A stretch of DNA of 64,000 nt from sequence record NC_048047.1; one strand, written 5' to 3'. A program made the position numbers and the translations under genes. The notes beneath the pieces were generated by a model. The model was not told the origin of the DNA, made no database searches, and saw nothing but the letters and a program-made list of their open reading frames with translations. Positions 1 to 64,000 of the stretch are shown here, piece after piece (position 1 is the first letter of the stretch; the number at the start of each line of letters is the position of its first letter).

Positions 1-79
1 CGTTCGATCTCTACAGTGAAGATTGGGCCGAGTGGCGCGACGGCTGGCGCGATGCAATCCGAGACAGGAAGCCGTACTC

Positions 80-403
80 ATGAGCGACGAAGCCGAAACC
101 AAGCGCTTTGCTGAGTACGGCTTCTATGACGCTCTCCGCTACAAGGCGCCGTCCATGGACCATCCGGCTTACCGCGCCGAGTACGAGCGCATGGCCGAGC
201 AAAAGATCGACAACCTCGATCCCTGCAAGTTTTGCGGCGCGAAGATGGCAATCCACGAGCCCAATGGCGCGACCTGGACAGGCATCATGTGCGAGAACCC
301 GCGCTGCGATGGCGATGTGAAGATGGGGTTCACAGACCCCGACAAGCACAGGCGCTGGGTGATCCTAGCGGGCGCCTGGAACAATCGGGACATGATCGGA
401 TAG
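80..403 (+). CDS. Lar-like (restriction alleviation) Zn-finger protein
   Basis: LDPCKFCG...CENPRC...AWNNR pattern as in the Lar family. Confidence 0.55.
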   Translation: MSDEAETKRFAEYGFYDALRYKAPSMDHPAYRAEYERMAEQKIDNLDPCKFCGAKMAIHEPNGATWTGIMCENPRCDGDVKMGFTDPDKHRRWVILAGAWNNRDMIG

Positions 404-414
404 GGAGACACGTC

Positions 415-588
415 GTGAGCACTGAAGACCTGGGCCGGCCGCTCTATGAACGTGAGATGCGCAAGGCGGCCGGCGAGCGGAGCGAGAAGGACCGGCGCGG
501 CGTTTCCCTGCCCGAAGCCTTGGTCTATGCCCTGGCGGTCGCAGCCATGCTGATCCTGGCCTGGATCGCCTGGGGACCCCGCGCGTAA
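415..588 (+). CDS. small protein with C-terminal TM helix
   Basis: GTG after GGGAGA; ALVYALAVAAMLILAWIAW. Confidence 0.6.
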   Translation: MSTEDLGRPLYEREMRKAAGERSEKDRRGVSLPEALVYALAVAAMLILAWIAWGPRA

Positions 589-656
589 GAACCCGGTTGA
601 CAGGCCGCGTCACGAGGCCTATCACGGTGTCAACTGCAATGGCACGGAGACCTCTC

Positions 657-938
657 GTGAAGATGGTCATCAAGAAAGAGACCGGCATCCACTTCCACTG
701 GTTCGCCGTGTTGGTGATCGCCGCGCTTCTCTGCGGCGCCGGCTATGTCATCGGCGTGCAGGTCACGCCCCAGCAAGTCACTCGTCCCGTTCTTCCGCCG
801 GCCCAGCCGCTGAAGATCACGGTGCTGAAGGACGGCACCCTGATCGAGGACCCTCGCACCGGTTGCGCCTGGATCGAACGCGGCTGGATGGGCACCTCCA
901 CCCTGCGCGGCGCTGACTGCGAAAAGGTGGTCCGTTGA
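657..938 (+). CDS. single-TM protein with DPxxGCAW motif
   Basis: GGAGA RBS, TM helix, LIEDPRTGCAW. Confidence 0.65.
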   Translation: MKMVIKKETGIHFHWFAVLVIAALLCGAGYVIGVQVTPQQVTRPVLPPAQPLKITVLKDGTLIEDPRTGCAWIERGWMGTSTLRGADCEKVVR

Positions 939-1033
939 GCCCCCTCGATCTCCTCGTCCTGATCGTCTTTGGTATTTTTTGCGTCTGGATGGAAATCCCC
1001 GACGACGCTGAGACCGAGAAGGAAGTCCGTTGA
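935..1033 (+). CDS. 32-aa membrane peptide
   Basis: TTG overlaps upstream stop, its TGA overlaps the next start; hydrophobic LLVLIVFGIFCVW. Confidence 0.5.
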   Translation: MSPLDLLVLIVFGIFCVWMEIPDDAETEKEVR

Positions 1034-1413
1034 ACATCATCGGCTACATCGTCCTCGCCGTGGCTATCGCCAGCGTGATCATCTGGTGGGTGAAGACCAC
1101 CAGCGACTACGAGGCCAAGTTCAAGATCGCCGTCGACGCCAAGGGCGTGCCGGAAGTCTACTCGCTGGCGTTCTTCATCAAGAACATGCGCCAGGAGTTC
1201 GTCACCGATCTGACGAATCCCGAGGAAAGCCGGATCAGCAACCCGACCGCCTATCAGGCGCGCCTGGGCCAAGCCGCCTCGGCCCTCACTCTGTCGGCCG
1301 GCGCCGTCGATCGCGCCATCCGCGCTGACAACGGCGAGGTCCTGGCCGCTGCCCTGCTGCTGGCCGAAAGCCTCAAGGCCGTCGCCGAGGTCAAGAAGCA
1401 CACCAATCCGTGA
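1030..1413 (+). CDS. N-terminal TM hypothetical protein
   Basis: coupled ORF, IIGYIVLAVAIASVIIWW. Confidence 0.7.
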   Translation: MNIIGYIVLAVAIASVIIWWVKTTSDYEAKFKIAVDAKGVPEVYSLAFFIKNMRQEFVTDLTNPEESRISNPTAYQARLGQAASALTLSAGAVDRAIRADNGEVLAAALLLAESLKAVAEVKKHTNP

Positions 1414-1688
1414 CAAGCTGCGCCTGCTCCGAGAAGAAGCGACCGCTGCCGACGGCACTGCCGGAGGGCTCAAACGAGCGCCCCCGGCAATGGTTCGTCC
1501 TGCGGCGCAACGAGAGCGCCAGCGCCTTCAACGGCTACCGCCGGCAGTGGTCGGACAAGTCCTATGTGCAGTGTCGCGTCTGTGGCCGCGCCTGGGACAC
1601 CAAGGCTGCCTACGTGGCCGACCTGCCCAACTGCGAATACTTCCCCGAGCGGGTCGCTCCCGCTGTCGAACCCTGGACCGACCAATGA
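1410..1688 (+). CDS. hypothetical Zn-ribbon protein
   Basis: CACS and CRVCG motifs, coupled. Confidence 0.65.
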   Translation: MTSCACSEKKRPLPTALPEGSNERPRQWFVLRRNESASAFNGYRRQWSDKSYVQCRVCGRAWDTKAAYVADLPNCEYFPERVAPAVEPWTDQ

Positions 1689-2092
1689 TCACGCTGCCCG
1701 AGCCCCTCAAGCCCTGTCCGTTCTGCGGCGGTCCCTTCGCGATCAGCCAGGAACCTCACGACAATCATCCAATTGCGGGGATGTACTACATCTACCATAC
1801 CGAGCGCACGACGCCGCAGCGGCAGCACTGCCGGATCACCGTCGACAACCACTTCCACTCGGTCGAGGAGGCTGTGACGTTCTGGAACGGCCGCCACGTC
1901 TCGGCCGAGCAGATCATCCTGCCCAAGATCAAGGTCGCCGAGCTTTGCTACAGCATGGGCTGGACCGCCGGCTATGGGCAGGCCCTGGTCGAGAAGGGCC
2001 TGTGCTTGTCCGACGCCTGGGACCTTGACAAGCCCGAAGCCATCGCTCGCCTCCAGGCCGGAGGCGAAGACCCTGGAGAGGAGACGCCATGA
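1685..2092 (+). CDS. Lar-like (restriction alleviation) protein
   Basis: LKPCPFCGG...HCRI...SVEEAVTFWNGR. Confidence 0.65.
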   Translation: MITLPEPLKPCPFCGGPFAISQEPHDNHPIAGMYYIYHTERTTPQRQHCRITVDNHFHSVEEAVTFWNGRHVSAEQIILPKIKVAELCYSMGWTAGYGQALVEKGLCLSDAWDLDKPEAIARLQAGGEDPGEETP

Positions 2093-2295
2093 CCGCTGCT
2101 GAACAGATCGCCGAAGCCGGCAAGCGCTACCTCTACTTCAAGAACTGGCGCACCAAGGAAGTCGCGGACAATCCGATCGACGTCACCAACCGCTCCGATC
2201 GCGAGATCGAGAAGATCAAGGCCGGCATGGCCATCAACATCGGCGGTGACTGGTATATCGGCGACACGCTGTATGACCGCGAGGACGTGGCGTGA
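2089..2295 (+). CDS. hypothetical protein
   Basis: ATGA overlap, GGAGA RBS. Confidence 0.7.
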   Translation: MTAAEQIAEAGKRYLYFKNWRTKEVADNPIDVTNRSDREIEKIKAGMAINIGGDWYIGDTLYDREDVA

Positions 2296-2636
2296 AGAAG
2301 CCGACCAAGGCTCAACTACGTATCTTTTCGCGCGCCTATCAGCACCCGCTGAAGCTCGCTGAACCGCATTGGTCCTGGCAGGGCCTCAAGCGCGCCAACT
2401 GGCACGCCACCATGAGCCGACTGGTCGCCCAGGGCTGGTTCAGAACCTATCCTCACGGAGGCGGCTACGAACTCACCGAACTGGGCATTGAGGTGTCGGG
2501 CGTAGGCCAGCCGGCGTTCCTGATCGTCAAAGGCCAGGAGGCGGATATCGAGCATATGCACCGGTCGCTCCAGGAACACATGAAAGACACCTACATCATC
2601 CCGCGAGACGAGGAGGACACCGATGGAACTGCATGA
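2292..2636 (+). CDS. hypothetical protein, possible winged helix
   Basis: TMSRLVAQGWF...GYELTELG. Confidence 0.6.
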   Translation: MKKPTKAQLRIFSRAYQHPLKLAEPHWSWQGLKRANWHATMSRLVAQGWFRTYPHGGGYELTELGIEVSGVGQPAFLIVKGQEADIEHMHRSLQEHMKDTYIIPRDEEDTDGTA

Positions 2637-3057
2637 ACTGCGCGAAGAGGTCGAGAGTGGCCGGCGCATGCTTTCGAGCGAAGCAGTCGACCACCTGCGT
2701 GAGATCGGCGAGCCCTATGTCAAGCTCCAGAAGGAACTGGCCCAGGTCGGCGGCCCCTATCTGTCGACCGGCTACGAGTTCCCCATGGACGTTCAAGGCT
2801 ACGAAGAGTCGCACCACAAGGGTGAGGCGACGGTCTATGTCTGGGGGTCCTGGACGCGGCGCGGCTGCACCGACAAGGAGTCGTGCCATCTGCCCTCGGC
2901 CTACGTCTACGGCACGCTGTCGGAGCAAGCCAACATCCTGTCGGGCATCCGTCAGCAGATCGCCAACCTCCAGGGCGCCAAGGCCGCTGCCGCCGAGAAG
3001 GCCCAGCATGCCGAGTACCTGCGCCTGAAGCAAATCTACGAGCCCGGTAACGGTTGA
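2623..3057 (+). CDS. hypothetical protein
   Basis: GAGGAGG RBS, coupled ORF. Confidence 0.7.
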   Translation: MELHELREEVESGRRMLSSEAVDHLREIGEPYVKLQKELAQVGGPYLSTGYEFPMDVQGYEESHHKGEATVYVWGSWTRRGCTDKESCHLPSAYVYGTLSEQANILSGIRQQIANLQGAKAAAAEKAQHAEYLRLKQIYEPGNG

Positions 3058-3066
3058 GGCAGGAGC

Positions 3067-3348
3067 ATGATTGAGACCAGACGCCAGAAGGCCATCGCCG
3101 AGCGCGAGGAGGCCGTCGCCCTCCTGACGGTGCTGAAGGAGGCCTGCGAGGACTCCACCATCAGTCTCTCTTCGCTGCGCGCCGAGATCAGCGCCATCAC
3201 CCATCGGGCGACCAAGGCCCTGATGGAGGCGCCGCTGCCGCCCTACGACATGTACGACATGGGCGACATCTGGCGGATCGTCAACAAGGTCGCCGACGAA
3301 GGCCCGCGCCTTGCGGCCTTCGAAATCGTCAAGCGGATGCGCCGCTGA
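3067..3348 (+). CDS. hypothetical protein
   Basis: AGGAG RBS. Confidence 0.7.
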   Translation: MIETRRQKAIAEREEAVALLTVLKEACEDSTISLSSLRAEISAITHRATKALMEAPLPPYDMYDMGDIWRIVNKVADEGPRLAAFEIVKRMRR

Positions 3349-3638
3349 TGAACATCTACAAGGAAAACCGCAGCATGGGCACGCTCGAACGGATCAGCCT
3401 CTACGTCGCCATGCCCTTGGCGATCTTCGCCCTGGTCATCAGCATCGTGGCCATCAACAGCAAGGCAGAGCCGGTCGATCGACCGTCGTTGACGCCCAAG
3501 CTGCGGGTCGAGCGCTTGGACGGTGACGGCCGTAAGCAACTGATCCAAGACCCGCAGTCGGGCTGCGCCTGGGTCTCGTCGGTCGAGAACGTCTACAAGC
3601 TGCGTGGCGGCCCGGAGTGCGAGGTCAAGCGCCTCTAG
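3348..3638 (+). CDS. single-TM protein with DPxxGCAW motif (paralog of 657..938)
   Basis: TM helix then LIQDPQSGCAW. Confidence 0.7.
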   Translation: MNIYKENRSMGTLERISLYVAMPLAIFALVISIVAINSKAEPVDRPSLTPKLRVERLDGDGRKQLIQDPQSGCAWVSSVENVYKLRGGPECEVKRL

Positions 3639-3657
3639 CCACTCCACAAGAAAGCGG

Positions 3658-3686
3658 TTGACAATCTGATCCAAGCCTCGCTAGAT
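3658..3686 (+). promoter_or_regulatory. sigma70-type promoter
   Basis: TTGACA-N16-GCTAGAT resembles Caulobacter RpoD consensus; intergenic. Confidence 0.7.
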
Positions 3687-3712
3687 GGGGCCTCGAACCA
3701 AGGAGGTCCCTG

Positions 3713-4138
3713 TTGTCCGACCAAAAACTCCTGAGCCTGCTCAACGAGCTAGAGTGCCTGGAGACCCCGTCGACCGCGCTCGATCTGGAGCTTTGGGGCC
3801 TGCTGTGCGCCAAGCCTGAGTCGCCCGATCCCCGTAAGGTTGGCGTCAAGCCGCCGGCCTTCACGGGCAAGTTCGAGGACGCCTGCTGGCTGGCCTGCTA
3901 CCTGATCAAGCCCAAGGACGCCAGCCTCCGTGAGGCGGTGATCGAAGAGGCTGTCAGAAGCGCTACCCATCGGCTGGCCGAGGACGACTCAAAGTGTCAG
4001 GGCAAGTTCTTCCTGGAGCGTGCCGCCGTCCATGTCTGCGAGAACACCATCAAGGCGGTCCTCGACCCGGACGCCTTCCGCGCCTTCGCCTATCGCCGCA
4101 ACCGCGATCGCGCACACGCTGAACTGATGGTCGACTGA
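3713..4138 (+). CDS. hypothetical protein
   Basis: AAGGAGG RBS. Confidence 0.7.
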   Translation: MSDQKLLSLLNELECLETPSTALDLELWGLLCAKPESPDPRKVGVKPPAFTGKFEDACWLACYLIKPKDASLREAVIEEAVRSATHRLAEDDSKCQGKFFLERAAVHVCENTIKAVLDPDAFRAFAYRRNRDRAHAELMVD

Positions 4139-4368
4139 TGAAGCGACCCACCACCTACACCAGCAGCGCCTCCACCAAGGAGGACCTGCGCCTGGAGAGC
4201 GTCGATCTCGTCGAGCAGGTCCTGAACAACCTCCAGGAACACCGCGCCTCCGAGGTTCGCACCAAGAACCGCAAGGGCCGGCTGCGTGAGATCGATTACG
4301 CAACCACCATCATCGAAGGCCAAATCCTGAAGGTCTTCCAGAACCTTGGCTTCGAGGACAGCAAATGA
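4138..4368 (+). CDS. hypothetical protein
   Basis: TGATG coupling. Confidence 0.65.
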   Translation: MKRPTTYTSSASTKEDLRLESVDLVEQVLNNLQEHRASEVRTKNRKGRLREIDYATTIIEGQILKVFQNLGFEDSK

Positions 4369-4820
4369 GCGACTCCGCCATCGTCGAGATCGACGCGCTT
4401 CTCGACGCCCTCAATCATCCGATCCCCCTGGGCGACCGTCTGCTCTACAACGCCCGCATCGCCATAGCCATCGCACCGCACCGGCAGTGGACCTCGGGCG
4501 TCGTCGAGCAGAAGATCGCCAGGACCAATCCACGCAAGATCGTCACGACCTATCGCCAGACCGACGGTTCGCTGAGCTACGGCACCGCCTGGGCGCCGGA
4601 ATGGATCGAGGACGGCGACAAGGCCTTGGCCTTCATCCGCCAGTCGTTCCCGCATGCGCGCCTGACGATCCACACGCCCTGCGACCTGGACGAGCCGGTC
4701 GTCACCGCCGAGGCCGATATCGGCCACGCGCGCATGTCGACCTTCGGTCCCACCCTGGCCCAGGCCGTGACCGGCGCGGCGCTGATGCTCATCCGCAATC
4801 GCTTGACGGATCGCACATGA
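4365..4820 (+). CDS. hypothetical protein
   Basis: ATGA coupling. Confidence 0.7.
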   Translation: MSDSAIVEIDALLDALNHPIPLGDRLLYNARIAIAIAPHRQWTSGVVEQKIARTNPRKIVTTYRQTDGSLSYGTAWAPEWIEDGDKALAFIRQSFPHARLTIHTPCDLDEPVVTAEADIGHARMSTFGPTLAQAVTGAALMLIRNRLTDRT

Positions 4821-5209
4821 CCCCAACAGAACAGGTGCTCAAGAACGCCCGCCACATCTTCCAGGCCGAGCGGCACGTCTATGCGGTCGGCGATGAGTGC
4901 TGGCGCGCGGATCACGACCGCATCGAGCGCGGTGAGGTCGTGCGCCTCCTGCCCTGCGACTACGACAGCCAGGGCAACATCATTCGCCGGGGCGTGGAAG
5001 GCGGCCCCTACACCCTGACGATCGCCAAGTTCCCTTCGGGGCATCAGGAGCAGACCTACGGGTGGAAGTTCTTTCCGACCAAGGAACTGGCGGTCTACGA
5101 ACTCCAGCAGGTCATCGAGCGGCGGATCAACGACACTAAGCGCGATCTCCAGAAGCTGGAGGACCTGCGAGCCGCCGTCCTGGCCCACGACGTGAAGGTT
5201 CGCGAATGA
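4817..5209 (+). CDS. hypothetical protein
   Basis: ATGA coupling. Confidence 0.7.
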   Translation: MTPTEQVLKNARHIFQAERHVYAVGDECWRADHDRIERGEVVRLLPCDYDSQGNIIRRGVEGGPYTLTIAKFPSGHQEQTYGWKFFPTKELAVYELQQVIERRINDTKRDLQKLEDLRAAVLAHDVKVRE

Positions 5210-5601
5210 CGTGTGAGCATCATCAAGGCCCTTGGAAGTGCTTCCACTGCGGCTATGTCGCCGAAACCATCCGTGATGGCCTGGACCATTTCGGCTACGA
5301 CGAGACCGAGGCGCCGGCGTGCCTCCAGGTCCTGACCGAGACCGAGAAGGCCATCGTCGAGGACCGGCGTTTCTGGCGCCACCGCGCGCTTACCGCCGAA
5401 GATCAACTGGAGCAGGCCGAGCATCAATTGCACATGGCCCGCTACGACATCCACCACCACTTCCGGGTTCATACCCTGGCCGAGGCCGGCAGCGCCTTCG
5501 ACAGCCTTCAGGGCGAGGTCCTGGCACTGAAAGAGCGCGTCAAGTGGGTGCCAGCCTGGATCAGGCGCATCTTCCTGCCCAAGGGGCATTACGATGTGTA
5601 G
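5206..5601 (+). CDS. Zn-finger plus coiled-coil hypothetical protein
   Basis: WKCFHCG...HFG motif. Confidence 0.7.
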   Translation: MTCEHHQGPWKCFHCGYVAETIRDGLDHFGYDETEAPACLQVLTETEKAIVEDRRFWRHRALTAEDQLEQAEHQLHMARYDIHHHFRVHTLAEAGSAFDSLQGEVLALKERVKWVPAWIRRIFLPKGHYDV

Positions 5602-5887
5602 CCGGGGCTATGTGTTCCAGCCGGCGATCTGGGAACGGGTGACCAACACCCGATGGGTGGGCCGCGCCGACGAGCATTACCGGCACATCCCGCTAGCCCG
5701 CTGCTTTGGCGGCTACATGCCGGGGCATGTCGAAGCCAAGGACATGTCGACCTCGATCGGTAACCGCTACCGCATCATGGATCGGCGTACAGGGGAACTC
5801 AGTCCCAATCGCCTGCCGCTCCATCGCGTCTTTGGCGGCTATGCACCGGCCGTGGTTCGCAGCGGCCCCAAGCCCTGGGAAAAGTGA
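5594..5887 (+). CDS. hypothetical protein
   Basis: overlapping ORF with internal repeat (RxFGGYxP twice). Confidence 0.55.
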   Translation: MCSRGYVFQPAIWERVTNTRWVGRADEHYRHIPLARCFGGYMPGHVEAKDMSTSIGNRYRIMDRRTGELSPNRLPLHRVFGGYAPAVVRSGPKPWEK

Positions 5888-5947
5888 TCCATGACGCGGT
5901 TGACGGCGCCGTGTCATCCTGAGATGATCCAAGCCTAGCCATAACGA

Positions 5948-6718
5948 GTGACCATGACCGACTTCGACGCCGCTGAGGCCAAGTTCAATAAGCTGATCAA
6001 GCGCCTCGCCATCAAGATCGGCCAGTCCCAGACGCCCGTGCCCGGCTTTGCCGTTGGGCTGTCGGGAACCGACTCGGCCCTGGCCTTCCTGGCGATCAAC
6101 GCCGCCATCAAAATCGCCTGGGCCGACTATGGCCTCAAGCCGCGTCTGATGGGCATCCACTACGTCACCCAGAACCGGCTCCGTCAGGGCACCTTCGAGA
6201 AGGTCGCCATCCCGTGGCTGCGTCGCGAGGTTCCTGAGGCGATCATCCAGGTGATCTCCCCTCCAGGCGGCAATCATGACCAATACCGCTGGGCGGACCT
6301 GCATGTGCGCGCCCTGAAGGCGATCGACCCGGCGAGCGGCGACCTCACGGCGCTGCCCGTCGAGGAGAGCTTCTGGGTCGCCGGCACGATCAACGCCACA
6401 GAGCATGCCCTGGGCAAGTACAGCGTCTTCGCCAACGCCGTCTCGATCCAGCCGATCCGCTCGATGTGGAAGTCGGAGATCATGGCCCTGGCCAAGCAAT
6501 GGATGCCCGAGGAGATCGTCGAAGCCGCGCGCATCCCTGACTGTCTCTGCGGGCGGGACGAGGCGGCGGCCGAGAACATCGAACTGCTCGATGCGGTCCT
6601 GCGCAACGACTATGATCCCTCGAAGGTCGACCGCAAGCTGCTCAAGACCATCATCGACTACATCCGCGTGACCAAGGCCGAGCACGGCTTTCGCGCGCGC
6701 ATCCCCTACGTGGTCTGA
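5948..6718 (+). CDS. NAD+ synthetase (NadE)-like N-type ATP pyrophosphatase
   Basis: VGLSGTDSALA, VAGTINATE..LGKY, QPIRSMWKSEI. Confidence 0.7.
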   Translation: MTMTDFDAAEAKFNKLIKRLAIKIGQSQTPVPGFAVGLSGTDSALAFLAINAAIKIAWADYGLKPRLMGIHYVTQNRLRQGTFEKVAIPWLRREVPEAIIQVISPPGGNHDQYRWADLHVRALKAIDPASGDLTALPVEESFWVAGTINATEHALGKYSVFANAVSIQPIRSMWKSEIMALAKQWMPEEIVEAARIPDCLCGRDEAAAENIELLDAVLRNDYDPSKVDRKLLKTIIDYIRVTKAEHGFRARIPYVV

Positions 6719-6720
6719 CC

Positions 6721-7047
6721 ATGCAAGACATCTTGGACATTGAGACCTCGGGCCTGGACTGGCCGATGACGCCGCGCAAGACGCTGACCATGAACGTGAT
6801 CGGCGCCGACAAGACCATTCGCACCCTGCAACTGGCCGGCAAGCGGCTGGAAGGCCTCCAGTCCTTCGTGCGGTCGGTCAAGGCCGAGCAGGAGCGCTCG
6901 CGCAAGCAGTTCGCCGCCCGTCGGCGACGCTACATCGAGACCGTCGGACACCGCGATCGCGGCGCGGGCGGACCGCTGCGCAAGGTCGCGCGCCTGACGC
7001 GGGAGGCCCACAAGCTGCGTCGCCAGTTCCGGGGCGCCCATGGCTGA
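6721..7047 (+). CDS. hypothetical basic protein
   Basis: ORF in operon. Confidence 0.65.
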   Translation: MQDILDIETSGLDWPMTPRKTLTMNVIGADKTIRTLQLAGKRLEGLQSFVRSVKAEQERSRKQFAARRRRYIETVGHRDRGAGGPLRKVARLTREAHKLRRQFRGAHG

Positions 7048-7336
7048 TCATCGCTTCAACGTCCTGACGCCCATCGTCCAGAAGGTTCGCGAGAAGACCG
7101 ACCTCAAGCCGGTGCGCAAGGAGCCGTGGTTCAAGCACGTCGAGCGCCTGGAGGCGTGGACGCGAGAGGAGACGCCATATGGTCCAGCCAGCGATCCGAT
7201 GAAACGCGGCTACTTCTCTGGCGACATTGATATCGCCGCCTATCTGGTTCGCCACTCGGATGTTGGTGGCAAACAACTTCGGGCTGACACATGGCGTCGG
7301 CTCCAATATCTGAGGAGCTATTTCCAGTGCAACTGA
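7040..7336 (+). CDS. hypothetical protein
   Basis: overlapping ORF in operon. Confidence 0.65.
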   Translation: MADHRFNVLTPIVQKVREKTDLKPVRKEPWFKHVERLEAWTREETPYGPASDPMKRGYFSGDIDIAAYLVRHSDVGGKQLRADTWRRLQYLRSYFQCN

Positions 7337-7764
7337 CCGTCACCACCGTCGAAAGCGTCGAGGCCTGGGGCGACACGCTGTCCCTTGTCAAGGTCAAGGG
7401 CATCGACAAGACCGTCGTCGCCAACCGCAAGGAAGACGGCTCGTTCCGCTGGACCGTCGGTGAGCCCGTGGTCTACGTGCCCGAAAACGCCGTCCTGCCC
7501 GAAGACGTCCTCAAGGCCCGAGGCTACTGGGACGAGAGCAAGAACAAGGGCCTGCTGGGCGCCTCCAAGGGTAACCGGGTCAAGAACCGTGTCTTCGGCC
7601 GCACCGAGGACAACCCCGGCGTGGAGTCCAGCGGCCTGCTGTTCAAGATCGTCGTCGAGCAGGGCTATGAGTGGTTCGTGATCGGTGGCGCGCTGGGCAA
7701 CAAGCGCGTCTTCGAGGGCGACGACGTCGCCGACTTCCTGGGCGTCACGGAGTATGTGGCATGA
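7327..7764 (+). CDS. stand-alone domain resembling the N-terminal OB-like module of DRB0094-type RNA ligases
   Basis: GAGGAG RBS; VESVE...DTLSLVKV...VGEPVVYVPENAVLPE. Confidence 0.6.
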   Translation: MQLTVTTVESVEAWGDTLSLVKVKGIDKTVVANRKEDGSFRWTVGEPVVYVPENAVLPEDVLKARGYWDESKNKGLLGASKGNRVKNRVFGRTEDNPGVESSGLLFKIVVEQGYEWFVIGGALGNKRVFEGDDVADFLGVTEYVA

Positions 7765-8204
7765 CCGAAGCTGCCGAACACGCCTTCCTTCACGCCAAGA
7801 TCAAGCACGCCATCCTCGACATCGATATCGTCGGCGGGCGTGTCGTGGGCCTAGACCCGATCGTCGACAACGTCATCAAGATCATGGAGGAAGAGGTCCT
7901 GATCAGCAACGACGCGCGACGCTACGACCTGCCGCCGACGATCATCCGGGCGCTGTCCAAGTGCGGCTTCGTGATCCTGGGCGTCTGCAAGGGCGAGCAC
8001 CCTTCCATTTACCGCATCGACTGCACGGGCCAGAAGACGGTGTCCCTGGTGTGGACCCGCTATCCGCAAGAGTCGTGGGCGGTTCTGGGCGCCAGCTTCC
8101 AGGTTGAGGAGGACGTGCTGTCCACCCTGGCCACCACGATCGCCAAGGACTGGGCCGACCACATGGCCCGCGTCAAGCTCGCCAACGACAAGGCCGCCGC
8201 ATGA
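7761..8204 (+). CDS. hypothetical protein
   Basis: ATGA coupling. Confidence 0.7.
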   Translation: MTEAAEHAFLHAKIKHAILDIDIVGGRVVGLDPIVDNVIKIMEEEVLISNDARRYDLPPTIIRALSKCGFVILGVCKGEHPSIYRIDCTGQKTVSLVWTRYPQESWAVLGASFQVEEDVLSTLATTIAKDWADHMARVKLANDKAAA

Positions 8205-8614
8205 GCCTCCTCGATCTCATCAGCCACAAGGACATCGAAAACGCCATCGTGGCCGCCCAGGGTTCCAGACAGCCCGTCCAGGCCGGCGCCAGGGCGATCG
8301 CGGACCTGATCCTCAAGGCCGAGAGCCGGCTGGATTTGGCCGAGCAATACGACATCCCCGTGGCCGTCCTAGACGCCTTCGCCAAGGCCGATCTGCCGAT
8401 CACCGAGATTGCGAGGGGCACGTCCTATAGGTTCATCTGGGAGATCAACGTCCGCGTGGTCTTCGGCGATGACTTCCGCGAGAGCGAGCCCTTGGTCTAT
8501 CTGGTCCAGGGCGCGCATGGCGGCTGGCTCCTGGCCAATGACCGGTATGACGTCCCCAACGACAAGCTTGAAGCGCTGTCCCAGGCGCTCGGAAAGATCA
8601 AGGACCATGGCTAA
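8201..8614 (+). CDS. hypothetical protein
   Basis: ATGA coupling. Confidence 0.7.
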   Translation: MSLLDLISHKDIENAIVAAQGSRQPVQAGARAIADLILKAESRLDLAEQYDIPVAVLDAFAKADLPITEIARGTSYRFIWEINVRVVFGDDFRESEPLVYLVQGAHGGWLLANDRYDVPNDKLEALSQALGKIKDHG

Positions 8615-8912
8615 GAAGTTCGATCCGACCCTAAAGGCCGTCCTGATCGGCGCGGCGATAGCCGTGGCGCCGTTCTTGGGGATGGCCTACTACGCCGGCG
8701 CGCAGGCTGCGGCCTTCACCCCCAGGACCGAGCCGGGCGGCTTTCGCTGGCGCGGCCTGACCGGGGCGGTCAAGCTGACCAAGGTCGCCGAACTGCCCAA
8801 CAACACCTGCACGATCTACCGGGTCGACACCGAAGGTCAACGCCTCTACGTCACCTCCAGCGGCGCCTATTCGTCGTGCTCGCTGACCAACGTGTCCTCG
8901 GACCAGGAGTAG
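8607..8912 (+). CDS. single-TM hypothetical protein
   Basis: AAGGA RBS; AVLIGAAIAVAPFLGMAYYAG. Confidence 0.7.
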   Translation: MAKKFDPTLKAVLIGAAIAVAPFLGMAYYAGAQAAAFTPRTEPGGFRWRGLTGAVKLTKVAELPNNTCTIYRVDTEGQRLYVTSSGAYSSCSLTNVSSDQE

Positions 8913-8914
8913 CC

Positions 8915-9313
8915 ATGCACGCCAAGATCACCGCCTATAAGGGCCTGCTCGTCATCGAGATGACGACCCTGGAATCGATCCAAGGCGAGGTCACCTGCTC
9001 GCTGGACACGCCCGGCACCTTCGGCCAAGTCATCAACGACACCGCCAAGCACCTGGGCATCTCCGTAGAGGGCGTGGCCCTCATGAAGGCCTTCAAGACC
9101 AACGGCAGCAGCCTGGGCGACATCGACTGGTTCGCCACCGGCGAGGGCAAGCACGCCTTCGGCTGGATCGGCGGGCCGTTCGCCCTCAAGGACCCGGCGA
9201 CCGACTCGGGCTCTCGCGACTATCGCGTGTTCGACGGCGCCTATGTCTCGATCCCCAACGATGTGCCCGAAGGCGCCCGCGAAGCCATCGACGCCCAGGC
9301 GGGTCAAGCCTGA
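8915..9313 (+). CDS. hypothetical protein
   Basis: AGGAG RBS. Confidence 0.7.
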   Translation: MHAKITAYKGLLVIEMTTLESIQGEVTCSLDTPGTFGQVINDTAKHLGISVEGVALMKAFKTNGSSLGDIDWFATGEGKHAFGWIGGPFALKDPATDSGSRDYRVFDGAYVSIPNDVPEGAREAIDAQAGQA

Positions 9314-9723
9314 TGGATCGCAAAGACCTCGACGCCATCCTGCATCTGGCCGGCATCAAGCCGCTGGGTGTGTGGGAGACCGTCAACGGCTACTCCAAGA
9401 CCCGCGAGGACCCTTGGTACCTCGTCCACACTGACTTCGGCATGATCCACATCGGCTGGCGCAAGCGCGTGATCAGCATCGACTGGGAGCAGACCAAGGT
9501 CCGCACGATCGTCACCGAGGACGACGTGACCAAGGACGAGACCCAGGTCCATGCCTACAGCATGGCGAACGCCGCCGTCTACCTGCGCACGTGGCGCATG
9601 TTTGCTGAACACACTACCGCCGTGGCGCGTCGCGATGCGATCGACGGCGCCGTGGATGCGGCTAACGAGCGCCTGGATAAGGCCGGCTTCCAGGCGGGCG
9701 GAGCCCCGGTGACCTCATGCTAG
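9313..9723 (+). CDS. hypothetical protein
   Basis: TGATG coupling; IHIGWRKRVISIDW. Confidence 0.7.
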   Translation: MDRKDLDAILHLAGIKPLGVWETVNGYSKTREDPWYLVHTDFGMIHIGWRKRVISIDWEQTKVRTIVTEDDVTKDETQVHAYSMANAAVYLRTWRMFAEHTTAVARRDAIDGAVDAANERLDKAGFQAGGAPVTSC

Positions 9724-10163
9724 ACCTCAACCTCTCCGTCAAAGACATCGTCGACATCCTCGATCGTGAACTGAGCGCGCACGACGACATCATTTATGGC
9801 GAGGACAGCGCCGCTGTACGCATCATGGACTACGTCCAGGCCAAGGCCCTGATCGCGACGCAGCATGCCGCCTACGGCCTGCCGCTGTCGATCCTGGAGA
9901 CCTTCCGCAAGCACAACCTGACCGCTGAGCATGTCAGCCGCAAGGATGAGATGCCGGACGCCATGGACGTCTATTTCGAGGGCGGCCGGGAAATCACGCT
10001 CTGTCGTATCGAGGTCCCGTTCGAGTCCTGGGTGATCGTCTCCTGGAACGGCAAGTTCAAGCGCCCCGACGTGGAGCTTCTCGCCACCGACATGGCCAAG
10101 GCCTGGGGCGCGGAACTGAAGGCCAAGGAAGCTGCCCAGCCCAAGGCCAAGAAGGTCCGCTAG
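9717..10163 (+). CDS. hypothetical protein
   Basis: ORF in operon. Confidence 0.7.
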   Translation: MLDLNLSVKDIVDILDRELSAHDDIIYGEDSAAVRIMDYVQAKALIATQHAAYGLPLSILETFRKHNLTAEHVSRKDEMPDAMDVYFEGGREITLCRIEVPFESWVIVSWNGKFKRPDVELLATDMAKAWGAELKAKEAAQPKAKKVR

Positions 10164-10182
10164 GCATCGTGCGAGAAAGTTG

Positions 10183-10211
10183 TTGACACAAGACTTCGGG
10201 CTGCCCTAGAT
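10183..10211 (+). promoter_or_regulatory. sigma70-type promoter
   Basis: TTGACA-N16-CCTAGAT preceded by GCGAGAAA. Confidence 0.65.
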
Positions 10212-10237
10212 GAGGCCATCGACAACCCGGAGGCCTG

Positions 10238-10540
10238 ATGCCCTCTCTCGCCGAAGCCACTGACCTGATGCTGCTCAAGCAGGGTCTCGCCTCCTTGGAG
10301 GTCCTGGAGCGCAGCCCGACGCTGCGTCCGTCGGCGTGCTATGTGCTTTTCATCGAGACCTTCAACCTCGGCTCCAACCATGACTGGTCCCTCCCCTTCC
10401 TGGAGAAGACCGCCTGGGGCCACCTGGAGGTCCAGACCTGCCACGCCTGCGGCGCCGTGCGTCGCCCGCGCTTTGGCCCCTACTATGGGGTGGCCTCCGC
10501 GCCGATGGCGCCTCTTCAGATCGAAGGACGTGCTGCATGA
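10238..10540 (+). CDS. hypothetical protein
   Basis: GGAGG RBS; CHACG. Confidence 0.65.
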   Translation: MPSLAEATDLMLLKQGLASLEVLERSPTLRPSACYVLFIETFNLGSNHDWSLPFLEKTAWGHLEVQTCHACGAVRRPRFGPYYGVASAPMAPLQIEGRAA

Positions 10541-10788
10541 TCCCCGCCATTCGCCGGTTCTTCGGCCTCTGTGAGCACGTCTGGGAACGGATGCCCCAGA
10601 CCGTTTCCAAGACTCTGGTCCCGGCCAATCCGCGCGTCGATACCTGCCTTGGCTTCGACGTCGTGGTCGTCAAGACCTTCCACCAGCGCTGCTGCCTGCG
10701 GTGCGCCAAGGTCGAGGTCACCTGCATCGGCCATGAAACCTTCCCCCTCTCCACCTGGAAGGGCGACCGCTCGGAGCTTTCGATTTGA
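10537..10788 (+). CDS. Cys-rich hypothetical protein
   Basis: ATGA coupling; CEHVW...CCLRC. Confidence 0.6.
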   Translation: MIPAIRRFFGLCEHVWERMPQTVSKTLVPANPRVDTCLGFDVVVVKTFHQRCCLRCAKVEVTCIGHETFPLSTWKGDRSELSI

Positions 10789-11537
10789 ACGTCCACATCA
10801 CCCACTGCTTCCAGGGCGAGTACGAGGGCTCGTGCAAGTACGGCGACGAGGACTGCCCCGCGCGGTTCGTCGCGCCGGCGCTCGCCCGCCGGATGCTGGA
10901 GGATTCGCGCTACTTCGGCGACGAAGAGGCCCCGTTCAACGGAAAGGCCTTTGATGGCGACAATCGCCTGCTGCTGATCGTCGGCGAGAACGCCTCGGGC
11001 AAGAGCCTGTTGTTCCGAATCCTGGCCGCCGTCGCGCGCCGCGATCATGGACTGACGGGCATCACCATCTCGATCCGCGAACGCACCGATTCCACCGTGC
11101 CGTTCCGCCGCATGTTCATGTTTGGCGACGAAGCGGAGCAATCGACCGGCGCCACCTCGTTCGGCACCATCGAGATGGGCTTCAAGACGGCCAGCGGCGA
11201 GAGCCAGGGCAAGAACCTGCTGATGATCGACGAGCCCGAGATGGGCCTGTCGGACGGCTACGCCCGCGCCTTGGGCGAATACCTGGGTCAGAACGCCCGT
11301 GACCTTCCCGACGCCTGTCATGGCCTTGTTGTGGTGACCCACAACCGCCCGTTGGTGCAAGGCATCCTGATGGGCCTCAACGCCGCGCCGGCCTTTGCCC
11401 ACCTGGGCGCATCGACGCCGCTATACGACTGGCTGGAGCACCGCGAGACCCGCACGGTCAACGACCTGCGCGCCCTCAAGGAGACCGCCTCCGCACGTCG
11501 GAAGCAGACCCAGAAACTGATGGACCAAAAGGACTGA
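10785..11537 (+). CDS. stand-alone ABC/AAA_21-type ATPase
   Basis: Walker A GENASGKS, signature-like SGESQG, Walker B LLMIDEPEMGLS, H-loop VVTHN. Confidence 0.8.
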   Translation: MNVHITHCFQGEYEGSCKYGDEDCPARFVAPALARRMLEDSRYFGDEEAPFNGKAFDGDNRLLLIVGENASGKSLLFRILAAVARRDHGLTGITISIRERTDSTVPFRRMFMFGDEAEQSTGATSFGTIEMGFKTASGESQGKNLLMIDEPEMGLSDGYARALGEYLGQNARDLPDACHGLVVVTHNRPLVQGILMGLNAAPAFAHLGASTPLYDWLEHRETRTVNDLRALKETASARRKQTQKLMDQKD

Positions 11538-11538
11538 C

Positions 11539-11733
11539 ATGCCCAAGCCGACGAAAGCCGACGCCTACGAGAACATCCGCTTTGTGGTGTTCGACGCCCT
11601 GATCGCCAGGATGCCGCGCGGGTCGTACGACTACCTGGAGGAGGCCGCCGTTGTCGCTGCCGAGGCCCTGAAGAACCCGGCCTTCGCCTGGGTGTTCGAA
11701 GTCCTGGCCGAGAAAGAGGACGCGCCGTCGTGA
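11539..11733 (+). CDS. hypothetical protein
   Basis: AAGGA RBS. Confidence 0.6.
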   Translation: MPKPTKADAYENIRFVVFDALIARMPRGSYDYLEEAAVVAAEALKNPAFAWVFEVLAEKEDAPS

Positions 11734-12284
11734 GCGAAGACCGCCTCGATCCGCCGGTCCTCCAGAAGCTGATCTACAAGCACTTCTACAACGGACCCGT
11801 CGGCGGCGCCGCGCTGCGTCTGGCCAAGATCATCAATCGGCACGCCCAGGGTTTGCCGATCATGGCCTTCGAGGAGGTCCTGCAAGAGTTCTTGGTCCGG
11901 CGCCTGGGCCTCAACGAGACGACCGATCCCAAGCTGGCGGCCGAAAACAAGGAAGCCCTGGCGGCCGAGCGGGCGACCTTCTGGAAAGCCCTGAACGGCA
12001 AGGGCGGTGGCGGCATCGTCTTCGACCTGATCGCCTATGCGCGCGCCAAGGACCTCTACGAGTGCCTGACCGAGAAGGTCCAGCAGTTCGACCAGCCCGC
12101 CACCAACGCCCTGGGCATGACCGTCGACGAGACGATCGCGCACCTGCAAGGCGTGATCGCCGACCGCACCGCCGATCTGGCTGTGGAGTCCGACCCCGAC
12201 AGGCGCGCCAACCTGGAGGCGGTGATCGCCGACGTCCAGGCGGCCCTGGCCAAGCTGCAACAGGACGAAGGAACCCGCCCATGA
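11730..12284 (+). CDS. hypothetical protein
   Basis: GTGA coupling. Confidence 0.7.
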   Translation: MSEDRLDPPVLQKLIYKHFYNGPVGGAALRLAKIINRHAQGLPIMAFEEVLQEFLVRRLGLNETTDPKLAAENKEALAAERATFWKALNGKGGGGIVFDLIAYARAKDLYECLTEKVQQFDQPATNALGMTVDETIAHLQGVIADRTADLAVESDPDRRANLEAVIADVQAALAKLQQDEGTRP

Positions 12285-12697
12285 GCCAGGACATCGCCAC
12301 CTCGACCCTGCCCTTCTTCCTGGGCTCGCTGGTCAAGTACGCCAAGGACGGCCCCAGCGCGTGGCTGCTCTGCGAGCGCGCCGAGGATCAGCAATACCTG
12401 CCTGAGATGATCAAGGGCACCTGGAACATCGAAGGCCATCCCAATTCCAGCCACTTCACGCCGGAATTCGTCTACGGCTTCTTCGCCACCAGGGAAGAGG
12501 CCGCGAGAGCCTGGGCTGTCGCCGGCGCCTCGTGGCAGACCAACGCGCTGCTGCTGGCTAAGCTGCGGAGGCAACTGGCGCAAGGCGAGGTCGAACAACG
12601 CCAAGCGGCCATCGCCATTGCCCAGGAATTGGCCACCCTCATCGAAACCGTTCGCGGCGAGGACATCGACGCGACCATCAAACTCGTGGACGTCTGA
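12281..12697 (+). CDS. hypothetical protein
   Basis: ATGA coupling. Confidence 0.7.
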   Translation: MSQDIATSTLPFFLGSLVKYAKDGPSAWLLCERAEDQQYLPEMIKGTWNIEGHPNSSHFTPEFVYGFFATREEAARAWAVAGASWQTNALLLAKLRRQLAQGEVEQRQAAIAIAQELATLIETVRGEDIDATIKLVDV

Positions 12698-12698
12698 C

Positions 12699-12944
12699 AT
12701 GGGCCGCAAGCTGATCCTCACCCGCCTCAATCCCGAGCGTGAACTGTCCCGCGCCGACCAGCGCACCTTCGAGGACATCCAGGACCTGCTGGGCAAGGCC
12801 GGGCAACTGGCCGATCGCCTCGGCCCGGACGTCTCGGTGGTCATGGAACTCTGGGACGCCGAGGAGACCGGCAACACCGTGCGCGGCCGTCTCCAGTACG
12901 GTTGCTCGGGCGCCTCGATCTGCTCCTCGCGCGTCGCCTCTTGA
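12699..12944 (+). CDS. hypothetical protein
   Basis: ORF in operon. Confidence 0.6.
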   Translation: MGRKLILTRLNPERELSRADQRTFEDIQDLLGKAGQLADRLGPDVSVVMELWDAEETGNTVRGRLQYGCSGASICSSRVAS

Positions 12945-12977
12945 CGCCATTCATGACGCCGTGCTACGACCGGCGTC

Positions 12978-13466
12978 ATGAAAGAGCTTCACCACCAGGA
13001 CCTGCACGCGGTAACCTCCGCCACCGGCAAGAGCCGTCTCGTGTTCGGCTCGCCAGCCGACGCCAAGGCGCGCGCCGAGCAGCTATCGCGCCTGGAAGAC
13101 GGCTCCTTGGTCCAGACGTGGCAGGTCAGCGACGTCTATCACATCCTGCACGACCTCGATCCAGGCCCCGCTGAGCGCCGGCGCGCGATCAACACCGTCA
13201 CCATCCTGGGGCAGGTGGCCAAGGCCTCTCCGCTCACCGTCTATAGGGCTCCTGGCGATGCGCGTCCGGTTGAGTCAGACGCCTCGCGCGACGTCGCCGA
13301 GGCGGGCCTGCGCATCGACGCTGGCATGATCATCCATAAGCTCAAGAACGGCCTCTCGCCCGCGACCCTGTCCCAGCGGCAGATCAACACCCTTGTCGAC
13401 GCCTGGGCTCTGATGATCCGCGACATGGGCCGCCTGCACGACCTGGAACTGATGCAGGACGCCTAA
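12978..13466 (+). CDS. hypothetical protein (AWxL motif)
   Basis: ends TLVDAWALMIRD. Confidence 0.65.
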   Translation: MKELHHQDLHAVTSATGKSRLVFGSPADAKARAEQLSRLEDGSLVQTWQVSDVYHILHDLDPGPAERRRAINTVTILGQVAKASPLTVYRAPGDARPVESDASRDVAEAGLRIDAGMIIHKLKNGLSPATLSQRQINTLVDAWALMIRDMGRLHDLELMQDA

Positions 13467-13514
13467 GGCGCCGCGTCGCTCCGCCCCGGCATTAACCTTA
13501 ACGAGAGACGCCCC

Positions 13515-13796
13515 GTGACCAACAGCTTCTACACCGAAGACGGCGACTACGATGACGAGCGTGAGGCCCACCGCGAGGGCATGCTGGGCTTCTTCCGCGA
13601 GGCCGAACAGGAGATCGCCAAGCTGGCCCCGCCGATCGGCCGCGCGCTGAACGAGGCCAGCTACACCATGGGCGAGATCAATCTGTGGATTGATCAGGAA
13701 GGCGGCATCTCCACCCCCGCCATCATCCAGGCCTGGGCTTTGGTGGAGACCCTGCGCCGCAACGGTGGCCAGTTCCCCGCCAAGCTGCGGATGTAG
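13515..13796 (+). CDS. hypothetical protein, AW(A/S)LVE family
   Basis: IIQAWALVETLRRNGG. Confidence 0.7.
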   Translation: MTNSFYTEDGDYDDEREAHREGMLGFFREAEQEIAKLAPPIGRALNEASYTMGEINLWIDQEGGISTPAIIQAWALVETLRRNGGQFPAKLRM

Positions 13797-13800
13797 TCCC

Positions 13801-14076
13801 ATGAGCAACGCCCGCACCAGCGGCTACGTCCAGGAGATCGAGGACGCCCGCGCCACGCTGTTGATCGCCGAACGTGACGCCTTCAACACCGACCTCTTCG
13901 AAGACGCCTTGGCCGACGACAACCTCAAGCGCGAGGTCGCCAAGGGCATCGACGCGATGGTCCAGTCTGGCATCTGGTTCAGCGACGCGGGGCTTCACGA
14001 CGCCATCCAGGCGTGGTCCCTGGTCGAGGCCATCCGACGCAACGGCGGCGTCTATCCGCCGGAGCTTGAGGCATGA
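13801..14076 (+). CDS. hypothetical protein, AW(A/S)LVE family
   Basis: AIQAWSLVEAIRRNGG. Confidence 0.7.
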   Translation: MSNARTSGYVQEIEDARATLLIAERDAFNTDLFEDALADDNLKREVAKGIDAMVQSGIWFSDAGLHDAIQAWSLVEAIRRNGGVYPPELEA

Positions 14077-14510
14077 TGTCCTGGCCCGAGACCTACAGCC
14101 TCACCCGTGAGGAGATGTTGGCCTTCGTCAAGCAGCATGACGCCTATTCGGAGGCCTTCCGCTCGGCCTTTCTGGGCATCCTGGCCGCCAGCGCCAGTGA
14201 TCTGCGCGTGAATATCTTGGGCCTGTCACGCACCGGGCGCCGCGCCGACGGCCTCTGCTATCTGGGCCACATCACCGGCGCCGACGAGCGCCTACTGATC
14301 CGCTGCTTCCATGGCGTGCGCTTTGGCGATACCCCGCCGGTGCTGACCGAAGAGGGCAGCAACGTGCTGCACTTCATCGCCCAGTTCTATCCCGACGAGA
14401 TCAACGACCACATCGGTCCCTTCAGCAAGGTCTATGCGCACCTACGCGCGCCGCCCAAGCCCAAGGCCGAGAAGAAGCCCAAGAAGGATAAGACCGATGT
14501 CGTGGTTTGA
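14073..14510 (+). CDS. hypothetical protein
   Basis: ATGA coupling. Confidence 0.7.
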   Translation: MMSWPETYSLTREEMLAFVKQHDAYSEAFRSAFLGILAASASDLRVNILGLSRTGRRADGLCYLGHITGADERLLIRCFHGVRFGDTPPVLTEEGSNVLHFIAQFYPDEINDHIGPFSKVYAHLRAPPKPKAEKKPKKDKTDVVV

Positions 14511-14886
14511 CGACTTCAAGGCGTGGCTGAGCTACACCCGTCAGCACAACAACCCCAGCCAGGGCGAATTTCGCATCCACCAGTTCGCTCCCGATCGCTT
14601 CGTGGTCCAGCTTCACAATGGTGAAGCCTGGAAGGGGCTGACCGAGGAAGGCAAAATCTCCGGCTACCGTTTCATCAAGCACTACGAGACCCTGGCCCAG
14701 GCTGTCGAGGCCCTGGCTTTGCAGCGCGCCCGCTGGTCGTCCCTGTTCGAGGGTGAGATCGAACGTCTGCTGGGCAGCGAGGTCTCCTACTATCCCGAGG
14801 GCCTGCATCCCGTGCGCAAGCACCGGGGGCGCTCCTGGAAGGTCGAAAAGCGCGCTTTGGAAGTGGCCCTCAAGGGCTTCGAGTAA
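14497..14886 (+). CDS. hypothetical protein
   Basis: AAGGA RBS. Confidence 0.7.
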   Translation: MSWFDDFKAWLSYTRQHNNPSQGEFRIHQFAPDRFVVQLHNGEAWKGLTEEGKISGYRFIKHYETLAQAVEALALQRARWSSLFEGEIERLLGSEVSYYPEGLHPVRKHRGRSWKVEKRALEVALKGFE

Positions 14887-14949
14887 GTTCCCGCGTTGAC
14901 GCCCATCGTGGCGCCATGATAGCCAAGACGTCATAGAAAAGGAATCGTC

Positions 14950-15348
14950 ATGCCCTGGTGGTGGCCCTTCAAAAGCCGGTTGGAAGTGCAGGAGTTTGTC
15001 CACGTCCGCACGCCCCAATCCTACGATGTCCGGGTCGTTCAGGTCGACGACGAGACCTTCTACGTCGAGGCCTATGTCAACGGCGTCTGGCGGCGTCTGC
15101 TCTCCATGCGCCACACCGACTGGCGTCTGACCCTGGCCAGCGGCAAGGCCTGGAAAACCTTCGAGGAGGCCAAGGCCGCCGCCGAGGCCTTTACGGCCTA
15201 TCGTGTCGCTTGGATCGCCAAGGAAACCTCCAGGCTGCGCGAGCACTGCAACACCTTCTATCCGACCGAATACGTGCGCGAGCCTGATTACGCGCATGTC
15301 AACCATGAGGCCCAGGCGGTCGACAACTTCCGTCTGAGCTACGGATGA
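14950..15348 (+). CDS. hypothetical protein
   Basis: AAGGA RBS; TTGACG-type promoter at ~14896. Confidence 0.7.
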   Translation: MPWWWPFKSRLEVQEFVHVRTPQSYDVRVVQVDDETFYVEAYVNGVWRRLLSMRHTDWRLTLASGKAWKTFEEAKAAAEAFTAYRVAWIAKETSRLREHCNTFYPTEYVREPDYAHVNHEAQAVDNFRLSYG

Positions 15349-15656
15349 GGAACCGCGCTCACCAAGTCCTGGCCCTGCTCGCCGACGCCTCCGATGAAGG
15401 TTTCGACGACATCCTGTGCGACGGCGCCTGCTATGTCGGACACGTGCGCATCAGCCGAGGCACGGTGACAGAGCTTCTGATCCACATGGCCATCTCGCGC
15501 TCCGATGAGGAGACCGAGCGCTACACGATCAACAGCACGGGCCTTGCCATTCACCGTCGGCCGGCCCTGGCGCCAGACATCCTCAAGGCGATCGGCCAGG
15601 GCATCGCGTTCACGATCGACGCCGAGGACCAGATCAAGGTCCTGGACTATCCTTAA
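15345..15656 (+). CDS. hypothetical protein
   Basis: ATGA coupling. Confidence 0.65.
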   Translation: MRNRAHQVLALLADASDEGFDDILCDGACYVGHVRISRGTVTELLIHMAISRSDEETERYTINSTGLAIHRRPALAPDILKAIGQGIAFTIDAEDQIKVLDYP

Positions 15657-15674
15657 ACCCTGCAAGGAGCACGC

Positions 15675-16412
15675 ATGCCCCAGACCATGAACGACCTGCT
15701 TGAAGCCGTCCCTGCCGGATCGCTGGAACGCCATCTGCTCAACCAGATGCAGGACAAATCGATGCTGCTGCGCGAGGCGACCTATCTGAAGCTGGCGGGT
15801 GATCAGTACACCTACATTCAGGAAGGCTGGCTGCCCGGCGTGGCGTTCATGGGCGCCTCGGAGACGCCCTCGTCCGGCGATGGCGTACTGAACCCCCGCT
15901 CCGAGACCCTGATCCCCTACGTTCAACGCGACGAACATCTGCCCCGCCTGATCGAACGCGATGTGATCATCGGCGGTAACGGCGATGGTTTCGGCCTCTA
16001 TGACCGCCTGCTTCCGCTCCAGATCATCAAGGCCCCCGACAACGTCTTCACGCCGGCCGACCTCCAGGCGACGATCGACGCGGTCGACGGCCCCACTCAC
16101 GTCTACATGACGCAAGGCAAGTTCGACGCCCTGGTCGCCGCCGAGGTGATCGTCGATGGACGATTGGTCGACAACGAAGACCTGGGCATCCTGATCGCGT
16201 CCGATGGCCTTGGCCTCAACTATGCCGAGATCGACCACGCGATCGTGGTGCTCAACATGGGCGAAGCCGGCGTCGTCATCCTCTACAACGATCCGCCGTA
16301 CGTCGAAGACCAGTTCGCCGCCTGGGACGTGTCGCTGGCCGTGATGAGCGGGCGGGCGGTGGCGCGCTACGAGGACGTCAAGATCATCGAGCCGGCGGTC
16401 GCGCTGGTCTGA
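15675..16412 (+). CDS. divergent, shortened major-capsid-protein paralog (HK97-like)
   Basis: AAGGAG RBS; YIQEGWLPGVAF, GVLNPRSETL, LQATIDAVDGPTHVYM, LAVMSGRAVAR resemble recalled phiCbK-type capsid blocks. Confidence 0.6.
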   Translation: MPQTMNDLLEAVPAGSLERHLLNQMQDKSMLLREATYLKLAGDQYTYIQEGWLPGVAFMGASETPSSGDGVLNPRSETLIPYVQRDEHLPRLIERDVIIGGNGDGFGLYDRLLPLQIIKAPDNVFTPADLQATIDAVDGPTHVYMTQGKFDALVAAEVIVDGRLVDNEDLGILIASDGLGLNYAEIDHAIVVLNMGEAGVVILYNDPPYVEDQFAAWDVSLAVMSGRAVARYEDVKIIEPAVALV

Positions 16413-16414
16413 TC

Positions 16415-16900
16415 ATGACCAAGATGCTGGTGCTCGAACAGGCGATCGAACGCTTCCCCGTCCTGCTCCTCCTGGCGCAGGGCGTGGGACGCTGGACGCG
16501 TCTGCGCGACACTAGCATTGACGAGCCCACCCTGTCGGCGCTGGTGACCGAGGGCGTCGTCGAGGTTGGGCGCTACAAGCCTGACCAGCGGGTGCGTGGC
16601 CGCACGCGGACCTTCCGGGCGCTGGCCCTCACCGCCAAGGGCGAACTGCTGTCGGCCATGCTGCGCGACGCCTTCCGCGAGCACAATCTGGCCTGGAGCT
16701 ATGGTCCTGACGACGGCGTGGGGCGTGTGGCCATGCGCGCCGACTGGGGCCAGCCCAAGATCGAGTACGTCGCTGACGGATACCTGGGTCACCGGCGCAA
16801 GGTGATCACCGCCCGGCCCGACAATCACAAGACCAAGATGAAGAAAGCCGCCCAACAGGCCCTGGCCAAGTGGCGTCTATGGCAGAGAGCACCGACATGA
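16415..16900 (+). CDS. hypothetical protein
   Basis: ORF in operon. Confidence 0.65.
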   Translation: MTKMLVLEQAIERFPVLLLLAQGVGRWTRLRDTSIDEPTLSALVTEGVVEVGRYKPDQRVRGRTRTFRALALTAKGELLSAMLRDAFREHNLAWSYGPDDGVGRVAMRADWGQPKIEYVADGYLGHRRKVITARPDNHKTKMKKAAQQALAKWRLWQRAPT

Positions 16901-17175
16901 GCGATTACGAGCGTCAATTCGAGGAACAGTTCGACGACCTGGAGGTCGACCGTCGCCGTGCGCGCAGCCTGATCGACGACTTCGCCACGCACGCCGTGCC
17001 CGAGGACAAGAAGGATGCGGTCGACAAGCTGATCGGGCTGGCCAACTACTTCGATCACCTGGAGATCAAGCTGGACCTGGAGACGGCGATCGCCGCCTGG
17101 GCGCTCGTTGAGGAGGCGCTGCTGTGCGGCCCCGAGGAGATCGACGACCTCATCCAAGACATCGCGGCGGGCTAA
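16897..17175 (+). CDS. acidic hypothetical protein, AW(A/S)LVE family
   Basis: AIAAWALVEEAL. Confidence 0.7.
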   Translation: MSDYERQFEEQFDDLEVDRRRARSLIDDFATHAVPEDKKDAVDKLIGLANYFDHLEIKLDLETAIAAWALVEEALLCGPEEIDDLIQDIAAG

Positions 17176-17176
17176 G

Positions 17177-17851
17177 ATGCAGACCGGTATCGTCGATCGC
17201 ACCTATGAGACCCGCAAGGAATACTGGGTCGTGCGAGGCTTCTCCAAGAGGTCCAACTGCTACGTCTACCCCAATCATGGCTGGTCCTATACCTCCTGGA
17301 CCCGCACCGTCGGCGACACCTATGACACCCTGGAACAGGCCCGCAGGGGCATCCAGGGCGGCTATATCGAGGACATGATCGAGACCCAGCAGGTCGTCGA
17401 CATCGAGTTCCTGCACTACAAGCGCGTCCGCCAGATCGCCGAGCACGTCGAGGTCTTCGCCTTCCGCGCCGATGGCGAGCCATCGACCCTGGCCACGCCA
17501 ACCGTGGTCGTCGAGAACTGGACGCTACGGCCGGACGACTACATCGGCATCGGAAGCGAAGACAACAGCGACGTCGCCATCTATGGTCGCGTCACCGCCT
17601 TGCGCGACGGCAAGGCCTATATCGACGTCATCAACGGCGGTTGGATCATGGTTGTGCGCATGGACGGCGACCAGACCGTCATCGACGCCGAATCCGGCTG
17701 CTGCCAGGGCGCCGATGAAGGCGAAGACACCAGGGTCGGCAGACCCGTGCGCGTCCTATTCCAGGGCGTGCCCGACCCGCATCAAGACCCCGAGTGCTAC
17801 ACCACTCAGATGGACGCGTGGCGTGACCAGCAGGAGGCGAAGGGCGCATGA
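17177..17851 (+). CDS. hypothetical two-domain protein
   Basis: ORF in operon. Confidence 0.7.
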   Translation: MQTGIVDRTYETRKEYWVVRGFSKRSNCYVYPNHGWSYTSWTRTVGDTYDTLEQARRGIQGGYIEDMIETQQVVDIEFLHYKRVRQIAEHVEVFAFRADGEPSTLATPTVVVENWTLRPDDYIGIGSEDNSDVAIYGRVTALRDGKAYIDVINGGWIMVVRMDGDQTVIDAESGCCQGADEGEDTRVGRPVRVLFQGVPDPHQDPECYTTQMDAWRDQQEAKGA

Positions 17852-18180
17852 TCGAGATCGCTCACTATCGGCATCCCGCGCAAAGCACCCGCTGGGAAAC
17901 GGATTTCTATGTCTTCGCCAGGGTCGAGTTCCCTTCGAGCCAGGGCAAGCCGATCTTCGAGGAAGTCGTCTGGGGCGCCGACTTCGCCAGGACCGGATGG
18001 CGCAAGGTCAATGCTGAAGGCGTCAGTCCGGTCGGGTTCCAGCGCCGTGAAGATGCCGACAAGGACGTGATGTCCGATCGCGCGCGCTGGTTCAACGGCC
18101 AGGAACTCACCGCCGTCCATGATCTGCGCTTCCTCAAGCGCACCGTCGTCACCGCCACCTATTATGAGGACGTGCAATGA
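17848..18180 (+). CDS. hypothetical protein
   Basis: ATGA coupling. Confidence 0.7.
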   Translation: MIEIAHYRHPAQSTRWETDFYVFARVEFPSSQGKPIFEEVVWGADFARTGWRKVNAEGVSPVGFQRREDADKDVMSDRARWFNGQELTAVHDLRFLKRTVVTATYYEDVQ

Positions 18181-18479
18181 TCGACGAGATCGAGGTGATC
18201 CTGCGCACCTACCACAAGTCCGGCCGCGATGGCGATCGGGCCACACGCGACAAGCCCTATCGCGACTACGAGATCGTGCTGCGGCGCCCCGTCGCCGAAC
18301 TCGAAGTCCCCGTCCGCCTCTTCGATGGATATGACAGTTTCAACGTTTCGATCCGCTCTGATCAGTACCGCCTCGCCGAGGCCCTGGCAAACCAGTTGGC
18401 CGACCTCTTCCAGTCAGCCGTCATCCGCGAAGACTATGAGCCTCAGGTCACGACAACCTGGGTCAAACGAGAACAATAA
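18177..18479 (+). CDS. hypothetical protein
   Basis: ATGA coupling. Confidence 0.7.
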   Translation: MIDEIEVILRTYHKSGRDGDRATRDKPYRDYEIVLRRPVAELEVPVRLFDGYDSFNVSIRSDQYRLAEALANQLADLFQSAVIREDYEPQVTTTWVKREQ

Positions 18480-18489
18480 GGGAAACCCC

Positions 18490-19095
18490 ATGGACCGTCG
18501 TTCATTCCTCGCCGCCGGCTTTGCCGCCGCCCTGGCGCCGGCGATCGCCCAGGCCTATCCGCTCACCGATCCAACCAAGCTGATCGACAGCTTCCTGATC
18601 GACCGCGTCACCAGCGGTGATCTGGCCTTCAAGCCCACGACGCCGGCCATGCTCTCGCTGGCCCGCAACATGACCAGCCGTCTGTTCATGCAGCCGGTCG
18701 ACACCACCTCCTACCGCCTCTCGGACTGGGGTGTGCGGCGCGGCCATTTCTTGCTGGTGGATCGTTTGTTCGACCCCTCCAAGGGTGGCGCCAAGAAGCT
18801 GATCCGCGACGTCTACGAGCTTAGCGAGGAACACCACCGTGATCCCACCGGGCGACGGTTCATGTCCGTCGCCGTGGGCAAGGATCGCGATGTGATCGCC
18901 CGTATGCAGTCGCGTGATCGCGCGCCGGGCGGCATCGTCACCACCACCCTGACCCGCACCCAGGCCAAGCAGAACGACTGGCGCATGGCCTATCTGCGCG
19001 CTGGCCGCCTGCGCCCGTCGGGCTACCTGCACACCAGCGACATCCTGCTGCTGGAGCCGACGGCGGCCTTCCCAAAGCTGACGCGTGTGGCATGA
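18490..19095 (+). CDS. Tat-signal exported protein (family member 1)
   Basis: MDRRSFLAAGFAAALAPAIAQA signal. Confidence 0.7.
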   Translation: MDRRSFLAAGFAAALAPAIAQAYPLTDPTKLIDSFLIDRVTSGDLAFKPTTPAMLSLARNMTSRLFMQPVDTTSYRLSDWGVRRGHFLLVDRLFDPSKGGAKKLIRDVYELSEEHHRDPTGRRFMSVAVGKDRDVIARMQSRDRAPGGIVTTTLTRTQAKQNDWRMAYLRAGRLRPSGYLHTSDILLLEPTAAFPKLTRVA

Positions 19096-19403
19096 TCCCG
19101 CTCCCGATCGTCCAGGATACGCATGAGACCAAGACCTACTTCGTCGTCCACGCCCAGGCCCGGTCGACCAAGAGCGGCGCTGTCTGGCCGATCTATCTGG
19201 CCGGCGACCGCGCGTTGCGCGGCTGGGCGCAGTATCCCTACCACATGACCGGAGACCAACCGTTTCGGTTTAAGGCTGTGGAGGAGGCCTGGGCCGCCGC
19301 CGCCAAGGACACCGTCGGCTACAAGGTCGAGGGCGTCGTGGTCACCGAGCACATCGTGGAAACCCGCACCACCCACAAAACGATCGATCACCGATGCACC
19401 TAG
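19092..19403 (+). CDS. hypothetical protein
   Basis: ATGA coupling. Confidence 0.7.
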   Translation: MIPLPIVQDTHETKTYFVVHAQARSTKSGAVWPIYLAGDRALRGWAQYPYHMTGDQPFRFKAVEEAWAAAAKDTVGYKVEGVVVTEHIVETRTTHKTIDHRCT

Positions 19404-19648
19404 ATGTAAAACCCGAACTCTGCCTCATGGGCGAGGATGTGGAACGCGACCTCGACGTCCACGGCGGCTTCGACTGGATGGTGCTGTCCTATGCCCAGAC
19501 CATCTTCTCCCATCCCGTCTTCGTCGAGCGTTTCGACACCGAGGAGATGGCGATCTTCGCTGGCCGTCAGCGGCTCGAAGAGGGCTATCGCCATGTCGAC
19601 GTCGTCAAGCAAGTCGCCTATTCCTGCATGCCCTGGATCGAGGACTGA
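19394..19648 (+). CDS. hypothetical protein
   Basis: overlapping ORF in operon. Confidence 0.6.
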   Translation: MHLDVKPELCLMGEDVERDLDVHGGFDWMVLSYAQTIFSHPVFVERFDTEEMAIFAGRQRLEEGYRHVDVVKQVAYSCMPWIED

Positions 19649-19651
19649 CCC

Positions 19652-20404
19652 ATGAACCTCACTCGTCGCGCCATTCTCGCCTCCGCTGGCATCGCCGGCG
19701 CCTTCTTTGTCATGCCGGCCATCGCCAAGGCGCCGATCAGCGAGCGCGTTGAAAAGTGGCTGGCCCAGATGGTCTATGGCGGCAACTTCTCGGTGCATGT
19801 CCAGGCGGTCGATCCCGAAGTGCTGGAAGCCTTGCGCGCTGGCGCGCTCGCCGAGCAGCATGACGCCTGGGTCCCGGACAGCCCCTCCAACGTCGTCACC
19901 ATCTCCCGCCGCGACATGGTCCGCCTGACGCCGCGCGGCGTCGAGATGGGGCAGGTGTTCCTGGCCGCCCGCCTGGGCCGGCATGCACGCTTCCTGATGG
20001 CCCAGGCGATCGACTCCAAGCCCGCCAAACAAGGCTACGCCTACAAGGTCCTGCGCGGCAGCGAGGCTGAGAACGCCAACTTCAAGCGCGTGTTCGGCAA
20101 GCCATATTCCAACGGCGCCCTGCCGCGCACGGTGTTGACGCAAGAGCAGGCGGCCAGGGGCGACTGGCGCATGGTCCTGCTGCGCGAGGCCTATCTGCGG
20201 CCCGCCGCCGCCGGTTCGACCCTCATCGCCCTGGAGCGCACGCCGGCAGGCGAGGACTGGTATCAGGCTTGCCTGATCGACCAGCAATACGATCGAGTCG
20301 AGGCGCGCCTGAAGAAGATGGGCATCAAACCCGTCTTCGACATGAACAGGGCCGAGGCCTTCGCGGTCAACTTTGGTCGCGGCAAGATCGTGGCCGCCGG
20401 ATGA
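19652..20404 (+). CDS. Tat-signal exported protein (family member 2)
   Basis: MNLTRRAILASAGIAGAFFVMPAIAKA signal; DWRMVLLREAYLRP. Confidence 0.7.
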   Translation: MNLTRRAILASAGIAGAFFVMPAIAKAPISERVEKWLAQMVYGGNFSVHVQAVDPEVLEALRAGALAEQHDAWVPDSPSNVVTISRRDMVRLTPRGVEMGQVFLAARLGRHARFLMAQAIDSKPAKQGYAYKVLRGSEAENANFKRVFGKPYSNGALPRTVLTQEQAARGDWRMVLLREAYLRPAAAGSTLIALERTPAGEDWYQACLIDQQYDRVEARLKKMGIKPVFDMNRAEAFAVNFGRGKIVAAG

Positions 20405-20724
20405 TCGATCGTCGCACCCTCCTGGCAGGCCTCTTCACCGCGCCCGTCGCCCTGCCGGCCATCGCCCAGGCCCTACCTGTCGATCCTAATCCTGGTCCGG
20501 GCAAGATGCTCCTGGGCATCGATCCGGGCGCCCCTGGCGGCGGCACGGCGGTGTGGATGATGCGTGACCCGCGCGGATATCTGGTCACCTGCTACAAGTC
20601 CCAAGGCGGGACCTGGGACGACGCCGTCTATCTGTCGACCGACGGTCTCAATCAAGCCAAGTTGCTGCCCGGCGAGAGCCTGATCCTGCGTGGCGATGGC
20701 GTCATGGAGCATCTGCGTCGATGA
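20401..20724 (+). CDS. Tat-signal exported protein
   Basis: MIDRRTLLAGLFTAPVALPAIAQA signal. Confidence 0.65.
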   Translation: MIDRRTLLAGLFTAPVALPAIAQALPVDPNPGPGKMLLGIDPGAPGGGTAVWMMRDPRGYLVTCYKSQGGTWDDAVYLSTDGLNQAKLLPGESLILRGDGVMEHLRR

Positions 20725-21125
20725 CCGATCAGTTCACCGTCGAGGAGATCGACCGCTTCCGCCAGTGGTACAACCACATGGAGGACAGCAACCTGGAATT
20801 CGTCGAGCCCGAGGACGCCAAGTTGGCGATCAAGGTCCATGACCTTGTCGGCCGCCGGGTCAGCAGCCGCACGCGTGATATCGCCACGCCGCAAAAGCAC
20901 TTCCTGCTCTCCTTCGACGAGGAGGACATGAGCGCCCAGGACTCGGTGTCGTCGACCCTGACGCTCGTCAACGTCCTGATGCGGCGCGGCGTGGCCTTCG
21001 ACATCACCTCCGAAACCACCATCATGCTGGTCTGCGCCCCCGAGGTTCTGGAGAAGGTCATGCCCGACCTGCCCGGCTGGCGTCATGCGCCACTCTACGA
21101 GACGGAAGAGAGTCCTCGCCCGTGA
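20721..21125 (+). CDS. hypothetical protein
   Basis: ATGA coupling. Confidence 0.7.
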   Translation: MTDQFTVEEIDRFRQWYNHMEDSNLEFVEPEDAKLAIKVHDLVGRRVSSRTRDIATPQKHFLLSFDEEDMSAQDSVSSTLTLVNVLMRRGVAFDITSETTIMLVCAPEVLEKVMPDLPGWRHAPLYETEESPRP

Positions 21126-21340
21126 ATGTCACCATCTACCAAGCCAATCCCGCCACCGCACAGGCGTCGCTTTTGGTGATCTGCCTGACGCCGGCCAACA
21201 AGGACTTTCCGTTCGTCTATGAGACGCGCCCCACCTTGAAGGAGGCCGAAGAGTTCGCCTATGCCAGCCTGAGCCGAGGCTACCGCCGCGCCGACGTCTT
21301 CGAGCAGGTCCCCATCGTTTCCTATAGGATCGACGAATGA
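21122..21340 (+). CDS. hypothetical protein
   Basis: GTGA coupling. Confidence 0.6.
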   Translation: MNVTIYQANPATAQASLLVICLTPANKDFPFVYETRPTLKEAEEFAYASLSRGYRRADVFEQVPIVSYRIDE

Positions 21341-21675
21341 GCGCGCCTCAGCCGCCCGGCGATCTCGTAGGCGCCGGCGACGCCGTCTGGGATTGGGCCG
21401 ATCGCCTCTCCACCTACACCCAGGACCTACACCGCAGTCGTGAGCTTTGGCAGCAGATCGTCCGGGGCGACATGTTCTGTGGCTCTTGCCGGCTGTGGAT
21501 GACCAAGTCCTGTCCCCGCGAACACAATGACGGCCTCTCGGGCTACAGCCGAGGCCCTTCCAGCGAAGCCTTGAAATGCAGCCAGTACCAGATCACCCAT
21601 TCGTCGGCGAAACTCTTGGAGGACCGCAAGACGGAGTACCAGCAAGTGGCTGGGCGCCTTCGCAGCGCTGGGTAG
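21337..21675 (+). CDS. Cys-rich hypothetical protein
   Basis: CGSCRLWMTKSCPRE...KC. Confidence 0.65.
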   Translation: MSAPQPPGDLVGAGDAVWDWADRLSTYTQDLHRSRELWQQIVRGDMFCGSCRLWMTKSCPREHNDGLSGYSRGPSSEALKCSQYQITHSSAKLLEDRKTEYQQVAGRLRSAG

Positions 21676-22049
21676 ACTGGTCGTTCGAGGACGGCCTTCG
21701 CCAGCAGGAGGCTCGCCGCGAGAAGTGGTTCCAAAAGCTCCTGATCAATGCCTCCTGGGAGGCCTTGGCCAAGATCGCCTGTCCCGATGAGGGGCTGCGC
21801 GGCATCGTCTATGAAGGCCAACTCTTGTGGTGGAGCCCGTGGTTGGCCACCCACGGCGACGCCATGCACTGGCTGAACAAGCGTGGCTTCGAAGGCCGTG
21901 ACGCCTGCATCGAGATGCACTTCGACGAGGCTGGCAAGCTCTACCTGACGGCCTGGGACCAGTCATCCTATGACGAGGCCCTGGCCCATCCGTCCCTGAA
22001 CGGTAAAGACTGCAAGCCCTTCAGGCTGCGACGAGGCCTGCCGCACTGA
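21576..22049 (+). CDS. hypothetical protein (start uncertain)
   Basis: fills the gap with phage-like codons; N-terminal part overlaps the previous gene. Confidence 0.5.
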   Translation: MQPVPDHPFVGETLGGPQDGVPASGWAPSQRWVDWSFEDGLRQQEARREKWFQKLLINASWEALAKIACPDEGLRGIVYEGQLLWWSPWLATHGDAMHWLNKRGFEGRDACIEMHFDEAGKLYLTAWDQSSYDEALAHPSLNGKDCKPFRLRRGLPH

Positions 22050-22056
22050 GGCCGGC

Positions 22057-22084
22057 TTGACGCACCCTAAGCACCGTGCGAGAA
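22057..22084 (+). promoter_or_regulatory. sigma70-type promoter
   Basis: TTGACG-N15-GCGAGAA immediately before the RNA ligase gene. Confidence 0.6.
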
Positions 22085-22094
22085 AGCCGTTGCC

Positions 22095-23174
22095 ATGACC
22101 CGACCTGTCGACACCAACGCCAAGCTCCTCACCCGCGACCAGTTCCGCGAGGGCGTCTTCGCCCGCGATGGGCATGCCTGCGTCTTTTGCCAGCGCAAGG
22201 CCGAGGAGACGAACGAAGGCAAGCTCGACGCCCACCACATCTTGGAGCGCCGACTGTTCCAGGCGCCGCACGAGAAGGGCGGCTATTTCCTGGGCAACGG
22301 CGCCACGGTCTGCGAGCACCATCACCGCCTATGCGAGTCGACCCAAATCTCCACCGACGAGGTCTATGCCGCCTGCGGGCTGACCAAGCGTGTCCTGCCC
22401 GACCACCTCTACAGCGACTTCGACTACGACAAGTGGGGCAACATCGTCCTGCCCACCGGCGAGCGCCTGAAGGGCGAACTGTTCGGTGATGAGTCGGTTC
22501 AGAAGATCATGGCCGAGGCCTCGCCGCTGCCGGTCTTCAAGCACTACGTCAAGTACCCTCGCACCAACCACCTGCCTTGGTCGCCCGGCCTCAACGATGA
22601 CGACCGGGTGCTCAAGGACATGCTGTCGTTCGTCGGCGAGCGCGTGATCGTAACCACCAAGATGGACGGCGAGCAGACCAACATGTACCGGGATCACTTC
22701 CACGCCCGATCGGTCGAGAGCGCCCACCACGAGAGCCAGGGCTGGGCCAAGAACTTCTGGTCGCAGATTTGCGGCGACATTCCCGAGGAATGGCGCGTCT
22801 GCGGCGAGAACCTCTACGCCAAGCACTCGATCGCCTATGACAACCTGCCCACCTACTTCATGGGCTTTGGCATCTGGACCGACCTCAATGTCTGCCTGTC
22901 GTGGGACGACACCCTGGAATGGTTCGAGCTTCTGGGCGTCACGCCCGTGCCGGTGATCTACGACGGCGTCTATGACGAAAAGCTGATCCGGGAACTCTAC
23001 GACGAGAAGACCTGGGACACCTGTGAGGGCTATGTCATGCGCGTGGCGCGGTCGTTCTCCTATGGCGAGTTCCGCTCCTGCGTGGGCAAGTTCGTCCGCG
23101 CCGGCCACGTCCAGACCACCAAGCACTGGAAGCACGGCCAGCGGGTCGAGAAGAACGGTCTCGTGCCCGCATGA
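22095..23174 (+). CDS. HNH endonuclease-RNA ligase fusion
   Basis: FARDGHACVFC...DAHHI...NGATVCEHHH (HNH); KYPRT, TTKMDGE (KxDG), GEN, EGYVMR, KFVR (nucleotidyltransferase). Confidence 0.8.
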   Translation: MTRPVDTNAKLLTRDQFREGVFARDGHACVFCQRKAEETNEGKLDAHHILERRLFQAPHEKGGYFLGNGATVCEHHHRLCESTQISTDEVYAACGLTKRVLPDHLYSDFDYDKWGNIVLPTGERLKGELFGDESVQKIMAEASPLPVFKHYVKYPRTNHLPWSPGLNDDDRVLKDMLSFVGERVIVTTKMDGEQTNMYRDHFHARSVESAHHESQGWAKNFWSQICGDIPEEWRVCGENLYAKHSIAYDNLPTYFMGFGIWTDLNVCLSWDDTLEWFELLGVTPVPVIYDGVYDEKLIRELYDEKTWDTCEGYVMRVARSFSYGEFRSCVGKFVRAGHVQTTKHWKHGQRVEKNGLVPA

Positions 23175-23356
23175 CCGCCAACGGCAAGTTCATCGTCGTA
23201 CCCACTGCCTCCGGCTATGCAGTGCGGCACCTTTCGCATCTGGGCGAGTCTAATACGATCGCCTTTTACGGCTATGGTGATTACCCCACCAACGAGGCGG
23301 CCAGAAACCTCATAGCCGAACTCAACGCGGCGCTGGAGCGCCGGCTTCTCGCGTGA
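23171..23356 (+). CDS. hypothetical protein
   Basis: ATGA coupling. Confidence 0.55.
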   Translation: MTANGKFIVVPTASGYAVRHLSHLGESNTIAFYGYGDYPTNEAARNLIAELNAALERRLLA

Positions 23357-23634
23357 AGCCGCCAAAGCCGCAGGACTTTGAGTCGCGCCACGCCCGCAAG
23401 GCCGCCGCCATCCAGGCCCGCAAGGATCGGCAGGCGGCCTTCAAGGCCAAGCGCGACGCCGACGGTTTCAAGCGATATGATATCGCCAAGGCTCGCGCCC
23501 TCTATCTGGAGGGCCTGTCTCAATCCGAGGTCGCCCGCCGCGTCGGCGTCCACTTCATGACCATCCACCACATGGTCCATCGCGACTTTCCCGAGATCGT
23601 CGCCGAACGCGCCCGCCTGCGAAAGAAGGCTTGA
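23353..23634 (+). CDS. HTH DNA-binding protein
   Basis: ARALYLEGLSQSEVARRVGVHFMTIHHMV. Confidence 0.7.
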   Translation: MKPPKPQDFESRHARKAAAIQARKDRQAAFKAKRDADGFKRYDIAKARALYLEGLSQSEVARRVGVHFMTIHHMVHRDFPEIVAERARLRKKA

Positions 23635-23669
23635 CCTTGCTCCGACATCGTGCGAGAACCCTGTTGACA
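23631..23669 (+). promoter_or_regulatory. promoter plus adjacent second -35 box
   Basis: TTGACC-N15-GCGAGAA followed by TTGACA at 23664. Confidence 0.55.
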
Positions 23670-23699
23670 CGCCGACAGGCGCCAACGGAGGGCAAGACC

Positions 23700-23873
23700 A
23701 TGAAGACCGCAGACCTGGGCCAAGGCTGGTACGCCAACGCCAATGACGACGGCAGCTTCACGATCCGCAACCCCGACAAGGGCCAGCGCATCAACCTGAC
23801 GGGCGAGGAAGCCGAGCGCTTCGTGGCCCTCTACCGCGCCGCCGAGGCCGAGGTCGCCGTCAAGGCGGGCTGA
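23700..23873 (+). CDS. hypothetical protein
   Basis: GGAGGG RBS. Confidence 0.65.
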   Translation: MKTADLGQGWYANANDDGSFTIRNPDKGQRINLTGEEAERFVALYRAAEAEVAVKAG

Positions 23874-23877
23874 TCCC

Positions 23878-24318
23878 ATGAAGCTCGGCCCCAACGACAT
23901 GTTCGTCATCCGCGATATCATGGGCGGCGTCGCCGTGGCCTTCCGCACGGAAAGCGTCAGCGGCAACCAAAGCTGTAGCCTGGACATCGCCCGCTTCGCC
24001 TTCGCCACCTACCCGACGATCGGCGCGGCCCAAGACGCCGCCCAGGCCCTGCGCAACAAGCTCAACGAGGCCCTGGTCAGCGAACGGCTGGCCAGTCTCG
24101 TCCTGACGACGCCCAAGTGGGACCCCGACCTCGTCTACATCACGGGCGATCAGGTCGCCTATAAGGGCGAAGTCTTCGAATACTGCTCGGCCGAGCCCAC
24201 CCGACCGGGGAGCGCGCGCCCGGACTGGTCCTCCCGCTGGGAGAACGTCAAGCACATCGGCCGGCTCAACCATCGCCGCGCTGAACTGGTGCGCCAAGCC
24301 GCCCAGGCGAAGGCCTGA
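23878..24318 (+). CDS. hypothetical protein with carbohydrate-binding-like motif
   Basis: WDPDLVYITGDQVAYKGEVF resembles CBM5/12-type WxxxxxYxxGDxVxYxG. Confidence 0.55.
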   Translation: MKLGPNDMFVIRDIMGGVAVAFRTESVSGNQSCSLDIARFAFATYPTIGAAQDAAQALRNKLNEALVSERLASLVLTTPKWDPDLVYITGDQVAYKGEVFEYCSAEPTRPGSARPDWSSRWENVKHIGRLNHRRAELVRQAAQAKA

Positions 24319-24395
24319 GATCGGTGTGCTAGAAAACAGTTGACAACGTCGTCTGCGCGCGGTCTATAGGCGCAAGACCTGAAGAGGAGTCCCGC

Positions 24396-24713
24396 TTGCG
24401 CTGGTTGAAAGAACTGTTCGTCCCGTCCTGCAAATGCGAGCGCCTCGGGCATCGCTGCCGCACCGAGTGGCGCGCAGGCTATGTCGAGCGGATCGAAGGC
24501 AATATCTGGAACAACTCCTACGTCGCCTTCTTCGTCCGTCAGGAACGCGTGGTCTGCACGCGCTGCAAGTTCGAAGTCAAGCCCTGGACGGTCGTCAAGC
24601 ACGAGGGCCTTAGCGGGTTTGGTACCTCCCGCGAAAACTGGGAGCAAACCCAGAATGGTGGCTATTGGACCGAGTGGGGTCACAAGCCTTTTTTGAAGGA
24701 ATCTGCGTCGTGA
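24396..24713 (+). CDS. hypothetical Zn-ribbon protein
   Basis: GAGGAG RBS; CERLGHRC, CTRC; TTGACA at 24340. Confidence 0.65.
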   Translation: MRWLKELFVPSCKCERLGHRCRTEWRAGYVERIEGNIWNNSYVAFFVRQERVVCTRCKFEVKPWTVVKHEGLSGFGTSRENWEQTQNGGYWTEWGHKPFLKESAS

Positions 24714-25228
24714 ACCACAACGAAATGGCCGTCCTCTATGTCAGCGACCGCTGCGATGACGATGGCGACACCTACATCTTCCTGACCTTCGACAACGAAG
24801 ACGAGGCCAACGCCCTGGAGCGCCGGCTGTCGTCGGCCATCGCGCGCACCCAGCGTGACGATGGCCTGTCGTACGAGGCCTATCGTCGCCGGCGCCTCGC
24901 CGCGCTCGTCGAGGTCGAACCGACCCTGGACAGCTTCTCGCCCTTCCACGAGATGAACCACCAGCGCATGTCGTTCCACGTCGATGTGGTCCCGCTGCGA
25001 CGGGCGCCACGCGAGCGCATGCAGGTCAGCGACCACCAGCCCTCGGCCATCGCCCAGGATACCGGCCGCGACGAGATCAAGTCGATGCAGCGCGCCGGCA
25101 TGGACGTCAAGCGCGGGCTGCTGGAACACGCCTACTTCCTCCTGCTGGCGGACATGCCCCGGCACGAGATCAACGACAGCGCCACCATGGCCGCCATCCG
25201 CGCGGTCATTGTCGACAAGGCCGCTTGA
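24710..25228 (+). CDS. hypothetical protein
   Basis: GTGA coupling, AAGGA RBS. Confidence 0.65.
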   Translation: MNHNEMAVLYVSDRCDDDGDTYIFLTFDNEDEANALERRLSSAIARTQRDDGLSYEAYRRRRLAALVEVEPTLDSFSPFHEMNHQRMSFHVDVVPLRRAPRERMQVSDHQPSAIAQDTGRDEIKSMQRAGMDVKRGLLEHAYFLLLADMPRHEINDSATMAAIRAVIVDKAA

Positions 25229-25262
25229 CACGGACTTGAAAGCATCAACTTAAGGTTTCACA

Positions 25263-25589
25263 ATGATCTTCTTCGATTCTGATCCGATCGCCAACCTGTC
25301 CTTGAACGTGCTGATGTGGTGGGCCGGCGTGGGCCTCTCCTACATGGTCCTGATGTGGATCGCCGTCATGCTCGACAACGCCATCTGCGCGACCTTCGGC
25401 TGGCGCCCTCATGTCGAGCGGCTGCTGTTCAAGAGCTTTGATCGCTTCGACCTGCCGCCTATGTGCGTGGTCGGCTTCTGGTTCATCGCCATCCCGTTCC
25501 AGGTGTTGTGGGCGGTCATCGGCTTGGTGCAGATGGCGCACAAGCCCAGGTCCGTCAAAAACGAGCGCCCCTATCAAGGCTGCGTCTGA
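25263..25589 (+). CDS. two-TM membrane protein
   Basis: two hydrophobic segments. Confidence 0.7.
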   Translation: MIFFDSDPIANLSLNVLMWWAGVGLSYMVLMWIAVMLDNAICATFGWRPHVERLLFKSFDRFDLPPMCVVGFWFIAIPFQVLWAVIGLVQMAHKPRSVKNERPYQGCV

Positions 25590-25592
25590 TCC

Positions 25593-25772
25593 ATGATCAC
25601 CGCGCAGGAAGAACGAGACGCCCGCGAGGAGGGCTGGCAGGCGGCCAAGGCTGGCAAGCGCAAGTCCTCCAATCCCCACTTTGGCAAGCGCGGGCGCGCC
25701 TGGGACCAAGGCTGGATCGCCGGCAAGGATGATAGCGAGACGCCGCAGCGGCCTGACCTCGACGAGGCGTGA
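25593..25772 (+). CDS. Rmf-like small protein (59 aa)
   Basis: AREEGWQAAKAGKRKSSNPH...RAWDQGWIAG; translated by hand. Confidence 0.55.
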   Translation: MITAQEERDAREEGWQAAKAGKRKSSNPHFGKRGRAWDQGWIAGKDDSETPQRPDLDEA

Positions 25773-25870
25773 CGATGTGAGATCGCGATGGTCTGAGGCC
25801 GTGACGAAGTGAGAGTTTGAAGTCGCGAGCGGGTCGCCGAAGGCGGCGCGTGATGCGTATAAGGAAGACC

Positions 25871-26152
25871 ATGGCCAAGCCTCCCTACCGGATCGCGATG
25901 ATCTACGACATCAACGGCGTGCTCTGGCACCGCTGTGAGAAGTTCGTCAAGATCGCCGGCGTGTCTGACTACTTCCCGCTGGAGATCGGCTGGAGTGGCG
26001 TGGGTGTGCGCCAGGATGCCGTGTTCTCCGAATACGAAGATGCCTTCCGCTACCTGAAGCGCTACATCGCCGCCAGCAATGGAAGCTACCAGCCCAAGGT
26101 CGTCGTCTACTTCGACGACAACGGCAATCCTATCCCTGAAGAGGACCTATGA
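25871..26152 (+). CDS. hypothetical protein
   Basis: AAGGAAG RBS. Confidence 0.65.
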   Translation: MAKPPYRIAMIYDINGVLWHRCEKFVKIAGVSDYFPLEIGWSGVGVRQDAVFSEYEDAFRYLKRYIAASNGSYQPKVVVYFDDNGNPIPEEDL

Positions 26153-26886
26153 CCCAGCCGCCCATCACGCCGCTCGACCGCGACATCGTCGATCTCTTCC
26201 AGGAAGAAGGCGCCGAAACGATCCTGGAGATCGTGCCGCTTCTCTTCGACATGGTCCTGTCGATCGCCCGCGCGCAAAAGCTCTCCTCCAAGGTCCAGCG
26301 CTTCGGCAACGTCAAGAACCCGTTCGCCGGCGAGGGCGTCAAGCCTAACTTTGAACTGCTGGAGGACGAGCTTGGCGACCTGCTGGCCATCGCCGGCATC
26401 CTGGGTTCGCGCGGCATCCTCAACAAGGAGCGCGTCGACGCCCGCGTCGCCTGGAAGACCGGGATGCTCACGACCCACGGCTCGATCGACTGGACCAAGC
26501 TCGATCTGCCCGAGAACCAGCCGCGCACCTTGAAGGACGCCACCGACGAGGACTTGGCCGGCCCGAACTTCGGCGGCTACGTCAACAAGGCGCCATACCA
26601 GGAAATGCGCCTGCGCCAAGCCATGACTGGCTCCAACGCGCCGACCGAGAAGGACTGGGTCGAGGCGCTGAAGGTTCTGAACGCCTTCCTGCGCCTGACG
26701 CCCGAGGAACTGGGCCACCGCCAGGAAATGGCTATGGTCCGTAAGGTTGGTGGTTCGGTGGCCCTGGACTTTGGCGACTACCGCCCGGAGTATCAGGGGA
26801 CTCTGAAGCACCGAGGCGCGGCGATCCTGGACATGCTGTTCGACCGCAACGTCGCCGATGCGCTGGGCCTGTCCGCCGACGCATGA
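26149..26886 (+). CDS. MazG-like NTP pyrophosphohydrolase with C-terminal extension
   Basis: FQEEGAE...SKVQRFG...LLEDELGDLLAI. Confidence 0.65.
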   Translation: MTQPPITPLDRDIVDLFQEEGAETILEIVPLLFDMVLSIARAQKLSSKVQRFGNVKNPFAGEGVKPNFELLEDELGDLLAIAGILGSRGILNKERVDARVAWKTGMLTTHGSIDWTKLDLPENQPRTLKDATDEDLAGPNFGGYVNKAPYQEMRLRQAMTGSNAPTEKDWVEALKVLNAFLRLTPEELGHRQEMAMVRKVGGSVALDFGDYRPEYQGTLKHRGAAILDMLFDRNVADALGLSADA

Positions 26887-27632
26887 AGTCGCCCAAGGCC
26901 GTCGAGGTGATCCTGGCCAAGCACGGCGCCAGGATCGCCGAGGTCGTCACCAAGTACATCACCGGCTTTGAGGGTGAGTCCGATCCGGCCGCCCTGGCGC
27001 GCCGCGTGCTCGACGCCCTGATCGCGGCCGACCCCTCGCCCAACTCGATCTATGTCGACCGCATGATCCTGTGGATGCAGCGCGGCGCCTGGGTCTATGC
27101 CGACGATCTGGAGCATGCCCTATGCGTGCTCGAAATCTACACCCGCCTCAAGCCTAGCCTGCCGCAGGCGCAGCGTGATGTCGGCCGCTTCGACTACTGG
27201 TGGCAGTTCGAGGATTTTGTCGGCAGTCTGCCGGGCGTCGACATCATGGCCTATATCCGGTCCAAGGACATCGCCGCCTACGAGCAGTCCCTGTTCGACG
27301 CCGGCGAGGCCTCGCTGTTCCTCGACACTGACGCGATGCGGATCGTCATCCCCCATACCCTGGCGACCAGCATCTATTTTGGCAAGGGCGCCAAGTGGTG
27401 TACGGCCATGGAAGGAAGCCGCCATTTCGAGGTCTATAACCGATCGGGCTACCTCTACATCGTCACCTTCAAGGACACCGGCGCGCGCTGGCAGCTTCAC
27501 CTGGAGACGAACTCATACTGCGATGAGCGCGACAGGCCTGTCTTCAACTACCATGAGGTCCTGGCGTTGATCGAGGCGCGGCGACAGACCTGGGTCAGGC
27601 TTGCGAGAAAACAGTTGACATCCTCCTATTAG
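26883..27632 (+). CDS. conserved phage protein (KWCT motif)
   Basis: ADPSPNSIYV, GKGAKWCTA, GYLYIV, WQLH. Confidence 0.7.
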   Translation: MKSPKAVEVILAKHGARIAEVVTKYITGFEGESDPAALARRVLDALIAADPSPNSIYVDRMILWMQRGAWVYADDLEHALCVLEIYTRLKPSLPQAQRDVGRFDYWWQFEDFVGSLPGVDIMAYIRSKDIAAYEQSLFDAGEASLFLDTDAMRIVIPHTLATSIYFGKGAKWCTAMEGSRHFEVYNRSGYLYIVTFKDTGARWQLHLETNSYCDERDRPVFNYHEVLALIEARRQTWVRLARKQLTSSY

Positions 27633-27674
27633 CGCGGGACAACGGCGCATCGCTGAAGAACCAAGGAGACGCCC

Positions 27675-28055
27675 GTGCTGCAAATGGTGAAACTGGACCC
27701 GCGCATCGGCGTGCTTCAGACCGAACGCGGCATGGCGTTCTACGCCTATCCGAACGGCTATGACGCGCCGGCCGTGCGCGGCAGCCGCGAGAAGGTCGAG
27801 TACGCCCTGGGCGTGCGCCGGCGCTTCAACGCCCTGGGTGATGTCCCCTTCGGCCCCTACCTGACCGTCTATGACGTCGAGGTCACGGTGCGCTCCTGGT
27901 CGCATGGCTATCTGCGTTTCACCCGCGAGCCCATCCGGTTCGAAGGCATCCGGGCGCCGTCCAAGTCGGCCGCCAACCAGGAGGCCCGTCGCCTGCTCAA
28001 GCACGGTCGCGGCGGCCTGCCGTCGTGCAAGGCCACCTTGCGAGAAAACGGTTGA
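27675..28055 (+). CDS. hypothetical protein
   Basis: AAGGAGA RBS; TTGACA at 27615. Confidence 0.7.
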   Translation: MLQMVKLDPRIGVLQTERGMAFYAYPNGYDAPAVRGSREKVEYALGVRRRFNALGDVPFGPYLTVYDVEVTVRSWSHGYLRFTREPIRFEGIRAPSKSAANQEARRLLKHGRGGLPSCKATLRENG

Positions 28056-28079
28056 CAGCCTGCTAGGCCTATGCGAGAA
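28052..28079 (+). promoter_or_regulatory. promoter of the array family (outlier copy)
   Basis: GCGAGAAA-TTGACA-GCCT-N9-ATGCGAGAA. Confidence 0.7.
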
Positions 28080-28122
28080 CACCTCGAAGACGGCGCCTGC
28101 GCCGCCCGCAAGGACCCCTAAG

Positions 28123-28788
28123 ATGACCTTCGACCGCACCATCACCGCCGAGTTGGGCCAGTATGCCGAGGGCGAGTTCGAGCGCTACGGCACGCGCCAC
28201 TACAACCTGCGCGCCGACGACTATGGCTATGCCCTCGGCTATCTCAAGCACGAAGCCGACGGGACCTGGATCGTCTACAACTTCCACCGCGATGCGATCG
28301 GCATGCCGTCGTGCCCGATCACGCCCTTCCCGACGCAGGAAGCCGCGCTGGCGTGGTGCAACGAACGCTACCTTGCCGCCCACGCGCGCGCCGAGGCCAT
28401 GGTCGCCCAGGCCATGGAAATCATTCGCGCCGATCTGTCGCCGGTTGAACGCTACGAGAAGGACTGGGGCAACTCCGCCTTGACCATCGTGGTGTCGCTG
28501 ATCTTCCCCTGCGAGCCGGGTGAAGGCGTCTCGCTGGCCCACGTCGTCCATGCCCGCATGACCATCGTCGAGGCGCTGACCGCGCTCGACATCCTGGCCG
28601 AGAGCAAAATCTACCCGTCGATCGTCGGCCGCGTCATGGACTTTGACCCGGTGGGCAAGCACCTGGGCGGCGCCTTCTGGCGACGTGACGCCTTCGGCAG
28701 CCATCCGGGCGACTACCACCTGCTGGGCTGGCGCTCGATGCGCAACTGGAACGCCTACCTGCAAAAGAAGAAGGAGAAGGCCGCGTGA
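28123..28788 (+). CDS. hypothetical protein
   Basis: AAGGA RBS. Confidence 0.7.
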   Translation: MTFDRTITAELGQYAEGEFERYGTRHYNLRADDYGYALGYLKHEADGTWIVYNFHRDAIGMPSCPITPFPTQEAALAWCNERYLAAHARAEAMVAQAMEIIRADLSPVERYEKDWGNSALTIVVSLIFPCEPGEGVSLAHVVHARMTIVEALTALDILAESKIYPSIVGRVMDFDPVGKHLGGAFWRRDAFGSHPGDYHLLGWRSMRNWNAYLQKKKEKAA

Positions 28789-29153
28789 AAAAGACCCACA
28801 AGCTCACCAAGGAAGAAGCCGACCTGATCCGGCGCGTGGCCTGCAACAATGTCGGCCGAGGCCGCGTCAAGCTCGAAGTCAACCTGCGCGAGGACAATCA
28901 CGGCAACGCCGGCTACAACATCCTGTCCATGGTCGGCGATCACGACATGACCGACACCGCGCCCTGGGGCCGGTTCCGCAGCCGTGTCTTCCCGCTGGTC
29001 GACGGCGCCGCTATGCTCGACGTAGCGATCCAGTCCTCGCACGAAGATGGCGACGGTCCCGAACTCCTCTCCCATGTCAAGCCGGTCTGGGAGGCCGGCG
29101 TGCTGGTGCGGATCGAAGGCTATGATCGGGTCCTATGGCAGCGCGCCGCGTGA
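28785..29153 (+). CDS. hypothetical protein
   Basis: GTGA coupling, AAGGAG RBS. Confidence 0.7.
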   Translation: MKKTHKLTKEEADLIRRVACNNVGRGRVKLEVNLREDNHGNAGYNILSMVGDHDMTDTAPWGRFRSRVFPLVDGAAMLDVAIQSSHEDGDGPELLSHVKPVWEAGVLVRIEGYDRVLWQRAA

Positions 29154-29623
29154 CCGAACCCGTCATCCCGACCCTGACGCTCCTGGCCATGCTGCGCGAC
29201 GCCCAGACGAGCGTGATCCTGTCGTCGGGCCGCGAACTCAGCTACATCGACGCCGACGTGCTGATCAAGGGCGTGGCCGAGTACGTCAGCGACTACACCG
29301 TCCTCTGGCTGGAAAAGCTGCTGCTCGGCGTCCACATCACCGAGGCCGAGCACATCCTGTCGGCCGCGCAGAACGACCCGGAATTTCCGAACTATGTCGC
29401 CCTGCGCGTCTGGGCGCATCGGGTCAACGGCAAGTGGAACCGCGACTTCATCAAGATGCTGCGCGCCCGCGCCACCACCCAGCCGCCCGGCGTCACCGAC
29501 ATGCTGGCCCAGGCCGATCCCGATGACTGGGCGGTCAAGCGCTACCTGGGCAACGGCGACGTCATCGTGCGCCTCACCACCAGCGGCGTGATCGCCGACG
29601 TCGAAGCCGTCAAGCTGGTCTGA
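29150..29623 (+). CDS. hypothetical protein
   Basis: GTGA coupling. Confidence 0.65.
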   Translation: MTEPVIPTLTLLAMLRDAQTSVILSSGRELSYIDADVLIKGVAEYVSDYTVLWLEKLLLGVHITEAEHILSAAQNDPEFPNYVALRVWAHRVNGKWNRDFIKMLRARATTQPPGVTDMLAQADPDDWAVKRYLGNGDVIVRLTTSGVIADVEAVKLV

Positions 29624-29625
29624 CC

Positions 29626-29865
29626 ATGGCTCGCAAGCCCAGGCTCGTCAGCGTGCGCGGCAAGGCCGAACTGGTCGAGGGAACCAAGGTGCGCTTCATC
29701 TGCCCGCTGGGCCACACCCAGGTCGAGGACCTGGGCCGAAAATCCCTGCCGCTACCCAGGCGCTACTCGGCCGAGGCGGTCAAGCGGCTGGCCCACTGGT
29801 GGCGCCAGGGCGTGACCTTCGACTGCAAGCGCTGCACCAAGGATCAGGCCGCTTCGAGACAGTAG
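29626..29865 (+). CDS. Zn-finger hypothetical protein
   Basis: CPLGH...CKRC. Confidence 0.65.
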   Translation: MARKPRLVSVRGKAELVEGTKVRFICPLGHTQVEDLGRKSLPLPRRYSAEAVKRLAHWWRQGVTFDCKRCTKDQAASRQ

Positions 29866-30077
29866 CGCTTGCGCAGCACGTCCTTGTAAAAGGTCATCGC
29901 CTCGGCTTCGGTGGGATAGCGCTTGAGGCTGGTCCCGTCCTCGAACTGGTAACGGGCGCGGACCTCCCAGCCCTGGCCATCATGCGAGGCCGAGCAGAAG
30001 AAGTTGTTGCCCTCGTCCTGCCACTTGCGGCTGGCCGCGTTCCAGAAGATCACGTCGTCGACGGTGCTGCGGTTCAT
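29844..30077 (-). CDS. hypothetical protein
   Basis: minus-strand operon with 30081..30278. Confidence 0.65.
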   Translation of the reverse strand: MNRSTVDDVIFWNAASRKWQDEGNNFFCSASHDGQGWEVRARYQFEDGTSLKRYPTEAEAMTFYKDVLRKRYCLEAA

Positions 30078-30080
30078 GTC

Positions 30081-30278
30081 CTAGAAACTCCAGAGATGCT
30101 GGGCGCCGTGCTCGGTCGCCAGCCATTCGCGCAGGCTCTCGTCGTCCTCGATCTCATCGGGGAGTTCCAGGCCCACGAGCATGAGCGCTTTGTCGCAGTC
30201 CTCCTTGACGTCGCCCAGGTTGTCAGCCAGCAGGATGCTGTGGACGAGGCTTATCAAGACGTGCTTGGGATCAGGCAT
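30081..30278 (-). CDS. acidic hypothetical protein, probably leaderless mRNA
   Basis: own leftward promoter places +1 at about the ATG. Confidence 0.65.
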   Translation of the reverse strand: MPDPKHVLISLVHSILLADNLGDVKEDCDKALMLVGLELPDEIEDDESLREWLATEHGAQHLWSF

Positions 30279-30284
30279 GCCGTG

Positions 30285-30313
30285 AGATTAGGACCGCAGG
30301 CACCGTTGGTCAA
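30285..30313 (-). promoter_or_regulatory. leftward sigma70 promoter
   Basis: TTGACC-N17-TAATCT on the minus strand. Confidence 0.65.
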
Positions 30314-30416
30314 GCTAATTGGCGCGCCTGTAAAAGATCGCGTCACGGTGACATTCCCACTTGCATGTCCATTAACCACCCCATAAAGTGAGCCCACGTC
30401 ATCACGAGGGTTTCCC

Positions 30417-31205
30417 ATGACCACGCGCCGCGATCTCTTCGTCTCCGGTTTGGCCCTGGCCGCCGCCTCCGCCTCGGCCATACCGGGTATGGCTGCCGCC
30501 AAGGCCCTGAAAAACAAGGACGATTTCGACAAACGCGTCCTCGACGTCCTGGCGCAGGGCGCCGCGACCGGCGGCGGATTCCAGCAAGGCCTGGACCAAG
30601 ACGTCGCCGACTATCTGGTCAAGCACAAGCTGGCTTTCGGCATCACCCTCAAGAGCTTTGGCGACATCCACGTCTCCAACCCGGCCAAGCCCGCGACCGT
30701 CGACACCTACGGCCCCACCAAGGAAGGCCTCCAGGCGGGCAACATCGTCCTGGCCGATCGCCTCTCGCCTGACGCCGGCGCCATGCTACGCAAGGCCTTC
30801 GCCACCCGCGCGCCCGCCAGTGAAACCCGCAGGGGTTCGCGCGCCGAGGTCGAGCGTCGCCTGTACGCCCACCTGACCGGCCGCGCCTTCAAGGATCGCC
30901 TGCCGGTCGCGCCGCTGGTCCTGAACGAGACCTCCCACCGCCAGGACTTCATCCTCGCCGGCCTGGAACAAGGCTCCCTGCGGCCGGCCTCGTGGTCGGG
31001 GAATTCCTATACCGAAGGCGGCGTCCTCTGGGTCGAGCGCACCCCCACCTTCCTGATCGGCCTGGACTTCTCCTACGGCATGACCTGGGAGATCGACAAG
31101 GTGGCGATGAACAACGACATCGTCCAGTTCCAATCCCTGCCATCCCACGAGCGCGACGTCTTCACGCGCCTCGTCTCCAGTCACCTCACCGACGTCTTCG
31201 GCTAG
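30417..31205 (+). CDS. Tat-signal exported protein (family member 3)
   Basis: MTTRRDLFVSGLALAAASASAIPGMAAA; QGSLRP...WVERTP. Confidence 0.7.
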   Translation: MTTRRDLFVSGLALAAASASAIPGMAAAKALKNKDDFDKRVLDVLAQGAATGGGFQQGLDQDVADYLVKHKLAFGITLKSFGDIHVSNPAKPATVDTYGPTKEGLQAGNIVLADRLSPDAGAMLRKAFATRAPASETRRGSRAEVERRLYAHLTGRAFKDRLPVAPLVLNETSHRQDFILAGLEQGSLRPASWSGNSYTEGGVLWVERTPTFLIGLDFSYGMTWEIDKVAMNNDIVQFQSLPSHERDVFTRLVSSHLTDVFG

Positions 31206-31401
31206 CAGCGCAGCCCGCGACGCGGTTCGCTCCCCCTAGGGTCGAAGTGTGCCGCGCGAAGCGCTCGCGTTATGGTATTTCAAAGTTGCCTGACGGTTGC
31301 CGTATCAACAGGTTTTCTCAATTTCTGAGAGTCATCGCCTAGGCTGCGTTTCGGCACGCCCCCGCGAGGCGATCTCTCATGCCCAGCCACCCAGGAGCCC
31401 C

Positions 31402-31662
31402 ATGCCCATCGGCAGTCACCATCGCTATGTGATCGGCCAGCGCTGGTACACCTCCAGCGAGGTCCAGAGCCTGATCGTCCAGACCCTGCCCCGCCTGCCG
31501 GCCGGCAAGACCGCCGTGCGCCTGGACCTGGAGTTCGGCAGCGCCGATCTCTCCCAGAAGCGCATCAGCGCCATGCTCCAGGCGCTCGCCAAACAAGGCC
31601 GCGTGCGCAAGGTGCGCCATGGCCACTTCGAAGCCGTCCCCAGGAAACCCATCCATGACTGA
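31402..31662 (+). CDS. winged-helix DNA-binding protein
   Basis: AGGAG RBS; ISAMLQALAKQGRVRKVRHGHF. Confidence 0.6.
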   Translation: MPIGSHHRYVIGQRWYTSSEVQSLIVQTLPRLPAGKTAVRLDLEFGSADLSQKRISAMLQALAKQGRVRKVRHGHFEAVPRKPIHD

Positions 31663-32803
31663 ACCCAAGCGCAAGGGCCGCCCGCCCGGTGAGAGCAACC
31701 TGAAGCGCCGCGTCGCCGGCAAGCTCTACGGCACGCGCGAGTTCAAGAACCTGATGATGGAGACCATCGCCAAAATCCCCAAGGGCGAGCCGACCGTCGC
31801 GGGCATCATCAAGCTGTGGGGCGACCCGGACTGGGACACCCCGCCGGCCAAGCTCGACCTGCGCTCCTGCATCGACCGCTATACCCGCCAGGGCACGCTG
31901 GTGCCCATGGAGCGAGGCGTCTACGAGGTCAGCGAAATCCCACGCCTGACGCCCTCGCATGATTTCCAGCTTCTGGCCGAGCGCGCCATCCGCGCCAACG
32001 GCGGCTTCATGAAGGCCAAGGACCTGCGCCGCGCCCTGGGCTATAGCTCCGAGGACGCCCGCAACACCACCCTGTGGAAGTCCCTGCGCATGGAGGGCTC
32101 GAAGGTCCGGCGCGACTGCTTCAAGCTCTACCTCTACAACCTGCCCGAAGACGATCTGCGCAACCTCGTGCTCCAGGGACGCTGGGCCTTGCCCTACTTC
32201 CGGGGCGTCTATCTGGGCATGGCCCCCATGCCGGCCGATCCCAGCGCCCGGCCCTGGCGCGCCCTGCTCGATCAGCATCTCTACAGCGTCGGCGCCGCCC
32301 TGGCCCAGGCGCGCGAAGCCAATGGCGTCGACATCGAAGAGGTCCTGTCCTTCCCCGAGATCGTCGCCGCGCTCGATGTCGCCCGCCTGCGCAATCCCGC
32401 CCGCCTGTCCAATCGCGATCTGGCCCGGCAGGTCGAGGAGATGCCCGACAACGTCATCATCGTGGGCCAGCGCGAGACCCGCACCGGCCGGCTCGTCGAC
32501 ATCAAGGTCACCACGCCGCGCGACGAGTCCGATCCCAAGCACCTCCTGATCCGCGACGTGCGCCTGGATCAACTGGTCCGCCTGGAGAACCCGCCGGCCG
32601 ATCCGCTGAGCGAGTTCCTCGACTATCACGACTATGCCAGCCTCGGCGCGGACTTCTTCGAGGCCTGGGCCAAGGCCTTCAATGTCGATCCGATCGCCCT
32701 GTCGTGGGGGCGCCTTGGTCTGCGTCCCGACAGCGGCTGGCATGTGGGCGCCGGCGATGGGGATGAAAGCGGCTGGGCCGATGACGCCCAGGATGAGGAC
32801 TAA
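31655..32803 (+). CDS. multi-domain putative DNA-binding protein
   Basis: basic N-terminus KRKGRP, wHTH-like IDRYTRQGTLVPMERGVY, MKAKDLRRALGY; acidic C-terminus. Confidence 0.55.
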   Translation: MTEPKRKGRPPGESNLKRRVAGKLYGTREFKNLMMETIAKIPKGEPTVAGIIKLWGDPDWDTPPAKLDLRSCIDRYTRQGTLVPMERGVYEVSEIPRLTPSHDFQLLAERAIRANGGFMKAKDLRRALGYSSEDARNTTLWKSLRMEGSKVRRDCFKLYLYNLPEDDLRNLVLQGRWALPYFRGVYLGMAPMPADPSARPWRALLDQHLYSVGAALAQAREANGVDIEEVLSFPEIVAALDVARLRNPARLSNRDLARQVEEMPDNVIIVGQRETRTGRLVDIKVTTPRDESDPKHLLIRDVRLDQLVRLENPPADPLSEFLDYHDYASLGADFFEAWAKAFNVDPIALSWGRLGLRPDSGWHVGAGDGDESGWADDAQDED

Positions 32804-32929
32804 GGCGCGCCTCACCATCAAAAATCACCAAGCCAATTGGTAGGGTGATTTAATGGTATAGATAAAGAACAGGCCTGGAACCCTTGCGCTGCTTGGGTTC
32901 TGGGCCTGAGTGCTGCCTGGGCCGCCGCC

Positions 32930-33165
32930 CGAGGGCACAGGCTTGCCTACTACAGCTAACGCATAATAAGGCTGCTTTAATAGGGTGCATAAAGAATAGC
33001 TCCCATGAGGATGCAGGACCTCCCCTGGAAAAGCTACCGCATAATAAGGCTGCTTATATGCACATCATAAAGAACACCCACAGACAGGGCACATAGGGCT
33101 TGCCCATAAAAGCTACTGCATAATAAGGTAGCTTATATGCATACCATAAAGAACACATGGCTTGC
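32930..33165. repeat. three ~79-bp tandem repeats with hairpin core GCATAATAAG-N4-CTTATATGC
   Basis: cores at 32961, 33039, 33118 in an AT-rich non-coding gap; first copy more degenerate. Confidence 0.85.
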
Positions 33166-33733
33166 CATGCACATAACCATTCTCCCTCACTATTCTCACC
33201 ACTAACACTTTTATTATCTATATAAATAACCTTATTTTCCATCTATTGGGGTAGTAAAGAAGGAATCTAGTAGATAAGAGAGTAGAAAGGGTTGTGCAGC
33301 GTCTGGTTGTATGGTTGCCAGATCGAATGGGCGACAGGGAGACACAGATGAGGCCCGCTCCGCGTAGGACGACACTGAAGGGTCGGTTTGAACCTCCATC
33401 CGAATGATCACTCTGAGTGCTCTGGACGGTTCGAGGATAAACCCCGCGACCGGCGAATGGACGACCCCGGAGAAACAATCGCGACTGACGAAGGAGGGCG
33501 CAGCCCGAGTGAGGCAGGACGCGTAGCAAACCTATGGACCTTGAGCTTCCAACCTACGGACCTCCTGGCGTAGCGCCGCTCGAAAATGAGAGGCCCGACC
33601 GGCGATCGAGGCGCAGCCGAGGAGACGGGATGGGAAAGGATTCATGACCCGATGTCGCGTTTCTTGACGTGTGTCACGTGACGTGTCATGAAGGTCCTCG
33701 AAGATGGTTAATGCGCCATCCAGGACCCACCCG

Positions 33734-34459
33734 ATGTTCACCTCCATCCGCGCCGCTGATCCGCAAGACCCCCGTCCTCAACTGACGGACGATGCGACGC
33801 TGTGCGCCTCGGTCGCCACGACCCTGCCGCTCTATGCGGCCCTGGCCAAGAAGCGCGGCTCCGACCTCACCGACGACCAGATCGGCTTCGCCCTCGAAGT
33901 GGCCCTCAAGAAGGCCCGTTACTCGGAGGGCGACTGGGCCTGGAACGCCGCGCGTCTGATGGAGGACGCCTTCGGTCTGCCGGGCGATGGCAAGCTCCTG
34001 GCCCTGGTCGAGACGACCATCGCCCGGCTGAAGATCGAATGGGAGAGCCTGACCCGCGCCTGGGTCATGCGCACCGGCTATCGCATCCCCGCCGCGCTCG
34101 ACGAAAAGGTCGAGGCCGTGGTCAATGGGGCGCCGACGGTGGGCAAGATCGTCGGCGTCTCCCGCGCGCTCGGCGTGGCCTACATGGACAACGAGGCCCA
34201 CACCGAGACCTACCGCATCGACGGCGAGGACATCATCGCCAACTACACCCAAGGCCGGTTCGCGCCCGAGACCCCGATCCTGGGCTCGCGCTATGAGAAC
34301 GCGCCGGCGCTGGCCGCCGCCGCGCAAGGCACGATGGGCAAGGCCCGCAAGCTGCCGGCCGCCGCGTCTGACGACGCCGCCTCGCGCCAGCAACGCATCG
34401 CCGACGCCTACAAGACCGGCAGCTTCGGCGCTGATCTCGACGGGCCGGGAGCGGCCTGA
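33734..34459 (+). CDS. hypothetical protein
   Basis: AGGA RBS, long ORF. Confidence 0.7.
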   Translation: MFTSIRAADPQDPRPQLTDDATLCASVATTLPLYAALAKKRGSDLTDDQIGFALEVALKKARYSEGDWAWNAARLMEDAFGLPGDGKLLALVETTIARLKIEWESLTRAWVMRTGYRIPAALDEKVEAVVNGAPTVGKIVGVSRALGVAYMDNEAHTETYRIDGEDIIANYTQGRFAPETPILGSRYENAPALAAAAQGTMGKARKLPAAASDDAASRQQRIADAYKTGSFGADLDGPGAA

Positions 34460-36647
34460 TGCTCGGGACCGTGCTGATGGTCGTCTACTGCGTCGCGATC
34501 GTCGCCCTCTTCGGCGTCCTCCTGGCGCTGGCCTTCACCCCGTACCCGGCCCACCGTGATTGGTTCCTGGACTGATGATCGACACCGACACCTTCCTGCT
34601 GAGCATGGGCTTGATGGCCATCGTCGTCATCGGCCTGACCCTACTGATCCGCGCCGCCGACGCCCGCTACGACTATGAGCGAGGTGTCAAGTGATCGGCC
34701 TGGGGTTCCTAGCCGCCCTGGCGTTCGGCGCCTTTTTCATGTGGCTGCTCGGCTTTGATTTCGAGTTCACCGGACCGGACTGCGCCTGATGCTGACCGGC
34801 TTCCTCATCACCCTGGGCGTCTTCGCCCTGATCTGCGTCGGAGCCGTTGCCGCCTTCTGGGTGGGCGTCATGTTCGTCATCTCCACGGCGATGTCGATCC
34901 TCACCTCGGGCCGCGCCGGCTACACCGACGCCAGCGCCTATACACCCAAGCCCTGGCCCGCCCGGCTGCATCTGGAAACCCTCTGATGGACACCCTTGGC
35001 CTCATCCTGCTGCTGATCGTCGGGGTGCTGATCCTGACCATCGCGCTCGGCTTCTGGGCCACCATCGCCATGGTCAACATCCTGGCCAAGGAGGTGCGCG
35101 TCGTCGTCGCCGACCAGCGCCATCTGCCCAAGGAGGCCTCGTGATCAACGCCCTGCTGATCCTGGCCATCCTCTGCCTGGGGCCGTTCGCCCTGCTGGCG
35201 GCGATCCTGCTGTTCTCGGCGCTGTTTTCCTGGGCCGCCTTCCGCCACGCCGACGTGCAGAAGACCCTGACCGTCAAGGTGGGGCCTTAAGGTGGAAATC
35301 CTGGTGCTGATGGGCGCGATCTTCGGCGTGGCCTTCGTCCTTTTGTTGGGCGCGGCGGCGATCTATCTGGCCCTGCTGCTGGGCGCGCTGATCCTGGGCT
35401 TTCTCGCCCTCCTCCTTTCGGGGTTCGCCATGATGCTCGACGCCATCGTCGACATGGTGCGCGACACCCTCCGCCGGTGAGCATCGTCACGGCCCTGATG
35501 GCCGCGTCCCTGATCGCCATCCTCTACCACCTCAAGCCGGGGTCTCACCGATGAGCACCTTCCTGCAAGTTACCCTGGTGCTGATCGGCGTCCTCCTGGT
35601 CATCGGCCTGTCCTGGGCCATGGGCCATTTCGAGGAGTTCATGCGCGGCCAACTGGGCGCGTCGGAGCTTCCGGCCCACGACCTGCCCGACGAGAAAAAC
35701 GAGAGCGGCGAGCCCGAGTTCGGATCGGAGCGCCCGTGACCGAGATCATCTTCCCCGCCTGTGTGGCGCTGGGTCTGGTCATCGCGATCTTCCGCCTGAT
35801 CGACCACTACGACGGGACCTGAAGGTCATGAGCCTGCTTCTCGTCGCCGCCTTCATCGTCTGGCTGGCCTATGCCAGCGCCCGCAACCTCAGGGTCTGAT
35901 CCCATGACTTTCATCGCTCTCGTCCTGGCCGCCTCGCTGGTCAACACCGGCGCCCAGATCACCAAGGCCCTCGGCGACTACGAAGAAGGCGCCGTGGCCT
36001 GGGGCGTGCTGCTGGCGATCCTCCAGGCGATCGCACTGGTGGTGCTGTTCAACCTCAAGACCGGAGCCGCCTGATGCTCGCCGCCGCCCTGACCATCACC
36101 TTGGACCTCGTCGTCCTGACCATCCTCACCGCCTACGCGGTGAAGATTTCCCGCAGCGAGCAAAAGCCCGGCTCGATCACCACCGGCACGCTCTACGTGT
36201 CGATCCTGGCCTGGGCCGCCTTCTTCTTCGTCGACTTCCTGGCCATCTACAAGGCGCCCGCATGACCGGCTTCGTCGTCACCCTGCTGATCGCCGCCATC
36301 GTCTACCACGTCCTGATCGTGCGCGACGCCTGCTGCGAGTTCGAAGGCGAAGAGGGCAAGCAGGTCTTCCACGGCGTGACGGCCGGCATCCTGGTCATGC
36401 TGGAGATCATGGCCGTGGGCGCGCTGTGGAGCGGCAAGCTGTGATCGCCTCGATCCTGATCGACCTCCTGGCCATCGCCGCCGGCGTCTATGGCGCGACC
36501 ACCGGCGCCGTGCAAGCCATGGAATCCTCGCTCGATCGCGAGCCCGACCTGCTCGTCGCGCTGTGGGTTTTCATCAGCCTGGGCTCGGCCGCCATCGCCA
36601 GTCTCGGCGCGATCGACCTGTTCATGAGGCTGTTGCCCGCGTCATGA
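34459..36647 (+). CDS. run of 15 coupled small membrane-protein genes
   Basis: ORFs 34459-34575, 34575-34694, 34691-34789, 34789-34986, 34986-35144, 35141-35290, 35292-35480, 35477-35554, 35551-35739, 35736-35822, 35828-35899, 35904-36074, 36074-36265, 36262-36444, 36441-36647; all hydrophobic, 23-68 aa, mostly TGATG/GTGA/ATGA overlaps. Confidence 0.75.
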
Positions 36648-37162
36648 CCCGTATCCTGGGCGTGGACCCTGGCGTCAAGGGCGCCCTGGCCCTGCTCGAC
36701 ACCAACAACTGGACCATCGCCATCCGCGACATGCCCCTGGAGATAGGCACCAAGGGCAAGGAGAAGGTCTCCGCGCGCGGCCTGCTCGATGCGATCGCCG
36801 CCGCCAAGCCCGACGCGTCCTTCCTCGAAGAGGTCTTCGCCTCGCCGCAGATGGGCGTGACCTCGGCCTTCTCGTTCGGGGACGGCTTTGGCTGCACCCG
36901 CACCGCGATCCTGGCCTATGGCTGCGTTCTGTGGCCGATCCGCCCCCAGGTGTGGAAGGCGGCCATGAAGGTCCCCAAGGACAAGAAGCAGGCCACCACC
37001 CGCGCCAGCCAGCTAATCCCCGCCGCCCACAGCCTGTTCTTTGGCCCGCGCGGCGGCGCCTTCGATGGCCGGGCCGAGGCGGCCTTGCTCGCCCTCTACG
37101 GCTGCTTCCACCTCAAATCCACGCCACCCAGACCCCTCAAGGTCGTCGAGTTCCCTGAGTAG
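36644..37162 (+). CDS. RuvC-like Holliday junction resolvase
   Basis: RILGVDPGVKGALA, FLEEV, PQVWKAAM, DGRAEAALLA. Confidence 0.8.
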   Translation: MTRILGVDPGVKGALALLDTNNWTIAIRDMPLEIGTKGKEKVSARGLLDAIAAAKPDASFLEEVFASPQMGVTSAFSFGDGFGCTRTAILAYGCVLWPIRPQVWKAAMKVPKDKKQATTRASQLIPAAHSLFFGPRGGAFDGRAEAALLALYGCFHLKSTPPRPLKVVEFPE

Positions 37163-37170
37163 CACCCAGT

Positions 37171-37680
37171 ATGACCTTTTTCACCGTCCAGCCCTACCGG
37201 GTCCGTCAGCGCAAGACGCGGCTGAAGATCACCAGCGCGCTCGACCGCGTCGACCTGATGCCGCGCCCGACCGCCACCGTCCACCCGTTCGCGCCCAAGA
37301 AAAAGCGCGCCCGCCTGACGGGGCCATACCAGCCGGTGGCTGGCCATACTCAGCCATACCGCGTCATCGGCGGGGTCCACCCGGTCTATGACGAGTGCTT
37401 CGCCACCGCCGACCACGTCTACGAGGAGCCGCGTGGTCCGCAGATCGTCCCGACCGGCATCCTCGACGAACGCGGCGTCATGCTCTGCCGCGTCACCATG
37501 CCGATCAAGCAGCAATTGGGCATCAACACCGGCGGCAACGCCTGGACGGGTGAGTTCGAGGACGAGGTCGAGGCCCTGATGCCGGCCGACATGCTGCGCA
37601 TCTCCACCGGCGGTGGCGGGGTCAGCGAGATCGACGCCTCGGAATTCGACGAAGACTTCGAAGACGAGGACGAGGACTGA
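37171..37680 (+). CDS. hypothetical protein, acidic C-terminus
   Basis: ORF in operon. Confidence 0.7.
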   Translation: MTFFTVQPYRVRQRKTRLKITSALDRVDLMPRPTATVHPFAPKKKRARLTGPYQPVAGHTQPYRVIGGVHPVYDECFATADHVYEEPRGPQIVPTGILDERGVMLCRVTMPIKQQLGINTGGNAWTGEFEDEVEALMPADMLRISTGGGGVSEIDASEFDEDFEDEDED

Positions 37681-37907
37681 TGGCCTATTTCAACGACCGC
37701 GACTGGCAGATGGCTGGCCTGATGCTGGCCCTGGGCATGGTCACCCTGTTCGCCATCATCGGCGCGCTAATCGCCGCCGGCCTCGCCCTGCCGTTCATGC
37801 TCTGGTGGCACGACTTCTCGGTGCTGCCGACCTTCCTGGCCGTGGGCGCGGGGGCCGGCGTGGTCTTCACCGGCGTGGCCCTGCGCCCCTGGGATATGCT
37901 GGCATGA
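37680..37907 (+). CDS. two-TM membrane protein
   Basis: TGATG coupling, hydrophobic. Confidence 0.7.
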   Translation: MAYFNDRDWQMAGLMLALGMVTLFAIIGALIAAGLALPFMLWWHDFSVLPTFLAVGAGAGVVFTGVALRPWDMLA

Positions 37908-38227
37908 CCCGCGCCACCGACGAGATGCTGAAGCTGGCGGCCGAGATCGAGGAGGCCGAGGCGCGCCTGTCGGCCGCCACCGATTACTGGGCCGATCGCC
38001 AGAAGGACTATCTCAACGCCACCGAGGAGACCGACGACGCCAAGGTCCTGGCCGACATCCAGTTGAAGGCCCTGGTCGCCTATGAGCAGGTCGTCGACGC
38101 CATCGCCTTCAGGGGCGTCATGACCGTCCAGCTTCGCCGGCTCCAGAAGGCGCGCAGCGACCAGATCACCCGCCGAGGCCAAGCCCGCAAGCGCATGGGC
38201 GGCGCCGACGATCGCGAGGCCGCATAA
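37904..38227 (+). CDS. coiled-coil hypothetical protein
   Basis: ATGA coupling. Confidence 0.7.
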   Translation: MTRATDEMLKLAAEIEEAEARLSAATDYWADRQKDYLNATEETDDAKVLADIQLKALVAYEQVVDAIAFRGVMTVQLRRLQKARSDQITRRGQARKRMGGADDREAA

Positions 38228-38950
38228 ATGCCGGTGCTCGCCAACGCCAAGCAGGAGCTTTACTGCAAGCACCGCGCCAACGGCTTTGTCCCCAAGAAGG
38301 CCGCCCAGGCCGCAGGCTACGCCACCGGCAGCGCCGTCTACCAGGGCCTGGAGGAAGACGCCGACGTCGTCGCCCGCATCCATGAACTGATCGACGAGCG
38401 CAATGAGGCCAAGGCCGCGCGCATGGCCGCCGCCCAGGCCAAGGCCCTGGCCGAAGGACACACCGTCGGCACCATGACCGGCGTCTCCCACGCCTGGGTC
38501 ATCGAGCAGTTGAAGATGAACGCCGAGGACGCGCGCGAGAGCGGCGACTTCAAGGAAAGCAACGCCTCCCTGAAGCTGATCGGCGAAGCCCTAGGCATGT
38601 GGGGCGGCGGGCTCGCCGGCAAGGACGGCGCAGGACCGGGCCTGCTCAACGGTTCGGGCGATGGCCCGATGCTGATCGACCTGGACTCGATCGACAAGCT
38701 GATCGGCGTCACCGACCAGTTTCACCAGATCGCCCTGGCTCCGCCCGGCGAACTGTCCGTCGAGGACCGCGACATCGCCATGAACCTGATCGCCGGCCAA
38801 GGCTCCAAGAATCTGGCGGGCGATCGCCAGCTTTCCACCGGCAGTGAGACCGACGTGGCTCTGCAACTGCTCGACGCCCTCGACGATGGCGAGAGCGAAA
38901 TCCCGGCGCGCGAGATCATCCCGCCGCCGCCTTACCAAGACGAGGACTAA
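38228..38950 (+). CDS. terS: terminase small subunit
   Basis: LANAKQELYCKHRANGFVPKKAAQAAGY HTH N-terminus, VARIHEL; just upstream of terL. Confidence 0.8.
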   Translation: MPVLANAKQELYCKHRANGFVPKKAAQAAGYATGSAVYQGLEEDADVVARIHELIDERNEAKAARMAAAQAKALAEGHTVGTMTGVSHAWVIEQLKMNAEDARESGDFKESNASLKLIGEALGMWGGGLAGKDGAGPGLLNGSGDGPMLIDLDSIDKLIGVTDQFHQIALAPPGELSVEDRDIAMNLIAGQGSKNLAGDRQLSTGSETDVALQLLDALDDGESEIPAREIIPPPPYQDED

Positions 38951-38955
38951 GACCC

Positions 38956-39105
38956 ATGGGCCAGCCCAACTTCGCTCCCAACTCGCCGCTGGTCGGCTTC
39001 AAGAAGTTCCTGCTCGGCGGCACCGCCGTCTACCGCGTCGCCATGCAGGAGACCACCGTCAAGTCGGCCTATGGTCCGATCCAGGCCTGGGGCGTGCTGG
39101 GCTGA
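38956..39105 (+). CDS. 49-aa hypothetical protein
   Basis: ORF translated by hand between terS and terL. Confidence 0.5.
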   Translation: MGQPNFAPNSPLVGFKKFLLGGTAVYRVAMQETTVKSAYGPIQAWGVLG

Positions 39106-39251
39106 TGCGCGCGCGCCTCGCCCTGCTGCTGGCCGGCGTCACCGGCGCCCTGGTCCTGTCGCTCACCCGTCCGGTCAGCGCCAGGACCAAGCTGATCTCC
39201 CTGGCGGCGCGTCCGCCGTGGGTGGGCAGAAAGCTCTCCGTTCCCGTCTAA
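39105..39251 (+). CDS. 48-aa protein with N-terminal hydrophobic/signal segment
   Basis: TGATG coupling; MRARLALLLAGVTGALVLSL. Confidence 0.5.
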   Translation: MRARLALLLAGVTGALVLSLTRPVSARTKLISLAARPPWVGRKLSVPV

Positions 39252-39343
39252 GCCGACCCCTCAAGGCCCGCCCGATCAACGAGGCGGGCCAATCCCATTT
39301 TCGATGACGAGTAGCCCTTTTCCAACCTGGACTGCTCAATCCT

Positions 39344-42160
39344 GTGACCCTCGCTTCCCATAAGACCGCCCTCTCGCCCTATCCCCATGAGGAGCGCGCC
39401 AAGCGCCGCGCCGGTGTGCGCCGTATGCGCAAGCTCGCCGAGGACATCCGGGCCGATCACGTCCGGGACCGCGAGCAGGACCCCCAGCGCGCGGCTGCCG
39501 CCACCGCCATCACCGGCGTGACCGAGCCCCATCACCAAGTCGCCCTGCTGGAGCAGATCGCCGACAAAATCCAGACCGAGCACCTGGACAAGCTTTATCC
39601 GCTGGCCCGTGACGACTTCTCCGCCTTCTGCGAGGTCATCAGCCCCGAGGAGCCGCCCGAGAGCCCCTGGCACATCTGGCTGACCAACTTCCTGCAAGAG
39701 GTCGAGCTTTCGCCCGATCTCAACAAGGTGGTGCTCAACGTGCCGCCCGGCCACGCCAAGCCCCTGCACGAGGACACCCTGGTGCTGATGGGCGATGGCG
39801 CCTATCGGCCGCTCAAGGACATCCAGGTCGGCGACCGCGTCTGGACCCACGCCGGCCGCGCCCGTCCCGTCACCGCCGTCCACGAGCAGGGCAAGCTCTC
39901 CACCGTCGAGATCGTCACCGAGGCGGGCCGCATTGTGCGCGCCGCCCCCGACCACCCGTTCCTGGTCAAGCTGGGGACCAAGGACGACGGGACCCCGATC
40001 GCCGAATGGATCAACGCCGGCGACCTGCGGCCGGGCATGCCCGTGGTGATATCGGCCCACAAGCCGCCGAGCGTCGAGCACCGTCACTATGACGGCGACC
40101 ACACCACGGCCGAGACCTACAACAAGCCCCTGCGCCGGGCCGAGGCCCTGGGCTACATGGCGCTGGGCGGGGCGCTGCACTGGCAGAAGTCCAAGACCCA
40201 GGTCACCCCCTCGCCCGACTTCCGTCTGTCGACCCACAAGCGCGCGCTGATGAAGCACATCGTCAAGCTGGTCAAGACCGGCCTTGGCCACCACATCAGC
40301 GTCTGCAAGGTCGCCTCCCAGAACACCTTCGTCGCCCGCCTGGGCGTCAAGGGTTTCCGTGATCTCAACGCCGGCGACTGGTTCACCTACGAGCCGGAGA
40401 AGCGCCGCGTCCCGCCGTGCATCTTCACCGCCAGCAAGGACGAGATCGCCGCCTTCCTGGGCGCGGCCTTCTCCCTGCGCGGCGAGGTCATCCGCCGGCT
40501 GCGGGGCAAGAACCTGCGCCTCTACCATCGCTCTATGGACCTGCTTCTGGACGTGCAGAAGTTGTGCGCCACGCTAGGGGCCGCAGGAAGCCTCGACAGG
40601 GGCGATCCTGACTTCGGGGGCCGACCCTGCTTGAACCTCGACTTCGCCGCTGTGGCAGCCCTCCAGGCGGCCGGAGTGAGCTTCGATGGCGAGACCGACA
40701 CCGACCTCGTCAATCAGCCGCCCTTCACCATGCTGATCCCGCGTCCGAGCGACACCGACGCGGTCGTCTCGGTGCTGCCGGCCAAGAAGGCCCGCTGCCT
40801 GTGCCTGACCGTCGAGGAGGACCACAGCTTCACCGCCGAGACCCTGGTGGTCAAGAACTCCACCTATGCCTCGCGCCTGTTCGTGGCGTGGCGCCTGGGG
40901 CGTGACCCCAACCAGCGCATCATCGGCGGCGGCCACAGTCAGAACTTCGTCGAGAACGAGTTCTCCTCGAAAATCCGCAACATCGTCACCTCGCCGGAAT
41001 TCCAGCGCGTCTTCCCTGGCATCACCGTCGACCACCAGACCAACGCCAAGCAGCAGTGGGCGATCGCCGGCTACAAGGGCCAGTACGTGGCGCGCGGCGT
41101 GGGCCAGGGCATCCACGGTTTCCGCGCCACCTTCATCTGCGTCGATGACCCCTACTCCAAGATCGAGGACGCCAACAGCCCGGTTCACCGGCGCAAGGTC
41201 GAGCAGTGGTTCGACGCCGACATTGGTTCGCGCGCCCTGCCCAACTGCAAGACCTTCCTGATCATGACCCGCTTCCATGGTGAGGATTTGACTAATCACC
41301 TGGAGGAGATGAACAAGGTCCTCCCCGACAATGCAAAGTGGAAGATCGTTACTGTTCCGGCCATCTGCTTTGATGAAGAAACAGACCTTCTAGGCCGCAA
41401 AATCGGTGAGTTTTTGTGGGATTACTATCCGTTGTCCTACTTCGTTGACAAGAAGATTCAGTTTGGATTTCTGGGTTTCGCCCTCACCTACCAACAGGTG
41501 TCGTCTGCCGCAAATCCCGACAACATCGCCAGCAAGTTCAACTTCTACGATTCCCTGCCCCACGAGTCGCCTGAAGTTAAGGCCCGCGCCCCTCGCGACC
41601 AGTTCGGCAGGCCGCAGATTAACGAGGGTGATTTTTACCGGCGCACCATCGTCTCGGTCGATACCGCCTCCAAGACCACCGAACGCGCCGACTACACGGT
41701 CGTGCAGGTCTGGCGCGAGGATTTCCGGGGCAAGCACTACCTCGTCCACCAGGACCGCCGGAAGGTCGAGTTCAACGACCTGATCTCGATGATCGAGGCG
41801 CCGGCCATCAAGTACCGGGCCGACCAAATCCTCGTCGAGGACAAGGGCTCGGGCACCCAGTACCTGCAAAACCGGGGCTCGACCGACAATCAGAAGCGTC
41901 AGGCGCCCTGTCCGCTGGTGGCGGTCAATCCTGGCGTGGCCGGCAAGAGCTTCCGTTTTGACGGTGTCACGCCCATGATCGAGGGCGGCGATGTCTGGCT
42001 GCCCAAGGATGCGCCCTGGATCGAGCAGCTTCTGGTCGAGATCGGCCAGTTCCCCGACAGCGCTCACGATGACCAAGTCGACGCCATGAGCCAGTACCTC
42101 AACCACGCCAAGAAGAACCGCACCCGCTACGGCAGTCGCAAGATCACCAAGCACACGTAA
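39344..42160 (+). CDS. terL: terminase large subunit, intein-containing
   Basis: Walker A NVPPGHAK/STY split by the intein, Walker B FICVDDP, LIMTRFH, nuclease SVDTASK...ADYT, HDDQVDA. Confidence 0.93.
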   Translation: MTLASHKTALSPYPHEERAKRRAGVRRMRKLAEDIRADHVRDREQDPQRAAAATAITGVTEPHHQVALLEQIADKIQTEHLDKLYPLARDDFSAFCEVISPEEPPESPWHIWLTNFLQEVELSPDLNKVVLNVPPGHAKPLHEDTLVLMGDGAYRPLKDIQVGDRVWTHAGRARPVTAVHEQGKLSTVEIVTEAGRIVRAAPDHPFLVKLGTKDDGTPIAEWINAGDLRPGMPVVISAHKPPSVEHRHYDGDHTTAETYNKPLRRAEALGYMALGGALHWQKSKTQVTPSPDFRLSTHKRALMKHIVKLVKTGLGHHISVCKVASQNTFVARLGVKGFRDLNAGDWFTYEPEKRRVPPCIFTASKDEIAAFLGAAFSLRGEVIRRLRGKNLRLYHRSMDLLLDVQKLCATLGAAGSLDRGDPDFGGRPCLNLDFAAVAALQAAGVSFDGETDTDLVNQPPFTMLIPRPSDTDAVVSVLPAKKARCLCLTVEEDHSFTAETLVVKNSTYASRLFVAWRLGRDPNQRIIGGGHSQNFVENEFSSKIRNIVTSPEFQRVFPGITVDHQTNAKQQWAIAGYKGQYVARGVGQGIHGFRATFICVDDPYSKIEDANSPVHRRKVEQWFDADIGSRALPNCKTFLIMTRFHGEDLTNHLEEMNKVLPDNAKWKIVTVPAICFDEETDLLGRKIGEFLWDYYPLSYFVDKKIQFGFLGFALTYQQVSSAANPDNIASKFNFYDSLPHESPEVKARAPRDQFGRPQINEGDFYRRTIVSVDTASKTTERADYTVVQVWREDFRGKHYLVHQDRRKVEFNDLISMIEAPAIKYRADQILVEDKGSGTQYLQNRGSTDNQKRQAPCPLVAVNPGVAGKSFRFDGVTPMIEGGDVWLPKDAPWIEQLLVEIGQFPDSAHDDQVDAMSQYLNHAKKNRTRYGSRKITKHT
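39761..40858 (+). mobile_element. 366-aa intein with degenerate LAGLIDADG region
   Basis: starts PLHEDTLVLMGDG, block B APDHPF, block F CLCLTVEEDHSF, ends VVKN/S(+1). Confidence 0.9.
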
Positions 42161-42335
42161 CCGCCCCAAGTCGACGATAGCCGACATCTCCAGGTGTCGC
42201 CGATCGACGACTTTGACGCCTGCGGGGCGCGTTAACCATGTTTGTTTACCCTCTTTGGCCCGTTAACCTTAATAAAATCCCAGGTAGTACCAGGTATGGC
42301 CGGTACTACCAGCGGTAATACCGGAGAAAAGCCCT

Positions 42336-42905
42336 GTGTTTCGCTATCTGACCGCCCTTTTCGACCACATCGTCCACTACAAGCTCGCCCCGGCCCATCG
42401 CCGCATCGCCCCCGAGGGGCAGGCGGCCCTCGACCGCCTCAAGGCGGTTGATCGCCAGATCGAGGCCGGCGTCTACCAAGGCAGCGACGTGCGCGGCACC
42501 CGCGCCTACGCCTTCCACCACATCCCGCCGCGCGAGCGCCTGATCGCCGCCAACAAGGGCCGCGACGTCACCGGCCTTACCCCGCGTCGCGAGCGGCGCC
42601 TGTCGGTGGCGGGCAAGAAGCCCTGGCAGCCGCTGCTGGTCACCGAGCCGCCGCGTGATCCCGAGGAACTGGCCCGTGAGCGTGAGGATGAGGCCAGCAC
42701 GTTGCGCGCCAGCGCCGAGCATCTGGCCAAGCGCGCGGCCTCGCGCCTGATGCGCCAGCGGCTGGGCGAGCGCTATGCGCCTTACCGTAGCCTGGGCCAG
42801 GAGGTGCTGAGCAATGTCGGCCTGGACGCCACCTGGGTGAGGGCCGGCTATCAGCAGGCCATCGACGATGCTCACCCGATCGCCGCCACGCCGGACGAGG
42901 TCTAG
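42336..42905 (+). CDS. basic hypothetical protein
   Basis: GGAGA RBS, GTG start. Confidence 0.65.
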   Translation: MFRYLTALFDHIVHYKLAPAHRRIAPEGQAALDRLKAVDRQIEAGVYQGSDVRGTRAYAFHHIPPRERLIAANKGRDVTGLTPRRERRLSVAGKKPWQPLLVTEPPRDPEELAREREDEASTLRASAEHLAKRAASRLMRQRLGERYAPYRSLGQEVLSNVGLDATWVRAGYQQAIDDAHPIAATPDEV

Positions 42906-43013
42906 GGACCCTGCGTCCAAGCCCTTGGGGACCCTGGCTGAAAAACCGCCAGGGACCCTGGACAAAACAGGTCAGGGACCCTGCGCCAAAACGGTCGGGG
43001 ACCCTGGCCAAAA
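42905..43013. repeat. 5 x GGGACCCTG direct repeats, 23-24-bp period
   Basis: at 42905, 42928, 42952, 42975, 42998; the last four are followed by A-tracts. Confidence 0.9.
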
Positions 43014-43046
43014 TCGCTTCCAGCCCAGCCGGAAATTCACATCCCC

Positions 43047-43202
43047 ATGCTCCTTTCCCTCACCAGCCTGATCGGCGCCCTGCTGATCGCCGCCGTCGCG
43101 GTCTTCGCCCTGTGCGGCGAGATCGACTGGTGCATTGACGGCCAGTGCGGCTCCTGGCGCGGCCCCTTTGCCCCGCCCGGTCCTAGTTCATCGCTTTCGT
43201 GA
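43047..43202 (+). CDS. 51-aa membrane peptide
   Basis: MLLSLTSLIGALLIAAVAVFALCG; translated by hand. Confidence 0.4.
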   Translation: MLLSLTSLIGALLIAAVAVFALCGEIDWCIDGQCGSWRGPFAPPGPSSSLS

Positions 43203-43832
43203 CAGGTCTTGATTTCCTTGGGCTTTTTGGCCTGCTGTCACGATTCAAAAGGTTTCACGCGTGCCCCGAGCCCTGAAAATCCACCCAAAATGGGCGATTT
43301 TGATCGATCTCTGGCTCTGGGCGGCGGTCCGCGTCTACGCATGGGTCCACAATGCGAGGCCGGAGGCCGGTGCGCCACCCACCAAGTCGTGAGACATGTC
43401 AAGCCCCCTCGCTTGACATGTCATAGTTTGTCCGAAAGGTGACAGCGTCGGCGCAAAAGAAATCGCGTTGACTCCGCAAACCCAGGCCAGCCTTGACGTT
43501 GCGCCATTCTCCGCAGGTTTTGCGGTGATTGCCCCGGCTATTCGCCGCACGTGTCAGCAAAACCGCCTATGTGACGTCCTGCTTGACATGGCTCAAGTTC
43601 CGTGGCACGGGAAAGGCTCGGGCGTGTGCTCGGATGGAAAGCTCCGCTGTCGGCTTCAAGCCAAGGCCTGGGTGGAACACCAGCGCTAGACCTGCCCGCC
43701 GACGCCCTCGACCCCATGCGATCGCCGGCGGGGGACCACCGCCTTCGCCTGCCACACCCGGCGAGGATCGAAGGCGAGAAACGCCCACCAGAGCCCGCCG
43801 CCCTGGTGGGCGTTTTGGTGTCCGGCCTTGAA

Positions 43833-44026
43833 CTTGACGTCGGGCCATTTCGCCGCCGACTTGACGTCGGATCATTTGCCCGGCCGACTTGATGATCGCC
43901 CATTTCGCCTGGACTTGACGCCGGCGCATTTCAAATTTGACGCGAGCGCATTTCCTTCCCAAATTTGACGAAAGGCCATTTCAAACTTGACTTGACGTCA
44001 TTTCATTTCTTGACCTGACGCCATTC
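43833..44026. repeat. 8 x YTTGAC-N7-CATTT-like repeats
   Basis: at 43833, 43860, 43888, 43914, 43936, 43964, 43986, 44009. Confidence 0.9.
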
Positions 44027-44042
44027 CATCCCGCTGGCCGGG

Positions 44043-44258
44043 TAAGGTTAACGGCCGATTAACCATGTGGCGAGTAAGGTTAATTTTCAAGGTTAACGCG
44101 CATGGTGAACGAACAGGGTTAACGCGCCTTAAGGTTACCCGTTAAGGTTAACAGGCGTTAAGGTTAACGGTTAGGGTTGAAAATTAAGGTTAACCCGGCT
44201 CAAGGCCCTACCGGCGGCCGTTAAGGTTAACGCCAGGGGCAAAATCGTTAAGGTTAAC
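44043..44258. repeat. ~11 x (T)TAAGGTTAAC repeats including one TTAA-N7-TTAA
   Basis: copies at 44043, 44075, 44088, 44114, 44129, 44142, 44158, 44172, 44184, 44221, 44248 (some degenerate). Confidence 0.9.
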
Positions 44259-44262
44259 GCCC

Positions 44263-44356
44263 AAAACAGCGAAAATCAGCAAAAATCGTCCAAAAATAGC
44301 GAAAATCAGCGCAAAATAGCGCTTTTTAGGCCGAAAATCACCGAAAATCCGGTTTT
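44263..44356. repeat. helically phased A/T tracts (predicted DNA bend)
   Basis: tracts at 44263, 44272, 44281, 44292, 44302, 44313, 44323, 44334, 44344, 44353. Confidence 0.85.
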
Positions 44357-44657
44357 CTGACCCATTTTAGGGTTAATGTCGCGCCCTAACCCGATTTTGG
44401 GCGACACCCAGGCGAACGGGCGCCGGCCGGGTCGTGATCCCCGGCCGGTGGGTCAGTGGAGCAGCCAGAGCAGAAACGCCAGCGCCGCCAGTGACCAGCC
44501 GTTCAGCAATTTCAGGGTGGGCGCCTCTCTCGTCTGCCGTGGCCGCTCGCCACCCCTCATTCATCGCATACAAGAAAACTGTTGCCAAGCCCCAAAGATC
44601 GCTTGACAGCATAAAAGCCCAATGCGACAAGAGGCCATCCAAACGGGAGACACCCCA

Positions 44658-45230
44658 ATGACCGAGCAAACCCTAGACCTTCTCTATCCGGCCCTGATGC
44701 TGGAGCAGAAGATTCCCCACCGCGAAGGCATGTTGCGGCTGGCCATCGTCCTGCGCGACTTTGGCCCCAAGGCGCCCCATCGCTACGTCACCCACCTGCG
44801 GATCGAAAACCCCGTACCGGGCTCGGAACACGCCTTCACCTACAGCTATGACCACGGCACCTATTCGGCCGACCTGCGCCGCGCCACCACGGTCTATTTC
44901 GAGCGCGTCGCCGAGCGGGTCATGACCGCCATGGTCGCCCTTCACGACCTGCCCGAAGTCGCCCCGCCCCCGCCGACCGTCACCATGCCGCTCGAACTGG
45001 CCCAGACCGCCTATGGCCTGATCGATGACAACGAACTGGACCTGTCCAAGGCCTGCGGCAACGTCACCTTGGTCGAGGCCGCCATTACCGGGCTGGCGGG
45101 CGTCCTGGGCTCGCTCAAATACTTCCGCGACGTCGAGGAAGGCAACGCCAAGCTTCTGGAGGCCTATGAAGCCGCCCAGGCCGCCCGTGACGCCGCCCTG
45201 GAGGCCGAATCCGAGGCCGAAGAGGCCTAA
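44658..45230 (+). CDS. cassette hypothetical protein
   Basis: promoter 44603, GGGAGACACC RBS. Confidence 0.75.
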   Translation: MTEQTLDLLYPALMLEQKIPHREGMLRLAIVLRDFGPKAPHRYVTHLRIENPVPGSEHAFTYSYDHGTYSADLRRATTVYFERVAERVMTAMVALHDLPEVAPPPPTVTMPLELAQTAYGLIDDNELDLSKACGNVTLVEAAITGLAGVLGSLKYFRDVEEGNAKLLEAYEAAQAARDAALEAESEAEEA

Positions 45231-45374
45231 AAGGACGCGCCCAGGCCTCCCCGGCCTGGGCGTTGCCCATTCACCAGGCGTTAAGGTTAACCGCGAAATT
45301 AGTGCGAGAAATCTGTTGACACGCATTGAGGCCCTATGCGAGAACAAAGCTCCACTTCATGAGGAGCGCCAAGC

Positions 45375-46031
45375 ATGGCCCTGCCCGATCGCCTCTTTGT
45401 TTCCACCGACGGCGCGCTTTACGACACGGCCGCAGAGGACTGGAGCCGCCGCGCGCCCGTGCGCCGCCGCTACAATATCCTGACCAGCGAGGTCACCGAT
45501 ATGCAGGACGTCAAGGCCGCCCTGCGCCATGGCCCCTACGCCTTCCCCGGCGGCTATCCGCACTATTTCGTCACCCGCGACGGCGTGGCCCTGTCCTTCG
45601 ACAGCGTGCGCAAGATGCTCTATCAGGTCGCGGACGATTTTCAGCATGACGCCTCGACCGGCTGGCGCATCGCCGCCATCGTCCCCAATTTCGAAGACGA
45701 CGATCTCGTCTGCGACCACAGCGGCGAGAAAATCCCCTCGGCCTATGGCGCGGGCGATGAGTCGCAAGACGATGACGCCCCCATGGCCTGGGCGGTCGGC
45801 GCCAACGTCTCGGGCTTCATGCCCGACAGCGAGCCGGTGCATTATGCCGATTGGACCGACGCGCGGCGCGGCCTGATCGACCTAATCGGACAAGCCCGCG
45901 AGGCCTACGAGGAAGACTCCGCCGAGGACGCAGCTTTCCAGACCATGCTGGACGCCTTGCGCGCCGTGCCCGATGAGGCTGAGTTCAATTGGGGCGCGGT
46001 CGGCTATCGCTGGTGGCTTGAGCGCCTGTAA
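45375..46031 (+). CDS. cassette hypothetical protein (acidic)
   Basis: promoter 45316, GAGGAG RBS; YAFPGGYPHYF. Confidence 0.8.
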   Translation: MALPDRLFVSTDGALYDTAAEDWSRRAPVRRRYNILTSEVTDMQDVKAALRHGPYAFPGGYPHYFVTRDGVALSFDSVRKMLYQVADDFQHDASTGWRIAAIVPNFEDDDLVCDHSGEKIPSAYGAGDESQDDDAPMAWAVGANVSGFMPDSEPVHYADWTDARRGLIDLIGQAREAYEEDSAEDAAFQTMLDALRAVPDEAEFNWGAVGYRWWLERL

Positions 46032-46183
46032 CCGCGAGCCCAGGCCTTCGCGCCTGGGCTTTGCCCCGCCCCCTGGGCGTTAAGGTTACCCGCGAAAATA
46101 GTGCAAGAAACCTGTTGACTCGCTTTGCCGCCCATGCGAGAACAGGGCTCAGACGAAACGACGAGACCACAAAGGAGGCCGCC

Positions 46184-46192
46184 ATGAAGTAG
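46184..46192 (+). other. two-codon minigene ATG-AAG-TAG
   Basis: AAGGAGG at 46172-46178 directly upstream. Confidence 0.45.
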
Positions 46193-46213
46193 CGACAATC
46201 TGGAGCACATCTC

Positions 46214-46687
46214 ATGGAAATCTACGTTGGCCTGCGTGACGATCTGGTTCAGGTCGGGACTCATTGGGAGGACGGGGAACCGGAGTTTGCCCGTGTCATC
46301 ACGGTCTATCTCCAGGCGCCTGACGGCTCCCGGATCATCCACGATTACCGGTTCACCACGCGCGGCCCCCAAACCCAGGATGGGGATGGGATGCCATGTT
46401 GGCCACAACTCGATATCGAGGCTGTCGTCACCGAGGCGCAAGCCTTCCGCGACAAGGTGGAAGCCCATCTCAAGGCTGGTGGCCGCATCAAGCGCGAGCA
46501 TTGGCGCGAGATCGATCCGGCCTACGGGTCCAGGGCCTATGCCGATCTCGACCAGTTCGGCTATTGGCGCGCCATCGAACGTCAAGGCTGGCGCGACCAT
46601 GGCGAGAACGTTCCGCCCGATCAGTGGGACGCCATCGCCGGTTTTGCCGAACCCAACGGCTGGCCCTTGCCAGACCTCTTTGCCTGA
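46214..46687 (+). CDS. cassette hypothetical protein
   Basis: GGAG RBS, terminator after the stop. Confidence 0.75.
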   Translation: MEIYVGLRDDLVQVGTHWEDGEPEFARVITVYLQAPDGSRIIHDYRFTTRGPQTQDGDGMPCWPQLDIEAVVTEAQAFRDKVEAHLKAGGRIKREHWREIDPAYGSRAYADLDQFGYWRAIERQGWRDHGENVPPDQWDAIAGFAEPNGWPLPDLFA

Positions 46688-46873
46688 TCCCAAGGCCCGC
46701 CTCCCCGGCGGGCCTTTTCTTGACCACCGCCTGGGGTTAACCTTAACGTCGCCTTAAGGTTAACCCGCCCAGGCCGGCGCCCAGGCGAAAAAGATTGCGA
46801 GAAACCTGTTGACACGCATGGAAGCCCTATGCGAGAACAGGGCACCAATTCAACGCCAGCCGGGAGACACCCC

Positions 46874-47455
46874 ATGGCCCTTGTCACCGAGTCCTTTGTC
46901 GTCGATATCGACTGCACCCGCGCCCTGACTGCCGCCGAGCGGCGAGGACTGGCCGGCGCCATCGCCCAGGTCCTGGGCGTCAATATTGATCGTGTCGAGC
47001 CCGAACCGGGCGGTTTCCTGACCGCCAATATCGGCCGCGTGCGCCCGGCCGGCATGGTCGGCGCCTCAGGTCAAGAGGCTCGGATCAAGACCGAGGCCCT
47101 GACCAGCCGCGACCATGACGCGCCCGTCGCCCTGACCCTGGAGGCTGGCGAGCGCGTCGATGTCATCGCCCGCTTCTACTGCATGGCCGATGCTGAGACC
47201 TATCTGAACGAAAACCCCGACATCGACCCGGTGTCGCTGAACCTGGGCTGCTATGGCATTGACGCGCCGTTTGGCGTGGCCAGCGACGCGGACGGCGACA
47301 AGCTCCTCTATGAGCTGGGCTATCGCCTGCACGCCACGGGCGGCGGGTCGTGGTCCTTCACCGATCCGAAGGGCTATCTCTGGGACGGCGGCGGCAAGCG
47401 TGAGGCCGTGGTCATGATCGCCCTGAAACAAGCCGCCGACGCCGAGGAGGCCTAA
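46874..47455 (+). CDS. cassette hypothetical protein
   Basis: promoter 46809, GGGAGACACC RBS. Confidence 0.75.
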   Translation: MALVTESFVVDIDCTRALTAAERRGLAGAIAQVLGVNIDRVEPEPGGFLTANIGRVRPAGMVGASGQEARIKTEALTSRDHDAPVALTLEAGERVDVIARFYCMADAETYLNENPDIDPVSLNLGCYGIDAPFGVASDADGDKLLYELGYRLHATGGGSWSFTDPKGYLWDGGGKREAVVMIALKQAADAEEA

Positions 47456-47459
47456 GACC

Positions 47460-47876
47460 ATGACCGGTTACACGATCAAGCTCGAAGTTCAGGTCAACCC
47501 GGCTGACAGCCTGGAGCAGGCGCGCAAGGACGTCGAGACCGCCATTATCAAGGCCGATCTTCCGGCCTGGATGGAATGGATGATCATCGACGCCGCGCCC
47601 CTGGCGCCGGTGATCGCGCCGGCCACGCGCTGGGCGACCTTCGTCGGTCAGGCCTGGATCAACGGCCACACGATGGAAGTGGACGACAGCCGCGTGAGCT
47701 ACGGTGTCACTGACGAGGAGTTTGACGAAAACGGCGGGGACGAGCCGGCCGACTTCGACGCCCTGGCCCAGGCCGCCCGCGCTCCCGACTGGGTGCGCAA
47801 CTGGTCAGGCCCCTTCGACATCTACATCTCGGACATTCCAGACGGGCAGGACCCGGATATTCCGGTTTTCGGCTAA
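47460..47876 (+). CDS. cassette hypothetical protein (acidic)
   Basis: GAGGAGG RBS. Confidence 0.75.
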   Translation: MTGYTIKLEVQVNPADSLEQARKDVETAIIKADLPAWMEWMIIDAAPLAPVIAPATRWATFVGQAWINGHTMEVDDSRVSYGVTDEEFDENGGDEPADFDALAQAARAPDWVRNWSGPFDIYISDIPDGQDPDIPVFG

Positions 47877-47945
47877 GGGTGCAAGAAAGCTGTTGACAGC
47901 ATAACAGCCCTATGCGAGAAAGGGTCATAGCAAGGAGACACCGCT

Positions 47946-48176
47946 ATGACCCCCAACCCGACCGAAGAGGGCAAGGCCGCCGCCCGCCAATGGCTGGCCA
48001 ACTCGACCAGCGAATGGGCGCCCGAGCCCAAGAACCCCTATCGCACCCTGGCCCGGTCGATGACCGCCCGCACCGACGAGGAACGCCGCTGGGACGCGGG
48101 CTATCAGCACATCCTCGACCTGGAATTCCCCGACGACGGCGCCGAGCAGCGCGCCGAACGCGCCTTTGGCTGCTAG
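47946..48176 (+). CDS. cassette hypothetical protein
   Basis: promoter 47893, AAGGAGA RBS. Confidence 0.75.
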   Translation: MTPNPTEEGKAAARQWLANSTSEWAPEPKNPYRTLARSMTARTDEERRWDAGYQHILDLEFPDDGAEQRAERAFGC

Positions 48177-48329
48177 AGAGGTCCGCCGGCTCACCCCGGC
48201 GGACTTTCCACCACCGCCCGGCGTTAACCTTAACGCCGCCTTAAGGTTACCCGCGAAAATAGTGCAAGAAAGCTGTTGACAGCATAGAGGCCCTATGCGA
48301 GAAAGGCTCATCGAAACGGGAGACACCCC

Positions 48330-48839
48330 ATGGACGACACCTATCCGCCCCTGACCCCCGGCCAGCAGGACGCCCTGGTCGCCTTCGCTGACCAGCATGG
48401 CGGCCTGGGCGAGGCCTGGAAGGAAGCCCTCGGCGACGCCTGGAGGACGTGCAGCGAGCCCGAGGCGCTCAAGGCCGACCTGCGGACCATCCGCAACACC
48501 TATGGCCCCTCCTGGCTCTATGATGAATACGCCTGGGGCTGGCGCCCGACCCTGCCGGCCTGGGAGCGCGCCGGGCGCTGGACCGACACCCCGCCCGAGC
48601 CGACGCCGGGCAAGGCCCGCTGGAGCGCCGCCTTCGACCCGCCGGCCATCGGCGAGCGCGTCCGGGTGACCACCAACGGCCTGGGCTGGGCCAAGGTCAC
48701 CGGCTACTTCGTCGAAGGCGACTGGCTGGGCGTGATCGTCAAGCTGGAGGCCCCGGCCGACTGGTATGTCAAACAGAACGGCGGCAACGTCCCCGGCCAC
48801 AGCTTCGGGACCGAGATCGCCCTGACCGACCCCGCGTGA
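48330..48839 (+). CDS. cassette hypothetical protein (two modules, C-terminal SH3-like)
   Basis: promoter 48276; LRTIRNTYGPSWL; PAIGERVRV. Confidence 0.75.
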   Translation: MDDTYPPLTPGQQDALVAFADQHGGLGEAWKEALGDAWRTCSEPEALKADLRTIRNTYGPSWLYDEYAWGWRPTLPAWERAGRWTDTPPEPTPGKARWSAAFDPPAIGERVRVTTNGLGWAKVTGYFVEGDWLGVIVKLEAPADWYVKQNGGNVPGHSFGTEIALTDPA

Positions 48840-49020
48840 CCTGGGCGGCCCTGGCTGGGAGACCAGCCGGGGCGACGCCTTGGCCGGCGCGGTTAACCTT
48901 AAGGCCGCGTTAAGGTTAACCGCCCGCGCCCTCCGCCCGGCGAAAGAAAATGCAAGAAAGCTGTTGACACGCATCCGAGACCTATGCGAGAAAGGCGCAT
49001 CGAACAACGGAGGCCCTTCC

Positions 49021-49863
49021 ATGGCCAAGCTTTTCAGCGATCTCCAAGACCTTGCCACCTCGACCTATGTCGTGCGCATCGTCGACAATGGCGGCGAGAG
49101 CGCCGACCGTTACACGATCGTCACCGCCGATGGCGACTATTACGCCTACAGCGCCAATCCCTCCCATCCCCAAGGCGTGGGCCTGAGCGGCGAGGGCATC
49201 GACCCGCAAGTTCTGGCCGACTGGGTAGAGCGCGGGCAGGCCATCGACCTGACCATCGGCGAACTACCCGAGGGCGCCGCCCGCTGCCTGCTGGCGTCGA
49301 TCAACGCCAGCGTCGAGGACTTCCTGGCCGCTGTCCTGGACCCGACGTCCAACGCCGTGGCCCCGACCCGCGAAAAGGCGGAGATCAACGAGGGCGTCAT
49401 GGATTGCTTCGGCAAGGGCATCTATCGTGTCGGCGAGGGTTTCGCCGTGCGTATGGATGGCATGGACGCGGGCGATGATCGCGGACCGTTCATGACCGCT
49501 GTCGATGCGGTCAAGGCCACCCTCCCCGATGAATACGCCTGGGCGGGCGAGGAATACCTGTCGCCGCGCGACATGACCAAGGTCACGCCCGAAGCCAAGC
49601 CGCTCGTCTTGGTTCACGCCCTGGAGGCCATTCGCGACTATGAATATCAGCGCGACACACCCGGCGCGTTTTTCGACGGCCTGCACAAGGACGACACTGA
49701 CGCGGGCCTGGGCATCGTGCGCCGCACGCGCTACCTGTCCAAGGTCACCGGTGATGCGACCATCGTCGGGCTGATCGGCGAGGCGCCGGCTTTCGCCCTG
49801 GCCCATGCGTGCCTCGACCAACTGTGGACCCTGGCGCAAGAGCGTTGGGAGGCGGGCCAGTGA
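49021..49863 (+). CDS. cassette hypothetical protein
   Basis: promoter 48964; DNGGESADRYTIV, NPSHPQGVG. Confidence 0.8.
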   Translation: MAKLFSDLQDLATSTYVVRIVDNGGESADRYTIVTADGDYYAYSANPSHPQGVGLSGEGIDPQVLADWVERGQAIDLTIGELPEGAARCLLASINASVEDFLAAVLDPTSNAVAPTREKAEINEGVMDCFGKGIYRVGEGFAVRMDGMDAGDDRGPFMTAVDAVKATLPDEYAWAGEEYLSPRDMTKVTPEAKPLVLVHALEAIRDYEYQRDTPGAFFDGLHKDDTDAGLGIVRRTRYLSKVTGDATIVGLIGEAPAFALAHACLDQLWTLAQERWEAGQ

Positions 49864-50099
49864 GCGCCCGCGAACGCCGCGCCCTCGCCGAACTGCTGGC
49901 CCTCTTCCATGCCGTCAATAGCGGCCATGTCAAGGGCCGCAACCCCTACGCCTTCCCGGCCGTCAAGCTCGCCAACGCGGCGTTGACGGGCGATCCGCTG
50001 GACGGGGGATTCCACGTCGCCGAAGCGCTGGACACCCTGCGCACGTCCGATGGCAAGGCGCTGCTATTCGACACCGAATTTCCCGAAGAAAGCGGTTGA
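49860..50099 (+). CDS. cassette hypothetical protein
   Basis: GTGA coupling; stop lies in the next -35 box. Confidence 0.65.
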   Translation: MSARERRALAELLALFHAVNSGHVKGRNPYAFPAVKLANAALTGDPLDGGFHVAEALDTLRTSDGKALLFDTEFPEESG

Positions 50100-50150
50100 C
50101 AGCATAAGGGGCCTATGCGAGAAAGGGTCATCAACGGAGACACCCCGCCC

Positions 50151-50291
50151 ATGTGGACCGACAAGACGTTCAAGACCCGGACCGCCAAGGAGGCCTGGAT
50201 CGCCCGCAACGAAGACCGCTATCAGATCGTCGAGATCGTGGTCTGCAACGCTTACGGCGTGTCCTACAAGCCCCTGCGACGCGTCTACTAG
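50151..50291 (+). CDS. 46-aa cassette protein
   Basis: promoter 50096, GGAGACACC RBS; translated by hand. Confidence 0.65.
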   Translation: MWTDKTFKTRTAKEAWIARNEDRYQIVEIVVCNAYGVSYKPLRRVY

Positions 50292-50302
50292 GAGACCCGC
50301 CC

Positions 50303-50494
50303 ATGATCCCCGACTCGGTCCGCAACCCCAAGGACCACTGGACCCCCATCGCCACCCGCGCCGAGGCGGACGCCCTGGCCTTCCGCTACAACCAAGACGA
50401 CGACGGCCCCGGCCTCTACGAGGTCCACGAAAAGGGCGCGACCTTCGCCATCGCCTACTATGACGAAGACGGCGTGTTCTGCGCCTACGTCTAG
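50303..50494 (+). CDS. cassette hypothetical protein
   Basis: AGGAGA RBS, terminator after. Confidence 0.7.
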   Translation: MIPDSVRNPKDHWTPIATRAEADALAFRYNQDDDGPGLYEVHEKGATFAIAYYDEDGVFCAYV

Positions 50495-50683
50495 CCGTCA
50501 CCTCGTCACCTTGAAGGCCGGCGCCGCTCTCCTGGCGCCGGCCTTTTCTTTGCGCCCGGCCGCCCGGTTAATCTTAAGGCGGCGTTAAGGTTAACCCGCC
50601 GCATCCCGCCCTGATGCAAAAAACCTGTTGACACGCATGGAAGCCCTATGCGAGAAAGACGACGAACACGGGAGACACCCCTT

Positions 50684-51688
50684 ATGACCACCGCCACCAT
50701 CGCCGGCGCCGAACACACGATGATCGGACAAGCCGCCTACCGCTCCACCCAGCGCCCGCATCAAGTGCAGGACATGGCCTATGGCGCGTTCCCGGCCGCC
50801 ACGTCGGACTCGCCCTTCGCCGTCAAGCCTGCCTGCGGCAAGACCCCGAGCGCGCGCGTGCTGGAGGACTTCGACCCCGCCGACGTCTTCACCATCAAGC
50901 CGCGTGATCGCGGCGACGGCTTCCTTGCGGTCGCCAACTTCGGCGGCTCTGAGGTGTCGTGGATCAGCGTCGCCGGCTATGGCGACACCGAAGACGCCGC
51001 GCGCGCCAACCTCATGGCCAAGTTCATCGACGATCGCGACGGCAAGAGCAAGTTTGGCCCCCATGAGCCGCTCAAGGGCTATGACTGGTCCTATAAGCTG
51101 GCGCCCTATTGGGACATGCTGGAGCGCGAGGCCGCCATTCGCCAGCCCTTCAAGCGCACGCTCTACCTGGGCAAGCTGAAGTCGGGCCGCCCCAATCCCA
51201 AGGGCTTTGACGTGTTCGTCGATGTCGAATGGACCGGCGAGCGCCTGAGTCTGTCGGGCGTCATCGGCCCCAAGGCCAATGGCAACGCCTGGGGCGGCTG
51301 TGGTCAGATCGTCGGCAGTCTTGCGCGCAAGGACTTTCTGGAGTTCGCCCCGTCCTGGCATTATGGCTCGGCCCTTGACGGTCTGGTCAAGGCCTGGACC
51401 CGCTGGCACCTGAACGACATGCGCGCCGGCACGCCTCGCCAGCAAGAACACCTGCGAGGCTATCAGGCCAAGCGCAACATTGAGCAGGCCAAGGCCGCCG
51501 GCGCCCACCATCTCGACGCCACCCGCGCCGAACTGGCGCGCGTCCATCTGGAGCCCGACACCTGGGAGCGCCGCAACGGCCGGCCCTATAGCTACGGCTC
51601 CGCATGGTTGCGCGAGGAGGTCCCCACCTTCGTTCTCGACTTCCTGCGCAATCTCCCCGCCCCCGTCAAAACCAGCCCCTGGAGGTAA
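50684..51688 (+). CDS. cassette hypothetical protein
   Basis: promoter 50628; WTRWHLNDMRAGT, YSYGSAWLREEVP. Confidence 0.8.
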   Translation: MTTATIAGAEHTMIGQAAYRSTQRPHQVQDMAYGAFPAATSDSPFAVKPACGKTPSARVLEDFDPADVFTIKPRDRGDGFLAVANFGGSEVSWISVAGYGDTEDAARANLMAKFIDDRDGKSKFGPHEPLKGYDWSYKLAPYWDMLEREAAIRQPFKRTLYLGKLKSGRPNPKGFDVFVDVEWTGERLSLSGVIGPKANGNAWGGCGQIVGSLARKDFLEFAPSWHYGSALDGLVKAWTRWHLNDMRAGTPRQQEHLRGYQAKRNIEQAKAAGAHHLDATRAELARVHLEPDTWERRNGRPYSYGSAWLREEVPTFVLDFLRNLPAPVKTSPWR

Positions 51689-51695
51689 CCCGCCC

Positions 51696-52130
51696 ATGGC
51701 CATCAACACCGCCGGCCTCGTCGGCAAGCTCAAGGAAGCCCTGGCCAGCGCGCCGAACCTGACCCTTTGGGCCAAGGAACGCGGCCTCTTCCACCAGAAC
51801 GTTTCGGCCGCCGCGCGCGGCGACACCGTGCCGCAAGACAGCATCGCCAAGGCCCTGGGCTATCGGCGCGTCCACGTCCAAGCCTATCTGGCGCCCGGCG
51901 AGGCCCTGCCGCTTCTGCCGCCCGGCTGGGAGGAAGTGGTTCCGGGCTCGGCGACCCCGGTCGACTGGAAGCCGCGCGACAAGACCGCCGAGCCGGCTCA
52001 TCGCCGCGTTGGCTCGCCTGAGCAAATGGCGCGCGCCCGCTCGCTTCGCCGGCAGGAAGACCCCGAGGCCGTGGCGGCGGTGCAGGAAGCCCTTGCCGAC
52101 GCCAAGGCCAAGCTGCGAAAAACCGGTTGA
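51696..52130 (+). CDS. Cro/XRE-like HTH protein
   Basis: GGAGG RBS; LTLWAKERGLFHQNVSAAARGDTVPQDSIAKALGY. Confidence 0.6.
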   Translation: MAINTAGLVGKLKEALASAPNLTLWAKERGLFHQNVSAAARGDTVPQDSIAKALGYRRVHVQAYLAPGEALPLLPPGWEEVVPGSATPVDWKPRDKTAEPAHRRVGSPEQMARARSLRRQEDPEAVAAVQEALADAKAKLRKTG

Positions 52131-52181
52131 CAGCATAAGGCGGCTATGCGAGAAAGGCTCATCACTTTCTGGAGCAAGCCC

Positions 52182-52391
52182 ATGGCCGCCTTCCTGATCA
52201 ACACCGATCTCAACGCCCTGGTCGAGGACATCGCCTATGACGTCGAGATGGAAGACCGCGCCGCCGAGGAACTCGATGGCATGGACTTTGGCGACCGCTG
52301 CTATTACGGCGACCGCGCCTATCATGGCCAGCTTGAGCTTGCCCGGATCATCGAAGCGGCCACCGCCGCCCATCCCATCCTGTACGCCTAG
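52182..52391 (+). CDS. cassette acidic hypothetical protein
   Basis: promoter 52127. Confidence 0.7.
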   Translation: MAAFLINTDLNALVEDIAYDVEMEDRAAEELDGMDFGDRCYYGDRAYHGQLELARIIEAATAAHPILYA

Positions 52392-52406
52392 CAGAGGAGG
52401 CGCCGC

Positions 52407-52619
52407 TTGACCCGTTACCGCACCGACTACAGCCAAGACGACGGCAAGACCGTCATTATCGAGGAAGGCCTGACCCGGACCGAGGCCATGCAAAAGGCCG
52501 CGATCCTGTCGCGCAAGCACGGGACCGCCTACGCCGTCGCCTCCGACGACAAGGGCCGCGACACTGGCCAAAGGGTCTATGCTGACGGCCGGTTCAGCTA
52601 CCAAGACGACAAGTTCTAA
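52407..52619 (+). CDS. cassette hypothetical protein
   Basis: GAGGAGG RBS, TTG start. Confidence 0.7.
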   Translation: MTRYRTDYSQDDGKTVIIEEGLTRTEAMQKAAILSRKHGTAYAVASDDKGRDTGQRVYADGRFSYQDDKF

Positions 52620-52778
52620 GGCAAGAGGCCCGGAGCGATCCGGGCCTCTTGTCTGTCCCGAGCCGCCCGTTAACCTTAACCCCCTGGGACGGGGCGTTAA
52701 CCGAACAATCTGCAAGAAACCTGTTGACACGCATCTGAGGCCTATGCGAGAAAGGCTCATCGAACAACGGAGGACGTC

Positions 52779-53486
52779 ATGTCCAAAACGTCTATTGATC
52801 CTGTGATCGCCCAAGCCCTCGCCGAACTGCGCCAAGGCCCGGTCATGGTCGATCATGGCCCCCAAGACCGCACCCAAGTCGTGAGCTTCGGCGCGACCCA
52901 AGCCCGGATGGCCAATGTCGCCCTCACGATCGAACAAGCCCTGTCGCAAAGCCCCGCGCCCTACGCCCTGGGCTGGTTGCTGGTCACTGAATATGACCGC
53001 CTGGGCGACAATTGGGGTGGCTTTCTGGGCGGCCCTCTCGATGAGGGGCAAACCCTCAAGGACGCTGACGAGGTGCTGGCGTGGTTCCGCGCCACCTTCC
53101 CCGAGGACCCGGAAGGCTTTGCCGGGCAGATGGCCGGCGCCCTGCCCAATGACGAGACCCGCGCCAAGATCGAAGCCGGCTACGCCGAGGCCCTGGCCAT
53201 CAAGGACACGGTCGCGCCCCTGGCCAATATCGGTTCGGCCGAGGCGGTCGCCGACATGATGTCCACCATGTTCGGCTCTGCTGTCAACGCTGCTCAGGCC
53301 CTGGGCTATCTCGTCACCACCCTGGGCGCGGGCCGCTTCGGCGTCACCCATGACGACGGCGCCACCCTGGCCACGCGCCTGGAAATCGACCACCCGACCC
53401 AAGAGGCCGCCGCCCGCGCCGCCCTGGTCTACCATGTCCAGCACCTGCAAGCCGACACCCTGGCGCTGGCCAATCTGAAGGACTGA
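52779..53486 (+). CDS. cassette hypothetical protein
   Basis: promoter 52724, GGAGGA RBS. Confidence 0.75.
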   Translation: MSKTSIDPVIAQALAELRQGPVMVDHGPQDRTQVVSFGATQARMANVALTIEQALSQSPAPYALGWLLVTEYDRLGDNWGGFLGGPLDEGQTLKDADEVLAWFRATFPEDPEGFAGQMAGALPNDETRAKIEAGYAEALAIKDTVAPLANIGSAEAVADMMSTMFGSAVNAAQALGYLVTTLGAGRFGVTHDDGATLATRLEIDHPTQEAAARAALVYHVQHLQADTLALANLKD

Positions 53487-53488
53487 CC

Positions 53489-54115
53489 ATGACCGCCGCC
53501 GCCTCTCTCTTCGAACAAGCCCAGATCGAAGCCGCGCAAGCCGCGATCGATCTCAACACCGCCAAGGTCGGGCTGGAAACCGAGGACTCCAGCCCTGGAA
53601 CCGACCTCTTCCACCTGCTGGGCTCGCTGCTGACCTGGGCGGACGCCTGGGGCGTGGACTTCGACGACATCCTGTCTCAGGTCCGCGAGCCGGTGAACGT
53701 CACCACGACCCTGACCCGCAATGATCCGGCGACCTATGGCCAAGATCAGCGGTTCGCCGCCATCCTGGCCAATCTCGACCAGCGCAATACCCCTTCCGTG
53801 CCGGTCCTGACCCGTGATGAGGCCGAAACCGAGGCCATGCGCGATCTCGCCGCCGTGGTCGGCAAGGTGATCAAGGTCCACGACATCACCGGCTATTTCG
53901 GCGAGACGGGCCAAGAGGACTTGCGCCCCCATGAAGGCGCGCCGGCCTTTTCGGTGATCGTCCTGCCGTCTGAGCGCGGCGATGTCATCCACTGGAATGA
54001 CGAGCATCTGGACGTGCGCTGGAACGTCACCCCCGCGCCGGGCGAAACCCGCCTCTATGAACTGCGCTCGCTGTGGGTGTTTGGGCGCGGCTACGTCGTC
54101 GAGAAGGAGGGCTAA
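53489..54115 (+). CDS. cassette hypothetical protein
   Basis: AAGGA RBS; DLFHLLGSLLTWAD. Confidence 0.75.
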   Translation: MTAAASLFEQAQIEAAQAAIDLNTAKVGLETEDSSPGTDLFHLLGSLLTWADAWGVDFDDILSQVREPVNVTTTLTRNDPATYGQDQRFAAILANLDQRNTPSVPVLTRDEAETEAMRDLAAVVGKVIKVHDITGYFGETGQEDLRPHEGAPAFSVIVLPSERGDVIHWNDEHLDVRWNVTPAPGETRLYELRSLWVFGRGYVVEKEG

Positions 54116-54118
54116 GGC

Positions 54119-54439
54119 ATGGCCATGCCCCTGGGCTTGCGGACCACCGCCACGAGCTACGCCATCGACGTGGATGATGACCAGTTCCTGGCCATGATCC
54201 AGGCCGAGAGCTACAAGGGCGGCGACTTCGAACCGACCCTGTTCGACAAGCTGCAAAAGACCGACGCCCGCGACATCGAGTATAACGGCCACTTCGGCGC
54301 GTCCGTCTATTTCACCCTCAACGAGGAGGACGACACGCCCGCCCTCCGCGCCGAACTCGCCCGGCTGATCGCCGAACACCTCACCCTCTGTGTCGCCCAC
54401 ATGGCGACCTACGACAAGGACGCGCCCGATGCTGACTGA
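54119..54439 (+). CDS. cassette acidic hypothetical protein
   Basis: GGAGG RBS; DIEYNGHFGASVYF. Confidence 0.75.
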   Translation: MAMPLGLRTTATSYAIDVDDDQFLAMIQAESYKGGDFEPTLFDKLQKTDARDIEYNGHFGASVYFTLNEEDDTPALRAELARLIAEHLTLCVAHMATYDKDAPDAD

Positions 54440-54728
54440 GGCCTCCATTCGTCTCGCCCCGTCCGACCTGCAAACGACCTTCGTCGTGGTCGGCAAGGTG
54501 CATCTGCATTTCTTCCTGACCACCCTGGTGGGCTTTCGCTGTCCGCGCCTGGGCGCGGTGCGCAACCCCGAGGGCCACAACGCCGGCGCCCGCGCCAAGG
54601 CCCATCTCCAGGCCCTGGGCTACTACGCCGAGGGCACGGGTAAAACCGCCACCGAAGAAGACTTTCAGCGCCTCGCCATGGCCGCGCTCGCCGGCTCCAG
54701 TGGTCCTGACTATCTCCTGTTGAGATAA
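54429..54728 (+). CDS. cassette hypothetical protein
   Basis: AAGGA RBS, overlap. Confidence 0.65.
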   Translation: MLTEASIRLAPSDLQTTFVVVGKVHLHFFLTTLVGFRCPRLGAVRNPEGHNAGARAKAHLQALGYYAEGTGKTATEEDFQRLAMAALAGSSGPDYLLLR

Positions 54729-54844
54729 GACCGCCTCCCACGTCTAGGGCTGTCACGAATCCCCCCATCTATGACAGCCCAGACGCCCGTTTAGTCTTCC
54801 CTGTACTCTATTGCGCCAGTATCGGCGCGGAAAGTGATGCGCCT

Positions 54845-54907
54845 ATGAAGCTCCTCGAAGGTGGCGGACTGCTGGCCCTGTGCTTCCTTTTCTGGCTCCT
54901 CCACTGA
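54845..54907 (+). CDS. 20-aa hydrophobic peptide MKLLEGGGLLALCFLFWLLH (copy 1)
   Basis: same protein sequence as 58497..58559 with only synonymous differences. Confidence 0.75.
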   Translation: MKLLEGGGLLALCFLFWLLH

Positions 54908-54971
54908 CAAGGCTGTTGACAGCATAAAGGCACTATGCGAAAAGGGGTCATCGCCACCGGAGACACCCGCG

Positions 54972-55238
54972 ATGACCGAATATGACGACTACGGCCAAGA
55001 CGCCTATTTCGACCACCTCCACGATCAGGCCGTCGATGAGGCTTTCGAGCGCCACGCCGACGACGCCTATGAGGACGACCTAGGCGACGAGGACCCCGAC
55101 CTCGAAATCCCCGATGAGGAAGACGAGGAGGAGGGCCTTCGCCGGGCCGAAGGGCTCATGCCCTGGGCGACCCCCGAAGGCGTCGAGCCTGGGCAGTTCC
55201 CGCGCCGGGCCTATGACGACGACGAAATCCCGTTCTGA
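54972..55238 (+). CDS. 88-aa highly acidic protein with SSB-like C-terminal tip (DDDEIPF)
   Basis: promoter 54916; about 33 of 88 residues D/E; ends YDDDEIPF. Confidence 0.75.
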   Translation: MTEYDDYGQDAYFDHLHDQAVDEAFERHADDAYEDDLGDEDPDLEIPDEEDEEEGLRRAEGLMPWATPEGVEPGQFPRRAYDDDEIPF

Positions 55239-55444
55239 TCTCCTCCCTTCGAAAGGCCCCGCGCGGGCCTTTCTTTTTGCCCCGCGCCTGGGGTTAACCT
55301 TAAGGCGGCGTTAAGGTTAACCCGGACCATTTTTCGTCTTTTGTGTCGGGCCATTTTTCGCTTTTCGTGTCGAGGTGCAAGAAAGCTGTTGACAGCATAA
55401 AAGCCCTATGCGAGAAAGGCTCATCGCAACCAAGGAGCCCGACC

Positions 55445-55636
55445 ATGGGTCTCAAGATCGAAATCGACACCGGCAACGACGCCTTTCAGGGTGTGGCCGG
55501 CGAGCACTGCGCCAGCCTCCTGCATGAGGTGGCCCGCAAGCTCGACCAAGGCGCCCGCGCCGGCAATATCTACGACGGCAACGGCAACAAGGTCGGGACC
55601 TACGAACTCGACCACACCGACGCCCCGGAGTCGTAA
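55445..55636 (+). CDS. cassette conserved phage protein
   Basis: promoter 55389; KIEIDTGNDAF...YDGNGNKVG. Confidence 0.75.
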   Translation: MGLKIEIDTGNDAFQGVAGEHCASLLHEVARKLDQGARAGNIYDGNGNKVGTYELDHTDAPES

Positions 55637-55639
55637 GCC

Positions 55640-55963
55640 ATGGCCTATTTCGACGTCATCACCACGGTGCGCGTTGAGGTCGAGGACATCCCCGATCTCT
55701 TCGCCGCCGCCCTGGCGCGCGCGGTCAAGGACGGCATGGAAGAGGGCGACGCCCGCGACCTGCTGACCAACTCCGACCCCCTGGGCCGCCCCGACATCAA
55801 GTCGTGCCTGATCATGCTGTTTGATCCGGGCGTGAGCCCGGACGGCACGTCGATCAGCGGCACGGAAGTCCAGCGCCCCGACATGGACGAAGACGACGCC
55901 ATGGACGCCTACGAGGACGCCCACGGCGAAGACGAGGAAGGCGACGGCGATGACGAGGACTAA
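55640..55963 (+). CDS. cassette acidic protein
   Basis: D/E-rich tail. Confidence 0.7.
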   Translation: MAYFDVITTVRVEVEDIPDLFAAALARAVKDGMEEGDARDLLTNSDPLGRPDIKSCLIMLFDPGVSPDGTSISGTEVQRPDMDEDDAMDAYEDAHGEDEEGDGDDED

Positions 55964-56300
55964 GGGCAAGTCGCGCGTTCCCCAACGCCTGCTGATCGCC
56001 AGTCGGCCGACCCTGGTCGCCGGCCCCTCGCCAGCCACCCGCCGCCACTGGTGGGACCTTCTGGACAGCGCGGGCCACCCGCGCGACCTTGAGGCCCTGC
56101 TGGTCGTCACCATCGACCAAGACGCGGCCGAAACCGTCGTCGCGGTCCTGCCGCTCGCCGCCGCCGACTACAGCGAAGAAGCCGTCAAGGCTGACGCCCT
56201 GGTCGCCGCCCACACCCGCCCCCGCAGCCCTGGCAAGCGCGACGCGCTCAACGCCTATGTGCTGCATGTCAATGACCCCCATGCGGAGCATCAACCGTGA
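55950..56300 (+). CDS. cassette hypothetical protein
   Basis: overlap coupling. Confidence 0.6.
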   Translation: MTRTKGKSRVPQRLLIASRPTLVAGPSPATRRHWWDLLDSAGHPRDLEALLVVTIDQDAAETVVAVLPLAAADYSEEAVKADALVAAHTRPRSPGKRDALNAYVLHVNDPHAEHQP

Positions 56301-56755
56301 GCTATTCCGGCCCGATCACCATTTCGCAAGGCCTGCGCTGGCGCCTCGATAGCTACGGCAACGGCGCGGCCTATGCCTTCTATGACCTGTCGGCCGGCGC
56401 CAGCGTCTGGCTTGAAGGCGACGACGCCACCACGTTCCGCGACGACTACGACAACGCCGAAAAGCGCCGGCCGCAAGACGAGCCTGACGAGATTATGGGC
56501 CATCTGTGGCATGATCACGAATACGGCGCCGCCGCCAAGGTCCGGGCCGTCACCGTGCGCCGGATCATCCGCGAAGACACCGTGATCCTGTTGCGCCCCG
56601 GCGAGAGCGAGGCCGACGCCAAGGAACGGGCGATCTTCAATCAATCCTCGCTCAAGTGGGACACCTACGATTGCGAGTATAGCGCCGACGCCGCCGAGGA
56701 CGCCCCCGCCGAGGAATACGCCTATCTGCTGACCGGCCACCCCTGCGCCATCTAA
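56297..56755 (+). CDS. cassette acidic hypothetical protein
   Basis: GTGA coupling; YGNGAAY, VWLEGDDA. Confidence 0.7.
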   Translation: MSYSGPITISQGLRWRLDSYGNGAAYAFYDLSAGASVWLEGDDATTFRDDYDNAEKRRPQDEPDEIMGHLWHDHEYGAAAKVRAVTVRRIIREDTVILLRPGESEADAKERAIFNQSSLKWDTYDCEYSADAAEDAPAEEYAYLLTGHPCAI

Positions 56756-56898
56756 GCCAAGGCCCGCCCCTCCCTTCAGGCAAGGAAGGCGGCGGGCCTT
56801 GCCCTGGGCGATCGCGGTTAACCTTAACGTGCAAGAAATCTGTTGACACGCATTGAGGCCATATGCGAGAAAGGACCACCGCAACGGGAGAGACCCCC

Positions 56899-57207
56899 AT
56901 GACTGCCCAAGCCGTTCTGACCGCCCGCCTTGACCGCGCCGTCGCCGTGATCTCTGGCGACATCCCCAAGAGCCGGCGCAAGGTGCGCAAGGCCCGCCGC
57001 GCCTTCCAGCGCGCCCTGGAAGGGATGGACATCCCGACCTATGTGGCGTGGATCAACCACCCCGACTCGTTCATCGCCCTCACCGACGATGTCGAGCACT
57101 GGGCGCAAAGCGGGATCACCACCGCCGCCCAACTGGGCGCCTATCTCGACGGCTGCGCCCGCCATGAGGCCCGCAAGGACTTGATGAGCGGCTACCTCGA
57201 CGACTAG
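56899..57207 (+). CDS. cassette hypothetical protein
   Basis: promoter 56843. Confidence 0.7.
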   Translation: MTAQAVLTARLDRAVAVISGDIPKSRRKVRKARRAFQRALEGMDIPTYVAWINHPDSFIALTDDVEHWAQSGITTAAQLGAYLDGCARHEARKDLMSGYLDD

Positions 57208-57301
57208 GCGGCAAAAAGGCCCGTCCCCTGGTGGGGCGGGCCTTGTCCTGTCCGATCGGGATTAACCTTAACGCGAGATTAAGGTTAACGCAGCCTTAAG
57301 G

Positions 57302-57544
57302 TTAAGTGGCGTTCTTGCGCGTCGTGGCCTGGGGATTGGCCTTCAACCATGCGTCGGCTTCCGTCCGGGTCGAGAACGGCGCCCCGCCAATGCCCTGCGT
57401 CCCGTCGTCCCATTGGATGGTCCAACCCACGTTCTTGATTTCCCAATCTTCGGCCACGCCGTGGGGGATCGGGGCGTGTACGCCAATACGGGTAAACGGC
57501 GCCCGCTTCAGTTGACGGACACGCGCCGGGATCACTTGCGGCAT
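57302..57544 (-). CDS. inverted cassette hypothetical protein
   Basis: AGGA RBS on minus strand; own leftward promoter; WTIQWDDG...FSTRTEADAWL. Confidence 0.65.
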   Translation of the reverse strand: MPQVIPARVRQLKRAPFTRIGVHAPIPHGVAEDWEIKNVGWTIQWDDGTQGIGGAPFSTRTEADAWLKANPQATTRKNAT

Positions 57545-57597
57545 TTCAGGGATTTCCTATTGACAAAGGCCTTGCCCCATGGGCGGCCCGAAAGGCG

Positions 57598-57625
57598 ACT
57601 GTATCAAGCGGCGCCGCCGTGTCAA
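57598..57625 (-). promoter_or_regulatory. leftward promoter
   Basis: TTGACA-N16-TACAGT on the minus strand. Confidence 0.6.
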
Positions 57626-57725
57626 GAAACGCGACACAGACTGAGAAAGCGGTTGACACGCATCTAAGCCCTATGCGAGAAAGATCAGGCACGGCGCACC
57701 CCCGCGCCCCTGGGAGACACCCCGC

Positions 57726-58496
57726 ATGGACCTGACCACGTTTTCGGCCTCGGCTGAATTTGTTCTCTGCAACAAGCCGGTGAAGATCACCGTCAAGCCC
57801 GCCGGCCGACCGCTCTACCTGTCGTTTTCCATCGAACAGATCGGCATGATCGGCGGTAGCGACGAATTGATGAGCGAGGCCGAACAACACGACGTTGAGG
57901 ACTTGGTGACGGTCTTGACCATCGCCGACGTCCTGTCCCTCAAGCCCATCGAGACCTATAACGACGAAGACCGCGACGCCGTCGAGAGCGTGCGCTATGC
58001 GCTGATCATGCTCAACGGCGAGCGCTACGCTTCGGCCGTCGCGTTCGAGGATGTCGGCGAGGCCGATTTTTCCAATCGCGACGACACCATTGACACCCGC
58101 CAAATCGTCGAGCGGGTCGAGGTGCTTCGGAGCGCCCTGGAGACGGCCGGCGTCGAGACCGGCGACCTCGCCGCCCTGGAAGCCCTCGACGAAGAAGAGG
58201 CCGTGACGGACCAAGACCAGCGCGAGACCTTCAACGAGATTCGCGAGGAATATCTGATCCTGGCGCGCATGGTCGAGGAGGGCGCCAACTACGGCGAGGA
58301 TTGGACGTTCGGCGCCACCCTGGTCCGCGAATCCTACTTCACCGAGTTCGCGCAAGAAGAGTGCGAAAGCCTGGGCTACATCGCCAAGGACTTCCCGTCG
58401 TGGATTTCCATCGACTGGGAAAAGACCGCCAACACGATGAAATCCGACTATACCGAAATCGACTTTGACGGCGTGAGCTACTACGTTCGCGCCTAG
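57726..58496 (+). CDS. ArdA-like antirestriction (DNA-mimic) protein
   Basis: very acidic; C-terminal ESYFTEFAQEECESLGYI...PSWISIDWEKTA...DYTEIDFDG. Confidence 0.55.
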   Translation: MDLTTFSASAEFVLCNKPVKITVKPAGRPLYLSFSIEQIGMIGGSDELMSEAEQHDVEDLVTVLTIADVLSLKPIETYNDEDRDAVESVRYALIMLNGERYASAVAFEDVGEADFSNRDDTIDTRQIVERVEVLRSALETAGVETGDLAALEALDEEEAVTDQDQRETFNEIREEYLILARMVEEGANYGEDWTFGATLVRESYFTEFAQEECESLGYIAKDFPSWISIDWEKTANTMKSDYTEIDFDGVSYYVRA

Positions 58497-58559
58497 GTGA
58501 AGCTCCTCGAAGGCGGCGGCCTGCTCGCGCTCTGCTTCCTCTTCTGGTTGCTTCATTAA
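58497..58559 (+). CDS. 20-aa hydrophobic peptide (copy 2)
   Basis: GTG directly after the upstream TAG; terminator after. Confidence 0.75.
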   Translation: MKLLEGGGLLALCFLFWLLH

Positions 58560-58656
58560 CCCCGGCCGGCGTCCATGACCTGGGCGCCGGCCTTTTCTTT
58601 GCGCCGCGATCGGGGTTAACCTTAAGGCGGCGTTAAGGTTAACGGCGGGCCTGGGA

Positions 58657-58752
58657 GGAAAGGCGTCAAGGCCGCGAGCTAGGATTACACGCGATGGCTT
58701 AGCCGGCGTCCAGCCGGCGGCGCCTTCGACCACCGCGAGGCGGCCTTGACCC
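58657..58752 (-). ncRNA. candidate ~95-nt structured small RNA
   Basis: minus-strand TTGACA-N15-GCGAGAT promoter (58785-58758); 11-bp closing stem 58665-75/58740-50; nested stems; no evident ORF. Confidence 0.45.
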
Positions 58753-58871
58753 TCGTAATCTCGCCGACCCGTCGCCCGGTGTCAACCGTTTTCTTTCTCC
58801 AAGAATTCTGTTGACACGCATCGAAGCCCTATGCGAGAAAGGGTCATCTTCAACGCCTGGAAAGAAAATCC

Positions 58872-59528
58872 ATGCCCCGCACCGTCACCAAACAGGTCTT
58901 CACGTTCAAGGAGTTGAACGACAAGGCCAAGGCCAAGGCTATCGAGTGGTATCGCGGCCTCAACGACCAAGACTCCGGTTGGTGGGAGTTCGTCTATGAC
59001 GAAGCCGACCGCATCGCCGACGCCTTCGGGATCACCCTGCGCCGCAAGGAAGCCGGCAAGCCCAATAGCGGCCCGGACATCATGTTCACCGGCTTCTGGA
59101 GTCAAGGCGACGGCGCCTGTTTCCAAGGTCGCTACGAGTCGCCCCAAACCCCGGCCGTCGAAGCCTTCGCCGCCCTGGGAATCGAAGACGACACGCTCAA
59201 GGCTCTGGCCGCCCGTCTGGACGCTCTGAGCGCCAAGGTTCGCCTGATCACCACGGTCAAGCACTCTGGCCACTACTACCACGAGTATTGCACCGACTTC
59301 GAAACCGAACGCATGGTTCCCGACGAAGCCGGCGACGCCTTCGACCCTTACGACTTCGAGCACGAAGACGAAAAGGAACTGATCGACATTCTGCGCACCT
59401 TCATGAAGTGGATTTATCGCCAGCTTGAAGTCGTCGAGGAAGACCGCAATTCCGACGAAACGATCAGCGAATATCTGACCGACTCTGATTACGAGTTCGA
59501 GGCGGACGGCTCGCCGACCAACGACTAA
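58872..59528 (+). CDS. conserved acidic protein (FWSQGDG family)
   Basis: promoter 58811; VFTFKELNDKAKAKAIEWYR, FTGFWSQGDGACF. Confidence 0.75.
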   Translation: MPRTVTKQVFTFKELNDKAKAKAIEWYRGLNDQDSGWWEFVYDEADRIADAFGITLRRKEAGKPNSGPDIMFTGFWSQGDGACFQGRYESPQTPAVEAFAALGIEDDTLKALAARLDALSAKVRLITTVKHSGHYYHEYCTDFETERMVPDEAGDAFDPYDFEHEDEKELIDILRTFMKWIYRQLEVVEEDRNSDETISEYLTDSDYEFEADGSPTND

Positions 59529-59700
59529 GCCAAGCCCGCCGCGCCCGGCCTTTTCGCCGGGCGCGTGTCGGGTTTTGGTTTTCCAAGGTCTTGTTAAGGT
59601 TAACGAAAAAAGCCCTCCAGCGACCTGAGAAACTGCAAGAAAAATGTTGACTGCATCCAAGCCCTATGCGAGAAAGGCTCATCGCAACGGGAGACACCCC

Positions 59701-59988
59701 ATGACGACCCCGACCAAGAAGCGCCGCAAGCGCTACCCGCCCAAGAGCGACGCGGCTAAGGCTCGCGCCGCCGCCAAGAGCAAGGCGTTCTTCGCCAAGC
59801 ACGCGCTCAAGGCCACCGAGGCCACGATCGCCGCCATGAAGGCCGGCGACCAAAAGGCCGTCCAACGCCACGCCAAGGACGCCCGGCGCCTGAACCGCTG
59901 GATGATCCACAAGCGCGACATCGCCGCCGCCTTCGCGGCCCTTTTCGACCTGCGCGCCGCGCGCCTCGCCCTGGAGCTTGCCGCATGA
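59701..59988 (+). CDS. cassette basic protein
   Basis: promoter 59647; K/R/A-rich. Confidence 0.7.
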   Translation: MTTPTKKRRKRYPPKSDAAKARAAAKSKAFFAKHALKATEATIAAMKAGDQKAVQRHAKDARRLNRWMIHKRDIAAAFAALFDLRAARLALELAA

Positions 59989-60200
59989 CCCGTCGCCCTG
60001 CCTATCTGACCGTCCTGGGCGGTATCGGCCTCATCCTCGCCAGCCTCGCGCTTTCGGCCGCCAGCGCCCCGGAAAAGCGGGTTCTCGTGGGTCAATACTG
60101 CGACGGCGACCTTGTGCGCCTCTACGGCCTGGAAGACGGCGAGGAAGCGGCCGAGGCCTGCGCCATCGTCGAAGTCCACGCCCTGCCCAAGGGCCTTTGA
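59985..60200 (+). CDS. small exported or membrane protein
   Basis: ATGA coupling; signal-like N-terminus. Confidence 0.65.
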   Translation: MTRRPAYLTVLGGIGLILASLALSAASAPEKRVLVGQYCDGDLVRLYGLEDGEEAAEACAIVEVHALPKGL

Positions 60201-60202
60201 CC

Positions 60203-60541
60203 ATGGAACGCCTCAACGTTCACGTGCTGACCATCACCTATGACAGCGGCAACCCCGTCCCGCCGTTTGTCGCTCTGGCCATGTCCAAGGAGGAGCTTGA
60301 CGACAACCTGCAAGCCAAGGCGCGCGAGGAAGTCGAAAACCTCTATTTCGAGGAAGACGACCTCTTTGACGACCTCGCCAAGGTCCTGACCGCCGAACGC
60401 GTCGCCGAGCTTCAGCCCCTGGGCCTGGACGCCATCGGCCTCCTGACCCCGGTCGAAGTCGTCACCATGGCCAAGCAATTTGCGTCGATCACGCCAAGCT
60501 TTGACGTGCTTCCGCTCTACCTCGAATCGACCCCGACCTGA
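60203..60541 (+). CDS. cassette acidic hypothetical protein
   Basis: ORF in cassette. Confidence 0.7.
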   Translation: MERLNVHVLTITYDSGNPVPPFVALAMSKEELDDNLQAKAREEVENLYFEEDDLFDDLAKVLTAERVAELQPLGLDAIGLLTPVEVVTMAKQFASITPSFDVLPLYLESTPT

Positions 60542-60621
60542 CGCAAGAAAGCTGTTGACAGCATAATTCGCCTATGCGAGAAATGACTGTCAACGGCGAT
60601 TCCCGCCGCATGGAGACACCC

Positions 60622-60966
60622 ATGAAGCTGATCAAACACGACGTTCTCGACCACGGCCGCGCCTCGACCCTGCGCAACGCCCTGGGCACGGCCCTGGAAC
60701 GATACGCCGAAATCGCCAAGGACTTCGAAGGCTACGCCATCGAATACGCGGCCCTGGACGAGGCGGGCAAGCAAGCCTGGAAGGCCACCAATAGCTGGAT
60801 CAATCCGCGCGCCCTGCCGGACCTGAAAAAGCAATTCGAGCGCCAAGTCACCGAGGTGCAAGACCTCATCGACTGGCTGGACGGCGACAAATTCCAAGAC
60901 GAAAACGGTCAATACCCGGAAAACACCGAGTTCACCGTCGTCGCCGGCCTGATCCGCGACTTCTAA
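60622..60966 (+). CDS. cassette hypothetical protein
   Basis: promoter 60555, GGAGACACC RBS. Confidence 0.75.
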   Translation: MKLIKHDVLDHGRASTLRNALGTALERYAEIAKDFEGYAIEYAALDEAGKQAWKATNSWINPRALPDLKKQFERQVTEVQDLIDWLDGDKFQDENGQYPENTEFTVVAGLIRDF

Positions 60967-61161
60967 ACGCCCTGGCCAAGGCCCGCCCTCACGGCGGGCC
61001 TTTTCCTTGACCCCGCGCCGCTGTTAACCTTAACGTGCAAACGTTCGCCGATTAACCTTAACGAGACATGTCCGTTCCGTTAACCCTGTCGTGCAAAAAA
61101 GCTGTTGACTCGCATCCAAGCCCTATGCGAGAAAAGGCCATCAGCAACGGGAATGACCCCC

Positions 61162-61572
61162 ATGACCAAACCCGAAATGACCCCGGAAGAACGTCGAGCC
61201 CAGCTTGACGACATGCTCAAAATCTGGCGCGAGCGCGTCGAGACCGCCAAGCAACGCCTGTCGATCAACGTCCTGGTCGGCCGAGGCTTCCTCTGCGTCC
61301 TGGAGCGCGAGCCCAGCGGCATGGCCATCGGCCCGACCGAGGATGACAAGGGCTGGCGCCTTGTGGCCATGAACCCCTGGTTCACCGGCTGCGTCAAATG
61401 GGCCAAGGCCGACGCCGAACAAGTCGCCGCGCACTGGAACGCCAACCTCACCGGCGACGCGGCCCTCTACTGCGTGGTCAAGGTCATGCACTATCGCGCC
61501 GTCCTCGAAGAGATGGTCACCAAAGGCGAGGAGATGATCGCCTTCATGGAAGACCGCTATAAGGCCGCCTGA
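61162..61572 (+). CDS. cassette hypothetical protein
   Basis: promoter 61105; alternative start at 61153. Confidence 0.7.
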   Translation: MTKPEMTPEERRAQLDDMLKIWRERVETAKQRLSINVLVGRGFLCVLEREPSGMAIGPTEDDKGWRLVAMNPWFTGCVKWAKADAEQVAAHWNANLTGDAALYCVVKVMHYRAVLEEMVTKGEEMIAFMEDRYKAA

Positions 61573-61760
61573 TCTTGACGCCCTCCGGCTCCGGCCGGAG
61601 GGTTAATTTTTGGTCGACCCGGCGTCAAGGTTAACGCGCTCCAGCCTGGGGTTAACCTTAACCCGCAACCGTTTGCACGTTAACCATTTGGCGCAAGAAA
61701 CCTGTTGACACGCATTTCTGTCCTATGCGAAAAGAGGCCATCCAATCAACGGAGGCCCGC

Positions 61761-62417
61761 ATGGCCAGCCCTGAAGATATCGCCATCGTCCAAGCCGCGC
61801 CGGTCAGTTTCGACCTCGAAGCGTGGGAGGAAGAAAACGGCCAATATGCCCAAGACCACTGGCGCCACCTCAACTACGCCTTTGAGATCAAGGGCTATAA
61901 GCACATGTTCACGCAAGATCAGCGCGCCGCCGCCGATCGCCTGATCGCCGAATATGAGGAAGCCCAAGACGACCACCGCGAAACCTACCGCGCCGAAAGC
62001 GACGCCGTTTTCTGGGCGGCCGACGCCTTCGCTCGCCAGTACATCGGCACGGCGCTCTGGACGGGCGTTAGCTACCCCATGGGCGATGATCGCGGCGGAA
62101 GCGACAGCTACTATGACGGCGAATCGGCCTGGATCACGCCCAAGACCCTGCGCGAGATGATCGAAGATTGCGACGCCTTCCAGCGCGACAACGTCGCCGC
62201 CCTGGCCAAGGCCTATGCGTCTGACGTCTGGATCGAAGGCGAGCGCTACAACGCCAGCAACGCCGGTCACGATTTTTGGTTGACCCGCAACGGTCACGGC
62301 GTCGGCTTTTGGGATCGTGGCCTAGGCGAGGTCGGCGAGACCCTTTCCGAAGCCGCCCGCAAGGTCGGAGAATACAGCCTAGCCCTTGACGACAACGGCG
62401 AAATCAGCCGCATGTAA
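61761..62417 (+). CDS. conserved phage protein (GHDFWLTRNGHG family)
   Basis: promoter 61705; AGHDFWLTRNGHGVGFWDR. Confidence 0.8.
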   Translation: MASPEDIAIVQAAPVSFDLEAWEEENGQYAQDHWRHLNYAFEIKGYKHMFTQDQRAAADRLIAEYEEAQDDHRETYRAESDAVFWAADAFARQYIGTALWTGVSYPMGDDRGGSDSYYDGESAWITPKTLREMIEDCDAFQRDNVAALAKAYASDVWIEGERYNASNAGHDFWLTRNGHGVGFWDRGLGEVGETLSEAARKVGEYSLALDDNGEISRM

Positions 62418-62579
62418 CCCCGGCAAAGGCCCGCTTGACAGCGGGCCTTTTTCGTGCCTGCGCCTGGGGTTAACCTTAACGCCACCCCGCTCCGCCTTAA
62501 CGCTCTTTTCTGCAAGAAAACAGTTGACTCGCATCCGCGCCCCATGCGAGAAAAGGTCATCAACCACGGAGCGCGGCAC

Positions 62580-62954
62580 ATGGCCAAGCAAGAACAACTT
62601 GAAATCGCCCTGGTCCTGCTGGACGAGCACAAGGCCAAGATCGGCGCCCCTCGCGCCTTCACCTACGGCGAAGTCATCGAGGCGTACCGCGACGCGGGCG
62701 CCCTGATCAGCGCCGAGGTCCGCTTGCAGCGGATCGCCGAAAACGAGTGCAACGGCTACCGCGACGAGACGGCCGAAAAGCTCGATGAGCGCCGCCGTCA
62801 GACCCTCGAAGCCAAGGCCGGCGAAATCGCCAAGCGCTACGGCGTGGCCCTGACGTTCGGCGGCGACCCGCGCGGATCGGCCCTCAAGATCAAGACCCCG
62901 CACACGGGCCGTTACAACGGCTTTGGCGGGCGTGAGGATGGATGGGCCGTCTAG
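62580..62954 (+). CDS. conserved phage protein (GDPRG family)
   Basis: promoter 62524; LQRIAENECNG, FGGDPRG. Confidence 0.75.
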   Translation: MAKQEQLEIALVLLDEHKAKIGAPRAFTYGEVIEAYRDAGALISAEVRLQRIAENECNGYRDETAEKLDERRRQTLEAKAGEIAKRYGVALTFGGDPRGSALKIKTPHTGRYNGFGGREDGWAV

Positions 62955-63021
62955 GCCCATTCTGACCCCTTCCACCCCTGTAGCGCGTCCCCTCTCAACC
63001 CCTGGCCCTAGGAGACACCCC

Positions 63022-63192
63022 ATGGCCCGCACGACCATCCACACCCGCACCGACAAGGCCAATCGCGAGGCGCTGACCCCGTGGGAATATGAGCGCCAGC
63101 ACCGCGCCGACAAGAAAGCCGCCAAGTCCTGGCGCACCGATCGCCAAGGCCGCCGCGCCCTGGCCTCTTCGGACGCCTTCAAGGCCCACTAA
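63022..63192 (+). CDS. small basic protein
   Basis: AGGAGACACC RBS. Confidence 0.65.
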   Translation: MARTTIHTRTDKANREALTPWEYERQHRADKKAAKSWRTDRQGRRALASSDAFKAH

Positions 63193-63286
63193 ATCGGCCT
63201 CGAAAAAAGTTCGGCTCGATGCGAGAAACCTGTTGACTCGCATCGAGCCCCTATGCCATAAAGGGTCATCAAACGGAGACACCGAC

Positions 63287-63451
63287 ATGACCCACTTCCA
63301 ACGCGCCACCGAAGACCAAGTCACCGTCGCCCACCACACCGTTTCGGGCGGTGAACTGACCGTCACCACCCGCCCCCTGGCCCGCCCGGTCTACCGCCTG
63401 AACGGCTTCAAGATCAGCGCCGCCGACGCCGCCCGCAAGCTGGCCGCCTAA
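63287..63451 (+). CDS. cassette small protein
   Basis: promoter 63233, terminator after. Confidence 0.65.
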   Translation: MTHFQRATEDQVTVAHHTVSGGELTVTTRPLARPVYRLNGFKISAADAARKLAA

Positions 63452-63685
63452 GACCCCTCCCCTAGAAGGCCCCCTCCCTGGAGCGGGGCCTTTTTCGTGG
63501 CCGTTAGGCAGGCGTTAGGGTTAACCGGTAGGGTGAATTCGTTAACCTTAATGGGGCGTTAAGGTTAACCCAGCCAGCCCAGGCTGTTAACCATGTAGGC
63601 GAAGAAAGTGCGATCTCGTGTAAGAAAGCTGTTGACTGCATAAGAGCCATATGCGACAAAGGGTCATCAGCAACGGAGCTACCCG

Positions 63686-63856
63686 ATGTCCTTCCGCCTT
63701 TCCCTCACTGACGAAGCCCGTTTCACCGCCGCGCGCGGCGCCGTTCGCACCGTCCGGGAACAGGCCCGCCCTGAGCCGGCCAAGGACGGTTCGGGCAAGT
63801 ACGTCCTGGCCTCGCAAGACGCCCTGTCGCGCATCCGCGCCGTGCTGGGCAACTAA
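63686..63856 (+). CDS. cassette small protein (56 aa)
   Basis: promoter 63632, GGAG RBS; translated by hand. Confidence 0.65.
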   Translation: MSFRLSLTDEARFTAARGAVRTVREQARPEPAKDGSGKYVLASQDALSRIRAVLGN

Positions 63857-63859
63857 GCC

Positions 63860-64000
63860 ATGAAGGTCACGGCGCACTATGGCAACGGGCTCTCGCGGGT
63901 CATCCCCTGCGAGACGCGAGAGGCCGCCCTGGACGCGATCAAGGCCGCGTTGCGCTATGATCGCTCGGCGACCTTCACGGTTGACAAGCGGATCACCCAA
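63860..64000 (+). CDS. hypothetical protein, truncated by window end
   Basis: MKVTAHYGNGLSRVIPCETREAALDAI... Confidence 0.55.
   Translation, partial: MKVTAHYGNGLSRVIPCETREAALDAIKAALRYDRSATFTVDKRITQ

Follow-up and report, generated by a model that had tools for sequence, protein, structure and literature searches.

The window analysed here, a stretch of 64,000 nucleotides, is the final 64 kb of the record of Caulobacter phage CcrBL9 (MH588546.1, 322,272 bp), a jumbo phage of the genus Bertelyvirus whose host is Caulobacter vibrioides CB15; by megablast, positions 50000-60000 match this record with 100% identity. From ~41.7 kb onward, the window holds the right copy of a direct terminal repeat of 22,260 bp. 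Positions 54972-55238 on the + strand, within this repeat, correspond to CcrBL9_gp023 (AXQ69047.1), which is annotated as a "hypothetical protein"; because it is located in the terminal repeat, gp023 is present twice per genome. A search of the whole window against Rfam gave no match, and a plasmid origin was considered and rejected (no megablast match). The gene, the portions of its product, and the elements that flank it are as follows:

54903-54971, + strand: promoter-like cassette, 5' leader, and ribosome-binding site of gp023, recognized by motif repetition and by conservation in homologs
54972-55238, + strand: gp023 coding sequence, with ATG at 54972, TGA at 55236-55238, and 88 codons
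54972-55136, + strand: N-terminal polyacidic region, residues 1-55, with 26 D/E and 1 R, predicted to be helical
55137-55235, + strand: invariant C-terminal 33 residues, comprising an LRRAEGLMPW island, a Pro/Gly-rich linker, and the tip
55215-55235, + strand: SSB-type tip DDDEIPF, whose last six residues are those of the SSB of C. vibrioides T5M6
55251-55278, + strand: intrinsic-terminator-like hairpin of 9 bp, 6 of them GC pairs, followed by TTTTT
55294-55320, no strand assigned: perfect palindrome TTAACCTTAA-N7-TTAAGGTTAA, with a CtrA box (TTAA-N7-TTAA) inside

An earlier note on this DNA, made from the letters alone, had described a product of 88 residues, about 33 of them D or E, that ends in YDDDEIPF, and the open reading frame agrees with this description in every respect: there are 18 D and 15 E (33 acidic residues in all) alongside 5 R, 3 H, and no K, giving a net charge of -28 at pH 7, and the YDDDEIPF sequence is followed directly by the stop codon, leaving a free C-terminal Phe. 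No other protein of the repeat is as acidic as gp023, which carries -32 charges per 100 residues. The runner-up, gp025, carries -24, and the majority of the other repeat proteins carry 0 to -15. Since most repeat proteins are acidic, the acidity of gp023 is partly a regional trend. Paralogy is not apparent, as BLASTP gives no similarity for gp023 against gp025 or for several acidic repeat proteins of 190-256 aa.

The N-terminal polyacidic region (residues 1-55) is interspersed with aromatic residues at positions 4, 7, 12, 13, 25, and 33. The remaining residues, 56-88, read LRRAEGLMPWATPEGVEPGQFPRRAYDDDEIPF. Within this portion, residues 66-81 form a Pro/Gly-rich, predicted coil that is short and invariant, unlike the typically variable linkers of SSBs. 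Searches against Pfam, PHROGs, NCBIfam, and the defence systems of PADLOC yield no match to gp023, and neither phmmer nor a profile search against the sequences of all PDB chains returns anything, even at E = 10. In particular, the OB-fold domain for ssDNA binding and oligomerization that defines the bacterial SSB family (PF00436) is absent from gp023 by Pfam, NCBIfam, and PHROGs, and the ssDNA-binding domains of the gp2.5-like, Enc34-like, and mini-SSB families are not found in it by Pfam, PHROGs, or phmmer. AlphaFold2, run with a three-sequence alignment of the family, gives a model of low confidence (mean pLDDT 58, pTM 0.20) in which the tertiary structure is unreliable; it contains helices at residues 5-35 and 49-60, coil over the last 28 residues, and no beta strands. 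Because there is no family or PDB match and the predicted model is strand-free, an OB fold in gp023 can be considered excluded, as far as the tools used can tell, and the earlier note's statement that the protein has no recognizable folded core and no OB fold holds. With a charge this negative (-28), DNA binding by gp023 is ruled out.

The region upstream of gp023 contains a 25-nt cassette, TTGACAGCATAAAGGCACTATGCGA, that begins at 54916. It includes a TTGACA (54916-54921), which is a -35 element of host type, and a conserved CTATGCGA (54933-54940), and it is followed by a GGAG (54959-54962). When up to 3 mismatches are allowed, the cassette is present in 9 copies between 44.6 and 63.6 kb, all on the + strand, while shuffled sequences give an expectation of 0. 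Alignment of the nine copies reveals conservation that starts ~13 nt upstream of the TTGACA and continues via a common leader to the GGAG, which in every copy lies a few bases 5' of an ATG. The cassette is also conserved 5' of the gp023 homologs in CcrSC, BL47, and L005 (a metagenomic contig described below). A generic σ70 scan calls no promoter here, and no canonical TATAAT-like -10 element is present at the usual spacing. Thus, the cassette is best termed promoter-like rather than a proven promoter, a designation that is based on its repetition. Downstream, the terminator-like hairpin lies 13 nt past the gp023 stop codon, and the homologs in CcrSC, BL47, and L005 have an equivalent hairpin and T-run. 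The earlier note had credited the gene with its own promoter and terminator; the nine-copy cassette, the GGAG, and the hairpin with its T-run largely bear this out, while the cassette itself is without a canonical -10 element and goes undetected in the σ70 scan.

The palindrome TTAACCTTAA-N7-TTAAGGTTAA follows the gp023 terminator and precedes the next promoter cassette (55389); the repeat contains 9 copies of it, versus 0 expected. In phiCbK-like phages, it has already been published that CtrA sites are concentrated in the terminal repeats, are bound by CtrA, and regulate the repeat genes (PMC9437464). Given its own cassette, its hairpin, and the neighbouring palindrome with a CtrA box, gp023 is a monocistronic unit in a host-regulated region. 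We infer that it is expressed early.

Homologs of gp023 are confined to a narrow group. A tblastn search of 50,697 phage records detects gp023 in the 11 Bertelyvirus records and in no others; a word-indexed search of 5.8 billion proteins returns the Bertelyvirus family plus one Logan contig (L005, from SRR27946880); and an HMMER profile search of 1.84 billion representatives finds nothing credible beyond these, the one further match being weak and of low complexity. Identity to gp023 is 90% for the CcrSC protein and 82% for the group formed by BL47, C1, C2, J4, and RB23. All of the Bertelyvirus homologs keep DDDEIPF, and the C-terminal 33 residues are 100% identical among CcrBL9, CcrSC, and the BL47 group. 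In the corresponding final 33 codons, the three lineage pairs show 0 nonsynonymous differences against 2, 7, and 5 synonymous ones, while replacements are tolerated in the middle 41 codons (pN 0.05-0.18, pS 0.21-0.39). This pattern of codon changes points to strong purifying selection on the gp023 tail. As the family comprises one phage genus and one metagenomic contig, the conservation spans a shallow divergence (mostly 82-90% identity).

The relative on contig L005 is more divergent. The called gene, P0003, is 61% identical to gp023, and its HMMER match is confined to residues 1-56. P0003 contains one frameshift, which may be either an assembly error or a real loss, and this places the tip out of frame in the called gene. 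The other frame of the same strand reads ...VMPWGFTNPDGLPPGYLPRNSFHGDDDEIPF and then a stop codon. Since this frame encodes both the MPW island and the tip, both are retained in L005, with a linker of different sequence and length. L005 likewise conserves the promoter cassette, the terminator, and the palindrome that flank the gene. The earlier note had made its reading of gp023 depend on conservation of the tip in homologs; because the Bertelyvirus homologs keep the tip and L005 encodes it in another frame, the reading comes through this comparison. Within these alignments, gp023 contains three separately conserved islands: an N-terminal acidic-aromatic predicted helix, an LRRxEGxMPW segment, and the tip.

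The bacterial SSB-Ct motif consists of an acidic run followed by I-P-F at the extreme C-terminus with a free carboxylate, and has the sequence DDDIPF in E. coli. The gp023 C-terminus has precisely this form, D-D-E-I-P-F-COOH, and as in SSB it is preceded by further acidic residues; the Pro/Gly-rich segment before these may correspond to the flexible linker of SSB. Scanning species-representative genomes for a GC-rich coding of LDDEIPF-stop gives 120 loci, almost all of them from alphaproteobacteria and with ORFs that are mostly 140-200 aa long; they include one contig of Caulobacter vibrioides T5M6 and several genomes of Phenylobacterium and Caulobacteraceae. A canonical SSB (PF00436, E 4.8e-37) with a Gly-rich linker is encoded by the C. 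vibrioides ORF (L245:3082-3612, 177 aa). This SSB ends ...PRESFSADLDDEIPF (SADLDDEIPF), while gp023 ends ...FPRRAYDDDEIPF (RAYDDDEIPF), so that 6 of the 6 terminal residues are identical, the SSB being that of strain T5M6 and not of the laboratory host CB15. The 18 nt that encode these six residues are also identical in gp023 and the T5M6 SSB gene. Otherwise the two proteins are unrelated in sequence: BLASTP aligns only the last ~12 residues and finds no other similarity. The earlier note had called this type of tip common in alphaproteobacteria. Indeed, besides matching the C. vibrioides SSB, LDDEIPF is the commonest alphaproteobacterial SSB tail, present as the C7 motif of SSB in 5795 out of 18,841 assemblies from alphaproteobacteria (PMC13490951).

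Among the six-frame ORFs of CcrBL9, an SSB-type tip terminates only three, all of which are annotated genes: gp023, gp116, and gp372. By chance, 2.8e-4 DEIPF endings would be expected genome-wide (2564 six-frame ORFs, each with its own composition). The gp116 protein (record positions 52345-52803) is an HNH endonuclease (PF01844) that ends ...EEDEIDFDADEIPF (DADEIPF). In CcrBL9, CcrSC, and BL47, gp116 has a common acidic, Pro-rich extension of ~38 residues that bears the tip. Its HNH homologs from sister genera (those of phiCbK, CcrRogue, and Brevundimonas phage Kabachok) have short, basic tails without a tip, and the tip was thus added to the HNH enzyme within Bertelyvirus. The gp372 protein (record positions 237151-237582; 143 aa) has no assigned function and ends ...EPLDDEIPF; its AlphaFold2 model (pLDDT 46) is too poor to be read for an OB-like fold. 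CcrSC keeps the gp372 tip. The 43%-identical homolog of the J4 group reads ...EDHIPFE, and consequently the terminal Phe is not strict in every tip-bearing protein. Judged by these comparisons, the tip is behaving as a portable module in Bertelyvirus.

No SSB is annotated in the CcrBL9 genome. When 14 SSB-type queries (the E. coli and C. vibrioides SSBs, T7 gp2.5-like and Enc34-like proteins, the phrog_9002 and phrog_378 types, and mini-SSBs) are compared by phmmer with all CcrBL9 ORFs of at least 40 aa, nothing is found at E = 10, at the sensitivity of single-sequence searching. Since an SSB is neither annotated nor detectable, CcrBL9 probably works with the SSB of its host. Of its own, CcrBL9 has a T7-like DNA polymerase (gp188), a RecD-like helicase (gp195), and an exonuclease of the DnaQ/RNase_T type (gp190).

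Tips of this kind are not restricted to Bertelyvirus. A scan of IMG/VR for DDDEIPF-stop and DDDIPF-stop finds at least 119 loci for each. Among the matches listed, tips are present on non-canonical SSBs (PF21265, T7-type; phrog_112, gp2.5-like; PF10991, Enc34-type; phrog_9002; and phrog_378) and on mini-SSBs of 74-107 aa (phrog_18154 and phrog_7364). Because many of the short tip-bearing ORFs are mini-SSBs, a short ORF with a tip is not by itself "tail-only". The matches listed also include tips on proteins that are not SSBs, namely a 511-aa primase of the archaeo-eukaryotic type, a primase-helicase resembling DnaB (~604 aa), an SF2 helicase with an intein (927 aa), an AAA_24 protein, and proteins similar to Pam3_Gp34, and on small proteins without an SSB-type match, namely phrog_1811 (a helical family of 73-75 aa with no assigned function) and a 62-aa acidic ORF on contig L069. 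None of the matches listed approaches gp023 in charge.

Given these features, we consider the chances about even that gp023 is a free-standing, tail-only mimic of the C-terminal docking motif of the host SSB. It would be a mostly disordered polyanion that lacks a DNA-binding domain and is produced from its own transcription unit in the repeat. The DDDEIPF tip, with the free carboxylate of its Phe, would insert into the pockets in which genome-maintenance proteins hold the SSB tail. In other bacteria, the proteins that bind this tail include PriA, RecQ, RecO, RecJ, primase, repair polymerases, and nucleases. The polyacidic N-terminal part might add a second contact, either as a mimic of ssDNA or by binding another partner, resulting in a two-site mode in which the tip occupies the pocket while the polyanion lies on an adjacent nucleic-acid-binding surface or on the second partner. 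The net effect would be that the host SSB is outcompeted, although a recruitment of host factors would be equally possible, and the target could also be a replication protein of the phage. Because the conserved helix and LRRxEGxMPW accompany the tip, we favour a two-site mode over a bare tail, and a two-site inhibitor or an adaptor is judged to be as likely as a simple decoy. The earlier note's interpretation is thus partly supported: its premises on the sequence hold, titration of host replication, repair, or defence proteins would be one putative outcome, and its suggested connection with SSB-sensing defences finds no support in these data.

A broader version of this proposal is more tentative, and we regard it as possible but doubtful. 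Here, the host SSB tip would serve the Bertelyviruses as a portable address label, carried by at least three unrelated proteins, and gp023 would imitate SSB-coated ssDNA, with its charge in place of the DNA and its tail in place of the SSB, thereby capturing or redirecting all of the host SSB partners.

Several phage proteins are known to display the docking motif of the host SSB, and gp023 resembles them in this respect. These are the non-canonical SSBs of phages and prophages (PF21265, PF10991, and DUF669; PMC13687109); for the prophage DUF669 SSBs, mimicry of the host tail has been suggested (PMC13687109). However, these proteins have retained a domain for ssDNA binding and function as SSBs, whereas gp023 has none and consequently can only compete or bridge. 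Likewise, unlike bacterial SSB itself, gp023 lacks the OB fold, the tetramerization domain, and the capacity to bind ssDNA, its body being a polyanion instead. SSB-tip mimicry by phage SSBs is thus known, and what would be new here is mimicry of the host SSB tail by a phage protein without a DNA-binding domain. No description of a tip-bearing decoy that lacks such a domain was found in the literature searched, which takes in only a minority of subscription journals.

Other functions for gp023 can be envisaged. It might be an adaptor rather than an inhibitor, with the N-terminal helix and LRRxEGxMPW contacting a protein of phage or host origin and the tip tethering this partner to SSB-partner proteins or to the replisome. 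The presence of three separately conserved islands, rather than the tip alone, fits such a role, as does the finding that the tip on the enzyme gp116 and on gp372 resembles targeting more than titration; furthermore, the primases and helicases that carry tips in IMG/VR are proteins that need delivery to SSB-coated DNA or its partners. However, the N-terminal part of gp023 has no confident fold, and a charge of -28 on a protein of this size is seen more often in nucleic-acid mimics than in adaptors; we consider an adaptor rather unlikely. The charge itself brings to mind the small, very acidic DNA-mimic proteins of phages, such as Ocr, ArdA, Ugi, p56, and Gp5.9, which are products of early genes and occupy the nucleic-acid-binding sites of host enzymes. 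As an anti-restriction or anti-nuclease protein of the Ocr or ArdA type, gp023 would block a DNA-binding groove with its polyanion, and the C-terminal motif would be secondary or would add affinity. Its extreme negative charge, small size, and predicted helices are as expected for this class, and it has a separate promoter-like cassette and is located among the small genes without assigned function of the terminal repeat. Yet gp023 has no similarity in sequence or profile to Ocr, ArdA, or similar proteins in Pfam, PHROGs, or the PDB sequences, and no confident fold; the strongest constraint falls on the less acidic C-terminal third rather than on the polyacidic part; and we know of no protein of this class that ends in an SSB tip. 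A DNA mimic would also leave the exact identity with the host SSB tail unexplained. We judge this role to be improbable.

The tail might instead address the replication machinery of the phage, with gp023, gp116, and gp372 docking on proteins such as gp188, gp195, and gp190. There is precedent for such handles: T7 gp2.5, T7 gp4, and T4 gp32 have acidic C-terminal tails, ending in an aromatic residue in the case of T7, that mediate protein-protein contacts in replication, and in T7 itself the acidic tails of gp2.5 and of the helicase, both ending in Phe, contact the T7 DNA polymerase. CcrBL9 has a T7-like polymerase, the helicase, and the exonuclease; the tip is common to three phage proteins; and with no recognizable phage SSB, it must be the tail of the host SSB that the replisome reads. 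However, the T7 and T4 tails are parts of proteins that bind DNA or act as helicases, and their partners are phage proteins, whereas the gp023 tail copies a host motif exactly, and gp023 lies in the terminal repeat, apart from the replication module (126-148 kb in the record). A tail of this kind appears quite improbable for gp023. It is compatible with gp023 being an SSB mimic, differing only in the target. The least probable explanation is coincidence, in which an acidic filler protein simply happens to end in DDDEIPF and the motif has no role. The motif is only 6-7 residues long, gp023 is rich in D and E, and the repeat proteins are generally acidic, all of which would make a chance match easier. 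Against this, the expectation is ~1e-6 per protein on the composition of gp023 and three endings are observed against 2.8e-4 expected genome-wide; the final 33 codons have no replacements despite synonymous change; the host SSB gene encodes its six terminal residues with the identical 18 nt; and the tip has clearly been grafted onto an HNH nuclease, in Bertelyvirus only. Coincidence is therefore strongly disfavoured and is regarded as very improbable.

If gp023 is indeed a mimic of the SSB tail, the consequences extend beyond this phage. The SSB tail is a hub that organizes more than 12 bacterial proteins of replication, recombination, and repair, and a free-standing SSB tail made by a phage would mean that viruses attack or borrow this hub through motif mimicry alone. 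The tail has already served as a target in antibacterial research, as with the DnaG-SSB interaction (PMC5872125). In addition, gp023 would be a compact natural probe of the SSB interactome in Caulobacter, which is a main model of bacterial cell-cycle and replication control. Should the tip also prove to be a portable label, gp023 would represent a class of short-linear-motif decoys that is new for phages, with phrog_1811 and the 62-aa acidic ORF of L069 as possible analogues.

The presence of host-type tips on phage primases, helicases, an HNH nuclease, and small proteins suggests that the matching of tails between phage and host is a general rule of compatibility. Such a rule could aid in predicting the host of a phage from its sequence, and tail matching is already exploited in RecET recombineering (PMC13490951).

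Nine near-identical, promoter-like cassettes of ~60 nt, all lying on the + strand (window 44603-63656), each stand in front of a gene or a small operon in the terminal repeat. Every copy includes TTGACAGCAT...CTATGCGA together with a common leader and GGAG; the -35 hexamer is perfect in all nine, and a search of these cassettes for a canonical -10 element at the usual spacing found none. A perfect palindrome, TTAACCTTAA-N7-TTAAGGTTAA, is present at nine sites between transcription units (window 46737-63568).

44603, 47893, 48276, 50096, 52127, 54916, 55389, 59647 and 63632, +: cassette starts in the window
55294-55320 and 58616-58642: examples of the palindrome in the window

A CtrA box falls within this palindrome. 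Compared with the published CtrA consensus, TTAA-N7-TTAA (PMC9437464), the palindrome arms in the CcrBL9 repeat are longer, and their conservation beyond TTAA-N7-TTAA is not accounted for by that work.

The same arrangement of promoter, gene, terminator and palindrome that surrounds gp023 in CcrBL9 is found in L005, a 7463-bp contig (logan:SRR27946880) whose source is a Bertelyvirus-like phage that is more divergent and had not been sampled before. The gp023 homolog called in this contig carries one frameshift, with the tip encoded in the other frame.

L005:3856-4212: gp023 homolog gene
L005:3289-3594: DUF8033 gene, adjoining the gp023 homolog

In CcrBL9 itself, a second very acidic small protein, gp025, is encoded two genes downstream of gp023. 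It has a net charge of -25 and ends in a purely acidic run (...DEEGDGDDED); no family was matched in an NCBIfam search, and no similarity to gp023 was found.

Window 55640-55963, +: gp025, 107 aa
L127:5328-7112 (MH588546.1 127588-129375): gp186, annotated as "putative A1 protein"

The pre-early genes of phage T5 are laid out in its terminal repeats. CcrBL9 is reminiscent of this layout in the annotation of gp186, for which a Pfam search gave no match, and in its large terminal repeats packed with small genes.

The 322-kb CcrBL9 genome encodes a T7-like polymerase, a RecD-like helicase and nucleotide metabolism genes. No SSB is annotated across the whole genome (five pieces, L125-L129, plus the window), and none was detected in it with 14 SSB-type single-sequence queries. 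SSB-type tips are present on two other CcrBL9 proteins.

L125:30085-30543 (MH588546.1 52345-52803): gp116, HNH endonuclease, between the portal and capsid genes
L129:14891-15322 (MH588546.1 237151-237582): gp372, 143 aa, function unknown

The gp116 tail (~38 aa) is acidic and Pro-rich and ends in DADEIPF. It has been gained in Bertelyviruses only; the tails that terminate the phiCbK, CcrRogue and Kabachok homologs are basic. The C-terminus of gp372, LDDEIPF, is exactly the host C7 motif, and its J4-group homolog ends in ...EDHIPFE, one residue being added beyond the Phe. The AF2 model of gp372 is too weak to judge an OB-like fold.

Among the IMG/VR matches listed, DDDEIPF or DDDIPF also ends phage primases, primase-helicases, an intein-containing SF2 helicase, an AAA_24 protein and Pam3_Gp34-like proteins (loci L011, L049, L113, L046, L032 and others), which suggests that the host-type tip is used widely as a portable docking label beyond SSBs. 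The matches listed also include a family of acidic, 73-75-aa proteins ending in DDDIPF (L286, L294, L340 and L266); of these, L286, L294 and L266 were compared with PHROGs, and all three matched phrog_1811, of unknown function. This family possibly represents tail-bearing, non-SSB microproteins of unrelated phages, and the product of L069:585-770 (62 aa, charge -14.5, C-terminus DDDEIPF) could be another.
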